A DNA stretch of 64,000 bases. Origin: an uncultured Chitinophaga sp. GTDB taxonomy: Bacteria > Bacteroidota > Bacteroidia > Chitinophagales > LD1. Positions within the stretch are counted from its first letter, which is position 1. Each line of letters begins with the position of its first letter. The notes under the pieces were generated by a model, which was not told the DNA's origin, ran no database searches, and saw only the letters and a program-made list of their open reading frames with translations. This document shows positions 1 to 64,000 of this stretch, one piece after another. Where the stretch lies: assembly GCA_964615305.1 (NCBI GenBank), contig CAZTNA010000007.1, forward strand, positions 326 to 64,325, given 5' to 3'. A program made the translations under genes and the position numbers.

Positions 1-1573
1 AGAACGTGAAATACATTTTGAAAGCAAATCACAACTTGCTCTGATGAGACGTTGTTTGGGGATATGTTGTTGTTCAAAGAACGTGAAATACATTTTGAAA
101 GCAAATCACAACTTATTTAACATCCATCCTTTTAATACATTTGTTGTTGTTCAAAGAACGTGAAATACATTTTGAAAGCAAATCACAACACATAAAGGTT
201 TTCGGTGGTGTAAGAAGAAGTTGTTGTTCAAAGAACGTGAAATACATTTTGAAAGCAAATCACAACTTGCAATACCGGTTTAAGATTTGGTGATGCGTTG
301 TTGTTCAAAGAACGTGAAATACATTTTGAAAGCAAATCACAACATCTGGAAGCAGGTGCTGGGAAAGATTGGTGTTGTTGTTCAAAGAACGTGAAATACA
401 TTTTGAAAGCAAATCACAACTAACTGCTCCTGCTGCTTTATGTAGTCGTCGTTGTTGTTCAAAGAACGTGAAATACATTTTGAAAGCAAATCACAACTAA
501 CAGATGATGACAGAGCTGAGGTGCTTGGTTGTTGTTCAAAGAACGTGAAATACATTTTGAAAGCAAATCACAACAAGGGCAGGGGGAGCCAAAAAAATCA
601 ATTGGTTGTTGTTCAAAGAACGTGAAATACATTTTGAAAGCAAATCACAACACCGGTGGGTTTATTTCATCAGTTCAATAAGTTGTTGTTCAAAGAACGT
701 GAAATACATTTTGAAAGCAAATCACAACTGAATCTCGGTCAACATTCTTAGTTGAACCGTTGTTGTTCAAAGAACGTGAAATACATTTTGAAAGCAAATC
801 ACAACATAGAGTCCTCTCCATAGTGGAGAACTATTGTTGTTGTTCAAAGAACGTGAAATACATTTTGAAAGCAAATCACAACTTGCTGGCTTGAAGAGCT
901 GCTTTGATAAGGTTGTTGTTCAAAGAACGTGAAATACATTTTGAAAGCAAATCACAACAAAGATTCTCCGGATGAAGATTTAGCTAAAGTTGTTGTTCAA
1001 AGAACGTGAAATACATTTTGAAAGCAAATCACAACATCCACGAAGAGCACTGTCCAAATGCAGCTGTTGTTGTTCAAAGAACGTGAAATACATTTTGAAA
1101 GCAAATCACAACTTCCGGCAAGCTGCTCCGGTGCAATTTCTTGTTGTTGTTCAAAGAACGTGAAATACATTTTGAAAGCAAATCACAACAGTTTATCTCG
1201 TCAATCAACATGCTTCTAGGTTGTTGTTCAAAGAACGTGAAATACATTTTGAAAGCAAATCACAACAATGAAAGACCTCTGTAAGTGTAAACAAGGTTGT
1301 TGTTCAAAGAACGTGAAATACATTTTGAAAGCAAATCACAACAGTATCGTAGTAGTCAAGAGATAAAGTCAAGTTGTTGTTCAAAGAACGTGAAATACAT
1401 TTTGAAAGCAAATCACAACGGCATGTTGCCTTTGTGCTTAATCGAGAAAGTTGTTGTTCAAAGAACGTGAAATACATTTTGAAAGCAAATCACAACTCAT
1501 AAAAAGTTGATACAGCTTTTAAATTTGTTGTTTTTCAAAGAACGTGAAAAACATTTTGAAATAAGCCGAATCC
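1..1573 (-). CRISPR. CRISPR array: 21 repeats of 47 nt (first cut by window edge, last degenerate), 20 unique spacers of 29-30 nt; type II-C-like repeat
   Basis: Plus-strand repeat GTTGTTGTTCAAAGAACGTGAAATACATTTTGAAAGCAAATCACAAC starts at 66, 143, 220, 297, 374, 451, 528, 605, 682, 759, 836, 912, 989, 1066, 1143, 1220, 1296, 1373 and 1450. A partial copy is at 1-35 and a degenerate copy at 1527-1573. The reverse complement begins GTTGTGATTTGCTTTCAAA, as I recall for Bacteroidota II-C repeats, so minus-strand orientation is inferred. Confidence 0.97.
1527..1573 (-). repeat. Degenerate terminal CRISPR repeat
   Basis: GTTGTTTTTCAAAGAACGTGAAAAACATTTTGAAATAAGCCGAATCC. The first 35 nt match the consensus with 2 mismatches; the last 12 nt have diverged. 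Confidence 0.85.
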
Positions 1574-1580
1574 CCCCCCC
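1572..1580. repeat. C9 homopolymer at the array boundary
   Basis: A run of nine C is read directly at the end of the degenerate repeat. Confidence 0.9.
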
Positions 1581-1711
1581 TCAAATGCTAGTGTGTATGA
1601 GTAAAGCTAATGATCACTCACTTTGTTTTTACCCCGTTATGCTGCAGTTTAGCATTACATTCCTCAAAAATTATTAACACATTGCCTTTACTATAAATCA
1701 GTTCTGTAGAT

Positions 1712-2590
1712 ATGGATATAAGCACACTGCTAACCAAAAACAGTTTATCGTTTCACCATCAGGTATTAAAAGGCATTAGCCAAATTATGCTTCAGGAAAA
1801 TGTTATTACCGGGCTACTAATTTTAACCGGCATATTTTACGGTTCGCCAGTTATGGGCATTGCCGCTATTACTGCAGCAGCATGTGGTACTGCCGCTGCA
1901 TTACTGTTTAAATTTAACGCAGATGATGTTAACAAAGGGCTCTACGGATTTAGTGCTGCTTTGGTGGGGGTAGCCATTGTTACATTCTTTAAAGCGCAAT
2001 GGTGGATGTGGGTATTAATACCGGTTGGCTCGGTGGCAGCCACTACTATTCAGCATTTGTTTATAAAAAGAAACATACCGGCATTTACTTTACCTTTTGT
2101 AGTAGTTAGTTGGGTGGCCGTTTACGGAGCCAAGCTGTATTTTCCCGATACTTTACTTTCTAACATACCGGCAGACGTTTCGGAAGCTAATAGTTTCGAT
2201 TATGCATTAAGAGGATTTGGCCAGGTTATTTTTCAAGACTACACAGTTTCCGGTGCTTTGTTTTTTATTGCTGTGTTTATAAGCACACCAATAGCAGCAT
2301 TGTACGGGCTGGCTGCGGCCACATTAGCATCGGTTGTATCGTGTCAACTTGCTTATCCTGCCGTTGATATTCAACACGGTTTGTTTGCTTTTAATGCGGT
2401 GCTGTGTGCCATAACCTTTGCGGGCAGTAAGCTGACTGACGGTCTTTGGGTGTTGTTAGCCACAGCGGTGTCATTGCTGGCCACCTATCTACTACTAAAT
2501 TATAATGTCATACAGCTTACCTTTCCGTTTGTGGTGGCATCGGTGATAACTACCTATCTAAAAGCCGGGTTACTTTCCGGCAGTAAATAG
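1712..2590 (+). CDS. Urea transporter (UT family)
   Basis: 292 aa polytopic membrane ORF. N-terminal LKGISQIMLQENVITGLLILTGIFY and GLYGFSAALVGVA motifs are typical of the bacterial UT family. Confidence 0.8.
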   Translation: MDISTLLTKNSLSFHHQVLKGISQIMLQENVITGLLILTGIFYGSPVMGIAAITAAACGTAAALLFKFNADDVNKGLYGFSAALVGVAIVTFFKAQWWMWVLIPVGSVAATTIQHLFIKRNIPAFTLPFVVVSWVAVYGAKLYFPDTLLSNIPADVSEANSFDYALRGFGQVIFQDYTVSGALFFIAVFISTPIAALYGLAAATLASVVSCQLAYPAVDIQHGLFAFNAVLCAITFAGSKLTDGLWVLLATAVSLLATYLLLNYNVIQLTFPFVVASVITTYLKAGLLSGSK

Positions 2591-2845
2591 TTTATTCAGC
2601 TTCACCATTACTCTCATTACTTCGGCTTTTTACAATCAACCGCTTGGGGCAATTGTCATAGAATTGTCATCTTTTTCATAAAATATTTTTGGCACACAAC
2701 ATTAAGCACCGCGCAGCGTTCTTATTATATAAAGCGCTTTAATGTATTACCAACCAAAAACAAATGCTTATGAAACAGAACAAGGGGTGAAGGTCCTCTT
2801 AGGCAGTAACTGCGCGCGATGTTCATCGCTCATAAACAAACTGAA

Positions 2846-2882
2846 GACACGCACCGTATGTTTTTGCGCGTGCCATTTTTTT
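2846..2882 (+). terminator. Weak hairpin plus T7 run just upstream of the 2904 start; possible attenuator or sRNA terminator
   Basis: CACGC (2848-2852) pairs with GCGTG (2868-2872), with flanking G-C pairs, followed by ATTTTTTT. It lies 22 nt before the ATG. Confidence 0.3.
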
Positions 2883-2903
2883 AACTCAGTAAACAACTAA
2901 GAT

Positions 2904-3518
2904 ATGGCAAAGCTTAAAATGAGTTTTGACAAATTAACGGTTCCATTACAGATAGAGCGTGCCCGCCAAATAATAAATTCTATGACGGGTAATGTGAACT
3001 TTGCAACACCGAATCCAACGTTGGCTGAAGTAACCACAGCAAACAATGCGCTGGAAACTGCTTTTAATGAATCTCGAAACAGGGATAAAAACAAGATAGC
3101 CAGCATGCGTTTGCGCAGAACAGAGTTACTTTTTCTAATTACCCAACTGGCTGCCTATGTGCAGGAAGCCAGCGGAGGTAACGAAGAAAAAATTCGCAGC
3201 AGCGGGTTTGGCGTTCGCAGGGCAAATACACCCAAGCCGGTAGTAGCCGGTGAGGTAACTAACGTTCGTCTGAAAGACGGAAGCAATAGCGGCAGCATAG
3301 TGGTAGATTGGGACAAAGCCAGTGATGCAATTATATACATCATTAGCGTGCGTACCGAAGGTGAACCCGAACCCGTAGGGTTTAAGGGAGTTACCACTAA
3401 AACGCAAAAAGAGATTGACGGATTAACACCGGGAAAAAACTACCTGGTTACCGTTCGGGCTCTTGGCCGCGAAGAAGCAGGCCCTGTTAGTGATCCTGCT
3501 TATATTATTGCCCGCTAA
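2904..3518 (+). CDS. Hypothetical protein: helical N-domain plus C-terminal fibronectin type III domain, no signal peptide
   Basis: 204 aa ORF. The C-terminal half (VTNVRLKDGSNSGSIVVDWDKASDAIIYIISV...LTPGKNYLVTVRALG) has an FN3 pattern. The N-terminus MAKLKMSFDKLTVPLQIERARQI is hydrophilic. Confidence 0.7.
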   Translation: MAKLKMSFDKLTVPLQIERARQIINSMTGNVNFATPNPTLAEVTTANNALETAFNESRNRDKNKIASMRLRRTELLFLITQLAAYVQEASGGNEEKIRSSGFGVRRANTPKPVVAGEVTNVRLKDGSNSGSIVVDWDKASDAIIYIISVRTEGEPEPVGFKGVTTKTQKEIDGLTPGKNYLVTVRALGREEAGPVSDPAYIIAR

Positions 3519-3611
3519 GAATGCAAAACAAGTTTTTAAATAGAACAAAAACTGGTATAAAATGATGAGTATCAATCCGGGTAAAAGTTCCGTGCAAACT
3601 ACAACCCATTA

Positions 3612-3643
3612 GAAAGCCCTGTTTACTGCAAACACGGGCTTTC
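3612..3643. terminator. Bidirectional hairpin between convergent genes
   Basis: GAAAGCCC (3612-3619) pairs with GGGCTTTC (3636-3643). The inner TGTTT/AAACA pairing extends the stem. Confidence 0.6.
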
Positions 3644-3700
3644 GCATTTTATAAAGTTAGTGAATGCAAGCGATAGTACGCCCGCCCCTACCGCCCAAGT

Positions 3701-4768
3701 TTAATTCAGGTAAATAAGATAAAGCCCAAACTTGGTAGTATTATAATCATACAAGCAGGCCAGCATGGTGTAATCATTTAAAAAAGCTGTGCCGTAAAAG
3801 CTAAAATGGTCAGGTATTTCGAAGGCACCTTCAACAAGCATAGTGGTTGAATTTGATTTTTGTATAACACTAGTGTTGCCCGGAGTAAAATACAAAAAGC
3901 CATTGCGCCCCGCCAAAGTTCCCGCGCCTCCGGTGGCTAATTCGTTTCCCCATACATTGTTTACAAAGTCGAATTTTCGAATACCCGAGTAGGTCATACC
4001 GAACAAACTGGTGCCGTCTGTAGCCAAGGCATATATACTGCCTACCGGATTACCTACCTGCACACTGTTTTCTACTATGCCGGTAGTAGGGGCTACCCGA
4101 TATAAATAGCTGTTGGGGTTTCCCCATTGGTACACCATAAACTTACCATTAAAAAATTCAACGTTATCTTGATAACCCACTTCTGAAATAAACAAAGGAT
4201 CTACCGGAGTTTCGGTAGCAGTGTAGGAGTTGTTGTTTACGGTTAGGCCTTTAAACACATAACCCGAACCGTTGTGGTGGGGGTCTGTTACTACAGTGCT
4301 ATAATATGATGTCATATCGCTGTACCGGTCGGTGCCTGCGCTGCCTGAGTTAACAGCTCCAATATAAGTTACACTCACAGGTTTTACCCAGGTATTGGCC
4401 GAAGGCACATTACTGCTTCGCTCAGCAGTAATAGTATTGTTAAATGTAGGAGTGCGGCTTAAAGTAAGTGTTCCGCTCTGAATAGAAAACGTGCAGGTAG
4501 AGCCATACTGAAAATTAATAGTATCGCCTGAAACTGTGTAAGTGTAACTTGCTTTAGAGCGCATGTTGTAATAACCCGATTCTGTAAAAAAGTAAACAGA
4601 ATCGTCAGAAAACTCTATGTACTTGTAGCCAAACCCCTGTGAACTTACTACGTAGCGCCCTATATGCGACTCAGGTATTGGTTGATCGGCATTATCTTTT
4701 TTGCAACCTGTAAAAAAGGCAACTACAAAAAGTATTGCCAAAACAGAAATTGTAAAACCTTTTTTCAT
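3701..4768 (-). CDS. Hypothetical lipoprotein
   Basis: The ORF track extends to 4915, but the internal start MKKGFTISVLAILFVVAFFTGC (ATG at 4768) gives a lipoprotein signal with a lipobox Cys. Confidence 0.7.
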   Translation of the reverse strand: MKKGFTISVLAILFVVAFFTGCKKDNADQPIPESHIGRYVVSSQGFGYKYIEFSDDSVYFFTESGYYNMRSKASYTYTVSGDTINFQYGSTCTFSIQSGTLTLSRTPTFNNTITAERSSNVPSANTWVKPVSVTYIGAVNSGSAGTDRYSDMTSYYSTVVTDPHHNGSGYVFKGLTVNNNSYTATETPVDPLFISEVGYQDNVEFFNGKFMVYQWGNPNSYLYRVAPTTGIVENSVQVGNPVGSIYALATDGTSLFGMTYSGIRKFDFVNNVWGNELATGGAGTLAGRNGFLYFTPGNTSVIQKSNSTTMLVEGAFEIPDHFSFYGTAFLNDYTMLACLYDYNTTKFGLYLIYLN

Positions 4769-4883
4769 ACATGTTTTAATTACTACGTAAATATATTCAG
4801 TATTTGAACCCAAAAAAATCAAACTTATTACCCGGGTCGGTTTTTTCATAATCACTGCCTTTGTTGCTCGGGTGCTGTTTCTT

Positions 4884-6101
4884 CTACTTGAGTAAGTTAG
4901 AAACAACCAGTCCATTAAAATACTTTTCGGCAGTAACAGGTTTCATGATAGTTTCTTTATCGTCTTCTGTTTTAAAGTAGTCGGTATTGCCGTATTCGTC
5001 AGTTTCTTTGGTGTAGCCCTTTACAAGCTTTGCAGCATTAAACTCGCCAATAGTTTTATCGCCATTTGTAAATTTCAACTGCGCATAGCCGGTACGGGTG
5101 CTGTTTGCAATAGCCCCCCAGAACAATTCACCTTCTTCTGCTTGGTTAAACTCTACTCCATTGGCCAAAACCCCGTTGAGCATATTGCCTAAGCGGTAGT
5201 TGCCGTTGGTAAAGCGAAGCCATCCGGTTCCGTTAAACGTATCGTTGCTAAAATATCCGGTGTATTCAAATTCGGCATTGCTTATTCTAACAGTTCCTTT
5301 AATCAGTTTCCCTTCACTAAAAATACCACTATAGATGTTTCGGTCAATAATCAAAAGACCTCTCCCATCAGGCAGACCTTTTCGTTTTTCACCGCTGTAC
5401 AATGCGCCTTTACTGTTGCCTGACTTTTTGCCAAATATTTCAGCGGCTTGCTTTTGCAGTTCGTTGGCCAATGTATTAACCTCCTGTATATAGTTGTTTT
5501 CTTTTTCGCGCAGTTCATTGCGTTGCTGTAGTAACTGCTGGTAAAACTCTTCTTCTTTGCCCATCATTACCTTTTGCAAATAGGGGTGTTGCTCTAAGTG
5601 GCGGAGCATAATTTCATTATGCTTTTTTATGCGGTTTTTGCTGAGTGGATCAAGCTCAATTTCCTGATGTTCGTTTAAAACAAACTTATGCAGCACCAAA
5701 TAATCAAGCACCGTATCGGCACATGAAAACAAAAATGCGTAGCGGTTTTGCATACTAAAACTTGTATCGGGCTTAGCTTCATTACTAAAAATAAGTCCAC
5801 TTATACTTGGGTCATACTTAGTGGTGCTGCCAAATGATGCACCGTTTTCGGGGCGCACTGTAATAGAAAATTGTTTCGAAACGCGGTTGTTCTTGAGCGT
5901 GACGGTGCACAATGGTTTTTTTTGTGCGGTGTAAAGTTTATAGTTGGTTTGATAAACATCATTGGCTGCGGGAAGCTGAGTGCGATCATATAAAATTAAC
6001 GATGGTTCACTATTGGCATTATTCATTTTGCCTTTCATGAAATCTTGTGCGTTTACAAAATGCAACAAAAAACAAAGTAAAATGAGTAACAGTTTGTCCA
6101 T
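4884..6101 (-). CDS. Secreted MORN-repeat protein with central coiled coil
   Basis: Signal peptide MDKLLLILLCFLLHFVNAQ. The C-terminal half has repeated YxGxxxxGxxxGxG-like units (YSGIFSEGKLIKG, YTGYFSNDTFNGTG, GNMLNGVLANG). Confidence 0.7.
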   Translation of the reverse strand: MDKLLLILLCFLLHFVNAQDFMKGKMNNANSEPSLILYDRTQLPAANDVYQTNYKLYTAQKKPLCTVTLKNNRVSKQFSITVRPENGASFGSTTKYDPSISGLIFSNEAKPDTSFSMQNRYAFLFSCADTVLDYLVLHKFVLNEHQEIELDPLSKNRIKKHNEIMLRHLEQHPYLQKVMMGKEEEFYQQLLQQRNELREKENNYIQEVNTLANELQKQAAEIFGKKSGNSKGALYSGEKRKGLPDGRGLLIIDRNIYSGIFSEGKLIKGTVRISNAEFEYTGYFSNDTFNGTGWLRFTNGNYRLGNMLNGVLANGVEFNQAEEGELFWGAIANSTRTGYAQLKFTNGDKTIGEFNAAKLVKGYTKETDEYGNTDYFKTEDDKETIMKPVTAEKYFNGLVVSNLLK

Positions 6102-6104
6102 AGT

Positions 6105-7322
6105 TTATTCACAGTTGGCCCCATCTACCCTCGCAAAACTTCCATCGGCATTGTAATACACATAAGGCATGGCGTAGTAAGTGGTTGATTTTTGTTTCAG
6201 CGTTACCATACACTTATATTTTTGCAAACCTGAAGGAAGTTTTTCTATCAGCGTAAGTTGTGTGAGTGATTCTATTTCTCCTGATCCTATTATCACATCG
6301 CAGCCCGAAAGTCGCTTGCCTGATAAATCGGTTATAATTTGTTGTTCGGTTACCCCTTTAACTATGGGTTTGGGAGTTTCTACTATAGCTGAAATGGGTT
6401 CGGCAGGCTGCTCGTTCTTGGTTTCAGCAACTGCTACTTCTGTTTCTGTTGTGCTGCTCTCTTCCACCACCGGCTCTGCCTGTACAACCGTTGACTCTGT
6501 GGTTGTTTCAGCCATCTGCTCAGTTTCGTGTGTGGGTGCAACTTCGGCAGGCAATTCATTAACAGGCCTGTTGTTTAAAAAGTAAATACCCGCAAACGCA
6601 ATGGCGGTAAAAAGCACTAACAACAAAATTGCTGCTGCTCTTCGTTTTTTCGGGGTAGTGCGTTCTGTAATAGGTTGTTCAACAAATACAACCGGCTCTT
6701 CTATATTGGGGGTACCTGAAACAGGCTTAACGGCTATCGGAAATGTATTTTGTGTTTCGGGTATTTGTTGCTGAAGAATTTCGAGTTTGTCTTTAAGTTT
6801 CTGGTTCTGTTCATCAATATGCTGTAACCCCTCTCTTACTTCGTTTACCAACTCAGAGGTTTGCTTTTTTTGCTGTTCGGTTTCTTCTCTTATCCGTAAT
6901 ATTTCTTGTTGTAGTTTAGCTTCAGATTTTTCGCGCTCTGCCTGTTCTTGCTGAAGTTTTTCACTCAGCAAGCGGTCGGCTTCCTGCTTCTGTTTTTCTA
7001 ATTCATGACGCAGCAAACGTTCTTTTTCAGCTATCTCTGCTGCAGCTAATTTTTGCTGTTCTAACAAAATCTGTTTCCGTTCAGTTTCCTCCTTCTGCTT
7101 TCGCAAATTTTCTTGCCTCAAAAACTCTTGTTGAGCTTCTTCTTTTTGTTGCAATTCCTTTTCTATCCGCTCCTTTTCTTCCCGAAGTTTATCGAGTACC
7201 GAAGTTTGGTCTGAAAGCAAGGTGAAAGCCGGGACAAAAAACGGATTAACAGTACCACACTGAGCACAAAATCTCTGGCTCAGCTCTAATTGACTACCAC
7301 AGGCACTGCAAAATTTTTTCAT
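6105..7322 (-). CDS. Zinc-ribbon / long coiled-coil / single-TM protein
   Basis: N-terminal CSACG-x11-CAQCG zinc ribbon, about 150 aa of E/K/Q-rich coiled coil, TM AAAILLLVLFTAIAFAGIYFL, and an extracytoplasmic C-domain. The stop lies 3 nt from the next gene's start. Confidence 0.75.
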   Translation of the reverse strand: MKKFCSACGSQLELSQRFCAQCGTVNPFFVPAFTLLSDQTSVLDKLREEKERIEKELQQKEEAQQEFLRQENLRKQKEETERKQILLEQQKLAAAEIAEKERLLRHELEKQKQEADRLLSEKLQQEQAEREKSEAKLQQEILRIREETEQQKKQTSELVNEVREGLQHIDEQNQKLKDKLEILQQQIPETQNTFPIAVKPVSGTPNIEEPVVFVEQPITERTTPKKRRAAAILLLVLFTAIAFAGIYFLNNRPVNELPAEVAPTHETEQMAETTTESTVVQAEPVVEESSTTETEVAVAETKNEQPAEPISAIVETPKPIVKGVTEQQIITDLSGKRLSGCDVIIGSGEIESLTQLTLIEKLPSGLQKYKCMVTLKQKSTTYYAMPYVYYNADGSFARVDGANCE

Positions 7323-7417
7323 ACGGTTTACACTTCAAAGTAACAGCGTATGAATTGAAACGGAAACTCTTTTATCCACACCTGTATAGTGCGAAACGTG
7401 TAAGAGTGTATTGGTAT

Positions 7418-7999
7418 CTAAACTAATTTTTGCAGTTCGGCATACACACGATTAATGGGCAAGCCCACCACATTAAAGTAATCGCCCTCAAATTTCTTAA
7501 TGCCTACGGCACCTATCCATTCCTGACAAGCGTACGATCCTGCTTTGTCAAATGGTTTATACTTGTTTACATACCATTCTATTTCTCCGCGGTTCAGTTT
7601 ATTGAAATACACTTTCGTGGTTTCAGAAAAAAGAATTTGATGTGGACCATACAGCATACAAACTCCGGTTATTACTCTATGCATTTTTCCACTGAGAGTT
7701 GTGAGCATATCTACGGCTTCTGCCTGATTAGCCGGTTTCTCAAAAATTTTTCCGTTCAGCAATACAATAGTATCGGCACCAATCACCACACAGTCTTTTT
7801 TTATTGAATCGAAAACCGCTTTTGCTTTTTTTTGCGCCAGGTGCACAGGAATTTGTTGTGGCCTCATTCCTTTGGGGTGGCTTTCTTCTACATGCTTCGA
7901 CTTTACCTCAAATGTAAAGCCTGCCATGGTCATTAACTCTTTTCTTCGGGGCGAGTTTGAAGCAAGAATAATCTTGGGAGTACTTTTCTTTACAACCAT
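7418..7999 (-). CDS. maf: Maf-like nucleoside triphosphate pyrophosphatase
   Basis: Motifs ILASNSPRRKELM, GADTIV and NVVGLP. Confidence 0.9.
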   Translation of the reverse strand: MVVKKSTPKIILASNSPRRKELMTMAGFTFEVKSKHVEESHPKGMRPQQIPVHLAQKKAKAVFDSIKKDCVVIGADTIVLLNGKIFEKPANQAEAVDMLTTLSGKMHRVITGVCMLYGPHQILFSETTKVYFNKLNRGEIEWYVNKYKPFDKAGSYACQEWIGAVGIKKFEGDYFNVVGLPINRVYAELQKLV

Positions 8000-8008
8000 A
8001 AATGTAAG

Positions 8009-8971
8009 TTACGCGGCCATGTATGTAAACAGATAAAATGCAGCAATAGATAAAACACCCAGCAGCATTATTACTTTAAGTAATACGCTTATACGAGCGT
8101 AATCTTTTTGCTCTTTAGGTGTAAGCAACAATACAATAGCTGCTACCACCGGTACGGCTACCGCCACGGCCAAATATGAAACTTGTTTAAGCGCACCGGC
8201 TTCAATAAGCCATTTCATAAAAAAACCAAGTCCGCCAAGCAAGGCAACTAATACTGCCAAAGCTACATACCGTGTAATGGTTATACCAAACTGAACTGCC
8301 ATAGTGTTTATTTTGTATGAAGCATCTCCTTCCACATCTTCTATATCTTTTACCAGTTCGCGGGCCAGATTAGTTATAAATGCAAAACCTCCATAAAACT
8401 TTACCTGTAACAGCAGCATGCCAAAAACATACTGCGAACTTTCAAACTGCACAGTAGCCAAAAAGTTTTTTTCGAACATAAGCAGCAGCAAAAACACAAA
8501 GCCAGTTAGTGCACTTACTACTACATTACCCACCAGCGGAATCTTTTTTAAATACGATGAATACAAATACAACAGCAACACACAGATAACGTAGAAATAA
8601 CCGGTTTTGTAATTGTTGGTTTGGTAGCCCAGATAAAAACCAATGGCTATACCTGCAAATGCAAAAACGGCATGCATATAAAAGGCCTGGTCTAGCGAGA
8701 ACGCTGCTTGCGGTAACGGGCGGTATGGTTTGTATTCTTTGTCTAACTCAAAATCGAAATAGTCGTTAATTATGTTTCCGGCAGCGGCCACCAGTAAAAC
8801 AGAAAGCACAAACAGACAAAATTCAACCGTAGTAAACGGCAGTAGCGTAGTAAACAGTTTGTATTGATGTGCCGGTGTTAGAATCAGAAAATAAAACAAT
8901 GAAATGCAGAGCGTTAGTATAGCAAGATTAGCTGCACGTATTAACTGAAAGAATGCCAAAGCTTTTTTCAA
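8009..8971 (-). CDS. UbiA-family prenyltransferase
   Basis: Polytopic membrane ORF with NIINDYFDFELDK and DIEDVEGD motifs. Confidence 0.85.
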   Translation of the reverse strand: MKKALAFFQLIRAANLAILTLCISLFYFLILTPAHQYKLFTTLLPFTTVEFCLFVLSVLLVAAAGNIINDYFDFELDKEYKPYRPLPQAAFSLDQAFYMHAVFAFAGIAIGFYLGYQTNNYKTGYFYVICVLLLYLYSSYLKKIPLVGNVVVSALTGFVFLLLLMFEKNFLATVQFESSQYVFGMLLLQVKFYGGFAFITNLARELVKDIEDVEGDASYKINTMAVQFGITITRYVALAVLVALLGGLGFFMKWLIEAGALKQVSYLAVAVAVPVVAAIVLLLTPKEQKDYARISVLLKVIMLLGVLSIAAFYLFTYMAA

Positions 8972-8996
8972 ACTGAGAAATTTTTACCGCACGAAT

Positions 8997-9770
8997 CTAT
9001 TTATCCTTATCGCTTTGCGAAGCAATAATGCTTTGAGTCAGTACTTCATACACTTTTCTCAATCGTTCTTCGCTGCTGAGTAGTTGAATGTGCTTGTCTA
9101 TTACCTGCATATCGTTACGGGCTGCCGGACCTGTTTGTATATTATCAGGAGAATGTTGGGCTAAGTTTTCGATAGATTGGAAAATAAGCGGCTTCAGAAT
9201 TTCGAAGGGCAAATGATGAGCCAGCATCAGCTTTTCCGAAATACCATATAAGTGATTGGTAAAATTATTGGCAAACACCGCTGCTAAATGAATCCACTGC
9301 CTTTGCTCTTCATCTACCCGGTGCACATTCTGCGAAATAGTAAAGCCCAACCTCTCTAACAGTTGGGTAGTTTCAGTATTGCTGCCTTCAATTAGTATGG
9401 GCACACTTTTAAAATCTACTTTCATGGCCTTGGTCATGGTTTGCAGCGGATAAAATATACCGTAGTTAACTGAACTCTGTTTTAACAGTGCCGATGATTT
9501 AGTACCGGAAGTATGCACTACAACTTTGTCGTTAACATTCAATGTTGCAGCCCTTTCGGCAATAGCATCGTCTTTTACAGCTATCACATACAATTCTGCA
9601 TCTAACAACTGTTGAATGTTAGAAGTAAAACGTGCGCCCACTGTCTTTGCCAACTCCTCTCCTGCCTCGCTGCTGCGGTTGTAAATTTCTACAACAGTGT
9701 GTCCGGCTTTTTTAAAAGCCAGTGCCAATTGTGTAGCCACATTTCCTGCGCCCAAAATGGTAATGTTCAT
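8997..9770 (-). CDS. Rossmann-fold oxidoreductase-like protein (DUF2520-type)
   Basis: N-terminal ILGAGNVATQLALAFKKAGH dinucleotide-binding motif; 257 aa. Confidence 0.7.
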   Translation of the reverse strand: MNITILGAGNVATQLALAFKKAGHTVVEIYNRSSEAGEELAKTVGARFTSNIQQLLDAELYVIAVKDDAIAERAATLNVNDKVVVHTSGTKSSALLKQSSVNYGIFYPLQTMTKAMKVDFKSVPILIEGSNTETTQLLERLGFTISQNVHRVDEEQRQWIHLAAVFANNFTNHLYGISEKLMLAHHLPFEILKPLIFQSIENLAQHSPDNIQTGPAARNDMQVIDKHIQLLSSEERLRKVYEVLTQSIIASQSDKDK

Positions 9771-9806
9771 ACAACTAAGATAAGTGTTTCGGCTATCCGG
9801 TCTAAC

Positions 9807-10796
9807 TTATTTTATACTGCCCATGTGTGCTTTTAGTTTGTTAAGCACATCTATTTCAGAAGGGTCGTAACCTTGCAATACGGCTAACTCGTAACTGAGC
9901 CAATCGCCAAAATGAATAAAGTAGAAATGCTTTTCAAAAGTATCTGCTCCTTTGGCATGTATCTCATACACGCTTTCTGATATTTTCTCTATAACATCTT
10001 TTTTAAACAAAATACGGTGTGTATTGCGCTCGTATTCATCATCGGCTCTAAACACCAGCACGGCAATGGCATTATTTTGCTCTCGCCAACCTACTAATTC
10101 ATTGTGGTTCATTTCAGGCACCACATTAAACCAACAATGCAACTTCGAGTTTTCATTTATCTGCTGTTTTAATCTCAGCAGCGTACTCTCATACTTATCC
10201 TCAGAGTAAGCAATAATAATTTTACGCTCTAGCTTAGCGGCTAAAAACTTTACATCATCTACTATTGCCTGTTGTTCTTTATCGAGCAGTGCGGCACTAT
10301 TTCTAACTTGTTGCTTAAATTCATTGCTTATTAATCCAAAATGGTGCAACACAAAAAACAACTGAATGGTTGAATAACCCAGGCAAGAGCGCGGAGGAAA
10401 ACCAGCGGGAATAGTTATTAAATCGAAATTGTTATCACGTGCAATTTCAGCCAGTTTGCCACCGCTGGTTATACAAATGGGCTTTAGCCCTTTTACAATT
10501 GCCTGATGAGCGCACGAAATAGTTTCCTCTGTATTACCTGAGTATGAAGACAGAATAATCAGGGTAGATGCATCAACAAATGCCGGTAGAAAATAACCCT
10601 TGTTAACTGTTATGGGTTGCTTCAACTCATCACGTGTTAACTCATTCAATATATTTCCACCAAAGCCCGATGCGCCAAGCCCTGCCACTAACACATTTTT
10701 GACTGGCGTATTAAAAGTAGTCTTTAACTCAATCTGCTCTCCTATTTCAATGGCTTTTAAAAGCTGAGCCGGAAACTGTTTTATAAGTTCATACAT
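9807..10796 (-). CDS. SIS-domain bifunctional phosphoglucose/phosphomannose isomerase-like protein
   Basis: 329 aa. The GLGASGFGG and SYSGNTEET motifs are typical of SIS domains. Confidence 0.75.
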   Translation of the reverse strand: MYELIKQFPAQLLKAIEIGEQIELKTTFNTPVKNVLVAGLGASGFGGNILNELTRDELKQPITVNKGYFLPAFVDASTLIILSSYSGNTEETISCAHQAIVKGLKPICITSGGKLAEIARDNNFDLITIPAGFPPRSCLGYSTIQLFFVLHHFGLISNEFKQQVRNSAALLDKEQQAIVDDVKFLAAKLERKIIIAYSEDKYESTLLRLKQQINENSKLHCWFNVVPEMNHNELVGWREQNNAIAVLVFRADDEYERNTHRILFKKDVIEKISESVYEIHAKGADTFEKHFYFIHFGDWLSYELAVLQGYDPSEIDVLNKLKAHMGSIK

Positions 10797-10899
10797 AATT
10801 CTATTGCAAAAATGGTGCGTGAAGAAAAGAATTTTTTGGTGTCAGCGGTGGCAGAGAACAACAACTTAGCTTTTAAATTTTTGATTTTATACTTGCCTT

Positions 10900-11385
10900 A
10901 TGCTTAGAAGATTCAACCTGCGCGTTTATGGCTTGCTTATAAACGAAAACAACGAAATTTTACTTTCTGACGAAGTGTTTACCAATGGCAAATTAGCTAC
11001 TAAGTTTCCGGGTGGTGGTGTAGAGTTGGGCGAAGGACTGCTCGATGCACTTCAACGCGAATTTTTAGAAGAAACTAAAGTGCAGGTGCATATTACCGAC
11101 CATTTCTATACCACCGATTTTTTTGTACCCTCATTTTTCAACGAAACTGCAGAAAGCCAAATAATAAGTGTATATTATTTGGTCAATACACCAGAATGGA
11201 AAAATATTCCATGCACAGACAAAAAATTTGACTTTAAAGTAATTGAAGGGTTAGATGCTTGGAGCATGCGCTGGGTGCCACTTACAGAGTTAGATAAAGA
11301 ACATGACATACATTTGCCAATAGATAAGGTGGTGGTGGAAAAACTTCTGAACAGTTTCCCCAAAATTGGGTTTAGGGTAAAATAA
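10900..11385 (+). CDS. NUDIX hydrolase
   Basis: Nudix box GGGVELGEGLLDALQREFLEETK. Confidence 0.85.
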   Translation: MLRRFNLRVYGLLINENNEILLSDEVFTNGKLATKFPGGGVELGEGLLDALQREFLEETKVQVHITDHFYTTDFFVPSFFNETAESQIISVYYLVNTPEWKNIPCTDKKFDFKVIEGLDAWSMRWVPLTELDKEHDIHLPIDKVVVEKLLNSFPKIGFRVK

Positions 11386-12022
11386 GTATTGGCGTACCCA
11401 CATTAACTGCCACAAACAATTCATCTATTTCTTCATCGGTTACGGCTACACAGCCAAACGTCCAGTCACTTTTGATATGGTCTTTACCTTTATTATTCAT
11501 ATTCTTCATTAATCCATGAATCATAATATCACCCCCCGGACGTTTACCTAAAGCACTCGCTTTTTCTTTGTCATCTTGATTAGGGTAAGAAACCGCTAAA
11601 CTCTTGTGGTATCGGCTAAATGGATTTTTGCTATTGATAAAATACCACCCTTCGGGTGTTTTGTTATCTCCTTCAACCACTTTTGGGCCTATAGGGCTTA
11701 ACCCCAAAGCCACCTTATACTCTTTCAACAATGCACCATTCTTAAATGCCTGTAAAACACGCTGTGCCTTATGCACAGCTAAACTGTCTATGTCACCTTT
11801 TACAAAACTAATGTTGCTTTCTGTAACAACCGGATCGGCAGTTCTGCGTTTGCTGCGTTTCTTTCTAGCCTTCTTGGTATCGAGCATGGTTGTTGTGTCC
11901 GTATCAGATTGCAATTGCTCTTGCAACAAATGGGCACGCTTGACTTGTTGGCGACTAACCAAATAAAATACTACACCACTTGCCAAAACACAAACCAAAA
12001 TCAATGCAATTAGCGTACGCAT
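11372..12022 (-). CDS. L,D-transpeptidase (YkuD) family protein
   Basis: N-terminal TM helix. C-terminal IMIHG...TFGCVAVTDEEIDELF catalytic His/Cys pattern. Confidence 0.8.
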   Translation of the reverse strand: MRTLIALILVCVLASGVVFYLVSRQQVKRAHLLQEQLQSDTDTTTMLDTKKARKKRSKRRTADPVVTESNISFVKGDIDSLAVHKAQRVLQAFKNGALLKEYKVALGLSPIGPKVVEGDNKTPEGWYFINSKNPFSRYHKSLAVSYPNQDDKEKASALGKRPGGDIMIHGLMKNMNNKGKDHIKSDWTFGCVAVTDEEIDELFVAVNVGTPILILP

Positions 12023-12089
12023 AAACCTCTTTTAAACCTAACGTATGCAAATTGAAAATAGTATCTCTGTCATGACTCGTTTCTGAAGT

Positions 12090-13451
12090 TTAAGCCATTA
12101 CTTCAATTAAGTCAAACTCGGTAATAATGTGTAATATACCAGAGTTAGCCCTCACCATAACCGCACTGTTATCTTTCGAAATTTGTTTTGAAATATCTGC
12201 CGTAGTGTCGGTTAACTGTACCAATGGAAATGGCTTGCCCATTACCTTACCCACTTCGTCATCGCGGTGGTAAGGGTTGTCCATAAGCAATTGCAAAATA
12301 CCGCGCTCAGTAATACTGCCCAGGTTTGTATCCTTGTCCATTACCGGTAATTGGGTAAGGTTCATCTCTTTCATTTTTTTGAAAGCTGTTGCCACTGTAT
12401 CAGTTGGCGAAACAAAAACAAGTTCAGTGATTTTCTTTCTGTCAATAATTGTTTTGGCAGTAACTACCTCATCCATTAAAAATCCGCGTTCGCGCATCCA
12501 CTCGTCATTGTATATTTTAGCCATGTAGCGGCTACCGTGATCGTGTAGTATAATCACCACTACATCATCCTTTTTGAACCTGTCTTTGAGCTGAAGCAAC
12601 CCTTGCATAACTGTACCAGCACTGTAGCCGCAAAAAATTCCTTCTTCTTTTGCCAGTTTGCGTGCCATAATGGCACCGTCCATGTCAGTTACCTGCTCAA
12701 TGTGATCTATAAATTTCATATCATAGTTCTGTGGCACAAAATCTTCTCCTATGCCTTCGGTAAAATACGGATACACTTCATTAGTATCCAACTCTCCCGT
12801 ATCGTGAAATTTTTTAAGCAATGATCCATATACATCTATCCCGAACACTTGAATATTTGGGTTCTTTTCTTTCAGATACATAGCTGTACCCATGACAGTA
12901 CCGCCTGTTCCAATAGTGGTAACATAATGGGTTATCTTACCCTCGGTTTGCTCCCATATTTCAGGACCAGTGGTTTCGTAATGTGCAGCACGGTTACTCA
13001 GGTTATCATACTGGTTCATGTGTATTGAATTCGGAATCTCCTTTGCCAAACGCTTGGCAACCGAGTAGTATGAACGCGGGTCTTCGGGTTCTACATTCGT
13101 TGGGCAAACAATTACTTCGGCTCCCAATGCACGAAGTATATCAAGTTTCGACTTTGATTGCTTATCCGTAGTAGTAAAAATACACTTGTAGCCCCGAACC
13201 ACTGATGCAAGAGCTAAGCCCATTCCGGTATTACCTGAAGTGCACTCAATAATAGTGCCTCCCGGCTTTAATTTTCCTGATTTTTCGGCATCAGTTATCA
13301 TTTTGATGCCAATACGGTCTTTCACCGAATTGCCCGGATTAAAGTACTCTACCTTAGCTAAAAACAAGCCGGGGATGTGCTGTGTAATTTTGTTTAACTT
13401 AACCAAAGGTGTATTACCTATGGTTTCTACAATGTTGTTGAAGTATTTCAT
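12090..13451 (-). CDS. Cystathionine beta-synthase-like PLP enzyme with C-terminal CBS pair
   Basis: Cysteine synthase fold motifs (NPGNSVKDR, TSGNTG) plus a roughly 120 aa C-terminal CBS-like region. Confidence 0.85.
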   Translation of the reverse strand: MKYFNNIVETIGNTPLVKLNKITQHIPGLFLAKVEYFNPGNSVKDRIGIKMITDAEKSGKLKPGGTIIECTSGNTGMGLALASVVRGYKCIFTTTDKQSKSKLDILRALGAEVIVCPTNVEPEDPRSYYSVAKRLAKEIPNSIHMNQYDNLSNRAAHYETTGPEIWEQTEGKITHYVTTIGTGGTVMGTAMYLKEKNPNIQVFGIDVYGSLLKKFHDTGELDTNEVYPYFTEGIGEDFVPQNYDMKFIDHIEQVTDMDGAIMARKLAKEEGIFCGYSAGTVMQGLLQLKDRFKKDDVVVIILHDHGSRYMAKIYNDEWMRERGFLMDEVVTAKTIIDRKKITELVFVSPTDTVATAFKKMKEMNLTQLPVMDKDTNLGSITERGILQLLMDNPYHRDDEVGKVMGKPFPLVQLTDTTADISKQISKDNSAVMVRANSGILHIITEFDLIEVMA

Positions 13452-13490
13452 ACTTTGCGGGTAATAAATAGTAGTGTTCTACCCGCAATA

Positions 13491-13994
13491 TTAAATTTTC
13501 CCTGTCAGTTGCTGTTGTAAGTTTTCTACAAAAACCAGAGTGGCCGGGCAATAGGTTAAGTTATTGGTAAATGTTTTTTCGTTTACCTGATACCGAAAGT
13601 CTTTACGTACAAAATGTGGGAAACCCGCACAGTCAGCAGGGCGAATTTCATAGATGGTACATTTATGATCTTTACCTAGAAAATGGCATGGTGTAGTGCG
13701 GTTTATTATGTCTTTGTTCTCGTCTATTTTTAAAAACTTGTCGAAATACTGTTGGTAGGTCATTCCTACATACGCAGCTATACGTTTAATATCTCCCTTA
13801 GTGTAGGTAGGGGTCATTTTTTTACAGCAATTGGCGCAGTCAAGGCATGCCACCTGCGCCCAGGTCTTCTTATCAGCCTCTGTTACGTGCTTCATGATAG
13901 GGCCCTTACTTTTACCTACCTTGCGTAGAAACGATGCAAGCGACTTCTTTTTACGGGCAGCTCTTCGCTGATACGTTTTTACGTTGAATGCCAT
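13491..13994 (-). CDS. YkgJ-family cysteine-cluster protein
   Basis: CLDCANCCK cluster and downstream conserved Cys residues. Confidence 0.7.
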   Translation of the reverse strand: MAFNVKTYQRRAARKKKSLASFLRKVGKSKGPIMKHVTEADKKTWAQVACLDCANCCKKMTPTYTKGDIKRIAAYVGMTYQQYFDKFLKIDENKDIINRTTPCHFLGKDHKCTIYEIRPADCAGFPHFVRKDFRYQVNEKTFTNNLTYCPATLVFVENLQQQLTGKI

Positions 13995-14066
13995 ATTTAG
14001 TTTGTAAAGTGCGAAGTGTCCACTTTCAAAAATTGAATGCAGACACTGACTGAAGTTTGAGGAAGT

Positions 14067-14276
14067 TTAAAGAGTAACAAAATCAAATTTGTTGCTGTAC
14101 TTTCTCACCTTACCGTTTTTGAGTGTAACTTTTAAGTCAAGCCCTTCCCACACAGCGCTGGCCACCTCTTCGCCAACTTCCAGTGTGGTAGCAGTTGTTT
14201 TGCCGCTAAACAAGCGAACGTTTTTTCCTTTAATTTCCATTGTTCCGTACTTCGGATATTTTGCCTCCCATGCCAT
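14067..14276 (-). CDS. Small hypothetical protein (69 aa)
   Basis: Clean ORF with a non-repetitive sequence in an otherwise empty gap. No recognisable domain. Confidence 0.5.
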   Translation of the reverse strand: MAWEAKYPKYGTMEIKGKNVRLFSGKTTATTLEVGEEVASAVWEGLDLKVTLKNGKVRKYSNKFDFVTL

Positions 14277-14479
14277 ATTCTATGATTTATTAATTTTAAA
14301 TTATGGGGTAAGTATAAAATATTTGGAGTAAAGAACTAACTGTTTTAAGTATTAGTAAGAAAATGACACAAACTTATGAGCAGTAGTGTTATTTATATAC
14401 TTCGTCAAAATTTGAAATTTATCGCAGAACTTAATTACTTTCGGCAGCCATATTTAAACAACTACTAATTTATACAACT

Positions 14480-16901
14480 ATGAAAAATATTTTATCTCTA
14501 CCGGTAATAATGCTTTTAGCATTAATTACAAATGCCCAAAGTAATGTAGGTATCGGAACAGCTAATCCGGTAAGTAAATTAGATGTAATAAGGTAGCGTA
14601 ACTATAGGAACCAATTATTCTGGTGTATTTGTGGCACCGGCAAATGGTGCCATCATAGAAGGAAACGTGGGAATTGGAGTATCGAACCCACAAAATAAAT
14701 TGGATATTGAAGGGGGAGCTTACTTAGGATATGAAACTAATATATCAGATTTTGGAGGCTTACTTAAGTCCGGATTTTATCAGGATGGGGGCAATGCAAT
14801 TACCGGTGATGTTCCGGACCAAAGTCACACATGGTCGCATTTAATTACAACTCGTCATGACAATACCGGCAATAATCATCAGCTACAGATTGGAGCTTCT
14901 TATAATGTAAATGATCGTTTATTTTTTAGAAAAATTGCAGCAGGAAATGTATCATCGAATCCGGCATGGAACGAAATTGCCACAAGAGGTACAAATGTAT
15001 TTACCGGCCAGCAAATTGTTGGAGGGCTAACTACCAATGGAGTTAGCCACTATCAATTTGAAGGTGCCACATATCGCAACCCGGGAGACCACACGCCAAC
15101 TCTTTTGTTGAGGGCAGATAATCCGTCACTTGGTGTCAACGGATTTCGACCTGCTTTAACTCTATATAACTTCAATGGAAATTTGAATTCAACTGTTGGT
15201 TTAGCTTTTGCATCAAATGAAGAAGCGGGTATTGGAAATACTGCAAATCTGGCCGGCATTATGGCAATCAAAGAATCAGTAGGAACGAACAATGGCTGGT
15301 GTCAAGGAGGTTTGTCATTTTTTACAAAAAATATGGGTCAGCGTATTGATGCTATGAGCATAGGCTCTACCGGGCGTATTAGTTTTTTACAACCCGAAGG
15401 TGGTGATCCTAATTTTACAGGATTAGAATCTCCGACAAGTTCAGGTGGCAGAGCTCAGGTCGTTCTTTCTTCTTCGTATAGCGACTTGGTAATAGCATCT
15501 AGTCAGCCTAATCATAACCATGGCTCTACTTTGACATTTGCCACTTACAACCCGTCCGATGCAAATGATTACAGAAAGTTTGTAGTTAACCAAGGTAACT
15601 GGGGAGACAGGAGAGGCTTTTTAGATTTTGGTTATTCAGATGCTGCAGGCAGAAGCAATCCTCACTCCAGTATAAATGGTAGCGATAATGTGTTGGTGCT
15701 TGATGGGTTTAATAAAAGAGTAGGAATCGGCACGCAAAATCCTGGTGCAAAATTAGATGTGGTTGGGGCTATATGGAATAATCAAGGTATTGATGGTTGG
15801 GGATTTAAAAACGGTTGTGTTTTGGGAACTTATGGGCAAACTAATGCAACCACATTTCCTCTGTATATCCCTACCTCTGCACAAGGGCTTACTGTAACAA
15901 ATACGAGCGATGCAGCATTCTTTGGCCTCATAAGCCGGGGAGCAAATAGCAATGATTATAACGCAGTAATAGCCTGGGGTGACGATGCTGCCGATGACCT
16001 CGAATTTAGATTTAATAATTCAACAAAAGCGAGCATAAACAGCGGAGGACAAATCACTTTAGGAAATGACAGAACTACATTTTGTCACCACAACCCATAC
16101 GGTGATGCCATTGGAGAGCCCATTGTTTCTACTGCCCGGTTAGAAGTTGGGGGATGGGACAATGGAACAAATACAGTACCGGCCATTTTACGTATTCACC
16201 AATGGGGAAGTGGGGCGGCTGAATTTTTTAAGCCACAGGGTACAGTATTGTACCTTCGCGAAACTCCGGGTGGCGGCAATACATGGTTCAATAGATTCGA
16301 AGTACAAACTTATCGAGATGAAAGAGCATGGCATGATGCTTCAGTTTCAGTAGCCATAGCCAACGGATCTGCATATTTGCCTTCCGTTGGCTTTCACTAC
16401 CCCGGTAATTATGCCCACCAAATAAGTCTGTTTAATACGCCCGGTCTTGGAGCTATAGATCAAGCCGGCACAAACGGATCTCCGTTTTACGCTCAAAGTT
16501 TTAATGGATGGAGTGATATTAATGCCAAAAAAGATGTTGCGGATTTGGGAACTAAAGACTTATTGGCTAGTCTTGATAACATTATGAAAATCCGGTCAAT
16601 CAGCTATCGTTTTAATACAGAAACGGATACAGAAGACAGCGATCCAACAACTGCTTACAGAAAGTATCCTCACATTGGCTTCGAAGCTCAATCGCTTCCA
16701 AAAGAAGTTTACAGCGAAGTGCTAAACGCTACTTCAACCAAAGAAGGTAAAGGAGTAGGGTTAGACTTTAAAGGTTACGGACTTGGCGATATGGACGGTT
16801 TGCTGGTAGCAGGTGTAAAGGCACTGAACATTAAGGTAGAGGAGCAAAACAAATTGATAGAAGATCTACGCAAGCAAATTGAAGATTTAAAGAAGAAGTA
16901 A
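14480..16901 (+). pseudogene. Secreted tail-fibre-domain protein with C-terminal peptidase S74 intramolecular chaperone domain; N-terminus separated by a 1-nt frameshift
   Basis: ATG 14480 encodes MKNILSLPVIMLLALITNAQSNVGIGTANPVSKLDVIR, then a stop at 14594. Another frame is open from 14592 (GSVTIGTNYSGVFVAPANGAIIEGNVGIG...) through 16901. The C-terminus SDINAKKDV...IGFEAQSL...coiled coil (16512-16898) is S74-like. Confidence 0.7.
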
Positions 16902-17104
16902 TTCACATATTTACGACCGAGCTCTTTAATATCACCTTACTCTTAATACAGTTTTGAACTGCTATCTCGGTTTCAAGAAGCATTTACCAATTTCTATCAT
17001 AATTTTTTTCTCGCTTCTCCCCTCAATTAAACTCTTATCAATTTTCTTTGTCAAAAACCTACAATAATTTTTGCAATAACCGTTTATTGAAACAAATTTG
17101 CGCC

Positions 17105-17728
17105 ATGAAATTTTTAGTGAAACCTATGATTCTCCTGCTGGCATTCCTGTCGCTGGCATCATTCCGCAAGCAGCAACAAGTTAACGACTGGGTGTATGAA
17201 CGCGAAAAGCAAGGCATTAAAGTATTTACAAAGAAAAGCAAATGGGGTCGCCTTCGCGATTCTAAAGCGGTAATGGTGGTGTCAACCTCCCCTGACCAAA
17301 TGTACAAACTGCTATCCGACTTTTCCAATTACCCAAGTTGGGTGCCACGCTGCAAAAGTGCCAAAATATTAGCCCGACTTTCAGAAAATGAATGTATTGT
17401 TCATTTTGGCTTTAACTCTCCCTGGCCAGTAGCTGACCGCGATTGTGTAGTGCGCATTAAAACAGAAAAAAACCCTAAAACAGGTGTCATTCTTATTACT
17501 GAAACATCGGAACCCAAATACATGAAACCGATTGATGGGATGGTTAGAATTGAACAAATAATGGCTACATGGAAAATTACACCGGTACCTGGTGGCACTG
17601 AACTTATTAACGAATACGCCACTAACCCTGGCGGCAATATACCCGACTGGATGACCAATACTCAAAGTGTCGAGAATCCAATTGCAACGTTTGAAAGCAT
17701 CCAAAGCAAAGTAGAGAGTAAGAAATAA
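17105..17728 (+). CDS. Secreted START/SRPBCC lipid-binding-domain protein
   Basis: ATG at 17105 gives signal peptide MKFLVKPMILLLAFLSLASF. The body has a START-like pattern (W..E......I.V......W). Confidence 0.65.
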   Translation: MKFLVKPMILLLAFLSLASFRKQQQVNDWVYEREKQGIKVFTKKSKWGRLRDSKAVMVVSTSPDQMYKLLSDFSNYPSWVPRCKSAKILARLSENECIVHFGFNSPWPVADRDCVVRIKTEKNPKTGVILITETSEPKYMKPIDGMVRIEQIMATWKITPVPGGTELINEYATNPGGNIPDWMTNTQSVENPIATFESIQSKVESKK

Positions 17729-17777
17729 TTTCTCGCTTCTTTTATATCACAGTTTTATTTTAGCGGAAAATAATTCC

Positions 17778-18545
17778 ATGAAAAACCTTTTGATAGTTGC
17801 CGGATTGCTCGCACTGGCAACGGTTACCTTTTCGCAGGGCACCTATATTGAAATGAAACTTAGCAGCAACGGCAACGCTTCATTTTCGGGAACTTTTAAA
17901 ATGTATGCACAGAATGGCAATTCGCGCACCGAAATGAAAATGATTATTCCACAGTTACCGGGTGGCGGCATGAACCTCACCATGCTAAAGTTAAGCACCG
18001 ATAACGCCAACGTTTTTATGTTAAATGAAAAAGAGAAAACGTACACCGAGTTTAGCGCTGCCGATGATGAAGAGTATAAAGACTACCCGCAAAATGAGTA
18101 TGATGTTACCGTTTTAGGTAAAGAAAAGGTTAACGGTTACAATGCAACACATGTAATCGTAAAAGTAAAAGGTCGCAACTTTGAGCAGGAAATGTGGACT
18201 TCTACAGAAATTGCCAACTACAACAATCTGACCGCTGTAAAAAGTAAGTATTGGGGTAAAGACAACTTAAACAAGGCGCTTTCAGCAAAGGGTGCCGCAG
18301 GTTTTCCTGTTCGGATTTTAGTGGAAGAAAACCGTCAGAAAATACAAATGGATTTGGTTAAGGCTGAGGCAAGGTCTAATCCTGCATCTATGTTTAGTCT
18401 TAGTGGATACACTAAAACTAAAGGTATGGAGTTACCCGGTGGAGTGCAGATGCAGGAACTGATGGATCAACTTAAAAATGCTACCCCCGAAGAGCGCGAA
18501 GAGATGATGCGCCAGCTACAAAAGCTATACACCGACCCGCATTAG
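17778..18545 (+). CDS. Secreted DUF4412-like protein
   Basis: Signal peptide MKNLLIVAGLLALATVTFSQ and GTYIEMKLSS...RTEMKM pattern. Confidence 0.6.
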   Translation: MKNLLIVAGLLALATVTFSQGTYIEMKLSSNGNASFSGTFKMYAQNGNSRTEMKMIIPQLPGGGMNLTMLKLSTDNANVFMLNEKEKTYTEFSAADDEEYKDYPQNEYDVTVLGKEKVNGYNATHVIVKVKGRNFEQEMWTSTEIANYNNLTAVKSKYWGKDNLNKALSAKGAAGFPVRILVEENRQKIQMDLVKAEARSNPASMFSLSGYTKTKGMELPGGVQMQELMDQLKNATPEEREEMMRQLQKLYTDPH

Positions 18546-18565
18546 GCAAATCTGCATTGGTAAGT

Positions 18566-19282
18566 ATGAAACTTGATATACTGGCTATAGGTGCCCACCC
18601 GGATGATGTTGAATTAGGTTGCGCAGGTACGCTTTTAAAGCATATTGCTGAAGGCTATAAAGCAGGAATTGTAGATTTAACTTTAGGTGAGTTGGGCACC
18701 CGCGGCTCGGTAGCTGATCGAATGCGAGAAGTAAAAACCGCATCAAAAATTATTGGTCTTTCGGCACGCGAAAACTTAAAGTTCAAAGACGGTTTTTTTC
18801 AAAACGACAAAGCCCATCAACAGAAACTTATACAGGTAATTCGTAAATACAAGCCCGATGTGGTTTTAACCAATGCCGTCTCGGATCGCCACCCTGACCA
18901 CGGAAGAAGCGCTCAACTAACAAGAGACGCTTGCTTTCTTTCAGGATTGACCAAAATTAAAACCACACTGAACGGAAAGAAACAAGAAGCACACCGACCC
19001 AAAGCAGTTTACCATTATATACAAGCCTTGCACATACCCCCCACTTTTGTAGTGGATATTACCAATCATTTTGAAAAAAAACTGGAAGCCATACACGCCT
19101 TCAAATCGCAGTTTTACAACCCCGATTCAACTGAACCCAACACATTTATTTCTTCTCCTGAGTTTTTAGACTTTGTAATGGCTAGAGCCATACATTTTGG
19201 CTTGCCGGCCGGTGTTAAATATGCCGAAGCTTTTACCGTCAGCAAACCTGTTGGTGTTCCTAACATCTTGAAGCTTTTCTAA
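18566..19282 (+). CDS. bshB1: Bacillithiol biosynthesis deacetylase (LmbE/PIG-L family)
   Basis: ILAIGAHPDDVELGCAGT and SDRHPDH motifs. Confidence 0.8.
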   Translation: MKLDILAIGAHPDDVELGCAGTLLKHIAEGYKAGIVDLTLGELGTRGSVADRMREVKTASKIIGLSARENLKFKDGFFQNDKAHQQKLIQVIRKYKPDVVLTNAVSDRHPDHGRSAQLTRDACFLSGLTKIKTTLNGKKQEAHRPKAVYHYIQALHIPPTFVVDITNHFEKKLEAIHAFKSQFYNPDSTEPNTFISSPEFLDFVMARAIHFGLPAGVKYAEAFTVSKPVGVPNILKLF

Positions 19283-19388
19283 AGTTTGGTTATACGTGGT
19301 GAAATCTGAAACGATCAACCGGACTTTAAACATTTAACGTTAACATAACATTGCTAGAATAGATTTGCCGCAACATAAAACCAATCAT

Positions 19389-20033
19389 ATGGCATTAGGC
19401 AAAATATTCTCATTCTTGGTTCCAAAAGACAAGAACTTCTTTAAACTGTTTGCACAGTCGTCAAACAATCTGGTAGAAATCTCTAAAACATTTTCAGAAA
19501 TGGCCAACGCAAGTTCTGAGAGACGTCAGGAATTGCAAAAGAAAATTGCCGATCTGGAACACGTGGGCGATGAAATTACACATCAGATTTTCACAGAACT
19601 AAGTACCAACTTTATTACACCGTTTGACCGCGAAGACATTTCTTACCTCGCCTCATCATTAGACGACATTGTTGATTACATACACGGTAGCGCCAAACGC
19701 TTAGATACTTACAAGATAGACGAGATTTCTCCGGCTATGAAAAAACTATGTGAAATCATTGAACACTCAGCCAAAGAAATTCATGTAGCCGTTTCAAACA
19801 TGAAAGACATGAACAATATAGTACGTGTTCGCGAAGCTATTGTGCGCATAAACAGTTTAGAAAATCATGCCGATGATATTTTCGATAACGCCATAGCTGA
19901 ATTGTTCGAAAATGAAAAAGATGCTATAAGGGTAATAAAGTTAAAGGAAATACTTTCAAATATGGAAACCGCTACTGACAAATGCGAAGATGTAGCTAAT
20001 GTAATTGAAACCATTATTGTAAAGAACTCTTAG
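19389..20033 (+). CDS. DUF47/PhoU-like phosphate transport regulator
   Basis: MALGKIFSFLVPKDKNFF...HVGDEITH...ENHADD pattern, immediately upstream of the PiT transporter. Confidence 0.8.
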   Translation: MALGKIFSFLVPKDKNFFKLFAQSSNNLVEISKTFSEMANASSERRQELQKKIADLEHVGDEITHQIFTELSTNFITPFDREDISYLASSLDDIVDYIHGSAKRLDTYKIDEISPAMKKLCEIIEHSAKEIHVAVSNMKDMNNIVRVREAIVRINSLENHADDIFDNAIAELFENEKDAIRVIKLKEILSNMETATDKCEDVANVIETIIVKNS

Positions 20034-20110
20034 AAATAGTGAAACGGCTTTATTCTCTGATAGATTTTTCTGCCTTAAACAATCGCCCTTTTCCCTTATA
20101 AACAAACAAT

Positions 20111-21157
20111 ATGTTCGAGATACTCGTAGTCATCATAGTTCTTGCCCTTATATTCGATTTTATAAATGGCTTTCACGATTCTGCCAACTCTATAGCTACT
20201 ATTGTTTCTACCCGGGTACTTACCCCTTTTCAGGCGGTGGTTTGGGCTGCATTTTTTAATGTAGTAGCTTACTGGATTTCAGAATTAAAAGTAGCCGATA
20301 CAGTTGCTAAAACGGTAAGACCCGAGGCTATTACGCTAACGGTGGTAATGGCCGGCTTAATTGCAGCTATTCTTTGGAATTTGCTTACCTGGTATTTAGG
20401 GATTCCGTCCAGTTCGTCACACACACTAATGGGTGGGTTTGCCGGTGCGGCTATAGCTCATGCCGGATTCGATGTGGTAAACATGAAAATTGTAACAAAA
20501 ACTGTTTCGTTTATTGTTTTAGCTCCTCTTATTGGTCTGCTTTTATCATATCTCTTATCCGTGTTATTGTTATGGGCTTGCCGAAAAACCAACCCTTTTA
20601 AAATGGATGGATGGTTTAAACGGTTGCAATTAGTTTCATCAGCACTATTCAGTATTGGGCACGGAGGAAACGATGCTCAAAAAGTAATGGGCATTATAGC
20701 CGCAACCATGATTGTTTATGCTCACCAAACTGGCATTGACCCTAACAATGTTCCAGGTTGGATGCATATTGACCAAGTGGAAGGCAAGATAGTTCACATA
20801 CCCAGCTGGATAAGCATGGCATGTTACGCGGCAATTGGATTGGGAACTTTGATGGGTGGCTGGAGAATTGTAAAAACTATGGGCAGCAAAATTACCAAGC
20901 TAACACCGTTTGAGGGTGTGGCCGCAGAAACTGCCGGTGCTATTACACTCTTTGCCACCGAAAAACTAGGCATCCCCGTTTCAACTACCCACACCATTAC
21001 AGGTTCTATAATAGGTGTGGGTTTAACCAAGCGAATTTCTGCAGTTCGTTGGGGAGTAACAATCAATATTCTGTGGGCATGGATTCTTACAATACCTGTA
21101 TCAGGATCTTTGGGAGCAGCAATTTACTTTATAGCTAAGCAGTACTTTGGGGAGTAA
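20111..21157 (+). CDS. Inorganic phosphate transporter, PiT family
   Basis: FINGFHDSANSIAT and GHGGNDAQK motifs; polytopic. Confidence 0.9.
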   Translation: MFEILVVIIVLALIFDFINGFHDSANSIATIVSTRVLTPFQAVVWAAFFNVVAYWISELKVADTVAKTVRPEAITLTVVMAGLIAAILWNLLTWYLGIPSSSSHTLMGGFAGAAIAHAGFDVVNMKIVTKTVSFIVLAPLIGLLLSYLLSVLLLWACRKTNPFKMDGWFKRLQLVSSALFSIGHGGNDAQKVMGIIAATMIVYAHQTGIDPNNVPGWMHIDQVEGKIVHIPSWISMACYAAIGLGTLMGGWRIVKTMGSKITKLTPFEGVAAETAGAITLFATEKLGIPVSTTHTITGSIIGVGLTKRISAVRWGVTINILWAWILTIPVSGSLGAAIYFIAKQYFGE

Positions 21158-21267
21158 TCTATTTCCGCATTACAATTTTTTGTATTTGGCCTCTAACAGT
21201 AAACCAAAAAATTCTTGAATTGCCATTTTACCAGCAATAAAAAAGTAGGCGAGTTATTGTTTATCTT

Positions 21268-22197
21268 TTAATTACCAAATGCTGCCACTTCCACCAAAAA
21301 TTTTTCATCCAAAGCACCTAAGTCCTGGGCGGCTGTGTTTGTCAGCTTTACAGTAATGTCTTGTGCGGTGTCTGTTGAAGGTAGCTTACCCATTACCTTC
21401 ACAAAAATTGTCTTTTTATTCATAAGGTTGGTTACACGTATTATTGACCCGGTTTCGGCTCCATTATAAAAGGCAAGATGTTGATTGCCGGAAGTTGCAT
21501 CGGATAAATAGTTAGCAGCCCCCTTGGTTTTCTTAATCTTAAAACCATGAGTAGTATATTGATTAAATATTGCCGGATATTCTGCCACATTTGATGATGA
21601 AGTGCGTAGTCCTTCTGTAATCACTGTTGGTTTTGGTGCATCGGTTCTTGGTTTTTCAACCAAAACGGTTTCCGGCTCTAGCGTGGCCTCTGATTTGCGA
21701 ATTTCTGTCAACATTACTCTTTCGCGAACGTCTTCTTCGCGGTAAGGAGTGTCAGGCGTAGAAGGCACTGCAATGGGTTTGTATATTGCCTGGCTGTTCA
21801 TTTTACTTACTATCAGTTTTTGCCCGGGATGAACACCGGTGCTACTTAAACTATTCCATGTTTTCAGTTCATGGATAGTTACTCCGTACTTTTTACATAG
21901 TGAATACAACGTTTCGCCTTTAGTAATAGTGTGTACTCGTGCCGGAATTTGTTTGCCTGCACTAAGAGTTATTTGTTTCTGCACAACTGCACCTTTAGCC
22001 GGTATAGAAATTCGTTGACCAATTTTTAACCCCTGGCTGGTAGTAATATGGTTGGCGTTAGCAATCTCTGACATGCTTACTGCATACTTTTTCGAAACAC
22101 TGTACAGGGTTTCGCCTTTTTTAACTGTATGCGTGGTTTGTGCTGTAGCCACCATCATGCTTACGCCAAAATATACACTAAATAATATTCTTCTCAT
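21268..22197 (-). CDS. LysM-domain peptidoglycan-binding protein
   Basis: Two LysM units (HTVKKGETLYSVSKKY..., HTITKGETLYSLCKKY...) after a signal peptide. Confidence 0.8.
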   Translation of the reverse strand: MRRILFSVYFGVSMMVATAQTTHTVKKGETLYSVSKKYAVSMSEIANANHITTSQGLKIGQRISIPAKGAVVQKQITLSAGKQIPARVHTITKGETLYSLCKKYGVTIHELKTWNSLSSTGVHPGQKLIVSKMNSQAIYKPIAVPSTPDTPYREEDVRERVMLTEIRKSEATLEPETVLVEKPRTDAPKPTVITEGLRTSSSNVAEYPAIFNQYTTHGFKIKKTKGAANYLSDATSGNQHLAFYNGAETGSIIRVTNLMNKKTIFVKVMGKLPSTDTAQDITVKLTNTAAQDLGALDEKFLVEVAAFGN

Positions 22198-22244
22198 GGC
22201 TTATTTTATTGTTAACACAAAAGTATTACCGTTAATATTGCTGC

Positions 22245-23585
22245 ATGAAACTAAGTAACCCCATACTAACACTGCTTCTGCTTGTTCTGTTCAGTATTGT
22301 AAACGTACAAGCACATAAAAAAATTGTGTATCAGTTTCAGATTCATGAAGAAATAGGCCCGGCCATGACGCGGCTTACCCAAATTGCCATTGCCGAAGCT
22401 GAAAAACTAAATGCCGCTTACCTACTTATTGACATGGACACCTACGGTGGCCTGGTTGCTGATGGCGATAATATTCGTACCGCTCTGCTTAAAACAAAAA
22501 TACCTACAATGGTGTTGGTGCGAAACAATGCCGCTAGTGCAGGGGCTTTGATTGCTATTGCATGTGACAGTATTTACATGATGCCCGGAAGTACCATAGG
22601 TGCCGCTTCTGTAGTAAATCAAGAAGGGGAATTAATGCCGGAAAAGTATCAGAGTTATATGCGTAAAAAAATGCGCGCTACCGCTGAAGAAACGGGAAGA
22701 AGTCCACTTATAGCCGAAGGCATGACGGATGAAAACCTAGTAATAGACAGCATTAAAGAAAAAGGAAAAATTGTAACCTTTAGTGTCAAAGAAGCAATTA
22801 AGTACGGCTACTGTAACCGAGAAGTAAACTCAGCAGAAGATATAGTTAAGTTGTTGAACGATAGCGACTATGAAATTAAAGACCACGTTTCAGGTGCTAT
22901 TGAAAAAGCTTTGTTATGGTTAGTAAACCCTGCTGTATCCGGCATATTTCTTTTGTTCATTTTTGCCGGCATATACTTTGAGTTTAAAGCTCCGGGAACT
23001 TTGTTGCCAATAGCGCTATCAATTGTAGCAGCCTTGTTCTACTTTGCCCCTCTATACTTAGAAGGACTTGCAGCCAATTGGGAGATACTAGTTTTTGCAG
23101 TTGGCATTATTCTGTTGCTGCTCGAAATATTTGTAATACCAGGGTTTGGAGTAGCAGGCATTGCAGGTACATGCGGCATTATTACCGGACTAACCTTAGC
23201 ACTGATTCGCAACATTAACTTTGACTTTAGTTTTGTTCCAAGTGGCAGTGTTGCAGTGTCATTTTTTATGGTAACAGTGGCCATGGCTTTACCCTTGGTT
23301 GTGCTTTTAATATTTGGTCAACAAATTTTCAATTCGTCTATTTTTAAAAAAATGGGGGTAGAAGCAGAAATGACAACAGCCCAAGGCTTTTCTATTAAAG
23401 ACTCAGCCCTCGAAAACCTGATTGGTGCTTCCGGAGTAACAGCTACACACTTACGCCCTTCCGGAAAGGTTGAAATAGATAACGAACTTTACGATGCTAT
23501 TACAGATGGTAGCTTTATTAGTAAAGACACAAATGTTAAGGTAATAGAGGTGCGCTCAACATACTTAGTAGTTAAAAACCTGTAG
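22245..23585 (+). CDS. NfeD-family membrane-bound ClpP-class serine protease
   Basis: ClpP-like N-domain, 4-5 TM helices, and a C-terminal NfeD OB-like domain (GKVEIDNELYDAITDGSFI). Confidence 0.8.
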   Translation: MKLSNPILTLLLLVLFSIVNVQAHKKIVYQFQIHEEIGPAMTRLTQIAIAEAEKLNAAYLLIDMDTYGGLVADGDNIRTALLKTKIPTMVLVRNNAASAGALIAIACDSIYMMPGSTIGAASVVNQEGELMPEKYQSYMRKKMRATAEETGRSPLIAEGMTDENLVIDSIKEKGKIVTFSVKEAIKYGYCNREVNSAEDIVKLLNDSDYEIKDHVSGAIEKALLWLVNPAVSGIFLLFIFAGIYFEFKAPGTLLPIALSIVAALFYFAPLYLEGLAANWEILVFAVGIILLLLEIFVIPGFGVAGIAGTCGIITGLTLALIRNINFDFSFVPSGSVAVSFFMVTVAMALPLVVLLIFGQQIFNSSIFKKMGVEAEMTTAQGFSIKDSALENLIGASGVTATHLRPSGKVEIDNELYDAITDGSFISKDTNVKVIEVRSTYLVVKNL

Positions 23586-23759
23586 AGTAACAGATTTACA
23601 AGCATGGTTGTGATGTAAAGGGTTGAATGGGCAACAAAACACATTTTTTATCCGGTGTCAATTCAGTTTACAATTGCAAACACTTGTTATGAAAAGCTAT
23701 CGGTAATTATAAGACGCTTTTTCATGCCACTTTACAACAACCGATTATACTTGCAACAA

Positions 23760-25451
23760 ATGACTACGAACAAAACAGCGGTTCAACTACTAGTAGATGT
23801 ATGCCGGCAAAGCGGAATTAGTCATGTCGTATTTTCACCGGGATCGCGTTCTGCACCGTTAGTTATTGGATTTTCAGCCATACCAGAAATTGAATGTTTG
23901 GTGATACCTGACGAACGTGTAGCCGGATACTTTGCACTTGGCATGGCACAACAACTACGCAAACCCGTTGCAGTAGTTTGCACCTCAGGCACAGCAGTGT
24001 TAAATCTTATACCTGCTGTGTGCGAGGCATACTATCAACAAGTACCTCTGCTGATTATTACTGCCGATAGATCTGAAGGAGCTGTTTCAAGAGGCGAAAA
24101 TCAAGCTATTGACCAAAGTTCGGCAATGGCTGCTTTTGTAGCAAATGAGTTAAATTTTAATGGCGAATGTAAATCTGAAGTTGAGCTGAACGACATTGCA
24201 AATGGGCTGATTCACTCACTTAACATCATGAAATTAGAAAGTAAGCCAATTCACATAAATGTGCCGCTAAAAGAACCTTTATACGAAAGAGCTGTGCCTA
24301 AACCAACTACTTTTGAAAATTGGAAGTTTATTGAAACAGTTACAAATAATGTGGAAACAACTCTTGATGATGAACTTATATTTCTAAAAAACCGCTTAAA
24401 TGTTAGCGAAAAAATATTGTTATACATCAGTGCTCACGAACCCGATAAACATTTTCTGAAACAAATAGAACAACTTGCTCAGCGTGCAGATACTGTTGTT
24501 GTTACAGAAAGTACTTCTAACTGCTTTTTTTTGCAAGCTGTAAACAACTTTGAGGCCTGCGTCAGACTGATTAGCGAATCGAATATTACAAGTTTTCTGC
24601 CCGATGTAATTGTAACGTTCGGAAAAAATCCTGTCTCCAAACAATTCATCCACTTTTTCTCAAACCGAGAACGTACTACACATATAGACGCTAACAACAC
24701 AGATAAAAAAAACTATTTCGGGTATGGTATAACATGCGCGCAACTAAATAAAAATCAAATATTAGAATGCCTTCTGGAAAATGCTGAAAAAACGAATACA
24801 ACATTTAGCACCTATTGGGCAAATATCAACAAAAAGGCAAATAAACTAACAGCTAATTACCTGACAAGCACACCGTTTTGCGATTTAAAAGTTTTCGAAA
24901 TTCTTACACAGTCTTTCCCATCGGGTTCAAATATTCAATACGGCAACTCAACTCCTATTCGATACTCCAACCTCTTTACATATAGCAATGACCTAACCAT
25001 ACATGCCAATCGCGGTGCAAGTGGTATTGACGGGTGTGTAAGCACTGCAGCCGGTGCTTCATATATACATAGAGGCATCACCATTTCAATTATTGGCGAT
25101 ATCAGTTTTTTTTATGACAGCAATTCGCTTTGGAACAACTACCTTTCACCCAACCTTCGTATAATTGTAATAAACAACAGCGGGGGAAACATTTTCCGTT
25201 TAATAGACGGACCAAATAGTGTTAGCGATTTTGAAAAGTTTTTTGAAACCAAACATCAGTTAAACGCATCGCACCTTGCTTCTATGTTTGGTTTGCCCTA
25301 TTACATTTGCACAAACCAAGAACAGTTGCAGCAGACTTTGAAAACATTTTACCAGCCTTCATCAAAGGCACAGATATTAGAAGTTAAAACAAATGGAGAA
25401 CAAAGTGCAGAAGTTTTCCGAAGATATTTTACCAATATAAAGAAACATTAA
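23760..25451 (+). CDS. menD: SEPHCHC synthase (2-succinyl-5-enolpyruvyl-6-hydroxy-3-cyclohexene-1-carboxylate synthase)
   Basis: ThDP enzyme pattern (VFSPGSRSAPL, CTSGTA, GDISFFYDSN). Start chosen at MTTNKTAVQLL. Followed by menB. Confidence 0.85.
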   Translation: MTTNKTAVQLLVDVCRQSGISHVVFSPGSRSAPLVIGFSAIPEIECLVIPDERVAGYFALGMAQQLRKPVAVVCTSGTAVLNLIPAVCEAYYQQVPLLIITADRSEGAVSRGENQAIDQSSAMAAFVANELNFNGECKSEVELNDIANGLIHSLNIMKLESKPIHINVPLKEPLYERAVPKPTTFENWKFIETVTNNVETTLDDELIFLKNRLNVSEKILLYISAHEPDKHFLKQIEQLAQRADTVVVTESTSNCFFLQAVNNFEACVRLISESNITSFLPDVIVTFGKNPVSKQFIHFFSNRERTTHIDANNTDKKNYFGYGITCAQLNKNQILECLLENAEKTNTTFSTYWANINKKANKLTANYLTSTPFCDLKVFEILTQSFPSGSNIQYGNSTPIRYSNLFTYSNDLTIHANRGASGIDGCVSTAAGASYIHRGITISIIGDISFFYDSNSLWNNYLSPNLRIIVINNSGGNIFRLIDGPNSVSDFEKFFETKHQLNASHLASMFGLPYYICTNQEQLQQTLKTFYQPSSKAQILEVKTNGEQSAEVFRRYFTNIKKH

Positions 25452-25457
25452 ACAGAC

Positions 25458-26279
25458 ATGAGCAAACGGAACTGGAAAAGCATAAAAGTTTACGAGGAAA
25501 TAAAATTTGAATTCTTTGAGGGCATTGCAAAAATAACCATCAACCGACCCAGGTATCGCAACGCTTTTACGCCCCTAACTGTACAAGAGATGATAGATGC
25601 CATGAATATCTGCCGCGACAGCCAGGATATTGAAATAATTGTGTTTACCGGAGAAGGGGATATGGCTTTCTGCAGTGGAGGCGATCAAAACGTACGTGGG
25701 CACGGTGGCTATGTAGGTAAAGATACTGTTCCCCGATTAAACGTACTTGATTTACAAAAACAGATTAGATCTATTCCGAAATGTGTAATAGCCATGGTAA
25801 ATGGTTTTGCCGTAGGTGGTGGCCACGTTTTGCATGTGGTATGTGATTTATCAATTGCCAGCGAGAATGCAATTTTTGGGCAAACAGGCCCAAAAGTTGG
25901 TAGTTTTGATGGTGGTTTTGGTGCCAGTTATTTAGCCCGTTGTGTTGGACAAAAGAAAGCTCGAGAAATATGGTACCTCTGCGACCAGTACAATGCTCAG
26001 GACGCTCTTCAAATGGGTTTAGTGAACAAGGTGGTTCCTCTTGAAATGCTGGAAGACGAAACCGTAAAATGGTGCAAAAAAGTGCAGGAAAAATCGCCAC
26101 TTTCTATCCGTATGCTTAAATCTTCCTTTAATGCCGAGTTAGATGGTCAGGCGGGTATTCAAGAGTTAGCCGGTAATGCCACCTTGCTATATTACCTGAG
26201 CGATGAGGCAAAAGAAGGCAAAAATGCATTTATCGAGAAACGCCAACCAGATTGGAGTAAGTTCCCAAAGTTTCCGTAA
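25458..26279 (+). CDS. menB: 1,4-dihydroxy-2-naphthoyl-CoA synthase
   Basis: Crotonase fold with MenB motifs ([25 protein letters not shown]). Confidence 0.92.
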
Positions 26280-26299
26280 CTCATTTCATTTACATAGAA

Positions 26300-26330
26300 G
26301 TTGCAATTTTCAATTGCGTACTTATATTTG
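26300..26330 (+). promoter_or_regulatory. Bacteroidota-type promoter for rplU-rpmA
   Basis: Exact -7 box TATATTTG (TAnnTTTG) at 26323-26330, with gTTG 19 nt upstream. It lies 20 nt before the rplU ATG. Confidence 0.5.
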
Positions 26331-26350
26331 CGCTCCCAAAATTTAAAATC

Positions 26351-26659
26351 ATGTACGCAATAGTAGAGATACAAGGACAACAGTTTAAGGCAGAAGCCGG
26401 TAAAAAACTTTTTGTTCATCGTTTAGAAGGTAATGCCGGTGATGCTGTGTCTTTCGACCGCGTACTGCTTACCGATGATAATGGAACTGTTAAAGTAGGC
26501 ACACCTACCGTAGGTGGAGTAAAGGTAAATGCAAAAATTGTAGAACATCTAAAAGACGATAAAGTGATGATTTACAAGAAAAAGCGTAGAAAGACTTACG
26601 AAAAAACACAAGGTCACCGTCAGTCGCTAACTCAAATTTCAATAGAAAGCATCGCTTAA
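26351..26659 (+). CDS. rplU: 50S ribosomal protein L21
   Basis: MYAIVEIQGQQFK... is a canonical L21 N-terminus. Confidence 0.95.
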   Translation: MYAIVEIQGQQFKAEAGKKLFVHRLEGNAGDAVSFDRVLLTDDNGTVKVGTPTVGGVKVNAKIVEHLKDDKVMIYKKKRRKTYEKTQGHRQSLTQISIESIA

Positions 26660-26691
26660 TTTATTTAAAAAATATTTCAACTCTATAAGTC

Positions 26692-26949
26692 ATGGCACAT
26701 AAGAAAGGCGAAGGTAAGGTAAAGAACGGACGCGACTCGCACAGTAAACGTTTAGGCATTAAAATATTTGGTGGAAACGCAGCAAACCCCGGAAACATTA
26801 TTGTGCGCCAGCGTGGCACAAACTACCACCCCGGCAAGGGCGTAATGATTGGTAAAGATCATACCATATTCGCTTCTACCGAAGGTGTTGTAAAGTTTAC
26901 AAAAGGCAAAAACGACCGCACTTTTGTTCACGTAGTGGCGGTAGCTTAA
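26692..26949 (+). CDS. rpmA: 50S ribosomal protein L27
   Basis: MAHKKGEG...NGRDS..KRLG.K..GG is canonical L27. Confidence 0.95.
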
Positions 26950-26974
26950 GCCAGTACAGTAGCATAAGAAAAAT

Positions 26975-27015
26975 AAAAGCGCTGTTCCGAATTGGGATGG
27001 CGCTTTTATTTTTGG
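26975..27015 (+). terminator. Rho-independent terminator after rpmA
   Basis: AAAAGCGC (26975-26982) pairs with GCGCTTTT (27000-27007), followed by ATTTTT. Confidence 0.7.
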
Positions 27016-27045
27016 TGGCTGTTAAACTTAAATACATTCGCTCTT

Positions 27046-27873
27046 ATGAACAGGCAGCAACTCTTTCAACTGATTGTAAAAAAGAAATCTTTTCTCTGCG
27101 TTGGACTTGATACAGACTTACACCTGATTCCTAAACATCTTCACAGCCATGCTGACCCAATTTTTGAATTCAACAAAGCAATTATTGACGCTACCATTGA
27201 TTTAGCCGTGGCTTACAAACCTAATATAGCGTTCTACGAAAGTATGGGGGTAAAAGGGTGGATAAGCCTCGAAAAAACAATGGAATACCTCTACCAATAC
27301 AAAAATGAGGTATTTACTATTGCAGATGCTAAAAGGGGCGATATTGGTAATACTTCTAAAATGTACGCTCGAGCATTTTTCGAGAACATGAATTTTGACT
27401 CGGTTACAGTGGCTCCATACATGGGAGAGGATTCTGTAACCCCATTTCTTGAATATGAAAGTAAGTGGGTAATTCTACTCGGACTAACTTCCAATAAAGG
27501 CAGCAATGATTTTCAATTTCTTCAAACACCAGAAGGCAAATTATTCGAGTCAGTAATACGGAAAGCTCAAAATTGGGGAAGCCCCGACAAATTAATGTTT
27601 GTGGCCGGAGCTACGCACCCTCAGGAATTCAGTAATTTAAGAAACCTTGCGCCTGATTATTTTTTTCTGGTTCCCGGAGTAGGTGCACAAGGCGGAGATA
27701 TGGAAAACATTTGTAAAAATGGGTTAAATAGCCATTGCGGTTTACTCATTAACTCTGCACGGCAAATAATTTACGCGTCAAAAGGAACAGATTTTGCAGA
27801 AACCGCCCGGGCTGTAACGTTGGAAACTTGCAAAAAAATGTTGCCATTTGTATCAAGTTTTGTTACTGAATAA
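27046..27873 (+). CDS. pyrF: Orotidine 5'-phosphate decarboxylase (type 2)
   Basis: Motifs [20 protein letters not shown] and [10 protein letters not shown]. Start chosen at MNRQQLF. Confidence 0.9.
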
Positions 27874-27911
27874 AAAATCATTCTACATTTATCGCAACAA
27901 AAAATTAAAGC

Positions 27912-28646
27912 ATGAAGAAAACAGTATTTACAATTCTCTCTATTCTATTGGTAAGCGGATCGTTACTAGCTCAGGATGCGTTTGATGCTCAAAGCAAGGT
28001 GTATAAAGCCGCACTCAAAAACTATGATTTGCAAGCCGCCACTATTGCTCTCTACAATATGGCTGCATTAAAACCAGAAAGAACTGACCTTCAGGATTCT
28101 TTAGCCCTTTTGTATTTTGCAGGAGAGCGTTATCCGCAAGCATATCTTATTGGTGAGGAAATTCTAAAGGCTAATCCAAAACGTACTGATATGTTAGAAC
28201 TTGTTGCTGTTTCAAAGCAAAATCTTGGCTTAATTAAAGAAGCTTTAGCAGATTATGAAAAACTGTACGCTGGCGATAAATCAGTTTATTACCTCTACCA
28301 AATCTCTACTTTGCAGTACCAATTGAAACGCTACGGTGAGTGCGTGGCATCACTTGACCAAATTATAGCTAACCCCGAAAGCGACAAGCAAAAAGTAAAC
28401 ATCCGCGTGCAGAATGGTTCTCAGGATATACCAATGAAAGCAGCTGCTCTGAACGTAAAAGGCATTTGTGCTGTGGAGTTGAACCAAGATGCCGCAGCAA
28501 TTGACAACTTTAACAAAGCATTGGCAATTTCACCGGATTTTGTTTTAGCCAAAGGCAATCTAGAGAGCTTAACCAAGAAGCAAGATAAATCTGTACCGGT
28601 TAAATCGCCTTCATCAAGCGTAAAATCAACAACTGCCCCAAAATAA
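27912..28646 (+). CDS. Secreted TPR-repeat protein
   Basis: Signal peptide plus TPR-like helical repeats. Confidence 0.6.
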   Translation: MKKTVFTILSILLVSGSLLAQDAFDAQSKVYKAALKNYDLQAATIALYNMAALKPERTDLQDSLALLYFAGERYPQAYLIGEEILKANPKRTDMLELVAVSKQNLGLIKEALADYEKLYAGDKSVYYLYQISTLQYQLKRYGECVASLDQIIANPESDKQKVNIRVQNGSQDIPMKAAALNVKGICAVELNQDAAAIDNFNKALAISPDFVLAKGNLESLTKKQDKSVPVKSPSSSVKSTTAPK

Positions 28647-28666
28647 AACCATAAAATAAATCAATC

Positions 28667-28702
28667 AAAAAAGGCTGCTTTAACATTGGGCAGCCTTTTT
28701 TG
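28667..28702 (+). terminator. Rho-independent terminator
   Basis: AAGGCTGC (28671-28678) pairs with GCAGCCTT (28690-28697), followed by TTTTTG. Confidence 0.7.
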
Positions 28703-28794
28703 TGTACTGTTTTATCAGTTATCTACATACGGCAATACAATAACTGAAATTGAGTTTTGAAACATTGGAATATACTTTTGGAAAAAATCCTTAT

Positions 28795-29187
28795 ATGAAA
28801 AAGTTTTTCCCAATAATTTTACTACTGGCTAGCTGTCAAATTGTGCAGGCGCAATATTCGCTGGTTTTTTGCGAAGATGTTACTCCAGAAGGCAAACCGA
28901 CCATGGTATCTAATTCATTTATGGTTGATGGTGCAGGAGGTGTTCTTAAATTTTTGCTTCGTTCCGATGACAAATTAAATACGGAGCAACTCGACTTCCG
29001 TATTTTTTACATGAACGATTCGGGAATAGAAGAAGAAATATCACGCATGCCTCAAAAAGTAGGTTCCGACTGGAATTACGTCTGGAAAGAAGTAGTAATG
29101 TTTGACCCAGGCACCTATAAAGTTAAAGTTTATACAGGCAAAGGCACCTATTTAACTTCCGCCAATCTGAGTGTAAAAGGCCGTTAA
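28795..29187 (+). CDS. Small secreted hypothetical protein
   Basis: ATG at 28795 gives signal peptide MKKFFPIILLLASCQIVQAQ. Confidence 0.55.
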   Translation: MKKFFPIILLLASCQIVQAQYSLVFCEDVTPEGKPTMVSNSFMVDGAGGVLKFLLRSDDKLNTEQLDFRIFYMNDSGIEEEISRMPQKVGSDWNYVWKEVVMFDPGTYKVKVYTGKGTYLTSANLSVKGR

Positions 29188-29342
29188 TCTATGATGTATT
29201 TTCCACGTATTCTTTAGTGATTAATTCTTGTAACATTTCAGGAAACACATTCTTGAGTGTTTCCGTATAATCATCATAGGGCCTTTGCTACAGAGGCTCA
29301 ACACTCATTGAACCATTTAAGACTCAAAACTTCAGATTAAAA

Positions 29343-29726
29343 ATGAAAAAATTACTATTCCCACTCCTGCTTCTTTTTGTAATGATGCAAACAAGCGGGC
29401 AAACTGAACAGTCTATTTACCGATTTGTAACAAAAAGTCAAGCTAAGGTTGTGTTAACAGCTATTTCTAAAGAAGTTAACTTAACTGAAAGTGAGTTAGT
29501 GCAGATAAAAGAATTGATTTATTCAAGTGCTGCGGGGCAAGAAGAAATAAGCAAGCAGCCGGGGGGAAATACCCCGGAAGTAATTGAGAATACCGTTAGA
29601 AGGCAAACCATGCACATAGAGGATAACCTAAAATCTATACTCGGAGAAGCAACATATAAGCAATACCTCTTGAGGAAATCTATTATTGAGAAAACAATCA
29701 GGTCTGCTAATGAAGTAAAGGACTAG
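29343..29726 (+). CDS. Small secreted hypothetical protein
   Basis: Signal peptide MKKLLFPLLLLFVMMQTSGQ, followed by a helical body. Confidence 0.55.
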   Translation: MKKLLFPLLLLFVMMQTSGQTEQSIYRFVTKSQAKVVLTAISKEVNLTESELVQIKELIYSSAAGQEEISKQPGGNTPEVIENTVRRQTMHIEDNLKSILGEATYKQYLLRKSIIEKTIRSANEVKD

Positions 29727-30559
29727 CTATTAAGCGATAGCTTCATATTTAGTTCATTTACAAGTTGAACGGCTACGCGATTAGTATAGGTTTTGGTTTC
29801 GAAATTTTTCACCCACTGAACTCCTTTAACAGCATTAACCAAAAGCACTTCATCTGCTTCCATCAGTTCTTTAGCTTCTACTTCCCTTTCATCTATATTC
29901 TGTTCAAGCATGGAGCATATAAAAGCTCGCATTACACCGTTTACGCAGCCACTTTGCAAATCAGGTGTAACTAGTTTACTGCCCTTTACTAGAAAAACAT
30001 TTGAATGAATGGCTTCACAAAGCTGAGCAGACGAGTTTAGTAAGATTATCTCGTCCCAGTTTTCGGCATTCGCTCTCTGAGCAAAAAAAACAAATGGTAA
30101 AGCACTGCTATTTTTCAAATCACTAATTATGGATGATGGCTTATAACATTCATCGGCTACTCCAACGGTTAAGCCATCTGTACACTCAAACTTACTGTTT
30201 GTTATTGGCTCCATGGAAATAGCATACCCCAGTTCATCCTCATCAGGCAAGTACAATCCTTTACCTTTCCGATAAAACTGCACCCTGACTCGCGCATTTA
30301 GCCAACCTCCGTTAGCAGATGCAAGGTCTAAAACTTTGCTCTCAAACTTCTCGACATTAAATCTTTTTGGAAGGGCAGCCTGTAATACTTCAGCAGTTGA
30401 TTCTATTCTGTAAAAATGAGAATCCAGCAATGGAATTTGCTTGTTAAACATTACCATGCTTTCAAAAAACCCATCGCCATATCTAAATCCCCTGTTACTA
30501 ACAGGGATTAAAGGTTCGTTCTCAGGATAAATATTTCCGTTAAAGTTGATATACAGCAT
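29723..30559 (-). CDS. Class IV aminotransferase / aminodeoxychorismate lyase-like
   Basis: NRGFRYGDGFFES N-terminal motif and fold-type IV pattern. Confidence 0.75.
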   Translation of the reverse strand: MLYINFNGNIYPENEPLIPVSNRGFRYGDGFFESMVMFNKQIPLLDSHFYRIESTAEVLQAALPKRFNVEKFESKVLDLASANGGWLNARVRVQFYRKGKGLYLPDEDELGYAISMEPITNSKFECTDGLTVGVADECYKPSSIISDLKNSSALPFVFFAQRANAENWDEIILLNSSAQLCEAIHSNVFLVKGSKLVTPDLQSGCVNGVMRAFICSMLEQNIDEREVEAKELMEADEVLLVNAVKGVQWVKNFETKTYTNRVAVQLVNELNMKLSLNS

Positions 30560-32069
30560 ACGTCCTATTTCTGAGAATTAATGTTCCAGCGCTTGGTATT
30601 TCGCCTGAGAGCGTAAGCAAATGAGTAACTCCTGTACTTTTTAAATCATTAAGCTGCTCAACTGATAGCGAGTAATAAAAGCTATCGGCCTGTTGACTCA
30701 ATGCAAATCCTTTTAGAGGCATATTTGAGTTCACTCCAAACACTTGCTGAATACGCTCTTCCCACTGCTTGACAAAAAGCTTATTACGTACGTTTGCTTT
30801 AAACTCAACATAGCTGCTACGTTGAGCAAAAAACTTTAATTCTGTGCTATTAAACGGTTGGATAAATACAGCACTAGGCAGAGTTGTTTGTTTTATCCGT
30901 TCACAAATTTCAATAGCATCATCTTTCTGCTTGAAAGAAAACAACTGATTAGGAACACTGTAGGGCAAATAGCTTCTAAAAAACAAAACCGTCAACCAAG
31001 ACAATGTTGTTCCACCTAAAAGGAACGGGGCTTCAAGAGAGCCCAAAATAATTTTCGGTTGTTTATCAAAAACTAGCTCTTCTGTTTTGGCAACTACTGC
31101 AACCACACCAAAATATTTTATCCATGTTGTAACCTTGTAAAATTGAAAATTTACTATGGTAACACTGTGAAAAACATCAACTGAAACAGCGTACATTAAC
31201 ACCCCGGCCAATCCTAAACTTATAAACAGAAAAACAGGGGTTGATTTTTTTGAAAAATAGCATACTCCTATAACAGATAACAGTATAAATACTGCTACTT
31301 TAACTATTGAGAAGCTCGCAAAAAGAAAGTGATGGGGGTGCCTGAACTGAAAGAGAATGTTAAAGAGTTCGGTATCAGATATGGCTGAGTGGCTACTCTT
31401 TTTTACAAGTATCACTAGCAGATATAACCCTGCTGTAACGCCAAAAATTACATTGAACTTTAAAAACACACCAATAGAAACTTGTTTACGTAAAGTGAAA
31501 ATTAATAATACAACAGAAAGCACCAGCATAGTATCTAATCCATCGAGCAATTGAATAAATGTAGCCATTGACATAAATGCTGCGGTCAACAAGTAATTCC
31601 TATCAAGGAAAAAGTTGAGCGCCCAAACAACGATAGCCACTGCCAACCCGCTGGCCTGTAAACACTCAGAGTACAGTTCTACATTACCAAGTGTAAAATC
31701 GTTTAACGGAATAAGTGCTATAAGTATGCATAGCCACGCTGCATATCTGTTTTTTACAAATCTCAGTGCCAATTGCTCGAGTCCTAAAACCAGTGAAACT
31801 GTACACAAAAATTGAAACAAAAAGCAGAAAACCTCAAGATGGCTTGTAAATGGTAACAGCAAATGCGCCATTACAGTTCGTTCATTAGGCACAGTAGCAT
31901 GTAAACCTTGAATAAAAAAATCGTTGACGTAAAGGGACTGGTTTTGCAAGAACAGTGTATAAGGCAAAAGTTCAACCTGATCGCCAGTGCCATACCTATA
32001 TCCAAAACGCAGAATGAGTAAACTCCAGCAAAACACAGCAAAAAATATAGATAGCAGGTGTCGTTTCAT
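30540..32069 (-). CDS. Polytopic membrane protein of unknown function
   Basis: 509 aa, at least 10 predicted TM segments, then a roughly 150 aa soluble C-domain. Overlaps the downstream gene by 20 nt. Confidence 0.6.
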   Translation of the reverse strand: MKRHLLSIFFAVFCWSLLILRFGYRYGTGDQVELLPYTLFLQNQSLYVNDFFIQGLHATVPNERTVMAHLLLPFTSHLEVFCFLFQFLCTVSLVLGLEQLALRFVKNRYAAWLCILIALIPLNDFTLGNVELYSECLQASGLAVAIVVWALNFFLDRNYLLTAAFMSMATFIQLLDGLDTMLVLSVVLLIFTLRKQVSIGVFLKFNVIFGVTAGLYLLVILVKKSSHSAISDTELFNILFQFRHPHHFLFASFSIVKVAVFILLSVIGVCYFSKKSTPVFLFISLGLAGVLMYAVSVDVFHSVTIVNFQFYKVTTWIKYFGVVAVVAKTEELVFDKQPKIILGSLEAPFLLGGTTLSWLTVLFFRSYLPYSVPNQLFSFKQKDDAIEICERIKQTTLPSAVFIQPFNSTELKFFAQRSSYVEFKANVRNKLFVKQWEERIQQVFGVNSNMPLKGFALSQQADSFYYSLSVEQLNDLKSTGVTHLLTLSGEIPSAGTLILRNRTYAVYQL

Positions 32070-32213
32070 TCTATTCTAATGGTTCAATAATCGTAAATAT
32101 TCAGGTTTTCTGTCTTCTTTTTGCACAAACAAACGGTTTTCAACATTAACACACTTATAAATACTGTAAATCTGTGCATCAACAAACCTATTTTCGGATG
32201 AAAAGAAACAACA

Positions 32214-32699
32214 ATGCTTACAGTACACCGTTCCGAAACTTATCGCTTGTTTTTGATAGAAGATAACCCTGCCGAAGTTCGGTTAATGCAGGAGGCCATA
32301 AAAGAAGCTGGCTTGCATGATGATTTGGAGTTGGAGTATGCTTACGATGGCGAAGAAGCCTGTGAAGCCCTCGACACGGCAAAACTGTTAAACAAGCAAT
32401 ACGATTTGGTGCTGCTTGACCTAAACATGCCTAAGGTAACTGGTCGTGAAGTTTTAGAAAAAATCAAAACTGACAGTGAACTTGAAAATACGCCTGTAAT
32501 TGTGGTAACCAACAGCGACTATAAAAAAGATATGATTGACTGCTACCGTTTGCGTGCTGATGGCTATCTTCAGAAGCCTGCTGACTTTAAGAAATTGGTT
32601 GACTTTTTTGTATCAGTTAAAGAATCAATTAAAGTTAAGCACAAACTTTCTATTTATTACATTGAGAAAGTTTACGATGAGCTGAGATTAGCTATTTAA
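32214..32699 (+). CDS. Stand-alone response regulator receiver domain
   Basis: CheY-like pattern: LIEDNPAEV, LLDLNMPKVTG, and K in GYLQKP. Confidence 0.8.
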   Translation: MLTVHRSETYRLFLIEDNPAEVRLMQEAIKEAGLHDDLELEYAYDGEEACEALDTAKLLNKQYDLVLLDLNMPKVTGREVLEKIKTDSELENTPVIVVTNSDYKKDMIDCYRLRADGYLQKPADFKKLVDFFVSVKESIKVKHKLSIYYIEKVYDELRLAI

Positions 32700-33416
32700 C
32701 CCAGCCAACAAAACATCAAAGACCTCTTGTTTAAAATTTTTCGAACGTTTTAGCTCAATAAACGTTTTACCTTCTGTCATAAGCCAGCACTTAGAGCAGT
32801 ATTCAATGGATATTTCAATATCATGGGTAGATAAGATTACCGTAGTCTTTAGGTCTTGTGCTATAGAAGAAAGCAACTCAAGAATTTCTTTTTTACTTCT
32901 AAAATCAAGAAAAGCCGTTGGCTCATCTAAAACAATAACGGGAGTATGCTGACAGAGCGCACGAGCTATCAAAACCTTCTGCTTTTCGCCATCACTTACT
33001 TCATTAAAAAGCTTATTTCGTAGTGGTTGAATTTTCATTAAGGTAATGATTCGGTCCACTTCTTTTGTATCTTTCTCTGTTATGTTACCCAGCCACCCGG
33101 TGTACGGCATTCTGCCAAGCGTAACAAACTCTTTCACTGATATGTTATCAACAAAAATTCGTTCGGTTGAAACAATACTAATGAGTTTGGCTCTTTCGTG
33201 TACCGTTAACCCTTTAAGCTGTTTACCTCCAATAGAGATACTGCCTTTTACAGCATTCTGTAAGCCGGAAATTGTTCTAAGCAGTGTTGACTTACCAATA
33301 CCATTTACGCCCAATAGAGCAATTACCTCTCCTTCATCTGCTACAAATGTAATTTCAGGAAATGTGACTTTATCACGTCCGTACCCTATAGTCAATTTAT
33401 CGGCTTGGAGTTTCAT
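32688..33416 (-). CDS. ABC transporter ATP-binding protein (BtuD/FecE-like)
   Basis: Walker A GVNGIGKST, signature SDGEKQ, Walker B VIVLDEPT. Confidence 0.9.
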   Translation of the reverse strand: MKLQADKLTIGYGRDKVTFPEITFVADEGEVIALLGVNGIGKSTLLRTISGLQNAVKGSISIGGKQLKGLTVHERAKLISIVSTERIFVDNISVKEFVTLGRMPYTGWLGNITEKDTKEVDRIITLMKIQPLRNKLFNEVSDGEKQKVLIARALCQHTPVIVLDEPTAFLDFRSKKEILELLSSIAQDLKTTVILSTHDIEISIEYCSKCWLMTEGKTFIELKRSKNFKQEVFDVLLAGLNS

Positions 33417-34433
33417 TTACAGTTTACGTTGACGAAGTATTATCCATATAACCACAGGTGCACCGAGTAAAGAAGTTATTGCATTAACCGGAAGAATAGT
33501 ATCTGAACCGGGTGTTGCTGCTAGAATATTACATAAACCACAGATCACGGCACCAATCAACCCACAGGCAGGCGTGAGTACTTTATGGTCCGCAGTTTTA
33601 AACACCGCCCGTGATAAGTGCGGCACTGCCAGCCCAACAAACCCTACGGGCCCACAGAATGCTGTAACAGTTCCTGCAAGAATGCTGGTGCAAAGCACTA
33701 TGAGAATTTTTGCATTACGCACGTTTAGGCCGGAACTTGTTGCATAGTTTTCACCAAGCAATAACAGGTTGAGGGGTTTGGTAAGTAACAATGAAAACAT
33801 AACCCCCATGCATACCACCAAGCTTAAAAAAACAACCTGACTGCTATTTACATATCTGAAACTACCGAATGTCCACATTACATAATTTTTCAGTGCTTCG
33901 TTAGAGCTAAATGACTGCATTATGTCTATAAGCGCACTAATACCTCCTCCAATCATTAATCCAACAATGAGTATGGCTACAACATCATTCAAACGAAAAG
34001 AAATAAGAAAGTTAATGAAGAATATAAAAACTGCACCGCCCGCAGCTGCTATCACTATGCTCCAACTGCTCAAAAATTGAACTTCATGAATTCCAAAAAC
34101 AGAAGCCGCCATAATAAAAACTGCTACACCCAAACTTGCTCCTGCACTAATTCCAAGCACGTAAGGTCCTGCCACCGGATTACGAAACATGGTTTGCATC
34201 TGCAAACCACTTACTGATAATCCTGCACCGGCAAGCAAAGCAGAAAGCGCAGACGGCAACCGCGATTCAAGAATAATGTTCCTCCAAGCTTCATTCATTG
34301 ACTTGTTTTGGACTAAAATGTTGAGCACCTCGGTAATGGGAATAGAAACAGAACCCAACACCAATTGCAGAAAAAACACAATTAAGGCAGCAAGCGAAAA
34401 AACAGAAAACAGAGCTGTTTGTTTTATGTTCAT
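33417..34433 (-). CDS. FecCD-family ABC permease (BtuC-like)
   Basis: 338 aa polytopic protein with an FecCD-type pattern (RNPVAGPYVLGISAGASLG). Confidence 0.88.
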   Translation of the reverse strand: MNIKQTALFSVFSLAALIVFFLQLVLGSVSIPITEVLNILVQNKSMNEAWRNIILESRLPSALSALLAGAGLSVSGLQMQTMFRNPVAGPYVLGISAGASLGVAVFIMAASVFGIHEVQFLSSWSIVIAAAGGAVFIFFINFLISFRLNDVVAILIVGLMIGGGISALIDIMQSFSSNEALKNYVMWTFGSFRYVNSSQVVFLSLVVCMGVMFSLLLTKPLNLLLLGENYATSSGLNVRNAKILIVLCTSILAGTVTAFCGPVGFVGLAVPHLSRAVFKTADHKVLTPACGLIGAVICGLCNILAATPGSDTILPVNAITSLLGAPVVIWIILRQRKL

Positions 34434-35614
34434 TTTAATTTTCGGTAATAATACAGTTCATGTTCAGGCAACAGTTGAGGGTGAAAAACAAGAATAAGGT
34501 CAGCAAGTATTTTGTCAGGGTATAGCGGGCCACTTTCCCAAAAGTCGAAACCACCACTTGATGTGTTGCGTTTATCGTTATTATAAACCTTACCTGATCT
34601 AAATGCACTGAACAATGTGTTTTTTTTGTCTGCATCTTCTATTTCATGTAATGAATTGGCAAACCCATTCACCAGCCAATAATCTGCCTTGTGCGCTTTG
34701 GCATAGACGGTTTCGTAATCCAGATTAAGATTCAATCCGTTGGTGGTTTTAGTATTTTGCCACAAAAAATCTCCACCTGCATCAGCAATTAACTTTGCCA
34801 TATAGTTTTCTCCACATGGCATATACCAAATCTCTTTAAATGGAATATTTACAAACACAGTAGGTCGTTTTGAAATTGAAATAACTTTATTTTTAAGAAG
34901 CAGATAGTTGTGCTCAATTTGATTAAAAATACTATCCGCTTCATACTCTTTGTCGTAAAAAGCGGCTATGAACTTTATCCACTCAGCACGGGCCAACGGC
35001 TCCTGCTCCATGTAATCTAAATTCAGTACAGATTTAATGTGCAACGAGTTAAGTTTCAATTTCATTTTATCGCCACCATCCCAACTGCCTGATGTAAACA
35101 CAAAAGCAGGATTAAGTTCTACTATCTTTTCGTAATTCAATTCATCACTTCCTACATCAGCAATTCTGTTTTGCTTTACCCGTTCAACTACTTCCTTGTT
35201 ATAAATCAAAGTCACGTTTGCCACACCGGCAATAGAATCCATCAAACCAAGTTTATCTAAAACTGAGATATGATTGGTAGAAATACAGATGGCCTTACGC
35301 ACAGGTGTATCGAGCAACACAGCGTTTGCAAAGTCTGCAGGAGCAACTTTCCCTTTTGGCAACAAAACATACTGTGCAAGTATCTTTGCGGTATCACGCC
35401 AGTCTTTCACGGTAATAGTCTTAAAACCGTTGTAGTAATCAACCGAAAAACCTTTGGCATATTTTACAGGCAGTGATGTTTCTTTTACACAATGAGGAGC
35501 ATGTGATGGTGCTGTTGTAGTTTTGCTCTTGCAAGACCATAGACCGCAAACGACAGACAACAAAAATACAACAACTGTACCCTTTAAACTATAAACTCTA
35601 AACTGTTTACTCAT
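34430..35614 (-). CDS. Periplasmic binding protein of cobalamin/siderophore class (BtuF-like)
   Basis: Signal/lipobox region, then a class III PBP-like sequence. Translationally coupled to the permease by a 4-nt overlap. Confidence 0.75.
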   Translation of the reverse strand: MSKQFRVYSLKGTVVVFLLSVVCGLWSCKSKTTTAPSHAPHCVKETSLPVKYAKGFSVDYYNGFKTITVKDWRDTAKILAQYVLLPKGKVAPADFANAVLLDTPVRKAICISTNHISVLDKLGLMDSIAGVANVTLIYNKEVVERVKQNRIADVGSDELNYEKIVELNPAFVFTSGSWDGGDKMKLKLNSLHIKSVLNLDYMEQEPLARAEWIKFIAAFYDKEYEADSIFNQIEHNYLLLKNKVISISKRPTVFVNIPFKEIWYMPCGENYMAKLIADAGGDFLWQNTKTTNGLNLNLDYETVYAKAHKADYWLVNGFANSLHEIEDADKKNTLFSAFRSGKVYNNDKRNTSSGGFDFWESGPLYPDKILADLILVFHPQLLPEHELYYYRKLK

Positions 35615-36651
35615 TCATTAAAAATAAAATTGCCGGAAATGACTCCTGCAGTGAAAGAATGAACTTCGTTTCCGTTTTTATCGTACCGGTAAATGCGCGA
35701 GCGCTGTACAAAATCTAGCGCATCGCACACATACACATCACCATTCGCAGAGTTAAGGGCTACCACATAAATGTTTTTGCTGCCTTTCGAAACAAAAACC
35801 TGTCCACTCAAACTTGCATCAGTTGTGTTGGCAGTAAATAAATCGTTGTCAAGATAAATCATTTTGCCATTCGCTTTGTCAATACAAAGCTGCGAAAAAT
35901 GATGCCCGTAATTAGAATGTGATAGAGTTTTGAGGAGACTTAGTGACTGGTCGTAACAAAGCAGTGCCGATTTAAAACCGTTTATAGAATCTTCATCCAT
36001 TGCCAGCCAGATATTTCCTGAGCCGTCAATTTCCATGGCATTGATATCGCGCTTTAAAAACGATTTTGAATCAGCAATTGAATTTGAACCCGGATTAATT
36101 TTTAAAAGTTTGTTATCGGTAGAAGCATCGGTGCTGACGGTGCGCTGCTGCACAAAAACATTTCCGTTGAGCAAAAACATTTTTTCTGTCCAGCCGGTGG
36201 TATAAATACTGGTTACTAATGTCCCTGAAATAAAATTTACAACCCAAATCTTTTTTGCATACAACTCAGTAACATACGCCACACTGTCACTTACCGGAAG
36301 AAAATAGCGCGGTGAAGAGCCGGGGATAGAAATAGTTTTTATCACCGTAAACGATGGCAGTTTCACCACTTCAATCTTCGCAGAATTATTTACCACCACA
36401 TAACCGGTAGAATCAATCACATACATGCTTTGTGCTACATCGCCCAAAGAATAACTGTTAGCTGTATAAAAAATTTCGTTGGTTACTTCCTGCTTATCTG
36501 CATTGTAAACAGATACATCGGCACTACCGAAATTGAAATTGCCTTCGTTAATAATATAAACTCCTGTTTCTGTAGGCAACACTTGCGGATTTTCCTTTTC
36601 GCAAGACGCAACGAACAACAATATCAAACCAACAAAAAGTATCTTCCTCAT
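35611..36651 (-). CDS. Surface beta-propeller lipoprotein (DUF5074/YncE-like; BtuG-like candidate)
   Basis: Lipobox LLFVASC, GVYIINEGNFNFGSADVSVYN motif, and repeated blade-like segments. Confidence 0.65.
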   Translation of the reverse strand: MRKILFVGLILLFVASCEKENPQVLPTETGVYIINEGNFNFGSADVSVYNADKQEVTNEIFYTANSYSLGDVAQSMYVIDSTGYVVVNNSAKIEVVKLPSFTVIKTISIPGSSPRYFLPVSDSVAYVTELYAKKIWVVNFISGTLVTSIYTTGWTEKMFLLNGNVFVQQRTVSTDASTDNKLLKINPGSNSIADSKSFLKRDINAMEIDGSGNIWLAMDEDSINGFKSALLCYDQSLSLLKTLSHSNYGHHFSQLCIDKANGKMIYLDNDLFTANTTDASLSGQVFVSKGSKNIYVVALNSANGDVYVCDALDFVQRSRIYRYDKNGNEVHSFTAGVISGNFIFNE

Positions 36652-38513
36652 TTTCTAATATTAAATCTAATGGTTCCTTCAAAACTTCTGCCTGGCATAG
36701 CACGTTGCGCTACATTCTGATAATTTACACCAACAACATTATTTACGCGAAACGCCAAACCTATTTCATAATCTTCTTTAATAGTAAAATCTTTCCCGAG
36801 TTCTAAATCAAACAAGTAATATCCTTTCAAACTTTGTGAATTGTCAGTAGAGATAAAAACTTTATCGGTGAAAGTAAACACCGGACGCAGATAGAGTTTC
36901 TTCCACTCCAGTTTCAAATTTGCTTTGAGCAAATTCAGTGGTACATAAATCAGTTGCTTGCCCTTAGATTGGTCGAACGGGGTAGCAGCATCGAGGTTTG
37001 TAGCGCATGTGTATGTGTAATTAATGGAACCGTTCAAACTAAAATTGTTGCGCGCAAAATAATTCCATTGGGTATAAACTTCTACTCCGCGTATAAGAAC
37101 ACGCTTTACATTCAGCGGCTGCCAATACGAACCGTTGCTTTGCCACAAAATTAAATCGGAAATGTATTTGCAAAATCCGCTGGCGCGAAATATAAAGTAG
37201 TAGCTGTAATTGTAAGATGCCTGCAACTCGCCATCCCAACTCTTCTCCGTTTTTAAATCAGAATTTCCGCCCGGCACCCAATACAAATCATTTAGTGTAG
37301 GAAACCGGAAATTGCGTGACGCATTCAACAAAAGCTGCACGGTGTGATAACTACTGATTGACTGGCGATAACGTATAGAGAGTGCCGGTGAGAATGGTGA
37401 AAGAATGTTGTCGTAAAGATGCTCGCGTAATTTTACCTGCAACATAATTTCTTTCGCAGGTTCGTAACTTACGGTAGCGGTAAGTTTACCGATATGCCTC
37501 TGACGAACAGAAATATAAGCCGGCACAACAGCTCGTTCAAATTCGTAACCGGCATCTACTTTTACTGAAAATTTCCTCAGCGAATCAAACGAAAAAGAAA
37601 AATTGTTCCGCAACGCTTGCATAATTGATTTATCGTCCAGATAAATTTCGGGGTTTGTATAGCGCAGGTAGTCATGCAAATAGGCAGAAGTACACTCAGT
37701 TTTTACTTTTCTAAAATTTCCTCTCCATGTCAGCATGCTCCGCAAGGAATAATCATCCTGGTTTTCCTTGCTGAGAGGTTTGCTCATCACCGGTGGAATC
37801 TGCCGCTGTGCATCGCTTATCCATACATTGAAAAAAATAGAATGATGCAGATTTAACTGCGCGGCAAATTGCTGCATAAAATGCAGCATGCTTACTTTGC
37901 CGTTGGTTTGCTTTTCTACAGGGCTACCCGCTTTAAAAATATTGACGAACGAAAAATCATTATCCGAATGGAAATAACCGACACGTGTTGTGCCCATCAC
38001 TTTCCCATTTCCGAATTTTGCCTGCGCATACGTACTGATGGTGTTAAAACTTCCATAGGTAAAATGCGCCTGAATAAATACCGATGAATCAACTTTGTTT
38101 TGATTCAATATGTTCAGCGAGCTGCCTACGTTTCCCGTTTCTGAATTTCCGGTCAGGCGCAGTTCATCTGCCAAACCCAAATTAAAAAGCGATACATCTA
38201 CTTGCCCCAGCGAAGGCGAATTGAGTTTAATACCATTCCACAACACATCGTTTTGTGCGGCAGCGGTGCCTCTGTAACTTAAAGAAGTAAGTTGTCCGTT
38301 GCCGTAGCTCTTGATATAAAAGCCAGTGTTTTCGCGCAATAAATCATTCAGGTTTTTAGAAGGAGTAACCAGGTAAAAAATACGCGAGCGGACTATACGT
38401 GTAGCGGTTTTTTCTGCCTGCGGAAGCGTGTAAGTGCGAATAGTATCAGTAATGCTTTGGGCGTTTGCAGTAAATGCAAAAATCAGCAACAGGTATGTTG
38501 CTAAATATTTCAT
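36648..38513 (-). CDS. TonB-dependent outer-membrane receptor (BtuB-like)
   Basis: Signal peptide, plug motifs (GNGQLTSLSYRGTAAAQNDVLWNGIKLNS), and a C-terminal aromatic barrel end. The small 621 aa size is typical of BtuB. Confidence 0.85.
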   Translation of the reverse strand: MKYLATYLLLIFAFTANAQSITDTIRTYTLPQAEKTATRIVRSRIFYLVTPSKNLNDLLRENTGFYIKSYGNGQLTSLSYRGTAAAQNDVLWNGIKLNSPSLGQVDVSLFNLGLADELRLTGNSETGNVGSSLNILNQNKVDSSVFIQAHFTYGSFNTISTYAQAKFGNGKVMGTTRVGYFHSDNDFSFVNIFKAGSPVEKQTNGKVSMLHFMQQFAAQLNLHHSIFFNVWISDAQRQIPPVMSKPLSKENQDDYSLRSMLTWRGNFRKVKTECTSAYLHDYLRYTNPEIYLDDKSIMQALRNNFSFSFDSLRKFSVKVDAGYEFERAVVPAYISVRQRHIGKLTATVSYEPAKEIMLQVKLREHLYDNILSPFSPALSIRYRQSISSYHTVQLLLNASRNFRFPTLNDLYWVPGGNSDLKTEKSWDGELQASYNYSYYFIFRASGFCKYISDLILWQSNGSYWQPLNVKRVLIRGVEVYTQWNYFARNNFSLNGSINYTYTCATNLDAATPFDQSKGKQLIYVPLNLLKANLKLEWKKLYLRPVFTFTDKVFISTDNSQSLKGYYLFDLELGKDFTIKEDYEIGLAFRVNNVVGVNYQNVAQRAMPGRSFEGTIRFNIRK

Positions 38514-39493
38514 TCAACTATTAGTTTCGCAACGTGTGTTCCTGATTGAACGAAGTAAAGACCTGATGGAAAGTTTCGGGTTTCAAGTTTCGAGTTGTGA
38601 CTTGAAATGACTACTCTGCTTACCAAACCACCAACAGCATTGTAAATTTCTACTTCACTTCCAACTAAACTTTCATCTGCTTTCAACTGAACATCTGCAT
38701 TTAAAACGGGATTTGGGTAAAGTTGAAACCTAAAACCTGAAACCTGAAGTTGAGCTAAGTCATTAGGTGCGCCTGAATGAATCACACCTACCGCATCTAA
38801 ATCAAATCCGCTTGAAGCAAAAAGTGTGGGGTAAGGGTCATTTATCTTTTTTCCAAACTGGTCGCGTGTGGCGAAAGCAGAGTCAATTGAGCCAATCACA
38901 TCAATCAAGCGAACATGAGTGATATTGTTTACATCCAAACCAATTTCATTTTTCAATTCTTCTAAATCAAACGGAGTTCCGAAACCGGAAACATATTTTC
39001 CGGCAAGGTTATTTACAAGCGAGCAATCAACACCTACCATTGCCATTTGCGAAGTATCCTGAATATTTGAAGTGGCGGGAAAGCGGAAGAAATTATTTCC
39101 ATCACTACTTACTTCAACAAAAGCAAATTCGAGAAATGCCAAAACTCCGCTTGTATAAAAACCATTTTCGAAAACAGCGAAATCAAAACCCGGGCCGTTA
39201 TAAACCGGCTTAGCAAAAGTAAGCGTAGCACTTCCTCCATCACCCAAACTCACAATTCCGTTTTGCTGCGCCATACCTATAGCCGAATTTGAATCGCCCA
39301 CGCTGGCATAACCTGAATCAGGTTTTGCAATATCCATAAGTCCACGCTGAATACTGCAGCCTGTTGCCCATGCAACAAAGCACGATGAATCTTTTGAAAT
39401 GGCTGTAGTGCCGGGCTGATTAGCGGCCGGTGCAAATTGTGCTTGAGATAAATAAGCAATCATTAACAGGCAGCAGAGCAAAATATTTTTCAT
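38510..39493 (-). CDS. Secreted protein of unknown function with T9SS type A C-terminal sorting domain
   Basis: Signal peptide. C-terminus LYPNPVLNADVQL...GLYFVQSGTHVAKLIVE. The N-domain has no family I can name. Confidence 0.7.
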   Translation of the reverse strand: MKNILLCCLLMIAYLSQAQFAPAANQPGTTAISKDSSCFVAWATGCSIQRGLMDIAKPDSGYASVGDSNSAIGMAQQNGIVSLGDGGSATLTFAKPVYNGPGFDFAVFENGFYTSGVLAFLEFAFVEVSSDGNNFFRFPATSNIQDTSQMAMVGVDCSLVNNLAGKYVSGFGTPFDLEELKNEIGLDVNNITHVRLIDVIGSIDSAFATRDQFGKKINDPYPTLFASSGFDLDAVGVIHSGAPNDLAQLQVSGFRFQLYPNPVLNADVQLKADESLVGSEVEIYNAVGGLVSRVVISSHNSKLETRNFPSGLYFVQSGTHVAKLIVE

Positions 39494-39558
39494 AAGGATT
39501 TATGTTATAAATTAAAAAGAGATGCCGCCATTTTGAGTAGCGACATCTCCTTCTTGAA

Positions 39559-41469
39559 TTACTGCTTTACAATTTTTCTTACAGAAGTTCCTTTCAAAGA
39601 ATTCAATCTGATAAAATAAATTCCACTGGCGAAACAGTCTGCATTGAGAATTGAGAATTGAGATTCTATTTTTTCTGTACTCATTACTTTTCCGGACAAA
39701 TCATAAACAGTTAACTCGCTTCCAATATTATCCTCAGTTGTTACAATACGAATTTCATTTCCCGAAAACGGGTTTGGATAAACTGTAAACTGCAACTCGT
39801 CATTCGCAAATTCTTTAACCGCTGTAACGCCTGTAACATTTACAACTACTTGGGCTGTATCGCATGCGCCAAGATTATCGCACACACGGTATGCAAGAGT
39901 ATCAACAGCAACAATCCCCACACTAGGAGTATAATAAATATCGTTGCTGACAACTGTTGCCGTAGCACCCGGAATAAGCGGTGAACCTATTAAGTCAACT
40001 GAAAAAGGGTCTGAAAACAAACCTCCATCATTATTGAGAACTCTTACTACTGTATCATTCAGATAGGTGGTAGTTACATAATCATTGTTTGCTCTTGGTT
40101 CAGTATACGCTGTAAAATTGTCTATAGCAAAATAGGCAGGGTTGTTCATGCCAAATCCACCTGCCGTATCTGTTGATGAAAGAAGGAATTCAATACTATC
40201 TACATCGCCTAACGGTTTTAAATCAACCCAGCGCCAATCGCGAACAATGTAATCGTCCGCACTGTTGGTAGAACGGAAGTCAGCAAGGTAGAAGTCTACC
40301 GATTGTGCTTTCAATGCTCCATTCAGCCATCCTACAATTCTCATCATGTACCAGTCAGGGTCGGTGCTGTTTACTCCTCCAAATTTCTTGGCAAAAGCAT
40401 CTCCGTTTTTCATGCTCAGGTAAGCATAAGTGGCATTGGTTACATAAAATCCTTCTACCGTTTTCCCTTTTGCACCTCCATTCAAACGGATTCTTGCATC
40501 ACCGTAAGTGTTGGCAACAGAATAATTATTTGAACCGTTATATCCGTTCGCTGTGATGGCGCTGTATTGATTGCCTACACCAGCCGTAGTGCTGTCTTTC
40601 TTATTTGAGTAAGAAAATCCGCTCCAGAATGCACCGTTGTTATTGTTTCCGAAATGAGCATTATCACTGGTGAATCCGCCACTAAATTCAGAGCCGTTCC
40701 AAAAAGTATCAACAGGCAAAGTTAGCTCTTCAAATCCTCCGCTAACTTTCACAGGAATGTTTTCGGCAGTAGTGAAATTATCTATCACAAAATAAGCGGG
40801 GTTGTTCATGCCAAAACCACCAACTGTATCTGTTGATTCCAAACTGAAAATTAAACTGTCTACACTCCCCAGAGGCTGCAAATTAACCCAGCGCCAATCA
40901 CGCACTATATAATCCTGTGTGCTGTCGGGAGAACGGAAATCAGCCAGATAAAACTCTACTGATTGAGTTTTCATTACCCCATTGCTCCATCCGTTAACTG
41001 TCAAACGGAACCAATCAGGGTCGGTGCCGCTTGCTCCTCCGAATTTCTTGGCGAAAGCATCTCCGTTTTTCATACTCAGATAAGCATAAGTGGAGTTAGT
41101 AAGATAAAATCCTGTTACAGTTCGCCCAGAAGCACTTCCTAAAAGACGAATTTTAGCTTCACCATAAGTAGTAGCTACCGCATAATTATCGGAACCACTG
41201 AATCCGCTTGCTGTAATCACGCTGTACTGGTTTCCTGTACCGCTGGTCGTGCTGTCCGTTTTGTTTGAGTAAGAAAAACCGCTCCATAAACCACCACTGT
41301 GGTTATTGGTGAAATAAGCATTGCCGCTTGCAAAGCCACCGCTTAAATCACTGCCGTTCCAGAAGGAGTCGATAGGCAACAGCAGATTTTCAAAAGTAGA
41401 TACTGTTTGAGCGAACAGAAAACTTGCCATCAGTGTGGCGCACATCAGAAGGTTGAATTTTTTACTCAT
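39559..41469 (-). CDS. Tandem DUF4465-like protein with Ig/cadherin-like module and T9SS type A sorting domain
   Basis: Two roughly 210 aa copies (LPIDSFWNGSDLSGGF... and LPVDTFWNGSEFSGGF...), an NNDGG-type module, and the C-terminus VYPNPFSGNEIRI...GIYFIRL. Confidence 0.75.
   Translation of the reverse strand: MSKKFNLLMCATLMASFLFAQTVSTFENLLLPIDSFWNGSDLSGGFASGNAYFTNNHSGGLWSGFSYSNKTDSTTSGTGNQYSVITASGFSGSDNYAVATTYGEAKIRLLGSASGRTVTGFYLTNSTYAYLSMKNGDAFAKKFGGASGTDPDWFRLTVNGWSNGVMKTQSVEFYLADFRSPDSTQDYIVRDWRWVNLQPLGSVDSLIFSLESTDTVGGFGMNNPAYFVIDNFTTAENIPVKVSGGFEELTLPVDTFWNGSEFSGGFTSDNAHFGNNNNGAFWSGFSYSNKKDSTTAGVGNQYSAITANGYNGSNNYSVANTYGDARIRLNGGAKGKTVEGFYVTNATYAYLSMKNGDAFAKKFGGVNSTDPDWYMMRIVGWLNGALKAQSVDFYLADFRSTNSADDYIVRDWRWVDLKPLGDVDSIEFLLSSTDTAGGFGMNNPAYFAIDNFTAYTEPRANNDYVTTTYLNDTVVRVLNNDGGLFSDPFSVDLIGSPLIPGATATVVSNDIYYTPSVGIVAVDTLAYRVCDNLGACDTAQVVVNVTGVTAVKEFANDELQFTVYPNPFSGNEIRIVTTEDNIGSELTVYDLSGKVMSTEKIESQFSILNADCFASGIYFIRLNSLKGTSVRKIVKQ
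40111..41397 (-). repeat. Intragenic tandem duplication (2 x about 630 nt) encoding the two DUF4465-like domains
   Basis: The protein copies are offset by exactly 220 aa. Nucleotide stretches such as AATTTCTTGGC[A/G]AAAGCATCTCCGTTTTTCAT are shared by both copies. Confidence 0.85.
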
Positions 41470-41569
41470 CGTTAGATGGTTTAAATGGTTTAAAAATTCG
41501 CCCCGAAAAATGAATGGATGAGATAGTGAAACCGTGCACTGTTTCCGTTCTCTGCCTTTCTTCCCGAAA

Positions 41570-41732
41570 GCTTTTAACTAATTTGCTAATGGCAGGTCTT
41601 CTGGTTTGCTCTGTTTCTGCCGCCTTCCCGTTTTACCAGTGGCTATTGAGGCAGAACCTATTTTAGAGCTTACAGCAGCGGGTACTACTCAGGATTTACA
41701 CCTGATTCCCTATTATGGTTAGTGCATACAAA
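41570..41732 (-). promoter_or_regulatory. Cobalamin (B12) riboswitch aptamer
   Basis: The minus strand reads AATAGGGAATCAGGTGTAAATCCTGAGTAGTACCCGCTGCTGTAAGC ... GCCACTGGTAAAACGGGAAGGCGGC ... AACCAGAAGACCTGCCATTAG. The last segment is the B12 box, with its complement at 41591-41604. Confidence 0.9.
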
Positions 41733-41825
41733 CATACACATCACCACCCTCAGCGGTGGCAAATAAAATTAATTTTATTTACAGCTCGTGAAATTTTTTT
41801 GTGAGCATTACGTTTCATGGTTAAT

Positions 41826-42140
41826 ATGAAAAAACGCCTTCTCGTTGCAATATGCGCCCCTTTGCTTTTGGTTAACTCGTGCCAAAAATGTTTCGACTGC
41901 AAACAATACTGTGCTTATTGTGTTCAAACCGGCAATACAGGTGTGATTGTAAAAGTATGCGCCAGCAAAGATGTAGCACATACCAAAATTGACTCTCTTT
42001 ATTACGCTTATAAAGCGTCTGGATATAACTGCAACTTATTAAACAATGAAAAAAAGGTGTGTGATAACAAAAACAACATTAACGATGCTACAGATTACTA
42101 CCAACTGCAAGATTACTTTTGCAACCCTTGGGAAGATTAA
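41826..42140 (+). CDS. Small cysteine-rich lipoprotein
   Basis: MKKRLLVAICAPLLLVNSC lipobox; 10 further Cys in about 85 aa, including CQKCFDCKQYCAYC. Confidence 0.55.
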   Translation: MKKRLLVAICAPLLLVNSCQKCFDCKQYCAYCVQTGNTGVIVKVCASKDVAHTKIDSLYYAYKASGYNCNLLNNEKKVCDNKNNINDATDYYQLQDYFCNPWED

Positions 42141-42197
42141 CCACTGTTAATATTTCATTTTACTCTTTTGTCTCTTACATAAAATATTATAGAAATT

Positions 42198-42947
42198 ATG
42201 AAGCAACAGCTTTTATTACTGCTCACCATTCTGTCAGCATTACATGTGTCAGCGCAAAAAAACGATACAAAAAAGGAAAAGAAAACTGTAAAAGAGGTAA
42301 TTAACGAACTACCTGAAATGCTGATAGCCCAACCTGATGCAGGTGTTGACACAAACGCAAATAAACTGATAAATGATAACGTAGCTATGGCAATTCCTTT
42401 ACTATGGAAAGAAAAAGGCCTTCAAACAATTATTGAATTTAAACTACAGAAAACAAATACCGAACCACTGCAAGCTACTATGCCTTTACCCGACAAACAA
42501 CTGGCACAAGCTGTTGTAATTAATTCCGGAACAATCAAAAAAATGCCTGCGGAAAAAAAGCAAGCTGTATTGACGCAAATCAGAAATCATCTCGTTTCAT
42601 TTTACAAAGAAGCCGGTACAACGGTAAGTACACAGGAGTTGAATGAGAAACTATTGGCTATGCAAATAAGCAGCGAGCCGTTTACCACCAACAGTGGAAT
42701 AAAGGGTGATTTGCTTTTATTTCATGATGTAAGTAATGAGCAATCTGCACTTAACATTTTGTTCTTAGCACCGGCTACAGACCATTCCAAAACGTTTTTT
42801 GCCCAAGTTAACTATATACGCTATAACTACGAAACCACATTTCCCGAAGATCCTCTTGAATGGAAAATGTTTGTATATGAAGATGAACAAAAATCATACG
42901 TTGACTTTACCAAAAACATTATCAAAACCCTGCAAATACAACAATAG
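42198..42947 (+). CDS. Secreted hypothetical protein
   Basis: Signal peptide MKQQLLLLLTILSALHVSAQ; no recognisable domain. Confidence 0.55.
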   Translation: MKQQLLLLLTILSALHVSAQKNDTKKEKKTVKEVINELPEMLIAQPDAGVDTNANKLINDNVAMAIPLLWKEKGLQTIIEFKLQKTNTEPLQATMPLPDKQLAQAVVINSGTIKKMPAEKKQAVLTQIRNHLVSFYKEAGTTVSTQELNEKLLAMQISSEPFTTNSGIKGDLLLFHDVSNEQSALNILFLAPATDHSKTFFAQVNYIRYNYETTFPEDPLEWKMFVYEDEQKSYVDFTKNIIKTLQIQQ

Positions 42948-42984
42948 AAATCATGCTTTGACAGTGGGTTGATTTTTTACTTTA

Positions 42985-44859
42985 GTGCGCGTGAAAAACT
43001 TCTATACTGCTTGTTTGTGTTTTTTGTGTACTCATACTTTTGCTCAGGGTTTTTGGAGCAACAACGGGCTTGTATCAATTAAAGACAGTTCTTTTCTTTC
43101 GATTATAGGCGACTGCTACAATCAGACAAATGGTATCTATAACAATACCGATTCAATTTTCCTGACGGGCAACTGGACTCATGATGCAGCGAACCGTTGC
43201 TTCGACTCTATTAATACAGGGTGGGTATATCTGTACGCTGCCGACCAGCGAATAATGGGCAACAGCGAAACTCATTTTCATAATCTGGTTTTAAAAAATG
43301 ACGGAATAAAATATGGAGATATTGATGTGTATGTTGATGGTACACTATACTTGAATGACAGAGAGTTTAACCTTGACACAAATACAGTTCATGTATTAAA
43401 CCCACAAGTAAACTCCGTTGACAGAACAAGTGGTTTTATTTCTGCTCTAGGCACGGGTGGCTTGTTACGCAGAACCAATCAAACACAACTTTATCTGTTT
43501 CCTTTGGGTTCTACAGTTGGCACGTATCGTTACCGTCCCGTAGAATTTACTCCTGCAGCCACCAACGTTAACCACTACAAAGCGCGCTTTGCAAATGCCG
43601 ATGCTACAACAGAAGGCTTTGACAGAAATGTGAAACATAACCGCGTATGCGTTATAAATAACTTGTGGTATCACCGTTTGTATCACCCTTATGGAAACGA
43701 CTCTGCCGATATTTCTATACTCTACGATATAGCAGTTGACGGAAACTGGAACGAAATAGTTCATTGGCAGAATATGCCGCAATGGGAGCCCATTCTACGT
43801 GATACTATTTTACCAGGCAGTCCGCTTTACCGTATGAGCAAATTTCGTTGGCATAACTACAACGCCTCACCCTTTGCCCTGGCAACAATTTCACCGCTAA
43901 AACTTACCGGTGAGCAAAGCAATGTTACCTGCTTTGGCTATAACAACGGGTTCATAAATACATTTGTAACAAATGCCGATACCGCCTACACCATACTATG
44001 GAGCAATGGAGATACTTCGCAAAACATTAGCAATCTGGCTCCCGGCACTTATACTATTGTACTGAGTGAAGCTAATCGCTGCGAACAATCACTTTCGTTT
44101 TCCATTACCGAACCAACAGCAATTTCGTCATCTATATTTAGCGTGAATGATTCGTGTTTTGGTGCAAGTAATGGCTACGCAGAATTAAGCGTAAGCGGAG
44201 GCACTCCACCTTACATTTTTTTATGGGACAGCACCATTACTACACAAAATATCTATAACCTGCCTGCAGGATTATATACTGTGCTTATTACCGATTCGCA
44301 AGCATGTTTTAAAAACGACTCTATACTTATTACTCAACCCGACCCGGTGCCCTATGCCATTGCCGGAGTTGATACCCTGATTTGGAGAACCGATACTATT
44401 CAACTGAATGGTTTTCTCGGATCCACTTATCATTGGTTGCCAGATTACAATTTAAGTTGTGTAGATTGCTATAACCCTATGGCCTGGCCAGATACAAATA
44501 CCACTTACTATCTTACCCTAACTGATGATATTGGCTGTCATTTTAAAGACAGTGTGCGAGTAATGGTGCGCGATAAACCTTTTACCAAATTTTTTATTCC
44601 AAATGCAATAACACCTGATAATAATGACGGGTTCAATGATTTTTGGAACATCCGCGATTTGGAACGATACCCCGAAAACGAAGTACGAATAATAAACCGT
44701 TGGGGCGATGAAGTTTTCAGCGCATCCCCGTATCAAAACAATTGGCGCGGAACATGGAAGGACGAAAACCTTCCCGGAGCTACTTACTATTACATACTGA
44801 AAATAAAACACAACGGGCAGGAAGTATTGTTTGATGGTCCATTGACAATTATTAGGTAA
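42985..44859 (+). CDS. SprB-repeat protein with gliding-motility-associated (T9SS type B) C-terminal domain
   Basis: Repeats NVTCFGYNNGFI...WSNGDT and DSCFGASNGYA...GGTPPY. C-terminus FIPNAITPDNNDGFNDFW...INRWGDEVF...W.G. Confidence 0.8.
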   Translation: MRVKNFYTACLCFLCTHTFAQGFWSNNGLVSIKDSSFLSIIGDCYNQTNGIYNNTDSIFLTGNWTHDAANRCFDSINTGWVYLYAADQRIMGNSETHFHNLVLKNDGIKYGDIDVYVDGTLYLNDREFNLDTNTVHVLNPQVNSVDRTSGFISALGTGGLLRRTNQTQLYLFPLGSTVGTYRYRPVEFTPAATNVNHYKARFANADATTEGFDRNVKHNRVCVINNLWYHRLYHPYGNDSADISILYDIAVDGNWNEIVHWQNMPQWEPILRDTILPGSPLYRMSKFRWHNYNASPFALATISPLKLTGEQSNVTCFGYNNGFINTFVTNADTAYTILWSNGDTSQNISNLAPGTYTIVLSEANRCEQSLSFSITEPTAISSSIFSVNDSCFGASNGYAELSVSGGTPPYIFLWDSTITTQNIYNLPAGLYTVLITDSQACFKNDSILITQPDPVPYAIAGVDTLIWRTDTIQLNGFLGSTYHWLPDYNLSCVDCYNPMAWPDTNTTYYLTLTDDIGCHFKDSVRVMVRDKPFTKFFIPNAITPDNNDGFNDFWNIRDLERYPENEVRIINRWGDEVFSASPYQNNWRGTWKDENLPGATYYYILKIKHNGQEVLFDGPLTIIR

Positions 44860-44991
44860 AATGATTCGCAGATTGATTGATTTGAAAATTATAAGATGAC
44901 AACGAACAGAAACAAAAAACAGGTTGTACACCAATGGTGCGTAGGTTCGGTGCCAACTTGTTTCTATCAATATTTTGTCGTTACAGGGCAA

Positions 44992-45981
44992 ATGATTTGT
45001 TGTTTTTCAGTAAAAACATCTTTAATTTTTCTTGCTTCTTGTACTTTGTGCCTTACATCTGTTTATGCTCAGCAGGTTGAATCGTTCTCGTTGGTACGTG
45101 AGAATGCTTTTGTACTGAACCCAGCCATAGCGGGCAACGAAGGATTTATACATGGAGTAGCTACATTTAGAAAACAGTTTACTCGTATCACCGAATCGCC
45201 CTATACAGCCATGTTTGCCATGCATGGCGAAATTAAAGAGAAACACTTGGGCATTGGTGGTTACGTAATTCATGATGTTACAGGACCAACCGGAAAAACA
45301 TCAGGTACCGTATCAGTTGCCTATCATGTTCCATTGCAAAAAAAGTATGGAACCCGTTACACTAATGGCAGAGCTAACCATGTTTTAAGTTTTGGAGCAT
45401 CATTAAGTTTTGTGCAGTATCGATTACGTGCCGATAAGCTAGAATTAGATAACCCGGGAGACCCTCAACTTTACACTTCACGTGGGTCTAAGTTTTTCCC
45501 GGATGCATCGTTTGGCATTTATTATAAATGGAAAGACAAACTGTTCGCAGGCATTTCGGTTCCTCAAATAATGGGATTAAACATTGACTACCGAGGCACA
45601 GATGGCGAAGCCAATATTAAAACCGTTCAACACCTTAATTTCTTAATTGGCGGAACAATTGAATGGGCACGCGGCAATTTCAACATTCAGCCTGTAGCTG
45701 CTTTACGTTGGGTAAAAGGTGCACCACCACAAGGTGATGTAGGTTTGCGTTTTTGCATGTATAAAATTTTCTGGATTGGGGCTAACTATAAGAGTGTAAA
45801 CTATTTGATATTTGAAGGCGGCTTTAATGTAAAAGATGTTTTTCGAATTGCCTACGCTTACGATTTTGGGGTTTCGAAATACCGTAAAGATATTGGAAGC
45901 ACACATGAAATATGTGCAAGTTTTAACATTCCTAAGTCCGGAAAAATTTGGCGTGGAGTTGGACCAGTTCTGAGGTTCTAG
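44992..45981 (+). CDS. PorP/SprF-family T9SS outer-membrane protein
   Basis: LNPAIAGNEG motif and beta-barrel pattern. Sits immediately downstream of a type B CTD cargo gene. Start chosen at the signal-peptide Met. Confidence 0.8.
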   Translation: MICCFSVKTSLIFLASCTLCLTSVYAQQVESFSLVRENAFVLNPAIAGNEGFIHGVATFRKQFTRITESPYTAMFAMHGEIKEKHLGIGGYVIHDVTGPTGKTSGTVSVAYHVPLQKKYGTRYTNGRANHVLSFGASLSFVQYRLRADKLELDNPGDPQLYTSRGSKFFPDASFGIYYKWKDKLFAGISVPQIMGLNIDYRGTDGEANIKTVQHLNFLIGGTIEWARGNFNIQPVAALRWVKGAPPQGDVGLRFCMYKIFWIGANYKSVNYLIFEGGFNVKDVFRIAYAYDFGVSKYRKDIGSTHEICASFNIPKSGKIWRGVGPVLRF

Positions 45982-46058
45982 TTTCAGTCACCTGCTGCTA
46001 CTGATAGTTGTTTGGCTAAACATCGAGTAATTACAAGTTTAAATACCAGCCATTCTTG

Positions 46059-46082
46059 TGCCCATGTTAAAATGCCCATGTT
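46059..46082 (+). repeat. Exact direct repeat TGCCCATGTT x2 (14-nt period) in the promoter region of the M43 protease gene
   Basis: Read directly: TGCCCATGTTAAAATGCCCATGTT, 55 nt upstream of ATG 46137. Confidence 0.8.
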
Positions 46083-46136
46083 GGTTTCGAATGCATCCGA
46101 ACGTGTGTCTGCCAATGTTTTTTATGTTCGCTCCCC

Positions 46137-48242
46137 ATGAAAAAAACAGCCTTAATTGCTTTAGTATTATTTATACTAGTGATACAGTTTTCTACTGCGC
46201 AACAAAACTGGTGCAACAGTATTTCTAACCTCGAAAACAGAATGTTAAATGATGCTGTTTTGGCGCAGCGCTTTGATGCATACCGTTATGAAATGCAGCG
46301 CTTATCTGGTGAAGAAAATTCCCGTGCGCTCACAGATATAATCTATATCCCTGTAGTTTTTCATATTATTCATAATGGAGATGCAGTGGGGCAAAATGAA
46401 AATATTGCTGACTCCAAGATTTATGAACAGATTGAAGCACTTAACGAGCAGTTTAATATGCTGGATGCTGACACAGCAACTGTGCCATCAGTTTTTAAAC
46501 CGCTTATAGCTAAAACATACATTAAGTTTTGTTTGGCGAAGTTTACAGAAAGTGGTCAGCCTACCTCAGGTATAGTGCGTCATCAATATGCTGCAGCAAG
46601 TTGGGATAACGAAAACAGTATTGACAATACAATAAAGCCCGCCACCATTTGGGATCATAACAAATACCTCAACATCTGGACAGTGAATATGGGTGGTTCA
46701 TTACAATCTGACGGGGTATTGGCTTATGCAACATTGCCATTCAGCGCAACTGCTGATGACGATGGGGTAGTTTCGCGGTTTGGTGTTATTGGTAACTCAT
46801 CGAAAACTATTGTGCATGAAGTAGGCCACTGGCTTGGTCTATTACATATATGGGGGTTTAATGACAACTGTAACGATGTAGGTGATTTTATCAGCGACAC
46901 CCCTGACCAGGCAGGTTTAAACTTTGGGTGCCCTGTTTTTCCGAGCGTATCCTGCAATAACGGACCAAATGGCGACATGTTTATGAATTATATGGACTAT
47001 ACGAATGATAATTGCAGAAGCATGTTTACATTAGGGCAAAACAATGCCATGCGCAATACACTTGACAATGCGCGTGCATCAATAAAAAATTCAGCTACCC
47101 AGTGTTTCTATAGTCTCGATGCTGCTATCATTAATTTAATTTTTCCGGCAGACACAGTATGCAATCTGGAGTTTCGCCCGGTAGTTACTTTGAAAAATGA
47201 GGGCGTGGCTACACTTACATCAGGCAAATTTTATGTACAAATAGATGGTGGTAACACTCAAATAATTGATTGGTATGGAACTTTGCAAACACAAACAGAA
47301 ACTCAGATTTCGCTTAATTTACAAACGGTAAACACCGGCACTCATGCTATTACAATAACTTTTGGTAATGCCAACAACGGCACTGATAACTTTAACGGCA
47401 ACGATAGCAAGACAAAGACCTTTTATGCTTACGATGGTGGTGTTGGAGGTGCTGTTCCATTAACTGAAGGTTTTGAAGGAAATTTCCCTGCAACAAACTG
47501 GACAGTAATAAACCCAAACAATGACGCTACCTGGGCTCAGAGCAGCAATGGTGGTGGGTTTGGACTAAGTGCTCGATCCGCTGCTATGAACAACCTTAAT
47601 TTTGGAACCAACCCCGGAAAAAGAAAAGATGCTATATTAACTGACATCTATGATTTCAGCAGCATACAATATCCGGAACTTCGTTTCGATGTAGCATACG
47701 CACCTTATAGTGCCGGGCGCAATGACTCATTAAACGTTTATTATAGCCTGAATTGTGGAAGCAGCTGGACAAAACTTTGGAACCAAAAGGGTATGGAGTT
47801 AACTACTGTTTCAGGTTTTAAAACCACTACTTTTATTCCAAACTACAACGAGTGGAAAACCGTTACCCTTCCCCTACTGGCATTATCTGGCCAACAGAAA
47901 GTGATGTTCAAGTTTGAAAATGTGTGTGGCTGGGGAAATGTGATGTATCTCGACAACATTAATCTGCGAAATAACCAACAACTTAGCATTCAAGATGTTT
48001 CGAGCGTTTCAATAAAAGTATTCCCTAATCCGGCAAACAGTTTACTAGGAGTTCGTCTTCCTGATAATCATTCTTTCTATAGCGTTGCTTTGATAAACAG
48101 TTTAGGACAAACAGTATTGGAATCGCCACTAAATAGTAGCTCAGAAATAATCTCCACCGAAAACATACCCGAAGGTATCTACTTTTTGAAGTTTATAGGA
48201 AATGATATAACACAAACAGAAAAAGTAGCTATCTCTCACTAA
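46137..48242 (+). CDS. M43 (pappalysin/ulilysin-like) zinc metalloprotease with T9SS type A sorting domain
   Basis: HEVGHWLGLLHIWG zinc motif. C-terminus VFPNPANSLLGVRL...GIYFLKFIG. Confidence 0.85.
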   Translation: MKKTALIALVLFILVIQFSTAQQNWCNSISNLENRMLNDAVLAQRFDAYRYEMQRLSGEENSRALTDIIYIPVVFHIIHNGDAVGQNENIADSKIYEQIEALNEQFNMLDADTATVPSVFKPLIAKTYIKFCLAKFTESGQPTSGIVRHQYAAASWDNENSIDNTIKPATIWDHNKYLNIWTVNMGGSLQSDGVLAYATLPFSATADDDGVVSRFGVIGNSSKTIVHEVGHWLGLLHIWGFNDNCNDVGDFISDTPDQAGLNFGCPVFPSVSCNNGPNGDMFMNYMDYTNDNCRSMFTLGQNNAMRNTLDNARASIKNSATQCFYSLDAAIINLIFPADTVCNLEFRPVVTLKNEGVATLTSGKFYVQIDGGNTQIIDWYGTLQTQTETQISLNLQTVNTGTHAITITFGNANNGTDNFNGNDSKTKTFYAYDGGVGGAVPLTEGFEGNFPATNWTVINPNNDATWAQSSNGGGFGLSARSAAMNNLNFGTNPGKRKDAILTDIYDFSSIQYPELRFDVAYAPYSAGRNDSLNVYYSLNCGSSWTKLWNQKGMELTTVSGFKTTTFIPNYNEWKTVTLPLLALSGQQKVMFKFENVCGWGNVMYLDNINLRNNQQLSIQDVSSVSIKVFPNPANSLLGVRLPDNHSFYSVALINSLGQTVLESPLNSSSEIISTENIPEGIYFLKFIGNDITQTEKVAISH

Positions 48243-48270
48243 CTAATTCAGATTAGTTTTGATTGTATTT

Positions 48271-48317
48271 AAAACAAGAACCCGTTTCGAAAACTCGAAA
48301 CGGGTTCTTGTTTTTTT
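48271..48317. terminator. Strong bidirectional terminator
   Basis: ACAAGAACCCGTTTCGA pairs with TCGAAACGGGTTCTTGT, flanked by an A-run and a T-run. Confidence 0.85.
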
Positions 48318-48330
48318 CAGCAAAGACCTC

Positions 48331-48999
48331 CTACCCCTGCACTTTTAACTTCTGTCCAATTAAAATGTTGGTGCTTTGCATCTTGTTTATTTTCAGCAAG
48401 GTTTCTATTGTGGTGTTATAGATAAGGGCAATGTGATACATGGTTTGCTTTTTCTCTACCACATGGTAACCATTTTTCGAAATCTTATACATTATTCCAT
48501 TAGGCCCCATATCGGTAGTTTTGTTCTGGTCGTATATAAAGTTATAGGCGGAAGGAACAGGTGCGCCTGTTTTATTGTTATAATCAGCAACAACTACAGC
48601 AACCGGTTCAGCAACTACTGGTTTTATAAATTCAACTTTAGCAACCTCTGACTTTGAAAAATTTGGTTTTTCTACAGCTAATTTTGTAGCCAGCATCACT
48701 TCATCTTTCTTGCTGGTTGTTTTTACTAGAACAGGTTGTACAGCAGGTTTGGTTACATTCTTGATTTCAAACTCTTTATACGGTCGTATTTTCACCATCA
48801 TACCCGGCTTTAAGTCAACATTAATATCAAAGCCGTTGATAGATAAAAACTCAAGTGTGGTACTATTGTAGTGTACCGGAATTGAGTAAACAGTTTCACC
48901 GTTTTCTACCTGGTGCATCAGATAACTCTGACAAATTACTTGTTTGGCAGATAGTGTAAGTATGACGACTAACGCCATAGCTATAAATTGCTTTTTCAT
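48331..48999 (-). CDS. Secreted protein with N- and C-terminal LysM domains
   Basis: LysM-like HQVENGETVYSI and HVVEKKQTMYHIALIY...LKINK. Start at MKKQFIAMALV. Confidence 0.7.
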   Translation of the reverse strand: MKKQFIAMALVVILTLSAKQVICQSYLMHQVENGETVYSIPVHYNSTTLEFLSINGFDINVDLKPGMMVKIRPYKEFEIKNVTKPAVQPVLVKTTSKKDEVMLATKLAVEKPNFSKSEVAKVEFIKPVVAEPVAVVVADYNNKTGAPVPSAYNFIYDQNKTTDMGPNGIMYKISKNGYHVVEKKQTMYHIALIYNTTIETLLKINKMQSTNILIGQKLKVQG

Positions 49000-49118
49000 A
49001 ACATTTAGTTTATTAAACAAAATTCCTTCGGTTCCACACGGTGCGGTTACACCTTATGCGGTTTGCTCTTTAACGTAAACAAGCTCTATTTTGTTACATA
49101 CGCCTTTATATTTGCCTT

Positions 49119-50525
49119 ATGAACTATCACAAAATCAATGCAGAAGACCTTGCTTACCTCAGTAAAATAGTTGGAGAGAGCCATGTGCTGGCCGATGATT
49201 TAACTCTTGCCAAGTACAGTCGCGATGAAACAGATGGCTGCGCTTTTTTCCCGGAAGTAGTGGTTAAACCAAATTCAGCAGATGAAATTTCGGCCATCAT
49301 GAAATATTGTTTTGAGTTGAGCATACCGGTTTCGCCCAGGGCAGCCGGTACCGGTTTAAGCGCTAACAGTTTATGTGTGCATGGTGGGGTAATGCTCAGT
49401 GTAGAAAGAATGAACCGTATCTTGGAAATTGACGAACGTAATTTGCAGGTTGCAGTAGAGCCAGGAATAATTACAGAATCGCTCCAAAACACGCTCCAGG
49501 AAAAGGGGCTTTTTTACCCTGTTGACCCGAGCAGTCGTGGCACTTGTTTTATTGGAGGCAATGTGGCTTGCAATAGTGGTGGACCCAGAGCTGTAAAGTA
49601 TGGAGTGGTAAAAGATTTTGTACTAAACTTAGAAGTAGTGCTGCCAAATGGAACTGTTATGTGGACAGGGGCAAACACTCTGAAAAATTCTACAGGTTAT
49701 AACCTTACCCAGCTTTTTGTAGGTAGTGAAGGCACACTCGGTATTATCACAAAAATAGTGCTGAAGCTACTCCCCTACCCCAAGTTTAACCATGTAATGC
49801 TGGCTCCATTCAAAAGTATGGACGATGCCAGTGCTGCAGTAAGTGCTGTGTTTCGCGCTGGCATTATTCCTAGTTGTATAGAGTTTATGGAACGTGAGGC
49901 TATAGAATATGTCATGAAGTTTCTGGGTGATGTAAGTATTAACCTCGAAAGCAACACACAAGCCACCCTTCTGATAGAAGTTGATGGCAATGACACCGAC
50001 ACCTTACAAAAGGACTGTGAAAAAATTTACGAAGTACTACAACAGTTTGATGCCGGTGATATACTTTTTGCTGATAGCGATGCACAAAAAACCGATTTGT
50101 GGCGGATGAGAAGGAATATTGCTTATGCTGTAAAAAAAACGAACGTTACTGTAGAAGAAGATACTGTTGTGCCCCGAGCAGATTTGCCGGAACTATTGCG
50201 ACACATAAAGGCAGTGGGATCAAAATACAACTTCCGGAGTGTTTGCTACGGGCACGCAGGCGATGGTAACGTGCATGTGCGCATATTAAAAGACCAGCTT
50301 TCTGACGAATACTGGAAAAAAGAAGTACCCAAAGGTATTCGCGAAATTTTTGAAAAGGTGGTGGCCTTAAAAGGTACAATTAGTGGCGAACATGGCATTG
50401 GTTGGTTTCAAGTTCCGTACATGGATATTAAGTTTGCACCCGAACACATCAAACTAATGCAAAGCATAAAAAAAGTGTTTGACCCCAAGCACATCATGAA
50501 CCCCGGAAAACTGTTTGAAGTATAA
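49119..50525 (+). CDS. FAD-linked oxidase (GlcD / D-lactate dehydrogenase family)
   Basis: FAD_binding_4 pattern (PRAAGTGLS) and C-terminal GEHGIG motif. Confidence 0.85.
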   Translation: MNYHKINAEDLAYLSKIVGESHVLADDLTLAKYSRDETDGCAFFPEVVVKPNSADEISAIMKYCFELSIPVSPRAAGTGLSANSLCVHGGVMLSVERMNRILEIDERNLQVAVEPGIITESLQNTLQEKGLFYPVDPSSRGTCFIGGNVACNSGGPRAVKYGVVKDFVLNLEVVLPNGTVMWTGANTLKNSTGYNLTQLFVGSEGTLGIITKIVLKLLPYPKFNHVMLAPFKSMDDASAAVSAVFRAGIIPSCIEFMEREAIEYVMKFLGDVSINLESNTQATLLIEVDGNDTDTLQKDCEKIYEVLQQFDAGDILFADSDAQKTDLWRMRRNIAYAVKKTNVTVEEDTVVPRADLPELLRHIKAVGSKYNFRSVCYGHAGDGNVHVRILKDQLSDEYWKKEVPKGIREIFEKVVALKGTISGEHGIGWFQVPYMDIKFAPEHIKLMQSIKKVFDPKHIMNPGKLFEV

Positions 50526-50533
50526 AAAACGAA

Positions 50534-50592
50534 AAAGACCACTTCAAATCTGAGTAAGCCATATAAAAGGCTTATAGTTTGAAGTAGTCTTT
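50534..50592. terminator. Long compound hairpin between convergent genes
   Basis: AAAGACCACTTCAAA pairs with TTTGAAGTAGTCTTT (1 mismatch), with an inner TAAGCC/GGCTTA stem. Confidence 0.7.
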
Positions 50593-50619
50593 TTACAGTT
50601 ACTTACTTGCCGGTATATT

Positions 50620-52293
<1,674 letters not shown>

Positions 52294-52333
52294 TTAAAAG
52301 TCAGTTTTTATGTCCCTTTTTTGGGTAAGAAAT

Positions 52334-52612
52334 TTAAAGAATAGCGAAGATGTCAGACTCACGCATAATAAGGAGGTCTTCACCGTCCACCTGTATTTCG
52401 GTTCCGGAATATTTACCATAAAGAACGGTATCGCCTGCTTTAACAGTAACAGGTTCGTCTTTTTTACCTGGGCCTGCAGCTACTACAGTTCCGCGTTGTG
52501 GTTTTTCTTTTGCCGAATCAGGGATAATAATTCCGCCAGCTGTTTTGGTTTCTGCTTCAGCAGGTTTTACCAATACTCGGTCAGCCAGGGGTTTGATAGA
52601 TACTTTTGCCAT
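52334..52612 (-). CDS. groS: Co-chaperonin GroES
   Basis: [17 protein letters not shown]... Start chosen at the canonical Met rather than at the ORF-track start. Confidence 0.95.
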
Positions 52613-52943
52613 AATGCTGTATAATTTTAGTGAATGAAATTTTACGAGGCGCGAATCTAACAGAGTTTGTGCCATTGCCTAATGCAGGAATTTTTGGCAG
52701 ATTTTTATCAGAACTTATGTCAAAGTGCTGTTCACAGATAGCCATTTTTGCCACTACAACCAACGTTTACACATTCTTCGTTCTCGTCTTTAAATAAGCA
52801 CTATCCACAGTAATGAGTTAAATATTGGGGTGGTATAAACAAGTTAAGAGCACAACTTTGCCATAATAAAAACTACTTGTTCAACGTTATAGGGAAAACA
52901 AGCCAAAACCACAGATTAAATTGTAACCTGAAAACTAACCAAC

Positions 52944-53627
52944 ATGAAACTTTTGCAAATTATTGTTGACTCTTCTTCGGTAGCTAACACGGTAGCTCAG
53001 CAACCACAAACACTTACTCTACTCGATTTAATAATGAAAGGTGGCTGGGTAATGATACCTATAGGCATACTTTCAGTAATAGCAGTTTTTTTAATGATTG
53101 AACGGTTTATTACCATTCAGCGGGCATCTAAAGTAGATACAAGTTTTATGGCCAATATAAAAACCATGTTGCTGGATGGTAAAACAGATACCGCCCTTAG
53201 CTTGTGCCGTAGCACTAATACTCCAATAGCCCGCCTACTCGAAAAAGGAATTAAGCGTTTGGGGAAGCCCATAAAAGAAATAGAAAGTGCTGTAGAGAAC
53301 ACCGGCAAACTCGAGATCTATAAGTTGGAAAAGAACCTTTCGTATCTTGGAATTATTGCCGGCATAGCTCCTATGTTTGGTTTTGTGGGAACTATTAGCG
53401 GAGTAATAAAAATATTCTACAACATTTCATTAGCCGACAACATAAGCATTGGTTTAATAGCCGGTGGCTTGTACGAAAAAATGATAACATCAGCAGCAGG
53501 GTTAATTGTTGGAATTGTAGCCCATATCGGGTTCCACTATCTGAATACCATGATTGATCGTGTAAGTTTTCAATTAGAAAGTACCACCGTAGAATTTATT
53601 GACCTTATTCAGGAACCAACCAAGTAA
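52944..53627 (+). CDS. exbB: MotA/TolQ/ExbB proton channel protein
   Basis: Three TM helices and a conserved C-terminal TM pattern (GLYEKMITSAAGLIVGI). Confidence 0.85.
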   Translation: MKLLQIIVDSSSVANTVAQQPQTLTLLDLIMKGGWVMIPIGILSVIAVFLMIERFITIQRASKVDTSFMANIKTMLLDGKTDTALSLCRSTNTPIARLLEKGIKRLGKPIKEIESAVENTGKLEIYKLEKNLSYLGIIAGIAPMFGFVGTISGVIKIFYNISLADNISIGLIAGGLYEKMITSAAGLIVGIVAHIGFHYLNTMIDRVSFQLESTTVEFIDLIQEPTK

Positions 53628-53630
53628 AAA

Positions 53631-54026
53631 ATGCAGCTGAGAAGAAAATCAAGAATGCAAAGCGAGGTGAGTACATCATCGTTAAGCGACATTATGTTCT
53701 TTCTGATGTTGTTCTTTCTCATTATCTCCACTTTGGTAAACCCATCTGTAATTAAACTGATGCTACCGAAAAGCGATGCCGGAAAAGCAGTGGCTAAGCA
53801 AACGATTACGCTTTCGGTAGATGCTGAAAAGAAGTATTACATAAACAATACCGAAGTGCCTTACGAAAGCATAGAACCTCAATTGGCATCAGAAACTAAT
53901 GCGATGGAAGACGCTACGGTAGTGCTGCGTGCCGATAACACCCTACCGGTACAAACCATAGTTGATTTAATTTCTATAGGTAACAAATTGAAGATTAAAA
54001 TGGTGCTGGCAACCACTAACAAATAG
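53631..54026 (+). CDS. exbD: ExbD/TolR biopolymer transport protein
   Basis: 131 aa with an N-terminal TM after SLSDIMFFLMLFFLI, and a periplasmic domain. Confidence 0.85.
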   Translation: MQLRRKSRMQSEVSTSSLSDIMFFLMLFFLIISTLVNPSVIKLMLPKSDAGKAVAKQTITLSVDAEKKYYINNTEVPYESIEPQLASETNAMEDATVVLRADNTLPVQTIVDLISIGNKLKIKMVLATTNK

Positions 54027-54126
54027 TTCTTGAATGTAAACCGGTGTGCGGAGTTATGGAATATTCCTGTTCATTACATCTTATCAAAGCCAGTTAGTTA
54101 TTTAATAATATCAAAAACCAATTTCC

Positions 54127-55032
54127 GTGTTTGTTCAGAGTTTCGAGTCAGAAGAACGTAGTTTTAAAAACCGCAAAACAAGTTGGGCGGCTTTTATTAC
54201 TCTGTTTTTGCACGGCCTTATACTTTTGTTTTTAATCTTGACTATACTTACCCCCCCAGATCCGCCTTATACCGATAGTGCCGGAGGAGTGGCAGTAAGT
54301 TTCGGTACAGATGATGCCGGAAGCGGAGATGTGCAGCCTATGACACTTACCCCAATAGCTGCTGATTTTAGCCCGGCACCGGCTGCTGCCAGTACACCTT
54401 CATCATCGGCTGCTGAGGATATAGCTACGCAGGATTTAGAAGATGCTCCGGTTATTGAAAAAACAAATACGGAAGCACCTAAACCAAAACCGAATGAGAA
54501 TGCCTTGTTTAAGCCCAATAAAAACAATACTACGAAGGCTGAACCCAACAATTCTAAAGCTACCAACAACACACCACCTGCACCTACAACCAATAGCGAT
54601 GCGTTGTTTACTAAAGGAGCCAAAGGCAACCCTAACAACAGTAAAGGCGATGGCACCGGTGGTGGAAAAGGCGACCAGGGAAAGCCCGATGGAGATCCAA
54701 ATTCAAAAAACTATTTGGGAGATGGAGATGGTAATGGAAGTGGCAGCGGCAAAGGTGACTTACATGGTGGCTTTAGTTTAAAAGGAAGGAATAAAGTAGC
54801 TCTGCCACCACCAACACAGTGCAGTTCGAAAGGGAAAGTAGTAGTAAGCATAAGAGTTGATAGAAACGGCAGAGTTGTGGAAGCTAAACTCAAACGTTTT
54901 GAATCTACCGTGTTTGATGAATGCAATGTAAATAACGCATTAAGCGCAGCCCGAAAATCAACCTTTACACCTGATACAAATGCGCCCGAAATACAGGAAG
55001 GAACTATCACTTACATTTACAAAGTGAATTGA
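54127..55032 (+). CDS. tonB: TonB-family energy transducer
   Basis: GTG start, N-terminal TM, a long P/A/N/G/K low-complexity linker, and a C-terminal TonB-like domain (GKVVVSIRVDRNGRVVEA...). Confidence 0.75.
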   Translation: MFVQSFESEERSFKNRKTSWAAFITLFLHGLILLFLILTILTPPDPPYTDSAGGVAVSFGTDDAGSGDVQPMTLTPIAADFSPAPAAASTPSSSAAEDIATQDLEDAPVIEKTNTEAPKPKPNENALFKPNKNNTTKAEPNNSKATNNTPPAPTTNSDALFTKGAKGNPNNSKGDGTGGGKGDQGKPDGDPNSKNYLGDGDGNGSGSGKGDLHGGFSLKGRNKVALPPPTQCSSKGKVVVSIRVDRNGRVVEAKLKRFESTVFDECNVNNALSAARKSTFTPDTNAPEIQEGTITYIYKVN

Positions 55033-55070
55033 TAAAAAGTTCCACTTTAGCGCTTTAACACAGTTCTGTC

Positions 55071-56363
55071 GTGACCTATCAGCAAGCACTTAAATACCTT
55101 CTTGAGCAGCTCCCCATGTTTCAACGGGTAGGAGCTGCCGCTTACCGCAGCGACCTGACAAATATTGTTCAGTTGTGCAATATTATAGGTAACCCGCAGC
55201 GCGATATCAAGTGCATTCACGTTGCAGGAACTAACGGAAAGGGATCGGTTACACACATATTAGCATCCATTTTGCAGGAAGGGAAAAAGGATGTGGGGGT
55301 ATTTGTTTCGCCACATTACAAAGATTACCGAGAGCGAATAAAGATTAACGGGCAGTTAATAAACAAACAATTTGTTAGCCAGTTTGTTGAGCAATATCAG
55401 GAAGAGTTTAAACGTATTAATGCATCGTTTTTTGAGATTACAACCGCTATGGCATTTGCCTACTTTAAGCATAAAAAAGTTGATTATGCAGTTATCGAAA
55501 CAGGTTTGGGCGGGCGTTTAGATTCTACCAATATAATTAGCCCCATTCTTTCTGTTATCACAAACATTGGGTATGACCATCAACAGTTTCTCGGAAATAC
55601 TCTAGAGAAAATTGCCGGTGAAAAATCAGGAATTATCAAGCAGGGTGTGCCTGTTGTAATCGGAGAAACTCATTTTGCTACCCGTAATGTATTTATTGAC
55701 AAAGCAGAGCAAACAAATTCAAAAATTGCATTTGCCGATTTAGAATATGACCTTGTTAAACATCTTCGTTTTAAAAAAAACACTTTTGAAACATTCAGAA
55801 TTAAAAAACGAGAATCAGGCATCCCTGTGGACTACAACACAGATCTAACTGGTGCTTATCAGGCAAAAAACATTATTACCGCATTGAGCGCCCTCGATAT
55901 GCTCAGCCATATTGGAATAGTTGTACCTGACTATCACAAAACATTAGGGTTAATGTGGGTTAGAAGATCAACCGGATTTGCCGGAAGGTGGATGGTGCTC
56001 AACAAATCGCCTTTAACTGTTTTAGACAGTGCCCACAACGTTGATGGTCTTCGTACATTGAACGAAGAACTGGAGCAACTGAAATTTACACATTTGCATT
56101 TTGTGTATGGTACTGTGAAAGACAAAGACATCAGAAGAGCGCTTTCACTTTTGCCCAAACATGCCACTTACTATTTCTGTAAAGCCAATTTGCCGCGCGG
56201 CTTAGATGCCGGTGAGTTGAAGCAACAAGCTGCTGAGTTTAATTTACACGGTGAAATGTATGAATCGGTAGCTGCGGCATTTGCAGCAGCAAAAAAACAA
56301 GCTCAGAAACCTGATATGATATTAGTAGCGGGTAGTGTGTTTGTTGTCGCTGAAGTGCTTTGA
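55071..56363 (+). CDS. folC: Folylpolyglutamate synthase / dihydrofolate synthase
   Basis: GTG start. TYQQALKYLLEQLPMFQRVG is a conserved FolC N-terminus. P-loop HVAGTNGKGS. Confidence 0.9.
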   Translation: MTYQQALKYLLEQLPMFQRVGAAAYRSDLTNIVQLCNIIGNPQRDIKCIHVAGTNGKGSVTHILASILQEGKKDVGVFVSPHYKDYRERIKINGQLINKQFVSQFVEQYQEEFKRINASFFEITTAMAFAYFKHKKVDYAVIETGLGGRLDSTNIISPILSVITNIGYDHQQFLGNTLEKIAGEKSGIIKQGVPVVIGETHFATRNVFIDKAEQTNSKIAFADLEYDLVKHLRFKKNTFETFRIKKRESGIPVDYNTDLTGAYQAKNIITALSALDMLSHIGIVVPDYHKTLGLMWVRRSTGFAGRWMVLNKSPLTVLDSAHNVDGLRTLNEELEQLKFTHLHFVYGTVKDKDIRRALSLLPKHATYYFCKANLPRGLDAGELKQQAAEFNLHGEMYESVAAAFAAAKKQAQKPDMILVAGSVFVVAEVL

Positions 56364-56421
56364 AGTATGACCAATGGCATGAAGTTAGCGTTGGGCTAAG
56401 CATTTTATATACATAAGTCAA

Positions 56422-58242
56422 TTACCTAACCAACAGCACCATTCCTTTGCGTTCTACTTTCACGCCATCGTTAGCATAAAATTGAATCAGATACCCATAG
56501 CCGCCCTGTTGTGCATCTTTGCCATGATCAGTGCCGTTCCAGCCCAATGTAGGGTCGTTACTTTCAAAAACTTTTCCTCCGTACCTATTATAAATTTGCA
56601 TAGAATATGCTTGCGGCTCACCGTAAATAATGGTTGGTTTAAAAACACTGTTCACACCACCCGGTGCAAACGCATTTGGTATGTAAATAATTGGCCGGTG
56701 AATAATGCACATTTCATTACTAAAACTGGTTAGCGTATCATGAATGTTGGCGGTGGGAAGATTTAAGTCATAAACAGCTTCGATTCGATAACAAAAAATG
56801 CCTTTTTCATCTAAGAACTGTTGTAATGAGTCAGAGAATGCGTTTGTTCCTAAAGGAAATGTTCGTATTAACTGATAACCGTTTCCGTAGTTACGATAAA
56901 GGTTATAGCGTAATATAGTAGCGCCTTCTAACTCAAAATCATTCCAGGTGAGGTTGGCAATGTAGTAATCGAATAATTCTCCTTTAAGGCATATAGTTTT
57001 TACGTATGGAGTCGGAAACTGATTTTGACAACTATCGTAAGCAGTTACCTTGTAAAAATATGGGTTATGCTCGGGTTGTACACCCAACGAATCAACATAA
57101 ATTTCTATAGGGCTAACAGGAACTGGTGCATTTAGCTGCTCTACTTTATCGAAACTAACATTATTACCGCTGCGCTCAAGCATGTAAAACAGTAGCTCAG
57201 CGGTAGGGTCAATTGCCCAAGTTAAAGTTACATGGTTGTCTAAGTCAACAGTGGCGTTTGTAATGTAGTTGTAAGAAGGTGGTTGAACTATGGTGGGTAG
57301 CAGGCAGAGTTGATTGCTGTTAGATACGATGTTAGTGTCAGCAGCACTAACAGCACGCACTATTACACATAGTGAATCTCCATCATTAAAACCTGTGTAT
57401 GCGAAACTAATTGTGCTGCTGTCAACTGCCCCTACATTTACAAATGGTCCTAAGTTAGCGCTAACTAATATTTGGTATTCTTTAACTCCTTGTTGCCAGT
57501 TAATGTATTTGTTCCAGTTAATGTTTAGCTGATTGCTGCATGTGGTTGTAGATGCTGTTGCAAAAATGGTGTTGTGCGGTAGAATATTAAACGAACTGAT
57601 TCTTCCGCAACTGTCAACAGCGGCTACGGTAAAGTATAGCGATTGTGCGTTTGGGTCATTGAATACCCCTGCTATGTCTGTATAAGTGGTATTGTATCTG
57701 CCGTAAACGGTATCAAGTGGTATGGCGTTGCCATTGCCCGGTAAATAATAGTAAACTATATAGGAGTTAGTTTGCGGAGATGCGCTAGGCAGCCAATTAA
57801 AAATTGCATCGTTTCCCGGGGTTACATCCACATTTACAATTTCAGGCGTAACAGGGTTTAAATTGTTTACTGTATCAGATTGTAAAACGGTAGCTCCAGG
57901 ACAATTGTAAACAGCCTCAATATAAAAATACCATGTAGGAGAAGCCGACAGATAACCTGATAGCAGATGCGAATTAGTGCCTTGACCTGTAACTGCAACT
58001 GGGGCATTGTAAGGACCCAAAGGACCTGTTTGAGAAGCGTAAATATTGTATTGAACAAACGCACCACATGGGTTTGTGGGTGGGTTTGTCCAGTATAGCG
58101 TAATGTTGCCATTTACCGCATCGTTCGCCACGCACTGTAAATCAGGGGCAAGAATAGTTTGAGAAAAACTTCTTGTATAAAGAACAAGAAGTAAAAAAAA
58201 CAGTATGAAAAACTTTTGGTTCACGAGTTGATACGGTTGCAA
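56422..58242 (-). CDS. Large secreted protein with gliding-motility-associated (T9SS type B) C-terminal domain
   Basis: C-terminus IYIPNAFAPGGVNSVFKP...IYNRYGGKVFES...GWNGT. Start is TTG at 58242 or GTG at 58224; there is no ATG before the signal peptide. Confidence 0.75.
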   Translation of the reverse strand: MQPYQLVNQKFFILFFLLLVLYTRSFSQTILAPDLQCVANDAVNGNITLYWTNPPTNPCGAFVQYNIYASQTGPLGPYNAPVAVTGQGTNSHLLSGYLSASPTWYFYIEAVYNCPGATVLQSDTVNNLNPVTPEIVNVDVTPGNDAIFNWLPSASPQTNSYIVYYYLPGNGNAIPLDTVYGRYNTTYTDIAGVFNDPNAQSLYFTVAAVDSCGRISSFNILPHNTIFATASTTTCSNQLNINWNKYINWQQGVKEYQILVSANLGPFVNVGAVDSSTISFAYTGFNDGDSLCVIVRAVSAADTNIVSNSNQLCLLPTIVQPPSYNYITNATVDLDNHVTLTWAIDPTAELLFYMLERSGNNVSFDKVEQLNAPVPVSPIEIYVDSLGVQPEHNPYFYKVTAYDSCQNQFPTPYVKTICLKGELFDYYIANLTWNDFELEGATILRYNLYRNYGNGYQLIRTFPLGTNAFSDSLQQFLDEKGIFCYRIEAVYDLNLPTANIHDTLTSFSNEMCIIHRPIIYIPNAFAPGGVNSVFKPTIIYGEPQAYSMQIYNRYGGKVFESNDPTLGWNGTDHGKDAQQGGYGYLIQFYANDGVKVERKGMVLLVR

Positions 58243-58283
58243 GTATAAGAGTAAAGCTCAAACGGTTTAGTTGCAAGTTTATT

Positions 58284-59555
58284 TTATCCTACTGTAACCT
58301 TATACATCTTTTCATAATCAAAATACCTGTTTGCCAGTTGTAAAAGTTCTTCGGAATTTACCTCACGAACGGTTTTTAGAAGTTGCTGAATGTATTCAGG
58401 TGTTTGGTTGTAAATAAGCAACCCTTTCAGCGTATCAGAAAATTTCATTGGGCCATCTATACTCCGTAGAATTTTTCCGCTCATATAATTTTTAACTACT
58501 TGTAGTTCTTCATAGCCAACCAACTCGGTGCGAAGCAGGGTAATCTCATGCTTAATTTCATTCAAAGTAGCTTCGCGCACATCTTTACCTACTTCACTGG
58601 CAATTTCAAGAAAACCACCATGCGGATACGAAGCAAATGATGAGTAAATGCCGTAGGTATAGCCTTTTTCTTCGCGAATATTGCTCATTAATCGAGACCC
58701 AAAGTAACCGCCAAATACCGTGTTAAGAACAGATAATTTCAGAAAATCGGGATGGGTTTTGTTGATGGTAAGGTTACCCAACACAACTGCACTTTGCACC
58801 GAATCTGCTTTTTCGGTATGTAGCACTAAATCTTTTTCTGATTCTATTTTATGAACAATATCTGTTTCTGCTTTTTCTCCCAAAAAATCATTACAACCGA
58901 AAAAGTTGTTTAATGTTTTTAGAAGTTGGGTATCAAACTTACCCGCCACAATTAAGGTCAGGTTGTTTGCGTTGTAATACCTATTGTAGAATGCCTTTAA
59001 ATCATCTGTCGTAATTTTTTCGAAATGTTCGAACTCAGTAACCCTTCCATACGGATGGTTTTTGCCATACAGTGCATTTACAAACTGGCGGTTAGCAATA
59101 AAATCATTTTTCTGCAACTCAACAGTAAAACGTTGCTTACGGTTCGAAAGAATAGTTTTCAGTTCTTCTTCCGGAAAAACAGAATCACGAAATATTTCGA
59201 AGAAAAGCGGAATTAAGGTCTCGGCATGCTTACTTAAACTGTAAAGTGATGAACTGCCGTTTTCGAATCCTGCAGATGTGTGAAAATTAGCCCCGTAATA
59301 ATCGAATGCGTCAGCAATCTGTTTGGAACTTTTGGTTTTTGTTCCTTCGCGCAACATGCGGTTGGTAAGATCGGCAACAAGGTTCTTTTTCTCGAACCAT
59401 TTGCCTGATTTAAACATCAATTCAATTTTTACCACTTCTTGGTCTCCGCTGTTTAGTACATAAACTGGAACTCCGTTATCAAGTGTCAGTTTCTCTACCG
59501 TGGGTAAATCAATTTTTTCAATAAGATTTATTGAGGGGGCTAGTGTTCTGTTCAT
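58284..59555 (-). CDS. M16-family peptidase, non-catalytic-type subunit
   Basis: M16 fold pattern without the HxxEH motif. Paired with the upstream M16 gene. Confidence 0.8.
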   Translation of the reverse strand: MNRTLAPSINLIEKIDLPTVEKLTLDNGVPVYVLNSGDQEVVKIELMFKSGKWFEKKNLVADLTNRMLREGTKTKSSKQIADAFDYYGANFHTSAGFENGSSSLYSLSKHAETLIPLFFEIFRDSVFPEEELKTILSNRKQRFTVELQKNDFIANRQFVNALYGKNHPYGRVTEFEHFEKITTDDLKAFYNRYYNANNLTLIVAGKFDTQLLKTLNNFFGCNDFLGEKAETDIVHKIESEKDLVLHTEKADSVQSAVVLGNLTINKTHPDFLKLSVLNTVFGGYFGSRLMSNIREEKGYTYGIYSSFASYPHGGFLEIASEVGKDVREATLNEIKHEITLLRTELVGYEELQVVKNYMSGKILRSIDGPMKFSDTLKGLLIYNQTPEYIQQLLKTVREVNSEELLQLANRYFDYEKMYKVTVG

Positions 59556-59560
59556 TAATA

Positions 59561-60799
59561 TTAGTGGTTAGAGAAATAACGAATGGTATTACAGTTCTCT
59601 TTTCTAAAAATTTCGGAAGCTGCTTGTTGTAGTCCTTCAGCAGTAACAGCGGCATACTTGGCAGCTTCATGGTTTACATCAGCTGCATTGCCAAGCATAT
59701 CGAAATAAGCAAGGTTCATGGCGCGGTTGAGTACATTCACTTCGCTGAAATTCATGAAGGCTTCTACTTTGTTCTTCACCTTTTGCAGTTCATCATTATT
59801 TACTTTTTTATCAGTCATTTGTTTTACAATTTCTTCCACAGCACTATTGGCGGTATCCATCGAAACGCCTTCGCTCAGTTTGCCTTCAATCATTAGCAAG
59901 CCATCGTCAATAGTTTCTGTACTGTATGCCCCAATGCTGCTGAAAAGTTTTTTGTCTTTAACTAAACCCTGATACAAGCGCGAAGAATCACCATTACTTA
60001 AAATATCGCGCAGCAAATCAGATGCATAAAAATTTTTGTCAGTGCGCGCACACATTTTATAGGCTTTGTATAAAGCGTTTACAGGCACGTCTGCTTTTAC
60101 TTCTAACACACGTTCTTCAGTTTGTGTGGGCTCCTTAGCTATATTGCGTATTGTTTTTTCACCCGGAGAGATTTCGCCAAACCATTTTTGTGCGAGATTT
60201 TCGACAGCCCCTGTTTTTACATTGCCTGCTACTACCATTACTGCATTATTAGGTCGGTAATACTTAAAAAAGAAATCTTTTGCTGATTGCATTTTTACCT
60301 GCTCAATGTGTTGAAGATTAAGCCCAATAACCGGCCACTGGTAAGGGTGAACCTTATATGCCAGCGCGCTCATTTTATGCCACACGTCTCCGTAAGGTTG
60401 ATTGATGTAGTGCTCTTTAAACTCTTCCATTACCACGTTCTTCTGTGTGTTCAAACTTTCTTCTTCAAAAGCCAGCGATAACATGCGGTCACTTTCTAAC
60501 CAAAAAGCAGTTTCAAGGTTATTAGACGGTAGAATATCGTAGTAGTTGGTGATATCGCTGGAGGTAAATGCGTTGTTTTCACCGCCTGCATTCTGTAGTG
60601 GTGTATCGAACTCGGGAATGTTTACTGAACCTTCAAACATGAAATGTTCAAACAAGTGCGCAAAACCTGTTTGTTGGCTATCTTCATCGCGCGAGCCAAC
60701 TTTATACAAAATGTTGACAGCCGCCATGGCGGTAGAGTTGTCTTCATGCACAATTACTTTTAAGCCATTGTTGAGAGTAAACTCATTGAACTTGATCAT
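59561..60799 (-). CDS. M16 (pitrilysin/insulinase) zinc peptidase
   Basis: HLFEHFMFEG contains the inverted zinc motif HxxEH. Confidence 0.88.
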   Translation of the reverse strand: MIKFNEFTLNNGLKVIVHEDNSTAMAAVNILYKVGSRDEDSQQTGFAHLFEHFMFEGSVNIPEFDTPLQNAGGENNAFTSSDITNYYDILPSNNLETAFWLESDRMLSLAFEEESLNTQKNVVMEEFKEHYINQPYGDVWHKMSALAYKVHPYQWPVIGLNLQHIEQVKMQSAKDFFFKYYRPNNAVMVVAGNVKTGAVENLAQKWFGEISPGEKTIRNIAKEPTQTEERVLEVKADVPVNALYKAYKMCARTDKNFYASDLLRDILSNGDSSRLYQGLVKDKKLFSSIGAYSTETIDDGLLMIEGKLSEGVSMDTANSAVEEIVKQMTDKKVNNDELQKVKNKVEAFMNFSEVNVLNRAMNLAYFDMLGNAADVNHEAAKYAAVTAEGLQQAASEIFRKENCNTIRYFSNH

Positions 60800-60972
60800 T
60801 ATTAAAATTAAGGCGGCAAACCTATATGAATTTAGGTGGCAACAAAACAGATAGTTAACCGTGCAATTAAAGTGTATGCTATCGCAAAATGTGTCATGTG
60901 GTGGAGTGTTTTAACTTACACAACTGTTGAGGTCAGCAGGTTTTATATTTTCGAAACCTAATTTGTACGCAG

Positions 60973-61824
60973 ATGAGCATGATAAGAAAAGCTGCTGTTG
61001 CCGGTTCAGGCGCTATGGGTGCAGGCATTGCACAGGTTTTCGCACAAGCCGGATTAAACGTTACCCTTTACGATTTAAGTATTGAACAGCTACAAAAAGC
61101 AAAACAAGGTATAGAGAAAAACCTTTCGATGGCTGTACAGAAAAACAAAATTCAGGAGGCTGAAAAAAATGTAATTCTTAGTCGCATCACCTGCACTACT
61201 GATGTAAATACATTACAGGCCGATTTAATAGTTGAGGCAATTGTAGAAAGGCTCGACCCCAAGCGTGAGTTGTTTCATAAGCTGGCAGCTATTAACCCGG
61301 CAGAAACAATTTTAGTTACCAATACTTCTTCAATATCGGTTACACAAATAGCCAAGGGAATTCTGAATCCTGAAAGAGTTGCCGGTATGCACTTTTTTAA
61401 CCCGGCTCATTTAATGAAGTTAGTGGAAGTAATTAGTGGTGCAGAAACATCTAAAGAAACTGCGAACTCTATTTTTCAACTGGCGGTTGCCATCGGCAAA
61501 ACGCCTATTATGTGCAGCGATTCACCTGGCTTTATTACCAACCGTGTAGCTCGACACTACTATGTAGAGAGTTTAAAAATACTGGAAGAAAAAGCCTCTA
61601 CTCAAGAGAACATAGATGCACTGATGGAAAGTGCCGGCTTTAAAATGGGGCCATTTAAACTTATGGATCACGTAGGTAACGATATTAATTTTGCTGTTAC
61701 ATCTTCACTCTATGAATCGTTTTATCAAGATGCAAAGTTTCGCCCATCACGTATTCAACAACAAAAAGTAGATGCCGGGCATTTAGGTAAGAAAGCCGGC
61801 AAAGGATTTTACAATTATCAGTGA
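60973..61824 (+). CDS. hbd: 3-hydroxyacyl/3-hydroxybutyryl-CoA dehydrogenase
   Basis: VAGSGAMGAGIA NAD-binding motif, plus NTSS, GMHFFNP and PGFITNR motifs. Confidence 0.9.
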   Translation: MSMIRKAAVAGSGAMGAGIAQVFAQAGLNVTLYDLSIEQLQKAKQGIEKNLSMAVQKNKIQEAEKNVILSRITCTTDVNTLQADLIVEAIVERLDPKRELFHKLAAINPAETILVTNTSSISVTQIAKGILNPERVAGMHFFNPAHLMKLVEVISGAETSKETANSIFQLAVAIGKTPIMCSDSPGFITNRVARHYYVESLKILEEKASTQENIDALMESAGFKMGPFKLMDHVGNDINFAVTSSLYESFYQDAKFRPSRIQQQKVDAGHLGKKAGKGFYNYQ

Positions 61825-61892
61825 AAAACTACATTCGCCACCGTCTGAACGAAGCGAAGCACAACTGTAGTTGTGCATTTCAAAACAACAGC

Positions 61893-61977
61893 GCCCGGGT
61901 GGCGAAACTGGTAGACGCGCTCGTTTCAGGTGCGAGAGCCGCAAGGTGTGGGGGTTCGAATCCCTTCCCGGGCACCA
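61893..61977 (+). tRNA. tRNA-Leu (anticodon CAG), encoded CCA
   Basis: Acceptor stem GCCCGGG/CCCGGGC. Anticodon stem CTCGT/GCGAG with loop TTCAGGT. Long variable arm, T-arm GGGGGTTCGAATCCC(T), and a 3' ACCA. Confidence 0.93.
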
Positions 61978-61982
61978 ACTTC

Positions 61983-62024
61983 ATCAGCTAGTTAGCCATG
62001 TGCCGATTAGCTGATTTTGTTTTA
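61983..62024. terminator. Hairpin plus T-run after tRNA-Leu
   Basis: ATCAGCTA (61983-61990) pairs with TAGCTGAT (62008-62015), followed by TTTGTTTT. Confidence 0.65.
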
Positions 62025-62032
62025 CCTAAACT

Positions 62033-63151
62033 CTAATACTTCACCTCTTTTAATTCTTCCCATCGCTGGTTGTTCATAGCGTCATCTAAGTTGGGGTTGT
62101 AATCACTCTGGTTGGTGCTGATATATTCGCCATTAGAGTTCATCCAGTATTGGTTATATCCGCTTTGCACTTTATAAGTTTGCCCGGTAGATGAGTTCGT
62201 TACTTTAGTTCGTTCGGTTATTACATCAACAAACTGTTCGTGTTGCCTGTCGCTGCTGGCGTTGCGCTCGCGCCACCCATTCATAATAGCATCGTTTATA
62301 GCATTGCTCTTGTTTACAAAGGCACGCTGTTGTGCTTCAAATGCCGCCTGATTTTGAGCCATACGTTGATTGTGTGCTGCCCAGCTTGCACCGGCCTTTT
62401 GTGCCTCACGTTGGTTATACTCTGCTATTGGCTCTAGCGCATAGCGCACACTAGCCAAGCTGAAAAGCAACTGTTTTTTTGCCCTGTCGAAATACTCGGG
62501 GTCGGCTTCGAGCCCCGATGACCAATAGCTCCAATTTTGCATTTCAGCAGTGTTACTAACAGAAAGGTGTAGTAACAAAAAATAGGGTTTGCCATCAGAT
62601 GTTTGCCAGTCGGTTCCTATGGCTACTACGCGGCCTTCTGACGGTACGGCTTTATACAACTGGTCGCTATACCATTTATCTGCCTTGCTGACTTCGGGCA
62701 CTTCATAATACTTTACTAAATTATAACCGTACTGTGCACACCAGGGCGCTATATCTTGTTGTATTAGTTCTTCTATTCCCGGCATGGCACGCATTTGCTG
62801 CCCCGACTGGTAATATGCCTGCTGAAGACGGGGATCTGTAACGTTCATGAATATTTGAATTGGATAATCTGTAATGCGAGTTTGATAGGGACCAGTTATT
62901 GTTGGTTCACCTTTGGCATGATTCTCTGCTACGTCCCACGACTCAGGAAAAGGCATTTCGGCAACAACATTACCCGACTGATCGCGAAAAGAATACATTT
63001 TTAACTGCTCCCAACTGCTAGTTGATGCTTTTACATTACTGCCATTTTCAGTTTTCTCTGAAGTGGTAGTTTCCGCGGTAGAGCGGCTTTCTGAGCTTTG
63101 GTTACAAGCCGAAAATAGCAACGCTGATAAAAAGATAAACTGCCAACGCAT
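62033..63151 (-). CDS. Hypothetical lipoprotein
   Basis: MRWQFIFLSALLFSAC lipobox; 372 aa with no recognisable domain. Confidence 0.6.
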   Translation of the reverse strand: MRWQFIFLSALLFSACNQSSESRSTAETTTSEKTENGSNVKASTSSWEQLKMYSFRDQSGNVVAEMPFPESWDVAENHAKGEPTITGPYQTRITDYPIQIFMNVTDPRLQQAYYQSGQQMRAMPGIEELIQQDIAPWCAQYGYNLVKYYEVPEVSKADKWYSDQLYKAVPSEGRVVAIGTDWQTSDGKPYFLLLHLSVSNTAEMQNWSYWSSGLEADPEYFDRAKKQLLFSLASVRYALEPIAEYNQREAQKAGASWAAHNQRMAQNQAAFEAQQRAFVNKSNAINDAIMNGWRERNASSDRQHEQFVDVITERTKVTNSSTGQTYKVQSGYNQYWMNSNGEYISTNQSDYNPNLDDAMNNQRWEELKEVKY

Positions 63152-63227
63152 AGGTTAAAGTATTATGAGTTAAAAAAAGAGTACGGTAAAATTAAAATTG
63201 CAAATCATGTAATTTTATTTTCACAGA

Positions 63228-64000
63228 GTGCAATTTACCGATTCGCTGAATTTTATTTCAAAATTAAATGTTATAAAACTGCTGAACGCATTGTCGGTAG
63301 TATCTTCATTTTATGTTGCTAAATGGAGTAAAAAACCCGTGCAGTGGGGGGTGCCTTTCAATGTTTCTATAGAACCCACCACTACCTGTAACCTTGGCTG
63401 CCCCGAATGCCCAAGTGGTTTAAAGAGTTTCACCCGCCCAACAGGCAACCTAGATTTCGGTTTTTATAAAAACACGGTAGATGAAATTGGAAACAAACTG
63501 ATTTATCTCTACTTCTATTTTCAGGGAGAACCGTATATGCACCCCAAATTTTTGGAGCTGGTAAAATATGCTTCGCATAAAAAAATCTATACGGTAACCA
63601 GTACTAATGCACACTTTCTTACCGAACGCAAGGCCCGCGAGACAGTAGAAAGCGGGTTAGACAGAATTCTGATTTCGATTGATGGCACTACTCAGCAAAC
63701 CTACGAACAGTATCGCATTGGCGGCAGTTTAGAGAAAGTGCTGGAAGGAACACGAAATTTAGTAAAAGCAAAACGGGAAATGAATTCTAAAACACCCCAT
63801 ATTGTGTTTCAGTTTTTAGTGGTAAAACCCAACGAACATCAAATTGATGACTTGCAAGTGCTATCCAAAGAAATTGGTGTAGATGAAGTGAAGTTTAAAA
63901 CCGCCCAGATTTATAATTTTGAAAACGGCAATCCGCTGATTCCAAGCATTGATAAGTATTCACGCTACAAAAAAAGTAGTGTTGGAAATTACTTCATAAA
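63228..64000 (+). CDS. Radical SAM protein (likely SPASM-type), 3'-truncated by window end
   Basis: Not in the ORF track because it has no stop. The frame is open from 63213, with GTG at 63228. EPTTTCNLGCPEC is the CxxxCxxC radical SAM cluster; FQGEPYMHP and TSTNAHFL follow. Confidence 0.75.
   Translation, partial: MQFTDSLNFISKLNVIKLLNALSVVSSFYVAKWSKKPVQWGVPFNVSIEPTTTCNLGCPECPSGLKSFTRPTGNLDFGFYKNTVDEIGNKLIYLYFYFQGEPYMHPKFLELVKYASHKKIYTVTSTNAHFLTERKARETVESGLDRILISIDGTTQQTYEQYRIGGSLEKVLEGTRNLVKAKREMNSKTPHIVFQFLVVKPNEHQIDDLQVLSKEIGVDEVKFKTAQIYNFENGNPLIPSIDKYSRYKKSSVGNYFI

What the first reader, a model, noticed from the sequence alone, without database searches (positions are those of the whole stretch)
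14480..16901. Phage-tail-fibre-like protein with S74 intramolecular-chaperone domain encoded as a lone chromosomal gene with a Sec signal
- The C-terminal 129 aa (SDINAKKDV...IRSISYRF...HIGFEAQSL... then the coiled coil LIEDLRKQIEDLKKK) match the self-cleaving chaperone domain of endosialidase and tail-spike proteins (peptidase S74). In that family, cleavage is at the Ser of the SD motif.
- The body carries three copies of the motif VGIG(T/V)xNPxxKLD(V/I), typical of trimeric fibre N-termini.
- The flanking genes are housekeeping (a YkgJ-like gene and a START-domain gene). No capsid, tail, baseplate or integrase genes are present.
- The N-terminus is a classical signal peptide, which implies a host-exported trimeric fibre. 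Such a protein could act as an adhesin, a bacteriocin-like receptor-binding protein or a phage decoy. This protein class is essentially unstudied in Bacteroidota.
Basis: partly seen in the sequence, partly recalled or inferred. Interest (0 to 1): 0.6.

Follow-up and report, generated by a model that had tools for sequence, protein, structure and literature searches.

The report
Frameshifted phage-like self-cleaving surface fibre gene
This Bacteroidota gene encodes a phage-tail-fibre-like, self-cleaving fibre of a kind already described in the predator Bdellovibrio; it is one of about 25 related genes in this genome, and this copy is broken by one extra base that separates its export signal from the rest.

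Summary
There is a C-terminal 129-residue S74 chaperone-protease domain with an intact SDxxxK motif (SDINAK). There are three VGIGxxNPxxKLD(V/I) motifs, a Sec-type signal peptide and housekeeping neighbours.

Two points were missed.
- The span 14480-16901 is 2422 nt and is not one open frame. The signal peptide and the first motif form a 38-codon ORF that ends at TAG 14594-96. The 769-codon body lies in the +1 frame. Paralogues show the layout is restored by removing one base near 14588-14592.
- The gene is not lone in the genome. This 3.7-Mb genome has 13 S74 matches in 11 genes and about 25 genes with the same motif. In the genus, 39 of 40 genomes carry 1-15 S74 matches.

The genome has no phage sheath or baseplate gene. 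The body is a mosaic of modules. They are shared at 60-75% identity with proteins of other phyla and at 32-36% with a cyanophage tail fibre. The model of the body best matches the Bdellovibrio MAT fibre structures.

Verdict: an ordinary, probably recently disrupted member of the MAT-like exported fibre family. This scan had already noted the class in at least 60 genomes, on other DNA.

The parts
14480..14596 (+). 38-codon ORF holding the signal peptide (14480-14536, MKNILSLPVIMLLALITNA, predicted cut before Q20) and capping motif 1 (14546-14587, VGIGTANPVSKLDV). It ends at TAG 14594-96.
   Evidence: The same layout is intact in at least 7 paralogues.
14588..14596 (+). Frameshift site, ATA-AGG-TAG. 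The downstream frame has TAA at 14589-91, so the two frames can be joined only within these 9 bases. The paralogue layout KLD(V/I)-x-G implies one extra base.
   Evidence: blastn finds no near-identical repeat in the genome that could have caused a chimeric join.
14592..16901 (+). Body of the fibre: 769 sense codons, then stop TAA at 16899-16901, with no further disruption. The first start codon is GTG 14631. The public protein collection holds the gene as the 756-aa product from that GTG.
14661..15026 (+). Module A (residues 24-145), which includes capping motif 2 at 14667-14708. It is a beta-rich domain, 55-75% identical to modules in proteins of Cyanobacteria, Bacteroidota and other phyla.
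15399..15767 (+). Module B (residues 270-392), ending in capping motif 3 at 15720-15761. It is the most widely shared module, at 60-75% identity.
16029..16304 (+). Module C (residues 480-571), shared at 57-68% identity with a smaller set of proteins.
16512..16898 (+). S74 intramolecular chaperone and autoprotease domain, 129 aa. It has the Ser-Lys motif SDINAK at 16512-16529 and a C-terminal coiled-coil helix at about 16791-16895.

Best explanation
The gene is a chromosomal member of the MAT-like family of bacterial surface fibres.

How an intact family member is expected to work (all four steps are inferred from the characterised relatives, none is shown here):
- The precursor is exported by Sec, and signal peptidase I cuts before Gln20.
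- Three chains fold from the C-terminus, templated by the S74 chaperone domain, into an intertwined beta-helical fibre punctuated by VGIGxxxPxxxL capping loops.
- The Ser641/Lys646 dyad then cuts the chain at Ser641 and releases the 129-residue chaperone.
- This leaves a fibre of about 660 residues per chain whose distal modules bind a surface ligand.

What is shown here is the domain and motif content, the family size, the mosaicism and the non-phage context.

The copy in this assembly cannot make that product, because one extra base at 14588-14592 puts the signal peptide and first capping motif out of frame with the body. The 769-codon body is otherwise intact. The disruption is therefore either very recent or a base-calling error. 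I rate a real mutation about 0.55, an error about 0.35 and anything programmed about 0.05.
For: S74 domain:
- The Pfam hit is just above the cut-off, and SDxxxK is present.
- S, D, K, G, A and Q are invariant across nine S74 domains of this genome.
- The profile of those nine domains finds MYRF ICA 7dc3 (2e-14), the long tail fibre distal subunit 6f45 (2e-11), GA-1 neck appendage 3gud and the phage L-shaped tail fibre assembly 8hqz.

Family:
- The genome has 11 S74 ORFs and about 25 motif-bearing ORFs. Every one whose 5' end lies inside its contig, other than three doubtful or chance motif matches, has an in-frame signal peptide.
- 39 of 40 genomes of the genus carry 1-15 S74 matches.

MAT likeness:
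- The top 13 PDB fold matches of the AF2 model of residues 20-400 are all Bdellovibrio MAT fibres, with probability 0.87-1.0.
- The MAT paper describes the same features: signal peptide, SDxxxK, capping-loop motif, and S74 and non-S74 subfamilies.

Phage origin of the body:
- Residues 21-390 match the tail fibre protein of cyanophage S-TIM5 at 32-36% identity, E 1e-30 to 2e-34.
- The best BFVD fold match is an S-TIM5 virion protein at 2.6e-15. PHROG 1980 (tail fibre) matches at 5e-6.

Frameshift.

Not phage or tailocin.
Against: - The Pfam S74 score is marginal for this protein on its own.
- The full-length AF2 model is poor (mean pLDDT 51), and the Foldseek E-values against MAT structures are weak (2e-3 to 0.27).
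- The roughly 130-aa beta-rich domain that follows the signal peptide in all 21 Bdellovibrio MATs could not be tested. Here a capping motif follows the signal peptide directly.
- Trimerisation, cleavage, surface display and ligand are all untested. No route across the outer membrane is known, and the protein has no T9SS C-terminal domain.
Confidence: 0.78

Rival explanations
1. The frameshift is a consensus or base-calling error. The real gene is one intact ORF of about 806 codons that encodes a functional exported fibre.
For: - The 769-codon body has no other defect.
- Removing one base restores a layout that is collinear without gaps with paralogues.
- Another frameshifted gene was noted in this assembly by an earlier agent (e1-5037670).
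Against: - The site is not a homopolymer run; the longest run there is AA or GG.
- The assembly scores 99.6% complete, which argues against frequent indel errors.
- No intact version exists in the protein collection that was searched. The cluster has one member on one contig.
Confidence: 0.35
2. The frameshift is used. It is either a programmed +1 ribosomal frameshift or a phase-variable switch that controls whether the fibre is exported.
For: The two frames can be joined only within a 9-nt window that holds an AGG codon followed by a TAG stop. This superficially resembles shift sites that depend on a rare codon or a stop.
Against: - No tRNA re-pairing is possible: neither AUA to UAA nor AGG to GGU pairs.
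- There is no repeat tract for slipped-strand variation.
- Every other family member whose 5' end lies inside its contig has the signal peptide in frame.
- No orthologue exists that could show conservation of the site.
Confidence: 0.05
3. The gene is a leftover tail fibre of a degraded prophage, tailocin or extracellular contractile injection system.
For: - The body and the S74 domain are homologous to phage tail fibres.
- S74 fibres occur in eCIS loci of Bacteroidota.
Against: - The twenty neighbouring genes tested are housekeeping or of unknown function, with no phage family.
- The whole genome has no sheath or Baseplate_J match.
- The family carries Sec signal peptides, which does not fit assembly on a cytoplasmic tail.
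- GC content matches the neighbouring genes.
Confidence: 0.03

Closest known systems
Bdellovibrio bacteriovorus mosaic adhesive trimer (MAT) fibres, S74 subgroup, e.g. Bd3182 (Caulton et al. 2024, PMC10769870)
   Same: - Host-encoded, with a signal peptide and a C-terminal S74 domain carrying SDxxxK.
- The capping-loop motif has the same G-small-x-x-P-x-x-x-L core.
- The genome holds a multi-gene repertoire with S74 and non-S74 termini: 13+8 in Bdellovibrio, 11 plus about 14 here.
- The tips are mosaic.
- MAT structures are the best PDB fold matches.
   Different: - The phylum differs, and nothing here shows a predatory lifestyle.
- The signal peptide is followed directly by a capping motif, whereas all 21 Bdellovibrio MATs have a roughly 130-aa beta-rich domain there. 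This could not be tested.
- The motif has one extra residue (V-G-I-G against V-G-G/N).
- This copy is frameshifted.
Phage tail fibres and spikes with a C-terminal intramolecular chaperone (K1F endosialidase, phage L-shaped tail fibre 8hqz, long tail fibre distal subunit 6f45, GA-1 neck appendage 3gud)
   Same: They share the S74 domain with its Ser-Lys dyad and a trimeric beta-helical body. The profile of this genome's S74 domains finds these chains at 2e-11 to 5e-8.
   Different: The phage proteins have no signal peptide, attach to a virion and sit among tail genes.
Cyanophage S-TIM5 tail fibre protein gp126 (NC_019516.2, 76754-82114)
   Same: Modules A to B (residues 21-390) are collinear with it at 32% identity, E 1e-30. 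An S-TIM5 virion protein is the best BFVD fold match.
   Different: It is a 1786-aa virion protein in a myovirus genome, and only the middle part is shared.
eCIS tail fibres carrying Peptidase_S74 (Geller et al. 2021, PMC8213781; eCIS receptor-binding-domain catalogue 2026, PMC12923769, e.g. Microscilla marina)
   Same: These are S74-terminated fibres encoded by Bacteroidota chromosomes.
   Different: They have baseplate-attachment N-termini and lie in eCIS operons. This genome has no sheath or baseplate gene, and its family has signal peptides.
MYRF intramolecular chaperone autoprocessing (ICA) domain (PDB 7dc3)
   Same: It is the best PDB sequence match of the family's S74 profile, at 2e-14.
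   Different: It is a eukaryotic membrane-bound transcription factor. Only the self-cleaving trimerisation module is shared.

Membership tests
Peptidase S74 / intramolecular chaperone (ICA) domain | Match to Pfam PF13884 at or above the gathering score | tested here: met
   22.2 bits against a cut-off of 22, which is marginal. The six-frame search gives 26.9 bits. The closest homologue subgroup (P0131, P0132, P0006) has the same divergent form.
Peptidase S74 / intramolecular chaperone (ICA) domain | Catalytic Ser-Lys dyad in an SDxxxK motif | tested here: met
   SDINAK at residues 641-646. S, D and K are invariant in nine S74 domains of this genome.
Peptidase S74 / intramolecular chaperone (ICA) domain | Homology to solved ICA domains, with a C-terminal helical coiled coil | tested here: met
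   The family profile finds 7dc3, 6f45, 8jov, 3gud and 8hqz. AF2 predicts a helix at 734-768 with pLDDT 76-95. The single sequence alone found nothing in the PDB.
Peptidase S74 / intramolecular chaperone (ICA) domain | Trimer-dependent autoproteolysis at the Ser | not testable with these tools
   This needs expression of wild-type and Ser641Ala fragments.
MAT (mosaic adhesive trimer) superfamily | N-terminal Sec signal peptide | tested here: inconclusive
   A good signal peptide is present but out of frame in this assembly. It is in frame in every other family member whose 5' end lies inside its contig.
MAT (mosaic adhesive trimer) superfamily | Conserved beta-rich domain of about 130 aa directly after the signal peptide | not testable with these tools
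   No sequence or structure of that domain was at hand. Here a capping motif follows the signal peptide directly.
MAT (mosaic adhesive trimer) superfamily | Capping-loop motif V-G-G/N-small-x-x-P-x-x-x-L on a trimeric beta-helix or prism | tested here: met
   There are three copies of VGIG(T/V)xNPxxKLD(V/I). The core G-small-x-x-P-x-x-x-L has identical spacing, and one extra residue precedes it. The top 13 PDB fold matches are MAT fibres, at weak E-values.
MAT (mosaic adhesive trimer) superfamily | Multi-paralogue mosaic repertoire with S74 and non-S74 termini | tested here: met
   11 S74 genes and about 14 non-S74 motif-bearing genes. Every segment of the protein recurs in other architectures.
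MAT (mosaic adhesive trimer) superfamily | Surface display and ligand binding | not testable with these tools
   No expression or proteome data.
Prophage, tailocin or eCIS tail fibre | Linked tail, baseplate or sheath genes | tested here: not met
   The neighbouring genes tested are housekeeping or of unknown function, with no phage family. The genome has no Phage_sheath_1 or Baseplate_J match. The Phage_T4_gp19 search was uninformative because its controls were silent.

The most novel reading that the evidence does not exclude
The genus keeps a fast-evolving repertoire of Sec-exported fibres: 1-15 S74 genes in each of 39 of 40 species sampled, and about 25 family genes in this genome. At least seven paralogues here share an almost constant N-terminal 'address', made of the signal peptide plus QSNVGIGTxxPxxKL. 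Their bodies are assembled from modules that also circulate in cyanophage tail fibres and in non-exported fibres of Cyanobacteria and other phyla. If so, phage-type receptor-binding modules would be a general cell-surface recognition system of environmental Bacteroidota, for adhesion, capture of partners or prey, or phage decoys. These fibres would reach the surface by an unknown route across the outer membrane. Copies such as this one would be switched off by simple mutation as the repertoire turns over.
Probability: 0.3. Interest if true: 0.5.

Novelty: new member of a known kind. Interest (0 to 1): 0.25.

Why it matters
On its own the gene matters little. It is a single, apparently disrupted copy of a family that public annotation already names 'tail fiber domain-containing protein'. 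The family has a characterised counterpart in the Bdellovibrio MAT fibres, and this scan has met it many times.

The family as a whole is of moderate interest.
- It shows phage receptor-binding modules reused as exported host proteins on a large scale in Bacteroidota.
- Modules are shared across phyla.
- It is not known how a Sec-exported fibre without a T9SS signal crosses the outer membrane, or what it binds.

For annotation, the useful outcome is practical. The locus should be recorded as a frameshifted gene, either a pseudogene or a sequencing error. It should not be recorded as a 756-aa cytoplasmic protein starting at GTG, nor as an intact 806-aa precursor.

Tried and rejected
- An exact-pattern scan of metagenome contigs across the frameshift site, allowing 0-2 bases at the site, found nothing.
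- NCBIfam gave no family. The single sequence against PDB sequences gave nothing. Peptide-pattern search of IMG/VR gave nothing.
- The full-length AF2 model was too poor to use (pLDDT 51). A second model of residues 20-400 was usable only for modules A and B.
- I looked for an orthologue and for conserved synteny to date the frameshift. There is no full-length orthologue in 24 genomes of the genus. The START gene is conserved in 38 of 39 genomes, but in the 14 relatives examined it is preceded by other genes and no fibre, mostly by a gene of about 320 aa. The locus is therefore species-specific, and no dN/dS or ancestral state could be obtained.
- Misassembly through paralogous repeats was rejected. 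The best other match to the 5' region is 82% over 60 nt.
- Programmed frameshifting was rejected, because the 9-nt join window allows no tRNA re-pairing.
- Earlier agents reported small T9SS-tagged partners next to such fibres. Here only 1 of 11 S74 genes has one, at C3:186073-186573, and the window gene has none.
- PF26696 is listed for several homologues but is absent from the local Pfam copy, so I could not identify it.

Full report
**Observation**

The ORF scan lists a 756-codon ORF, 14631-16901 (+), that starts at GTG. It lists no ORF starting at 14480.
- Reading the sequence shows that ATG 14480 opens only 38 codons: MKNILSLPVIMLLALITNAQSNVGIGTANPVSKLDVIR, then TAG at 14594-96.
- The long frame is offset by +1. 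It is open from 14592, after TAA at 14589-91, to TAA at 16899-16901. That is 769 codons.
- The two frames can be joined only within 14588-14596.

- Pfam Peptidase_S74 matches residues 641-703 at 22.2 bits against a cut-off of 22.
- SDINAK, an SDxxxK motif, starts at residue 641, so the chaperone part is exactly 129 aa.
- The three VGIG(T/V)xNPxxKLD(V/I) motifs are present.
- The signal peptide has a short basic n-region, a 13-residue hydrophobic core and a T-N-A|Q cleavage site.
- The twenty neighbouring genes tested by Pfam are Maf, UbiA, DUF2520, PGI, YkuD and CxxCxxCC on one side, with four upstream ORFs giving no family or only MORN or zinc-ribbon matches. On the other side they are START, DUF4412, PIG-L, PhoU_div, PHO4, LysM, NfeD, a TPP enzyme, enoyl-CoA hydratase and OMP decarboxylase. 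A NUDIX-like and a cystathionine-beta-synthase-like gene upstream were recognised by eye only.
- None is a phage gene.

**The frameshift**

Seven paralogues in the same genome begin MKK..LL...AQSNVGI(G/S)..xPxxKL. In five of them KLD(V/I), one residue and a G follow.
- One paralogue, C2:114028-117855, continues KLDVKGNLTVGNGYSGTAAPTNGAIIEGQVGIG. This is collinear without gaps with the window's KLDVI|GSVTIGTNYSGVFVAPANGAIIEGNVGIG once a single base is removed.
- The full-length homologue P0006 and P0013 also have the signal peptide in frame.
- The lesion is therefore one extra base. The alternative of two missing bases is less parsimonious.
- The site is not a homopolymer, and there is no repeat tract.
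- No other part of the genome is similar enough to have caused a chimeric join; the best match is 82% over 60 nt.
- No tRNA re-pairing would allow a programmed +1 shift.
- The body has no further defect over 769 codons, so the disruption is recent or an artefact.

I could not decide between these. An exact-pattern scan of metagenome contigs found no second copy. The public protein collection holds only the 756-aa version, from this one contig.

**Not a lone gene**

- A six-frame search of the 3.68-Mb, 99.6%-complete genome gives 13 Peptidase_S74 matches in 11 ORFs. Two of those ORFs carry two S74 domains each.
- A motif scan finds 29 ORFs with the capping-type motif. About 25 are credible family members, 11 of them ending in S74 and the rest in other domains.
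- Every credible member whose 5' end lies inside its contig has an in-frame signal peptide, except the window gene.
- Several members lie at contig ends and contain collagen-like repeats, so the true number may be higher.
- In the genus, 39 of 40 genomes carry 1-15 S74 matches.
- There is no full-length orthologue in 24 genomes of the genus; only single modules match.
- In the 14 relatives examined, the conserved START gene is preceded by other genes and no fibre, mostly by a gene of about 320 aa. The gene therefore sits at a species-specific junction.

**What the protein is made of**

Homologues from the 5.8-billion-sequence collection align piecewise.
- Residues 24-145, 270-392 and 480-571 each recur at 55-75% identity inside proteins with otherwise different architectures.
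- These proteins come from Cyanobacteria (Phormidium, Microcystis, Nostoc), Bacteroidota, Deltaproteobacteria, Competibacteraceae and Patescibacteria.
- Only P0006 (844 aa, 34% identity) is collinear over the whole length.
- The exhaustive representative search gives 1381 clusters at E<=1e-3 and 197 at E<=1e-30. It adds further modules at residues 137-265 and 587-766.
- Some carriers have signal peptides. Others have non-secretory N-termini, for example a DUF6519-type head.
- Residues 21-390 also match the annotated tail fibre protein of cyanomyophage S-TIM5 and its relatives at 32-36% identity, E 1e-30 to 2e-34.
- PHROG 1980 (tail fibre) matches at 5e-6.

**Structure**

- The full-length AF2 model is poor, with mean pLDDT 51. 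Only the S74 part and part of module A exceed 70.
- A model of residues 20-400 has pLDDT 75-95 over modules A and B.
- Its 13 best PDB matches are all Bdellovibrio MAT fibre structures (Bd1334, Bd2133, Bd2439, Bd3182). Foldseek probability is 0.87-1.0, but E-values are weak at 2e-3 to 0.27. T4 gp34 and K1F endosialidase follow.
- Against viral models the best match is an S-TIM5 virion protein at 2.6e-15. Several phage 'intramolecular chaperone auto-processing domain' proteins are also found.

**S74 membership**

- An alignment of nine S74 domains from this genome, with the window protein first, has S, D, K, G, A and Q invariant.
- As a profile it finds MYRF ICA (7dc3, 2e-14), a long tail fibre distal subunit (6f45), 8jov, the GA-1 neck appendage (3gud) and a phage L-shaped tail fibre assembly (8hqz).
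- The window copy is a divergent but complete member of the domain family.

**Comparison with what is known**

Caulton et al. 2024 (PMC10769870) describe 21 Bdellovibrio MAT fibres.
- All 21 have a signal peptide, and 13 end in S74 with SDxxxK.
- Capping loops have the consensus V-G-G/N-small-x-x-P-x-x-x-L.
- Self-cleavage is abolished by Ser-to-Ala substitution.
- The fibres localise to the cell surface, and their tips are mosaic.
- Supplementary Table S3 of that paper already lists FCB-group (Bacteroidota) members.

The window gene fits this kind. Two differences remain: a capping motif follows the signal peptide directly, and I could not test the MAT N-terminal domain of about 130 aa.

A prophage, tailocin or eCIS origin is rejected. 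There are no linked tail genes. The genome has no sheath or Baseplate_J match. The family carries signal peptides.

**Mechanism (inferred)**

The steps are Sec export and cleavage before Gln20, C-terminal nucleation of a trimer by S74, and cleavage at Ser641. This releases a fibre of about 660 residues per chain that binds a surface ligand through its distal modules. The route across the outer membrane is unknown. The genome has more than 150 T9SS C-terminal-domain proteins, but this gene has no such domain and no T9SS-tagged neighbour.

**Earlier notes of this scan**

The class had been noted in at least 60 genomes, and several agents reached the MAT comparison. I had reached it independently before looking. 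Their lead of a small T9SS partner holds here for only 1 of 11 S74 genes. Another frameshifted gene was reported in this genome.

**Verdict**

This is an ordinary, apparently disrupted member of a known family. Interest is 0.25.

Noticed in passing
own genome C1:164911-168474 (-) and C2:391741-394692 (-), outside the window: Two family proteins (1187 and 983 aa) each carry two S74 domains, with SDxxxK at 597 and 947, and at 473 and 823. The C1 protein ends in a T9SS-like sorting tail and is preceded by a 323-aa T9SS-CTD protein. If the internal S74 domain cleaves, the protein would cut itself into pieces.
   Followed up: no
own genome C3:186073-186573 (+), outside the window: A protein of about 160 aa with a signal peptide and a T9SS C-terminal domain (motif TVGE...TQGFQQ) starts one base after the stop of S74 fibre gene C3:184504-186072. 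Only two such small proteins exist in the genome, so this pairing is not general here.
   Followed up: partly
own genome contig ends C2:3-6074, C26:2-2329, C13:1-675, C48:3-2183: Family genes lie at contig ends, three of them (C2, C26, C13) with collagen-like Gly-X-Y repeats. The family breaks the assembly, so its copy number is probably underestimated.
   Followed up: no
homologues P0010, P0040, P0087, P0036, P0045, P0107 (Cyanobacteria, Competibacteraceae): The same body modules, at 55-70% identity, sit behind non-secretory N-termini (RPRYFDGQYLSVDDF-type and NSIPTESNFADLID-type heads). The N-terminal head may decide whether a fibre goes onto a particle or is exported.
   Followed up: partly
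L072 (MAG labelled uncultured Chitinophaga sp., contig CAZBPG010000011.1), 760-13234: Three large fibre genes lie in tandem (1193, 1552 and 1358 aa). The second has a signal peptide, five capping motifs and an S74 tail very like the window's (DMDGLLVAGVKAL).
   Followed up: partly
window 14067-14276 (-): A 69-aa ORF lies divergent from the fibre gene. It has no Pfam match and no signal peptide.
   Followed up: no

What the first reader, a model, noticed from the sequence alone, without database searches (positions are those of the whole stretch)
32688..41732. B12-riboswitch-led seven-gene operon in which two T9SS-sorted proteins of unknown function precede a BtuB/BtuG-like/BtuFCD importer
- A textbook cobalamin aptamer, including the B12 box, lies upstream of seven co-directional genes. 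Five of the six junctions are tight: four 4-nt overlaps and one direct abutment.
- The gene order is: tandem DUF4465-like T9SS protein, unknown T9SS protein, TonB-dependent receptor, beta-propeller lipoprotein, periplasmic binding protein, permease, ATPase.
- In gut Bacteroides, high-affinity B12 capture uses surface lipoproteins (BtuG, and further B12-binding proteins in the same loci).
- Here the first and largest products carry type A T9SS C-terminal sorting domains. They would be secreted or covalently attached to the surface by the T9SS, while the BtuG-like protein uses the lipoprotein route.
- The inference is a T9SS-delivered corrinoid-scavenging layer. These proteins may be released or extended capture proteins. 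As far as I know this has not been characterised.
Basis: partly seen in the sequence, partly recalled or inferred. Interest (0 to 1): 0.7.

Follow-up and report, generated by a model that had tools for sequence, protein, structure and literature searches.

The report
T9SS-displayed vitamin B12 capture operon
This is a vitamin-B12-sensing operon for B12 import whose two leading genes encode relatives of the B12-capturing surface proteins of gut Bacteroides. Here they are exported by the type IX secretion system instead of being lipid-anchored, an arrangement that is common in environmental Bacteroidota but not described in the papers I could search.

Summary
On the minus strand a full-length cobalamin riboswitch (RF00174, 85.6 bits, 41574-41766) precedes seven co-directional genes. 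The junctions are four 4-nt overlaps, one abutment and one 65-nt gap.

- **Genes 3-7** are a Bacteroides-type BtuB/BtuG outer-membrane pair plus BtuF, BtuC and BtuD.
- **Gene 1** is no longer "unknown". Its two DUF4465 domains (71% identical) belong to the BtuJ family, shown in 2025-26 to bind B12, and both keep the signature tyrosines.
- **Gene 2** has a 227-residue domain with no Pfam model. It looks like a remote relative of the BtuH B12-binding domain: Foldseek ranks 1 and 3 in the PDB, and hhalign gives 92%, E 6e-7, against controls of 5% or less.
- **Export:** both proteins have signal-peptidase-I signals and type A T9SS tails, not the lipoprotein anchors of gut Bacteroides.

The pair is widespread. 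The gene-2 domain occurs in at least 530 species, and 63 of the best 80 loci have the riboswitch upstream. The T9SS tail is on 49/51 DUF4465 partners and 80/82 gene-2 homologues, and DUF4465/gene-2 fusions exist.

Verdict: a known B12 capture relay displayed by a different export route. Corrinoid binding by gene 2 and T9SS dependence are untested.

The parts
41574..41766 (-). Cobalamin riboswitch aptamer (RF00174), including the B12 box
   Evidence: 85.6 bits, E 1.1e-19, full model 1-189. Homologous aptamers sit at the same place in L003, L004 and L005 and in 63 of 80 further loci.
41470..41573 (-). Leader / expression platform. It holds a conserved block AGCUUUCGGGAA...UUUUCGGGGCGAAUUUUU and a U-tract that is invariant among 8 relatives. 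The mechanism is unresolved.
   Evidence: RNAalifold supports only a small hairpin, and the fold z-score is -0.18.
39559..41469 (-). g1: signal-peptidase-I signal (..LFA|QTV), two BtuJ-type DUF4465 jelly-roll domains, a Big_9 Ig-like spacer and a type A T9SS sorting domain
   Evidence: Best PDB matches are BtuJ1 (9qpm/9fct, E 1e-23) and D5EK51 (9hmu, 8e-22).
40762..41409 (-). g1 DUF4465 domain 1 (residues 21-236). It keeps TYAYL (DE helix Tyr) and NNPAYF (HI loop Tyr).
   Evidence: Motif definition from PMC13398666.
40102..40761 (-). g1 DUF4465 domain 2 (residues 237-456), 71% identical to domain 1. It keeps the same two Tyr motifs.
39838..40098 (-). g1 Big_9 Ig-like spacer (residues 458-544)
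   Evidence: 31.4 bits, cut-off 23.6.
39562..39783 (-). g1 type A T9SS C-terminal sorting domain (residues 563-636)
   Evidence: PF18962, 41.6 bits; TIGR04183, 53.4 bits.
39514..39554 (-). 17-bp hairpin with an A-tract and a U-tract immediately after the g1 stop codon. It resembles an intrinsic terminator and is probably a partial terminator or a 3'-end stabiliser.
   Evidence: dG -23.2 kcal/mol, z -6.08, 0 of 200 shuffles fold as well. Analogous hairpins follow the DUF4465 gene in L006, L007, L022, L035, L042, L052 and L057.
38510..39493 (-). g2: signal-peptidase-I signal (..SQA|QFAPAAN), a 227-residue BtuH-like domain (here called X) and a type A T9SS sorting domain
38759..39439 (-). g2 X domain (residues 19-245), with no Pfam model. 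AF2 pLDDT 96.6. Remote BtuH-type fold.
   Evidence: 8blw_B rank 1, 7biz_B rank 3; hhalign 92.2%, E 5.7e-7; controls <= 4.9%.
38513..38728 (-). g2 type A T9SS sorting domain (residues 256-327)
36648..38513 (-). g3: BtuB-type TonB-dependent transporter
   Evidence: the best PDB matches are Bacteroides BtuB2/BtuB3 (8p97_A, 2.5e-48; 8bmx_C), then BtuB1 and E. coli BtuB. Plug domain.
35611..36651 (-). g4: BtuG-type beta-propeller surface lipoprotein (lipobox VAS-C, then EKEN)
   Evidence: 8p97_B BtuG2, E 1.6e-40; DUF5074; sequence.
34430..35614 (-). g5: BtuF-like periplasmic binding lipoprotein
   Evidence: Peripla_BP_2, 73 bits; lipobox LWS-C. Its specificity is inferred from context only.
33417..34433 (-). 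g6: BtuC-like permease
   Evidence: FecCD, 251 bits; the best NCBIfam match is BtuC, below the equivalog cut-off.
32688..33416 (-). g7: BtuD-like ABC ATPase

Best explanation
This is a B12-repressible corrinoid acquisition operon of the Bacteroidota type.

Proposed sequence of events:
1. When intracellular cobamide is low, the riboswitch permits expression.
2. g1 and g2 cross the inner membrane by Sec (signal-peptidase-I signals, Q at +1). Their type A C-terminal domains then take them across the outer membrane through the T9SS.
3. Outside the cell they are either attached to the surface or released.
4. g1 offers two BtuJ-type jelly-roll pockets on an Ig-like stalk for high-affinity corrinoid capture.
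5. g2 is a BtuH-like domain that binds or relays the corrinoid.
6. The ligand passes to the BtuG lipoprotein lid on the BtuB barrel. TonB-powered import follows, then the BtuF lipoprotein and BtuCD.
7. A strong hairpin after g1 probably makes g1 transcript more abundant than the rest of the operon.

What is shown: the RNA element, the gene identities, the sorting signals, the conservation of the module and the domain fusions.

What is inferred: ligand binding by g1 (by family membership), ligand binding or relay by g2 (by remote homology and context), T9SS dependence, the order of hand-over, and the role of the hairpin.
For: Element and core transporter:
- Riboswitch.
- BtuB and BtuG identity.

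g1 as BtuJ:
- PF14717 matched twice; PDB BtuJ1 and D5EK51.
- Both domains keep TYAYL and NNPAYF. The HI-loop Tyr is retained in 97% of the family and binds B12 (PMC13398666).
- Eight family members, including six distant ones, bind B12.

g2 as BtuH-like:
- The domain-only AF2 model has pLDDT 96.6 and pTM 0.93.
- In Foldseek against 350,542 PDB chains, rank 1 is BtuG1/BtuGH (8blw_B, prob 1.00, TMq 0.46) and rank 3 is BtuH2 (7biz_B, prob 0.99, TMq 0.44). The other hits are CBM32/discoidin domains at TMq about 0.3.
- hhalign of the X profile against a BtuH profile gives Prob 92.2%, E 5.7e-7. Controls: BtuG 0.1%, DUF4465 0.1%, ten column shuffles <= 4.9%, reversed 0.3%.
- The shared block is VSLG.GG..F..I.N..G.DF.V..N.F. 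It contains the counterparts of BtuH2 Asn399 and Phe401.

Context:
- The same seven-gene order with a riboswitch occurs in L003 and L005 (L004 lacks the ATPase gene).
- 63 of 80 genome loci have a cobalamin riboswitch upstream on the same strand.
- DUF4465 lies directly upstream of the g2 homologue in 43 loci and is fused to it in 2. BtuB is present in 51 and BtuG in 57.
- 11 of 150 representative clusters are DUF4465/X fusions, in both orders.
- In L043 and L063 the riboswitch sits directly before X alone. L083 reads riboswitch, CWC, X, CobT, CobS.

Sorting and T9SS:
- 49/51 DUF4465 partners and 75/82 X proteins (80/82 with a local HMM) carry Por_Secre_tail.
- Their N-termini are signal-peptidase-I type.
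- The window itself holds PorP/SprF and other T9SS cargo.
Against: - No binding or secretion data exist for these proteins.
- The BtuH link is remote. TM-scores are only 0.44-0.46.
- PDB sequence-profile searches with two other X profiles found nothing. The one weak HMM hit to 8blw_B (E 1.4e-3) was not reproducible.
- Only Asn399 and Phe401 of the BtuH2 ligand/metal residues can be mapped with confidence.
- About 10 of 80 X genes sit in unrelated contexts with no riboswitch.
- The g1/g2 hairpin could be a full terminator, which would uncouple g2-g7 from the riboswitch.
- The expression platform could not be resolved.
Confidence: 0.7

Rival explanations
1. g2 (the X domain) does not bind corrinoids. 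It is instead a scaffold or adaptor, for example one that docks the BtuJ-like protein onto BtuBG. Alternatively it is a CBM32/discoidin-like glycan-binding module that tethers the capture protein to the cell surface or to B12-producing neighbours.
For: - Apart from the two BtuH entries, every Foldseek neighbour is a CBM32, discoidin or galactose-binding domain.
- Most BtuH2 ligand residues cannot be mapped.
- About 10 of 80 X genes are orphans without a riboswitch.
- BtuK2 shows that not every accessory protein in a Btu locus binds B12 (PMC13616437).
Against: - The two PDB entries that contain a BtuH domain rank 1 and 3.
- The profile-profile match is specific against controls.
- X can be the only gene behind a B12 riboswitch (L043, L063) or sit with CobT and CobS (L083).
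- The block conserved with BtuH includes the Asn/Phe pair that contacts B12 in 7BIZ.
Confidence: 0.22
2. The operon is transcriptionally split. The hairpin after g1 is an efficient terminator, so the riboswitch controls only g1, and g2-g7 are expressed from an internal promoter independently of B12.
For: - The hairpin has 17 bp, flanking A and U tracts, dG -23.2 and z -6.08.
- Similar hairpins follow the DUF4465 gene in other lineages.
- In B. theta one study reports that BtuJ1 abundance is partly uncoupled from B12 (bioRxiv 10.1101/2025.07.01.662609).
Against: - There is only one riboswitch in the window.
- The 65-nt gap contains no recognisable promoter, and the sigma-70 scan is at background (23 found, 24.8 expected).
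- In 32 of 43 loci the DUF4465/X junction is 17 nt or less, or overlapping.
- In many lineages the order is riboswitch, BtuB, J, X, BtuG, so the riboswitch clearly governs the transporter.
- g2/g3 overlap by 4 nt.
Confidence: 0.12
3. g1 and g2 are ordinary T9SS surface proteins (adhesins or similar) that happen to lie between the riboswitch and the transporter and play no part in B12 uptake.
For: Both have Ig-like or beta-sandwich folds typical of adhesins. The window holds other T9SS cargo.
Against: - Experimental B12 binding has been shown across the DUF4465 family.
- The module with a riboswitch recurs in 63 of 80 loci across several orders.
- J/X fusions exist.
Confidence: 0.03

Closest known systems
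Bacteroides thetaiotaomicron Btu loci 1-3 (BtuB-BtuG core, accessory BtuJ, BtuH and BtuK, plus BtuFCD; riboswitch-controlled)
   Same: - A cobalamin riboswitch leads the locus.
- The BtuB barrel is paired with a BtuG propeller lipoprotein (best PDB matches 8p97_A and 8p97_B).
- There is a DUF4465/BtuJ capture protein and a BtuH-type domain next to it, as with BT1956/BT1957.
- BtuFCD is encoded in the same locus.
- The J-type protein is likely made in excess.
   Different: - The J-like and H-like proteins have signal-peptidase-I signals and type A T9SS sorting domains instead of lipoboxes with a lipoprotein export signal.
- The J-like protein is a tandem of two binding domains.
- The H-like domain is so diverged that it shares only one sequence block with BtuH.
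- There are no PKD stalks on it and no BtuK.
BtuJ1, BtuJ2 and D5EK51 (DUF4465, PF14717; PDB 9FCT, 9I2L, 9HMU)
   Same: The jelly-roll family match is strong (354.8 bits). The HI loop N-x-P-A-Y-F and the DE-helix Tyr are kept in both g1 domains. g1 has a signal peptide and sits in a B12 transporter locus.
   Different: g1 has two domains in one chain, a Big_9 spacer and a T9SS tail. The published survey classifies family members as lipoproteins (over 70%) or as 'periplasmic' and does not consider T9SS.
BtuH2 (7BIZ) and the BtuH domain of BtuG1/BtuGH (8BLW chain B)
   Same: - They are the top structural neighbours of the g2 domain.
- hhalign gives 92%.
- They share the block VSLG.GG..F..I.N..G.DF....N.F, which holds the Asn399/Phe401 equivalents.
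- Both lie adjacent to a DUF4465 gene and in a B12 locus.
   Different: - TM-score is only about 0.45 and identity 12-13%.
- The BtuH signature PAPGQF and the WGYxDN and GEVSTEVF motifs are not recognisably kept.
- X is about 60 residues shorter.
- X has a T9SS tail instead of a lipid anchor.
T9SS cargo that binds a tetrapyrrole nutrient (P. gingivalis HBP35, a hemin-binding protein; from my own knowledge) and secreted hemophores such as HasA
   Same: An extracellular or surface protein captures a scarce tetrapyrrole for a TonB-dependent transporter. HBP35 uses a T9SS C-terminal domain.
   Different: The folds and the ligand differ. No homology is implied, and I tested nothing here.
E. coli BtuBFCD
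   Same: A riboswitch-controlled TonB-dependent receptor works with a periplasmic binding protein and an ABC importer.
   Different: E. coli has no extracellular capture layer and no BtuG. Its genes are dispersed.

Membership tests
Cobalamin riboswitch (RF00174) | Covariance-model score above the gathering threshold over the full aptamer, with the B12 box | tested here: met
   85.6 bits against 31.5, model positions 1-189 of 189.
Cobalamin riboswitch (RF00174) | A ligand-responsive expression platform (terminator or start-site sequestration) | tested here: inconclusive
   The leader and its U-tract are conserved, but no well-supported alternative helices were found.
BtuJ / DUF4465 (PF14717) | Pfam PF14717 match above the gathering score | tested here: met
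   354.8 bits, two domains. PDB BtuJ1, E 1e-23.
BtuJ / DUF4465 (PF14717) | Conserved B12-contacting Tyr in the HI loop (N-T/N-P-A-Y) and Tyr in the DE helix | tested here: met
   NNPAYF and TYAYL are present in both domains. Motif definition from PMC13398666.
BtuJ / DUF4465 (PF14717) | Encoded in a B12-riboswitch locus with btuB and btuG | tested here: met
BtuJ / DUF4465 (PF14717) | Surface lipoprotein (SPII signal plus lipoprotein export signal), as in BtuJ1 and BtuJ2 | tested here: not met
   signal-peptidase-I type signal (LFA|QTV) with no lipobox. A T9SS C-terminal domain is present instead.
BtuJ / DUF4465 (PF14717) | High-affinity binding of cobalamin or cobinamide | not testable with these tools
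   Needs purified protein.
BtuH B12-binding domain (7BIZ type) | Same fold as the 7BIZ C-terminal domain | tested here: inconclusive
   8blw_B rank 1 (prob 1.00, TMq 0.46) and 7biz_B rank 3 (prob 0.99, TMq 0.44). These are the best in the PDB, but the TM-scores are moderate.
BtuH B12-binding domain (7BIZ type) | Detectable sequence or profile homology to BtuH family members | tested here: met
   hhalign Prob 92.2%, E 5.7e-7, controls <= 4.9%. The confident core is only about 35-43 columns. PDB HMM searches were negative.
BtuH B12-binding domain (7BIZ type) | Metal and phosphate site residues (Asn399, Glu406, Asp522, Ser582, Glu584) and corrin contacts (Gln333, Phe334, Phe401, Tyr510, Trp577) | tested here: inconclusive
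   The Asn399/Phe401 equivalents are invariant or nearly invariant in X (FENGF). The other residues cannot be aligned with confidence.
BtuH B12-binding domain (7BIZ type) | Surface lipoprotein anchoring | tested here: not met
   signal-peptidase-I signal (SQA|QFAP). Type A C-terminal domain. 80 of 82 homologues have the C-terminal domain.
BtuG (DUF5074 propeller lipoprotein) | Homology to solved BtuG structures, a lipobox, and a gene adjacent to btuB | tested here: met
   8p97_B, E 1.6e-40; PF16819, 41.2 bits against 27.2; VAS-C-EKEN; 4-nt overlap with g3.
BtuB (B12 TonB-dependent transporter) | Closest solved relatives are BtuB proteins, with a plug and a barrel | tested here: met
   8p97_A 2.5e-48, 8bmx_C, 8blw_A, 1nqf_A. 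Plug.
BtuB (B12 TonB-dependent transporter) | NCBIfam equivalog score (TIGR01779 / NF007926) | tested here: not met
   64 bits against a cut-off of 600. Those models are proteobacterial. Assignment rests on the Bacteroides structures and on context.
T9SS type A cargo | C-terminal TIGR04183 / PF18962 domain above the cut-off, plus an N-terminal Sec signal | tested here: met
   g1 53.4 bits and g2 34.2 bits against a cut-off of 23. Signals.
T9SS type A cargo | The host encodes a T9SS | tested here: inconclusive
   a PorP/SprF homologue (176.8 bits), a CHU_C/SprB cargo and a C-terminal-domain peptidase lie in the window. The core genes (porK-N, sov, porU/V) lie outside the 64 kb and could not be checked.
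T9SS type A cargo | Secretion abolished in T9SS mutants, with the C-terminal domain cleaved | not testable with these tools
   Needs an experiment.

The most novel reading that the evidence does not exclude
The tandem BtuJ-like protein, and perhaps the BtuH-like protein, is released from the cell by the T9SS as a soluble, bivalent 'corrinophore'. It scavenges corrinoids at a distance and is then recaptured at BtuG-BtuB. This would be a protein-based functional analogue of hemophores, and it would be widespread in soil, freshwater and marine Bacteroidota. On this reading the J + X pair is a portable capture cassette displayed through whichever sorting system the host has: a T9SS tail, PEP-CTERM or a lipid anchor.
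Probability: 0.2. Interest if true: 0.8.

Novelty: new variant of a known kind. Interest (0 to 1): 0.55.

Why it matters
- **Scope of current knowledge.** B12 is a keystone shared nutrient, yet extracellular capture has been worked out almost only in gut Bacteroides. There the capture proteins are lipoproteins, and BtuH is regarded as a gut-Bacteroidota speciality (37 species).
- **What this locus shows.** T9SS-bearing environmental Bacteroidota (Chitinophagales, Flavobacteriales, Saprospiraceae, Cytophagales) appear to build the same relay from a BtuJ-type protein and a previously unnamed BtuH-like family. That family spans at least 530 species and 2,173 clusters at 50% identity, has no Pfam model, and is exported by a different machine.
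- **What it opens up.**
  - It gives a concrete function to a very common 'T9SS type A sorting domain-containing hypothetical protein'.
  - It suggests that the published 'periplasmic' class of DUF4465 proteins is at least partly T9SS cargo.
  - It makes the question of released versus anchored corrinoid binders testable in tractable species such as Flavobacterium and Taibaiella.

Tried and rejected
- **Full-length g2 model.** The Foldseek search was dominated by two-domain beta-sandwich enzymes at TM about 0.2 and was uninformative. I replaced it with a domain-only model.
- **Sequence routes from the X domain to the PDB.**
  - The single sequence found only sorting-domain matches.
  - Profile A1 gave a weak 8blw_B hit (E 1.4e-3). 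It vanished with profiles A2 and A3, so I do not count it as evidence.
- **Family libraries.** Pfam and NCBIfam give no family for the X domain. There is only a sub-threshold LIC_13355 lipoprotein hit.
- **Promoters and terminators.** The sigma-70 promoter scan is at background (23 found against 24.8 expected). The terminator scan missed the g1/g2 hairpin because its loop limit is too short.
- **Leader structure.** RNAalifold on eight leaders found only a 6-bp hairpin. I considered a long-range CGGGAA/UUYYCG helix before the U-tract, but both strands are nearly invariant, so there is no covariation and I make no claim.
- **Source organism.** 'Chitinophagales-like' rests on the nearest homologues.
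- **A confounded control.** hhalign of X against alignment A5 gave 93%. A5 contains two J-X fusion proteins, so I discarded that result and repeated the control with DUF4465 domains only (0.1%).
- **g5 specificity.** It could not be confirmed by PDB similarity; the only hit is YclQ at 7e-6.


Full report
**1. The observation**

The feature is on the minus strand. Rfam finds a complete cobalamin aptamer at 41574-41766 (85.6 bits against a gathering score of 31.5, E 1.1e-19, model positions 1-189 of 189, B12 box present). It is the only riboswitch in the window.

Seven ORFs follow in the same direction:
- g1, 39559-41469
- g2, 38510-39493
- g3, 36648-38513
- g4, 35611-36651
- g5, 34430-35614
- g6, 33417-34433
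- g7, 32688-33416

**2. The transporter part (g3-g7)**

- **g3.** Its closest solved relatives are the Bacteroides B12 transporters BtuB2 and BtuB3 (8p97_A, 2.5e-48; 8bmx_C), then BtuB1 and E. coli BtuB.
- **g4.** It matches BtuG2 (8p97_B) at 1.6e-40 and Pfam DUF5074. It begins with a lipobox followed by acidic residues (..LLFVAS-C-EKEN). From my own knowledge, that pattern resembles the Bacteroidota lipoprotein surface-export signal.
- **g5.** A Peripla_BP_2 lipoprotein.
- **g6 and g7.** g6 is a FecCD/BtuC-type permease and g7 an ABC ATPase.

This is the BtuB-BtuG plus BtuFCD arrangement described for B. thetaiotaomicron (PMC10404256; PMC13616437).

**3. g1 is a BtuJ-family protein**

g1 has two DUF4465 domains (354.8 bits in total), a Big_9 Ig-like domain and a type A T9SS sorting domain (TIGR04183, 53.4 bits, cut-off 23).

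DUF4465 is no longer of unknown function:
- BtuJ1 and BtuJ2 of B. theta are surface lipoproteins that bind B12 and cobinamide at pM-nM affinity.
- BtuJ1 confers fitness at low B12.
- Six distant homologues, including one from the flavobacterium Fluviicola taffensis, also bind B12.

The best PDB matches of g1 are BtuJ1 (9qpm and 9fct, about 1e-23) and D5EK51 (9hmu). The two g1 domains are 71% identical, which suggests a recent tandem duplication. Both keep the HI-loop motif NNPAYF and the DE-helix TYAYL, and these carry the two signature B12-contacting tyrosines. The N-terminus is a signal-peptidase-I signal (LFA|QTV), not a lipobox.

**4. g2 is a remote BtuH-like protein**

Apart from the T9SS tail (TIGR04183, 34.2 bits), g2 has no Pfam or NCBIfam family. 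Its N-terminal 227 residues, here called the X domain, define a very large and well-conserved family:
- The word-index search was saturated at 8,000 hits.
- An exhaustive search found 2,173 clusters at 50% identity.

A model of the domain alone is excellent (pLDDT 96.6, pTM 0.93). Foldseek against 350,542 PDB chains gives these ranks:
- Rank 1: chain B of 8BLW, the B. theta BtuG1 that carries a fused BtuH domain (prob 1.00, TMq 0.46).
- Rank 3: BtuH2, 7BIZ (prob 0.99, TMq 0.44).
- All other hits: CBM32 or discoidin-type sandwiches at TMq about 0.3.

This pattern fits the original report that BtuH resembles no solved structure except weakly a CBM-like domain (PMC8941943).

To test sequence homology I first recovered a BtuH2 homologue. 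I rebuilt the BtuG2 sequence from the PDB alignment, found its cluster and fetched its contig. L086:6645-8405 matches 7BIZ at 3e-91. I then collected 118 BtuH domains.

hhalign of an X profile (141 sequences) against the BtuH profile gives Prob 92.2%, E 5.7e-7. The controls are far lower:

| Comparison | hhalign probability |
|---|---|
| X vs BtuH | 92.2% |
| X vs BtuG | 0.1% |
| X vs DUF4465 | 0.1% |
| BtuH vs DUF4465 | 0.1% |
| X vs ten column-shuffled BtuH profiles | <= 4.9% |
| X vs reversed BtuH profile | 0.3% |

The confident core is the block VSLG-x-GG...F...I-x-N...G-x-DF-x-V-x-x-N-x-F. In BtuH2 numbering it ends in G-N399-A-F401. Asn399 helps coordinate the metal site that contacts the nucleotide-loop phosphate, and Phe401 stacks on the corrin. 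The equivalent Asn and Phe (FENGF) are invariant or nearly invariant in X.

The other BtuH2 ligand residues cannot be mapped reliably. PDB HMM searches with two other X profiles were negative. I therefore call g2 'BtuH-like, probably a remote homologue' and not a BtuH.

**5. The module is conserved and B12-linked**

Three homologues on long contigs show the same order behind a cobalamin riboswitch of 100-104 bits: DUF4465 with a T9SS tail, X with a T9SS tail, BtuB, BtuG, BtuF, BtuC, and BtuD in two of the three.

The best 80 loci are all Bacteroidota: Chitinophagales, Flavobacteriales, Saprospiraceae, Cytophagales and a few Bacteroidales. They include the cultured Taibaiella chishuiensis, Flavobacterium pectinovorum and F. 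calami.

A covariance model built from four of the aptamers finds a riboswitch upstream on the same strand in 63 of the 80 loci. Rfam finds none in the other 17. Seven of those are cut off upstream, and about ten are genuine orphans in unrelated contexts.

Gene orders vary:
- riboswitch, J, X, B, G, F, C, D
- riboswitch, B, J, X, G
- riboswitch, J, X, G, B
- riboswitch, B, G, X

Further counts across the 80 loci:
- DUF4465 lies directly upstream of X in 43 loci and is fused to it in 2.
- BtuB is present in 51 loci and BtuG in 57.

Additional links:
- Among the 150 best representative clusters, 11 are DUF4465/X fusions, in both orders.
- In L043 and L063 the riboswitch sits directly in front of X alone.
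- In L083 the order is riboswitch, Cys-rich CWC protein, X, CobT, CobS.

Together these results tie X to corrinoid metabolism independently of any similarity to BtuH.

**6. The export route**

Among the surveyed loci:
- 49 of 51 DUF4465 proteins match Por_Secre_tail.
- 75 of 82 X proteins match it in Pfam, and 80 of 82 with a local HMM. The two exceptions are L051, which is cut by a contig end, and L070.
- The DUF4465 N-termini are signal-peptidase-I type (..AQ|T). The one exception is a Bacteroidales MAG (L074), whose J protein is a lipoprotein with an acidic export signal while its X protein keeps the T9SS tail.

The window itself encodes three T9SS-related proteins just upstream: a PorP/SprF-family protein, a SprB-repeat protein with a type B (CHU_C) sorting domain, and an M43 peptidase with a type A tail. 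The organism therefore very probably has a working T9SS.

Outside this set, some X or J-X proteins end in PEP-CTERM signals or start with lipoboxes. The capture domains seem to be combined with whatever surface-sorting signal the host uses. From my own knowledge, B. thetaiotaomicron and B. fragilis lack a T9SS, which would explain why their versions are lipoproteins. I did not test this here.

**7. Regulation details**

The g1/g2 gap holds a 17-bp hairpin flanked by an A-tract and a U-tract (dG -23.2, z -6.08). In most relatives the J/X junction is 17 nt or less (32 of 43 loci). Where it is 39 nt or more, a strong hairpin, in most cases followed by a U-rich stretch, is seen in at least seven loci: L006, L007, L022, L035, L042, L052 and L057. 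Their sequences are unrelated.

I read this as recurrent partial termination or 3'-end stabilisation that raises the J-type protein above the transporter. This would parallel BtuJ1 being the most abundant Btu protein in B. theta. It is an inference. Full termination is kept as a rival explanation.

The leader between the aptamer and the start codon is conserved and contains an invariant U-tract. No alternative-helix model is supported, however.

**8. Comparison with what is known, and novelty**

Functionally this is the Bacteroides extracellular B12 relay of BtuJ, BtuH and BtuG passing to BtuB. It differs in four ways:
- Both capture proteins use the T9SS route.
- The J-type protein is a tandem.
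- The H-like family is very diverged and previously unnamed.
- That family has a broad environmental distribution.

The BtuJ and BtuH papers and the 2026 review do not mention T9SS. One of them classes non-lipoprotein DUF4465 proteins as periplasmic. Full-text searches combining T9SS with B12, cobalamin, BtuB or BtuG returned nothing relevant.

I therefore rate this a new variant of a known kind, with moderate interest of 0.55. The operon's overall function is unsurprising. The export route, the X family and the possibility of released corrinoid binders are new and directly testable.

Noticed in passing
window 39514-39554 (-); also L006:9894-9926, L035:9877-9910, L057:5565-5636, L022, L042, L052, L007: A strong hairpin, in most cases followed by a U-rich stretch, sits right after the DUF4465 gene whenever the J/X gap is 39 nt or more. 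It occurs in several lineages with unrelated sequences. This suggests recurrent attenuation or 3'-end stabilisation that sets the ratio of J protein to transporter.
   Followed up: partly
window 42985-48242 (+): A T9SS neighbourhood lies just upstream of the riboswitch: a SprB-repeat protein with a type B CHU_C sorting domain (42985-44859), a PorP/SprF-family outer-membrane protein (44896-45981), and an M43 peptidase with a type A tail (46137-48242).
   Followed up: partly
P0170, P0238, P0245, P0196 (PEP-CTERM); P0173, P0221 (lipobox): X-domain and J-X fusion proteins from other lineages end in PEP-CTERM sorting signals or begin with lipoboxes. The same capture domains are therefore combined with different surface-sorting systems.
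   Followed up: partly
L083:543-3925; L044:8872-10915; L030:5195-6487; P0155: A small Cys-rich CWC-type protein (PF14375) lies directly upstream of, or is fused to, X in several genomes. L083 reads riboswitch, CWC, X, CobT, CobS, which links X to corrinoid remodelling genes.
   Followed up: no
L017, L026, L045 (about 8251-10921): Orphan X genes without a riboswitch repeatedly follow a 563-aa gene beginning M.KQLIECVPNFSEGRD. From my own knowledge this looks like formimidoyltransferase-cyclodeaminase. About 10 of 80 X genes lie outside B12 loci.
   Followed up: partly
L074:8910-10933: A Bacteroidales MAG has mixed anchoring. Its DUF4465 protein is a lipoprotein with an acidic export signal (..ALTS-C-EKEDINDD), while the adjacent X protein keeps a T9SS tail.
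   Followed up: no
g2 residues 19-28 and all homologues (alignments A1, A6): The mature N-terminus of X, directly after the signal-peptide cut, is almost invariant (Q-F/Y-A-P-x-A/V-G-x-x-G-S/T-T-A). The free N-terminus may therefore be part of the functional site. Q at +1 fits the Bacteroidota pyroglutamate 'Q-rule' (my own knowledge).
   Followed up: no
window 41470-41573 (-) and alignment A7: The leader between the aptamer and the g1 start codon is conserved among eight relatives. It includes the invariant block CUUUCGGGAA and an invariant U-tract about 25-60 nt before the start codon. The switching mechanism could not be deduced.
   Followed up: partly
PDB 8blw chain B against PMC13616437 section 5.3: The review says the BtuH domain of BtuGH is fused at the N-terminus of the propeller. 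The sequence matches place it C-terminal instead: propeller at about residues 40-131 onwards and the BtuH domain at residues 390-658.
   Followed up: no
window 41817-42140 (+) and 42198-42947 (+): Two ORFs (107 and 249 aa) lie divergent from the riboswitch promoter region and have no Pfam match.
   Followed up: no
window 32214-32699 (+): A stand-alone response-regulator receiver gene converges on the operon and overlaps the 3' end of g7 by 12 nt. The same neighbour is present in L003. No terminator-like structure was found at the operon's end.
   Followed up: no
window 61893-61974 (+): An 82-nt tRNA with a long variable arm (Rfam, 50.1 bits). It is unrelated to the finding.
   Followed up: no
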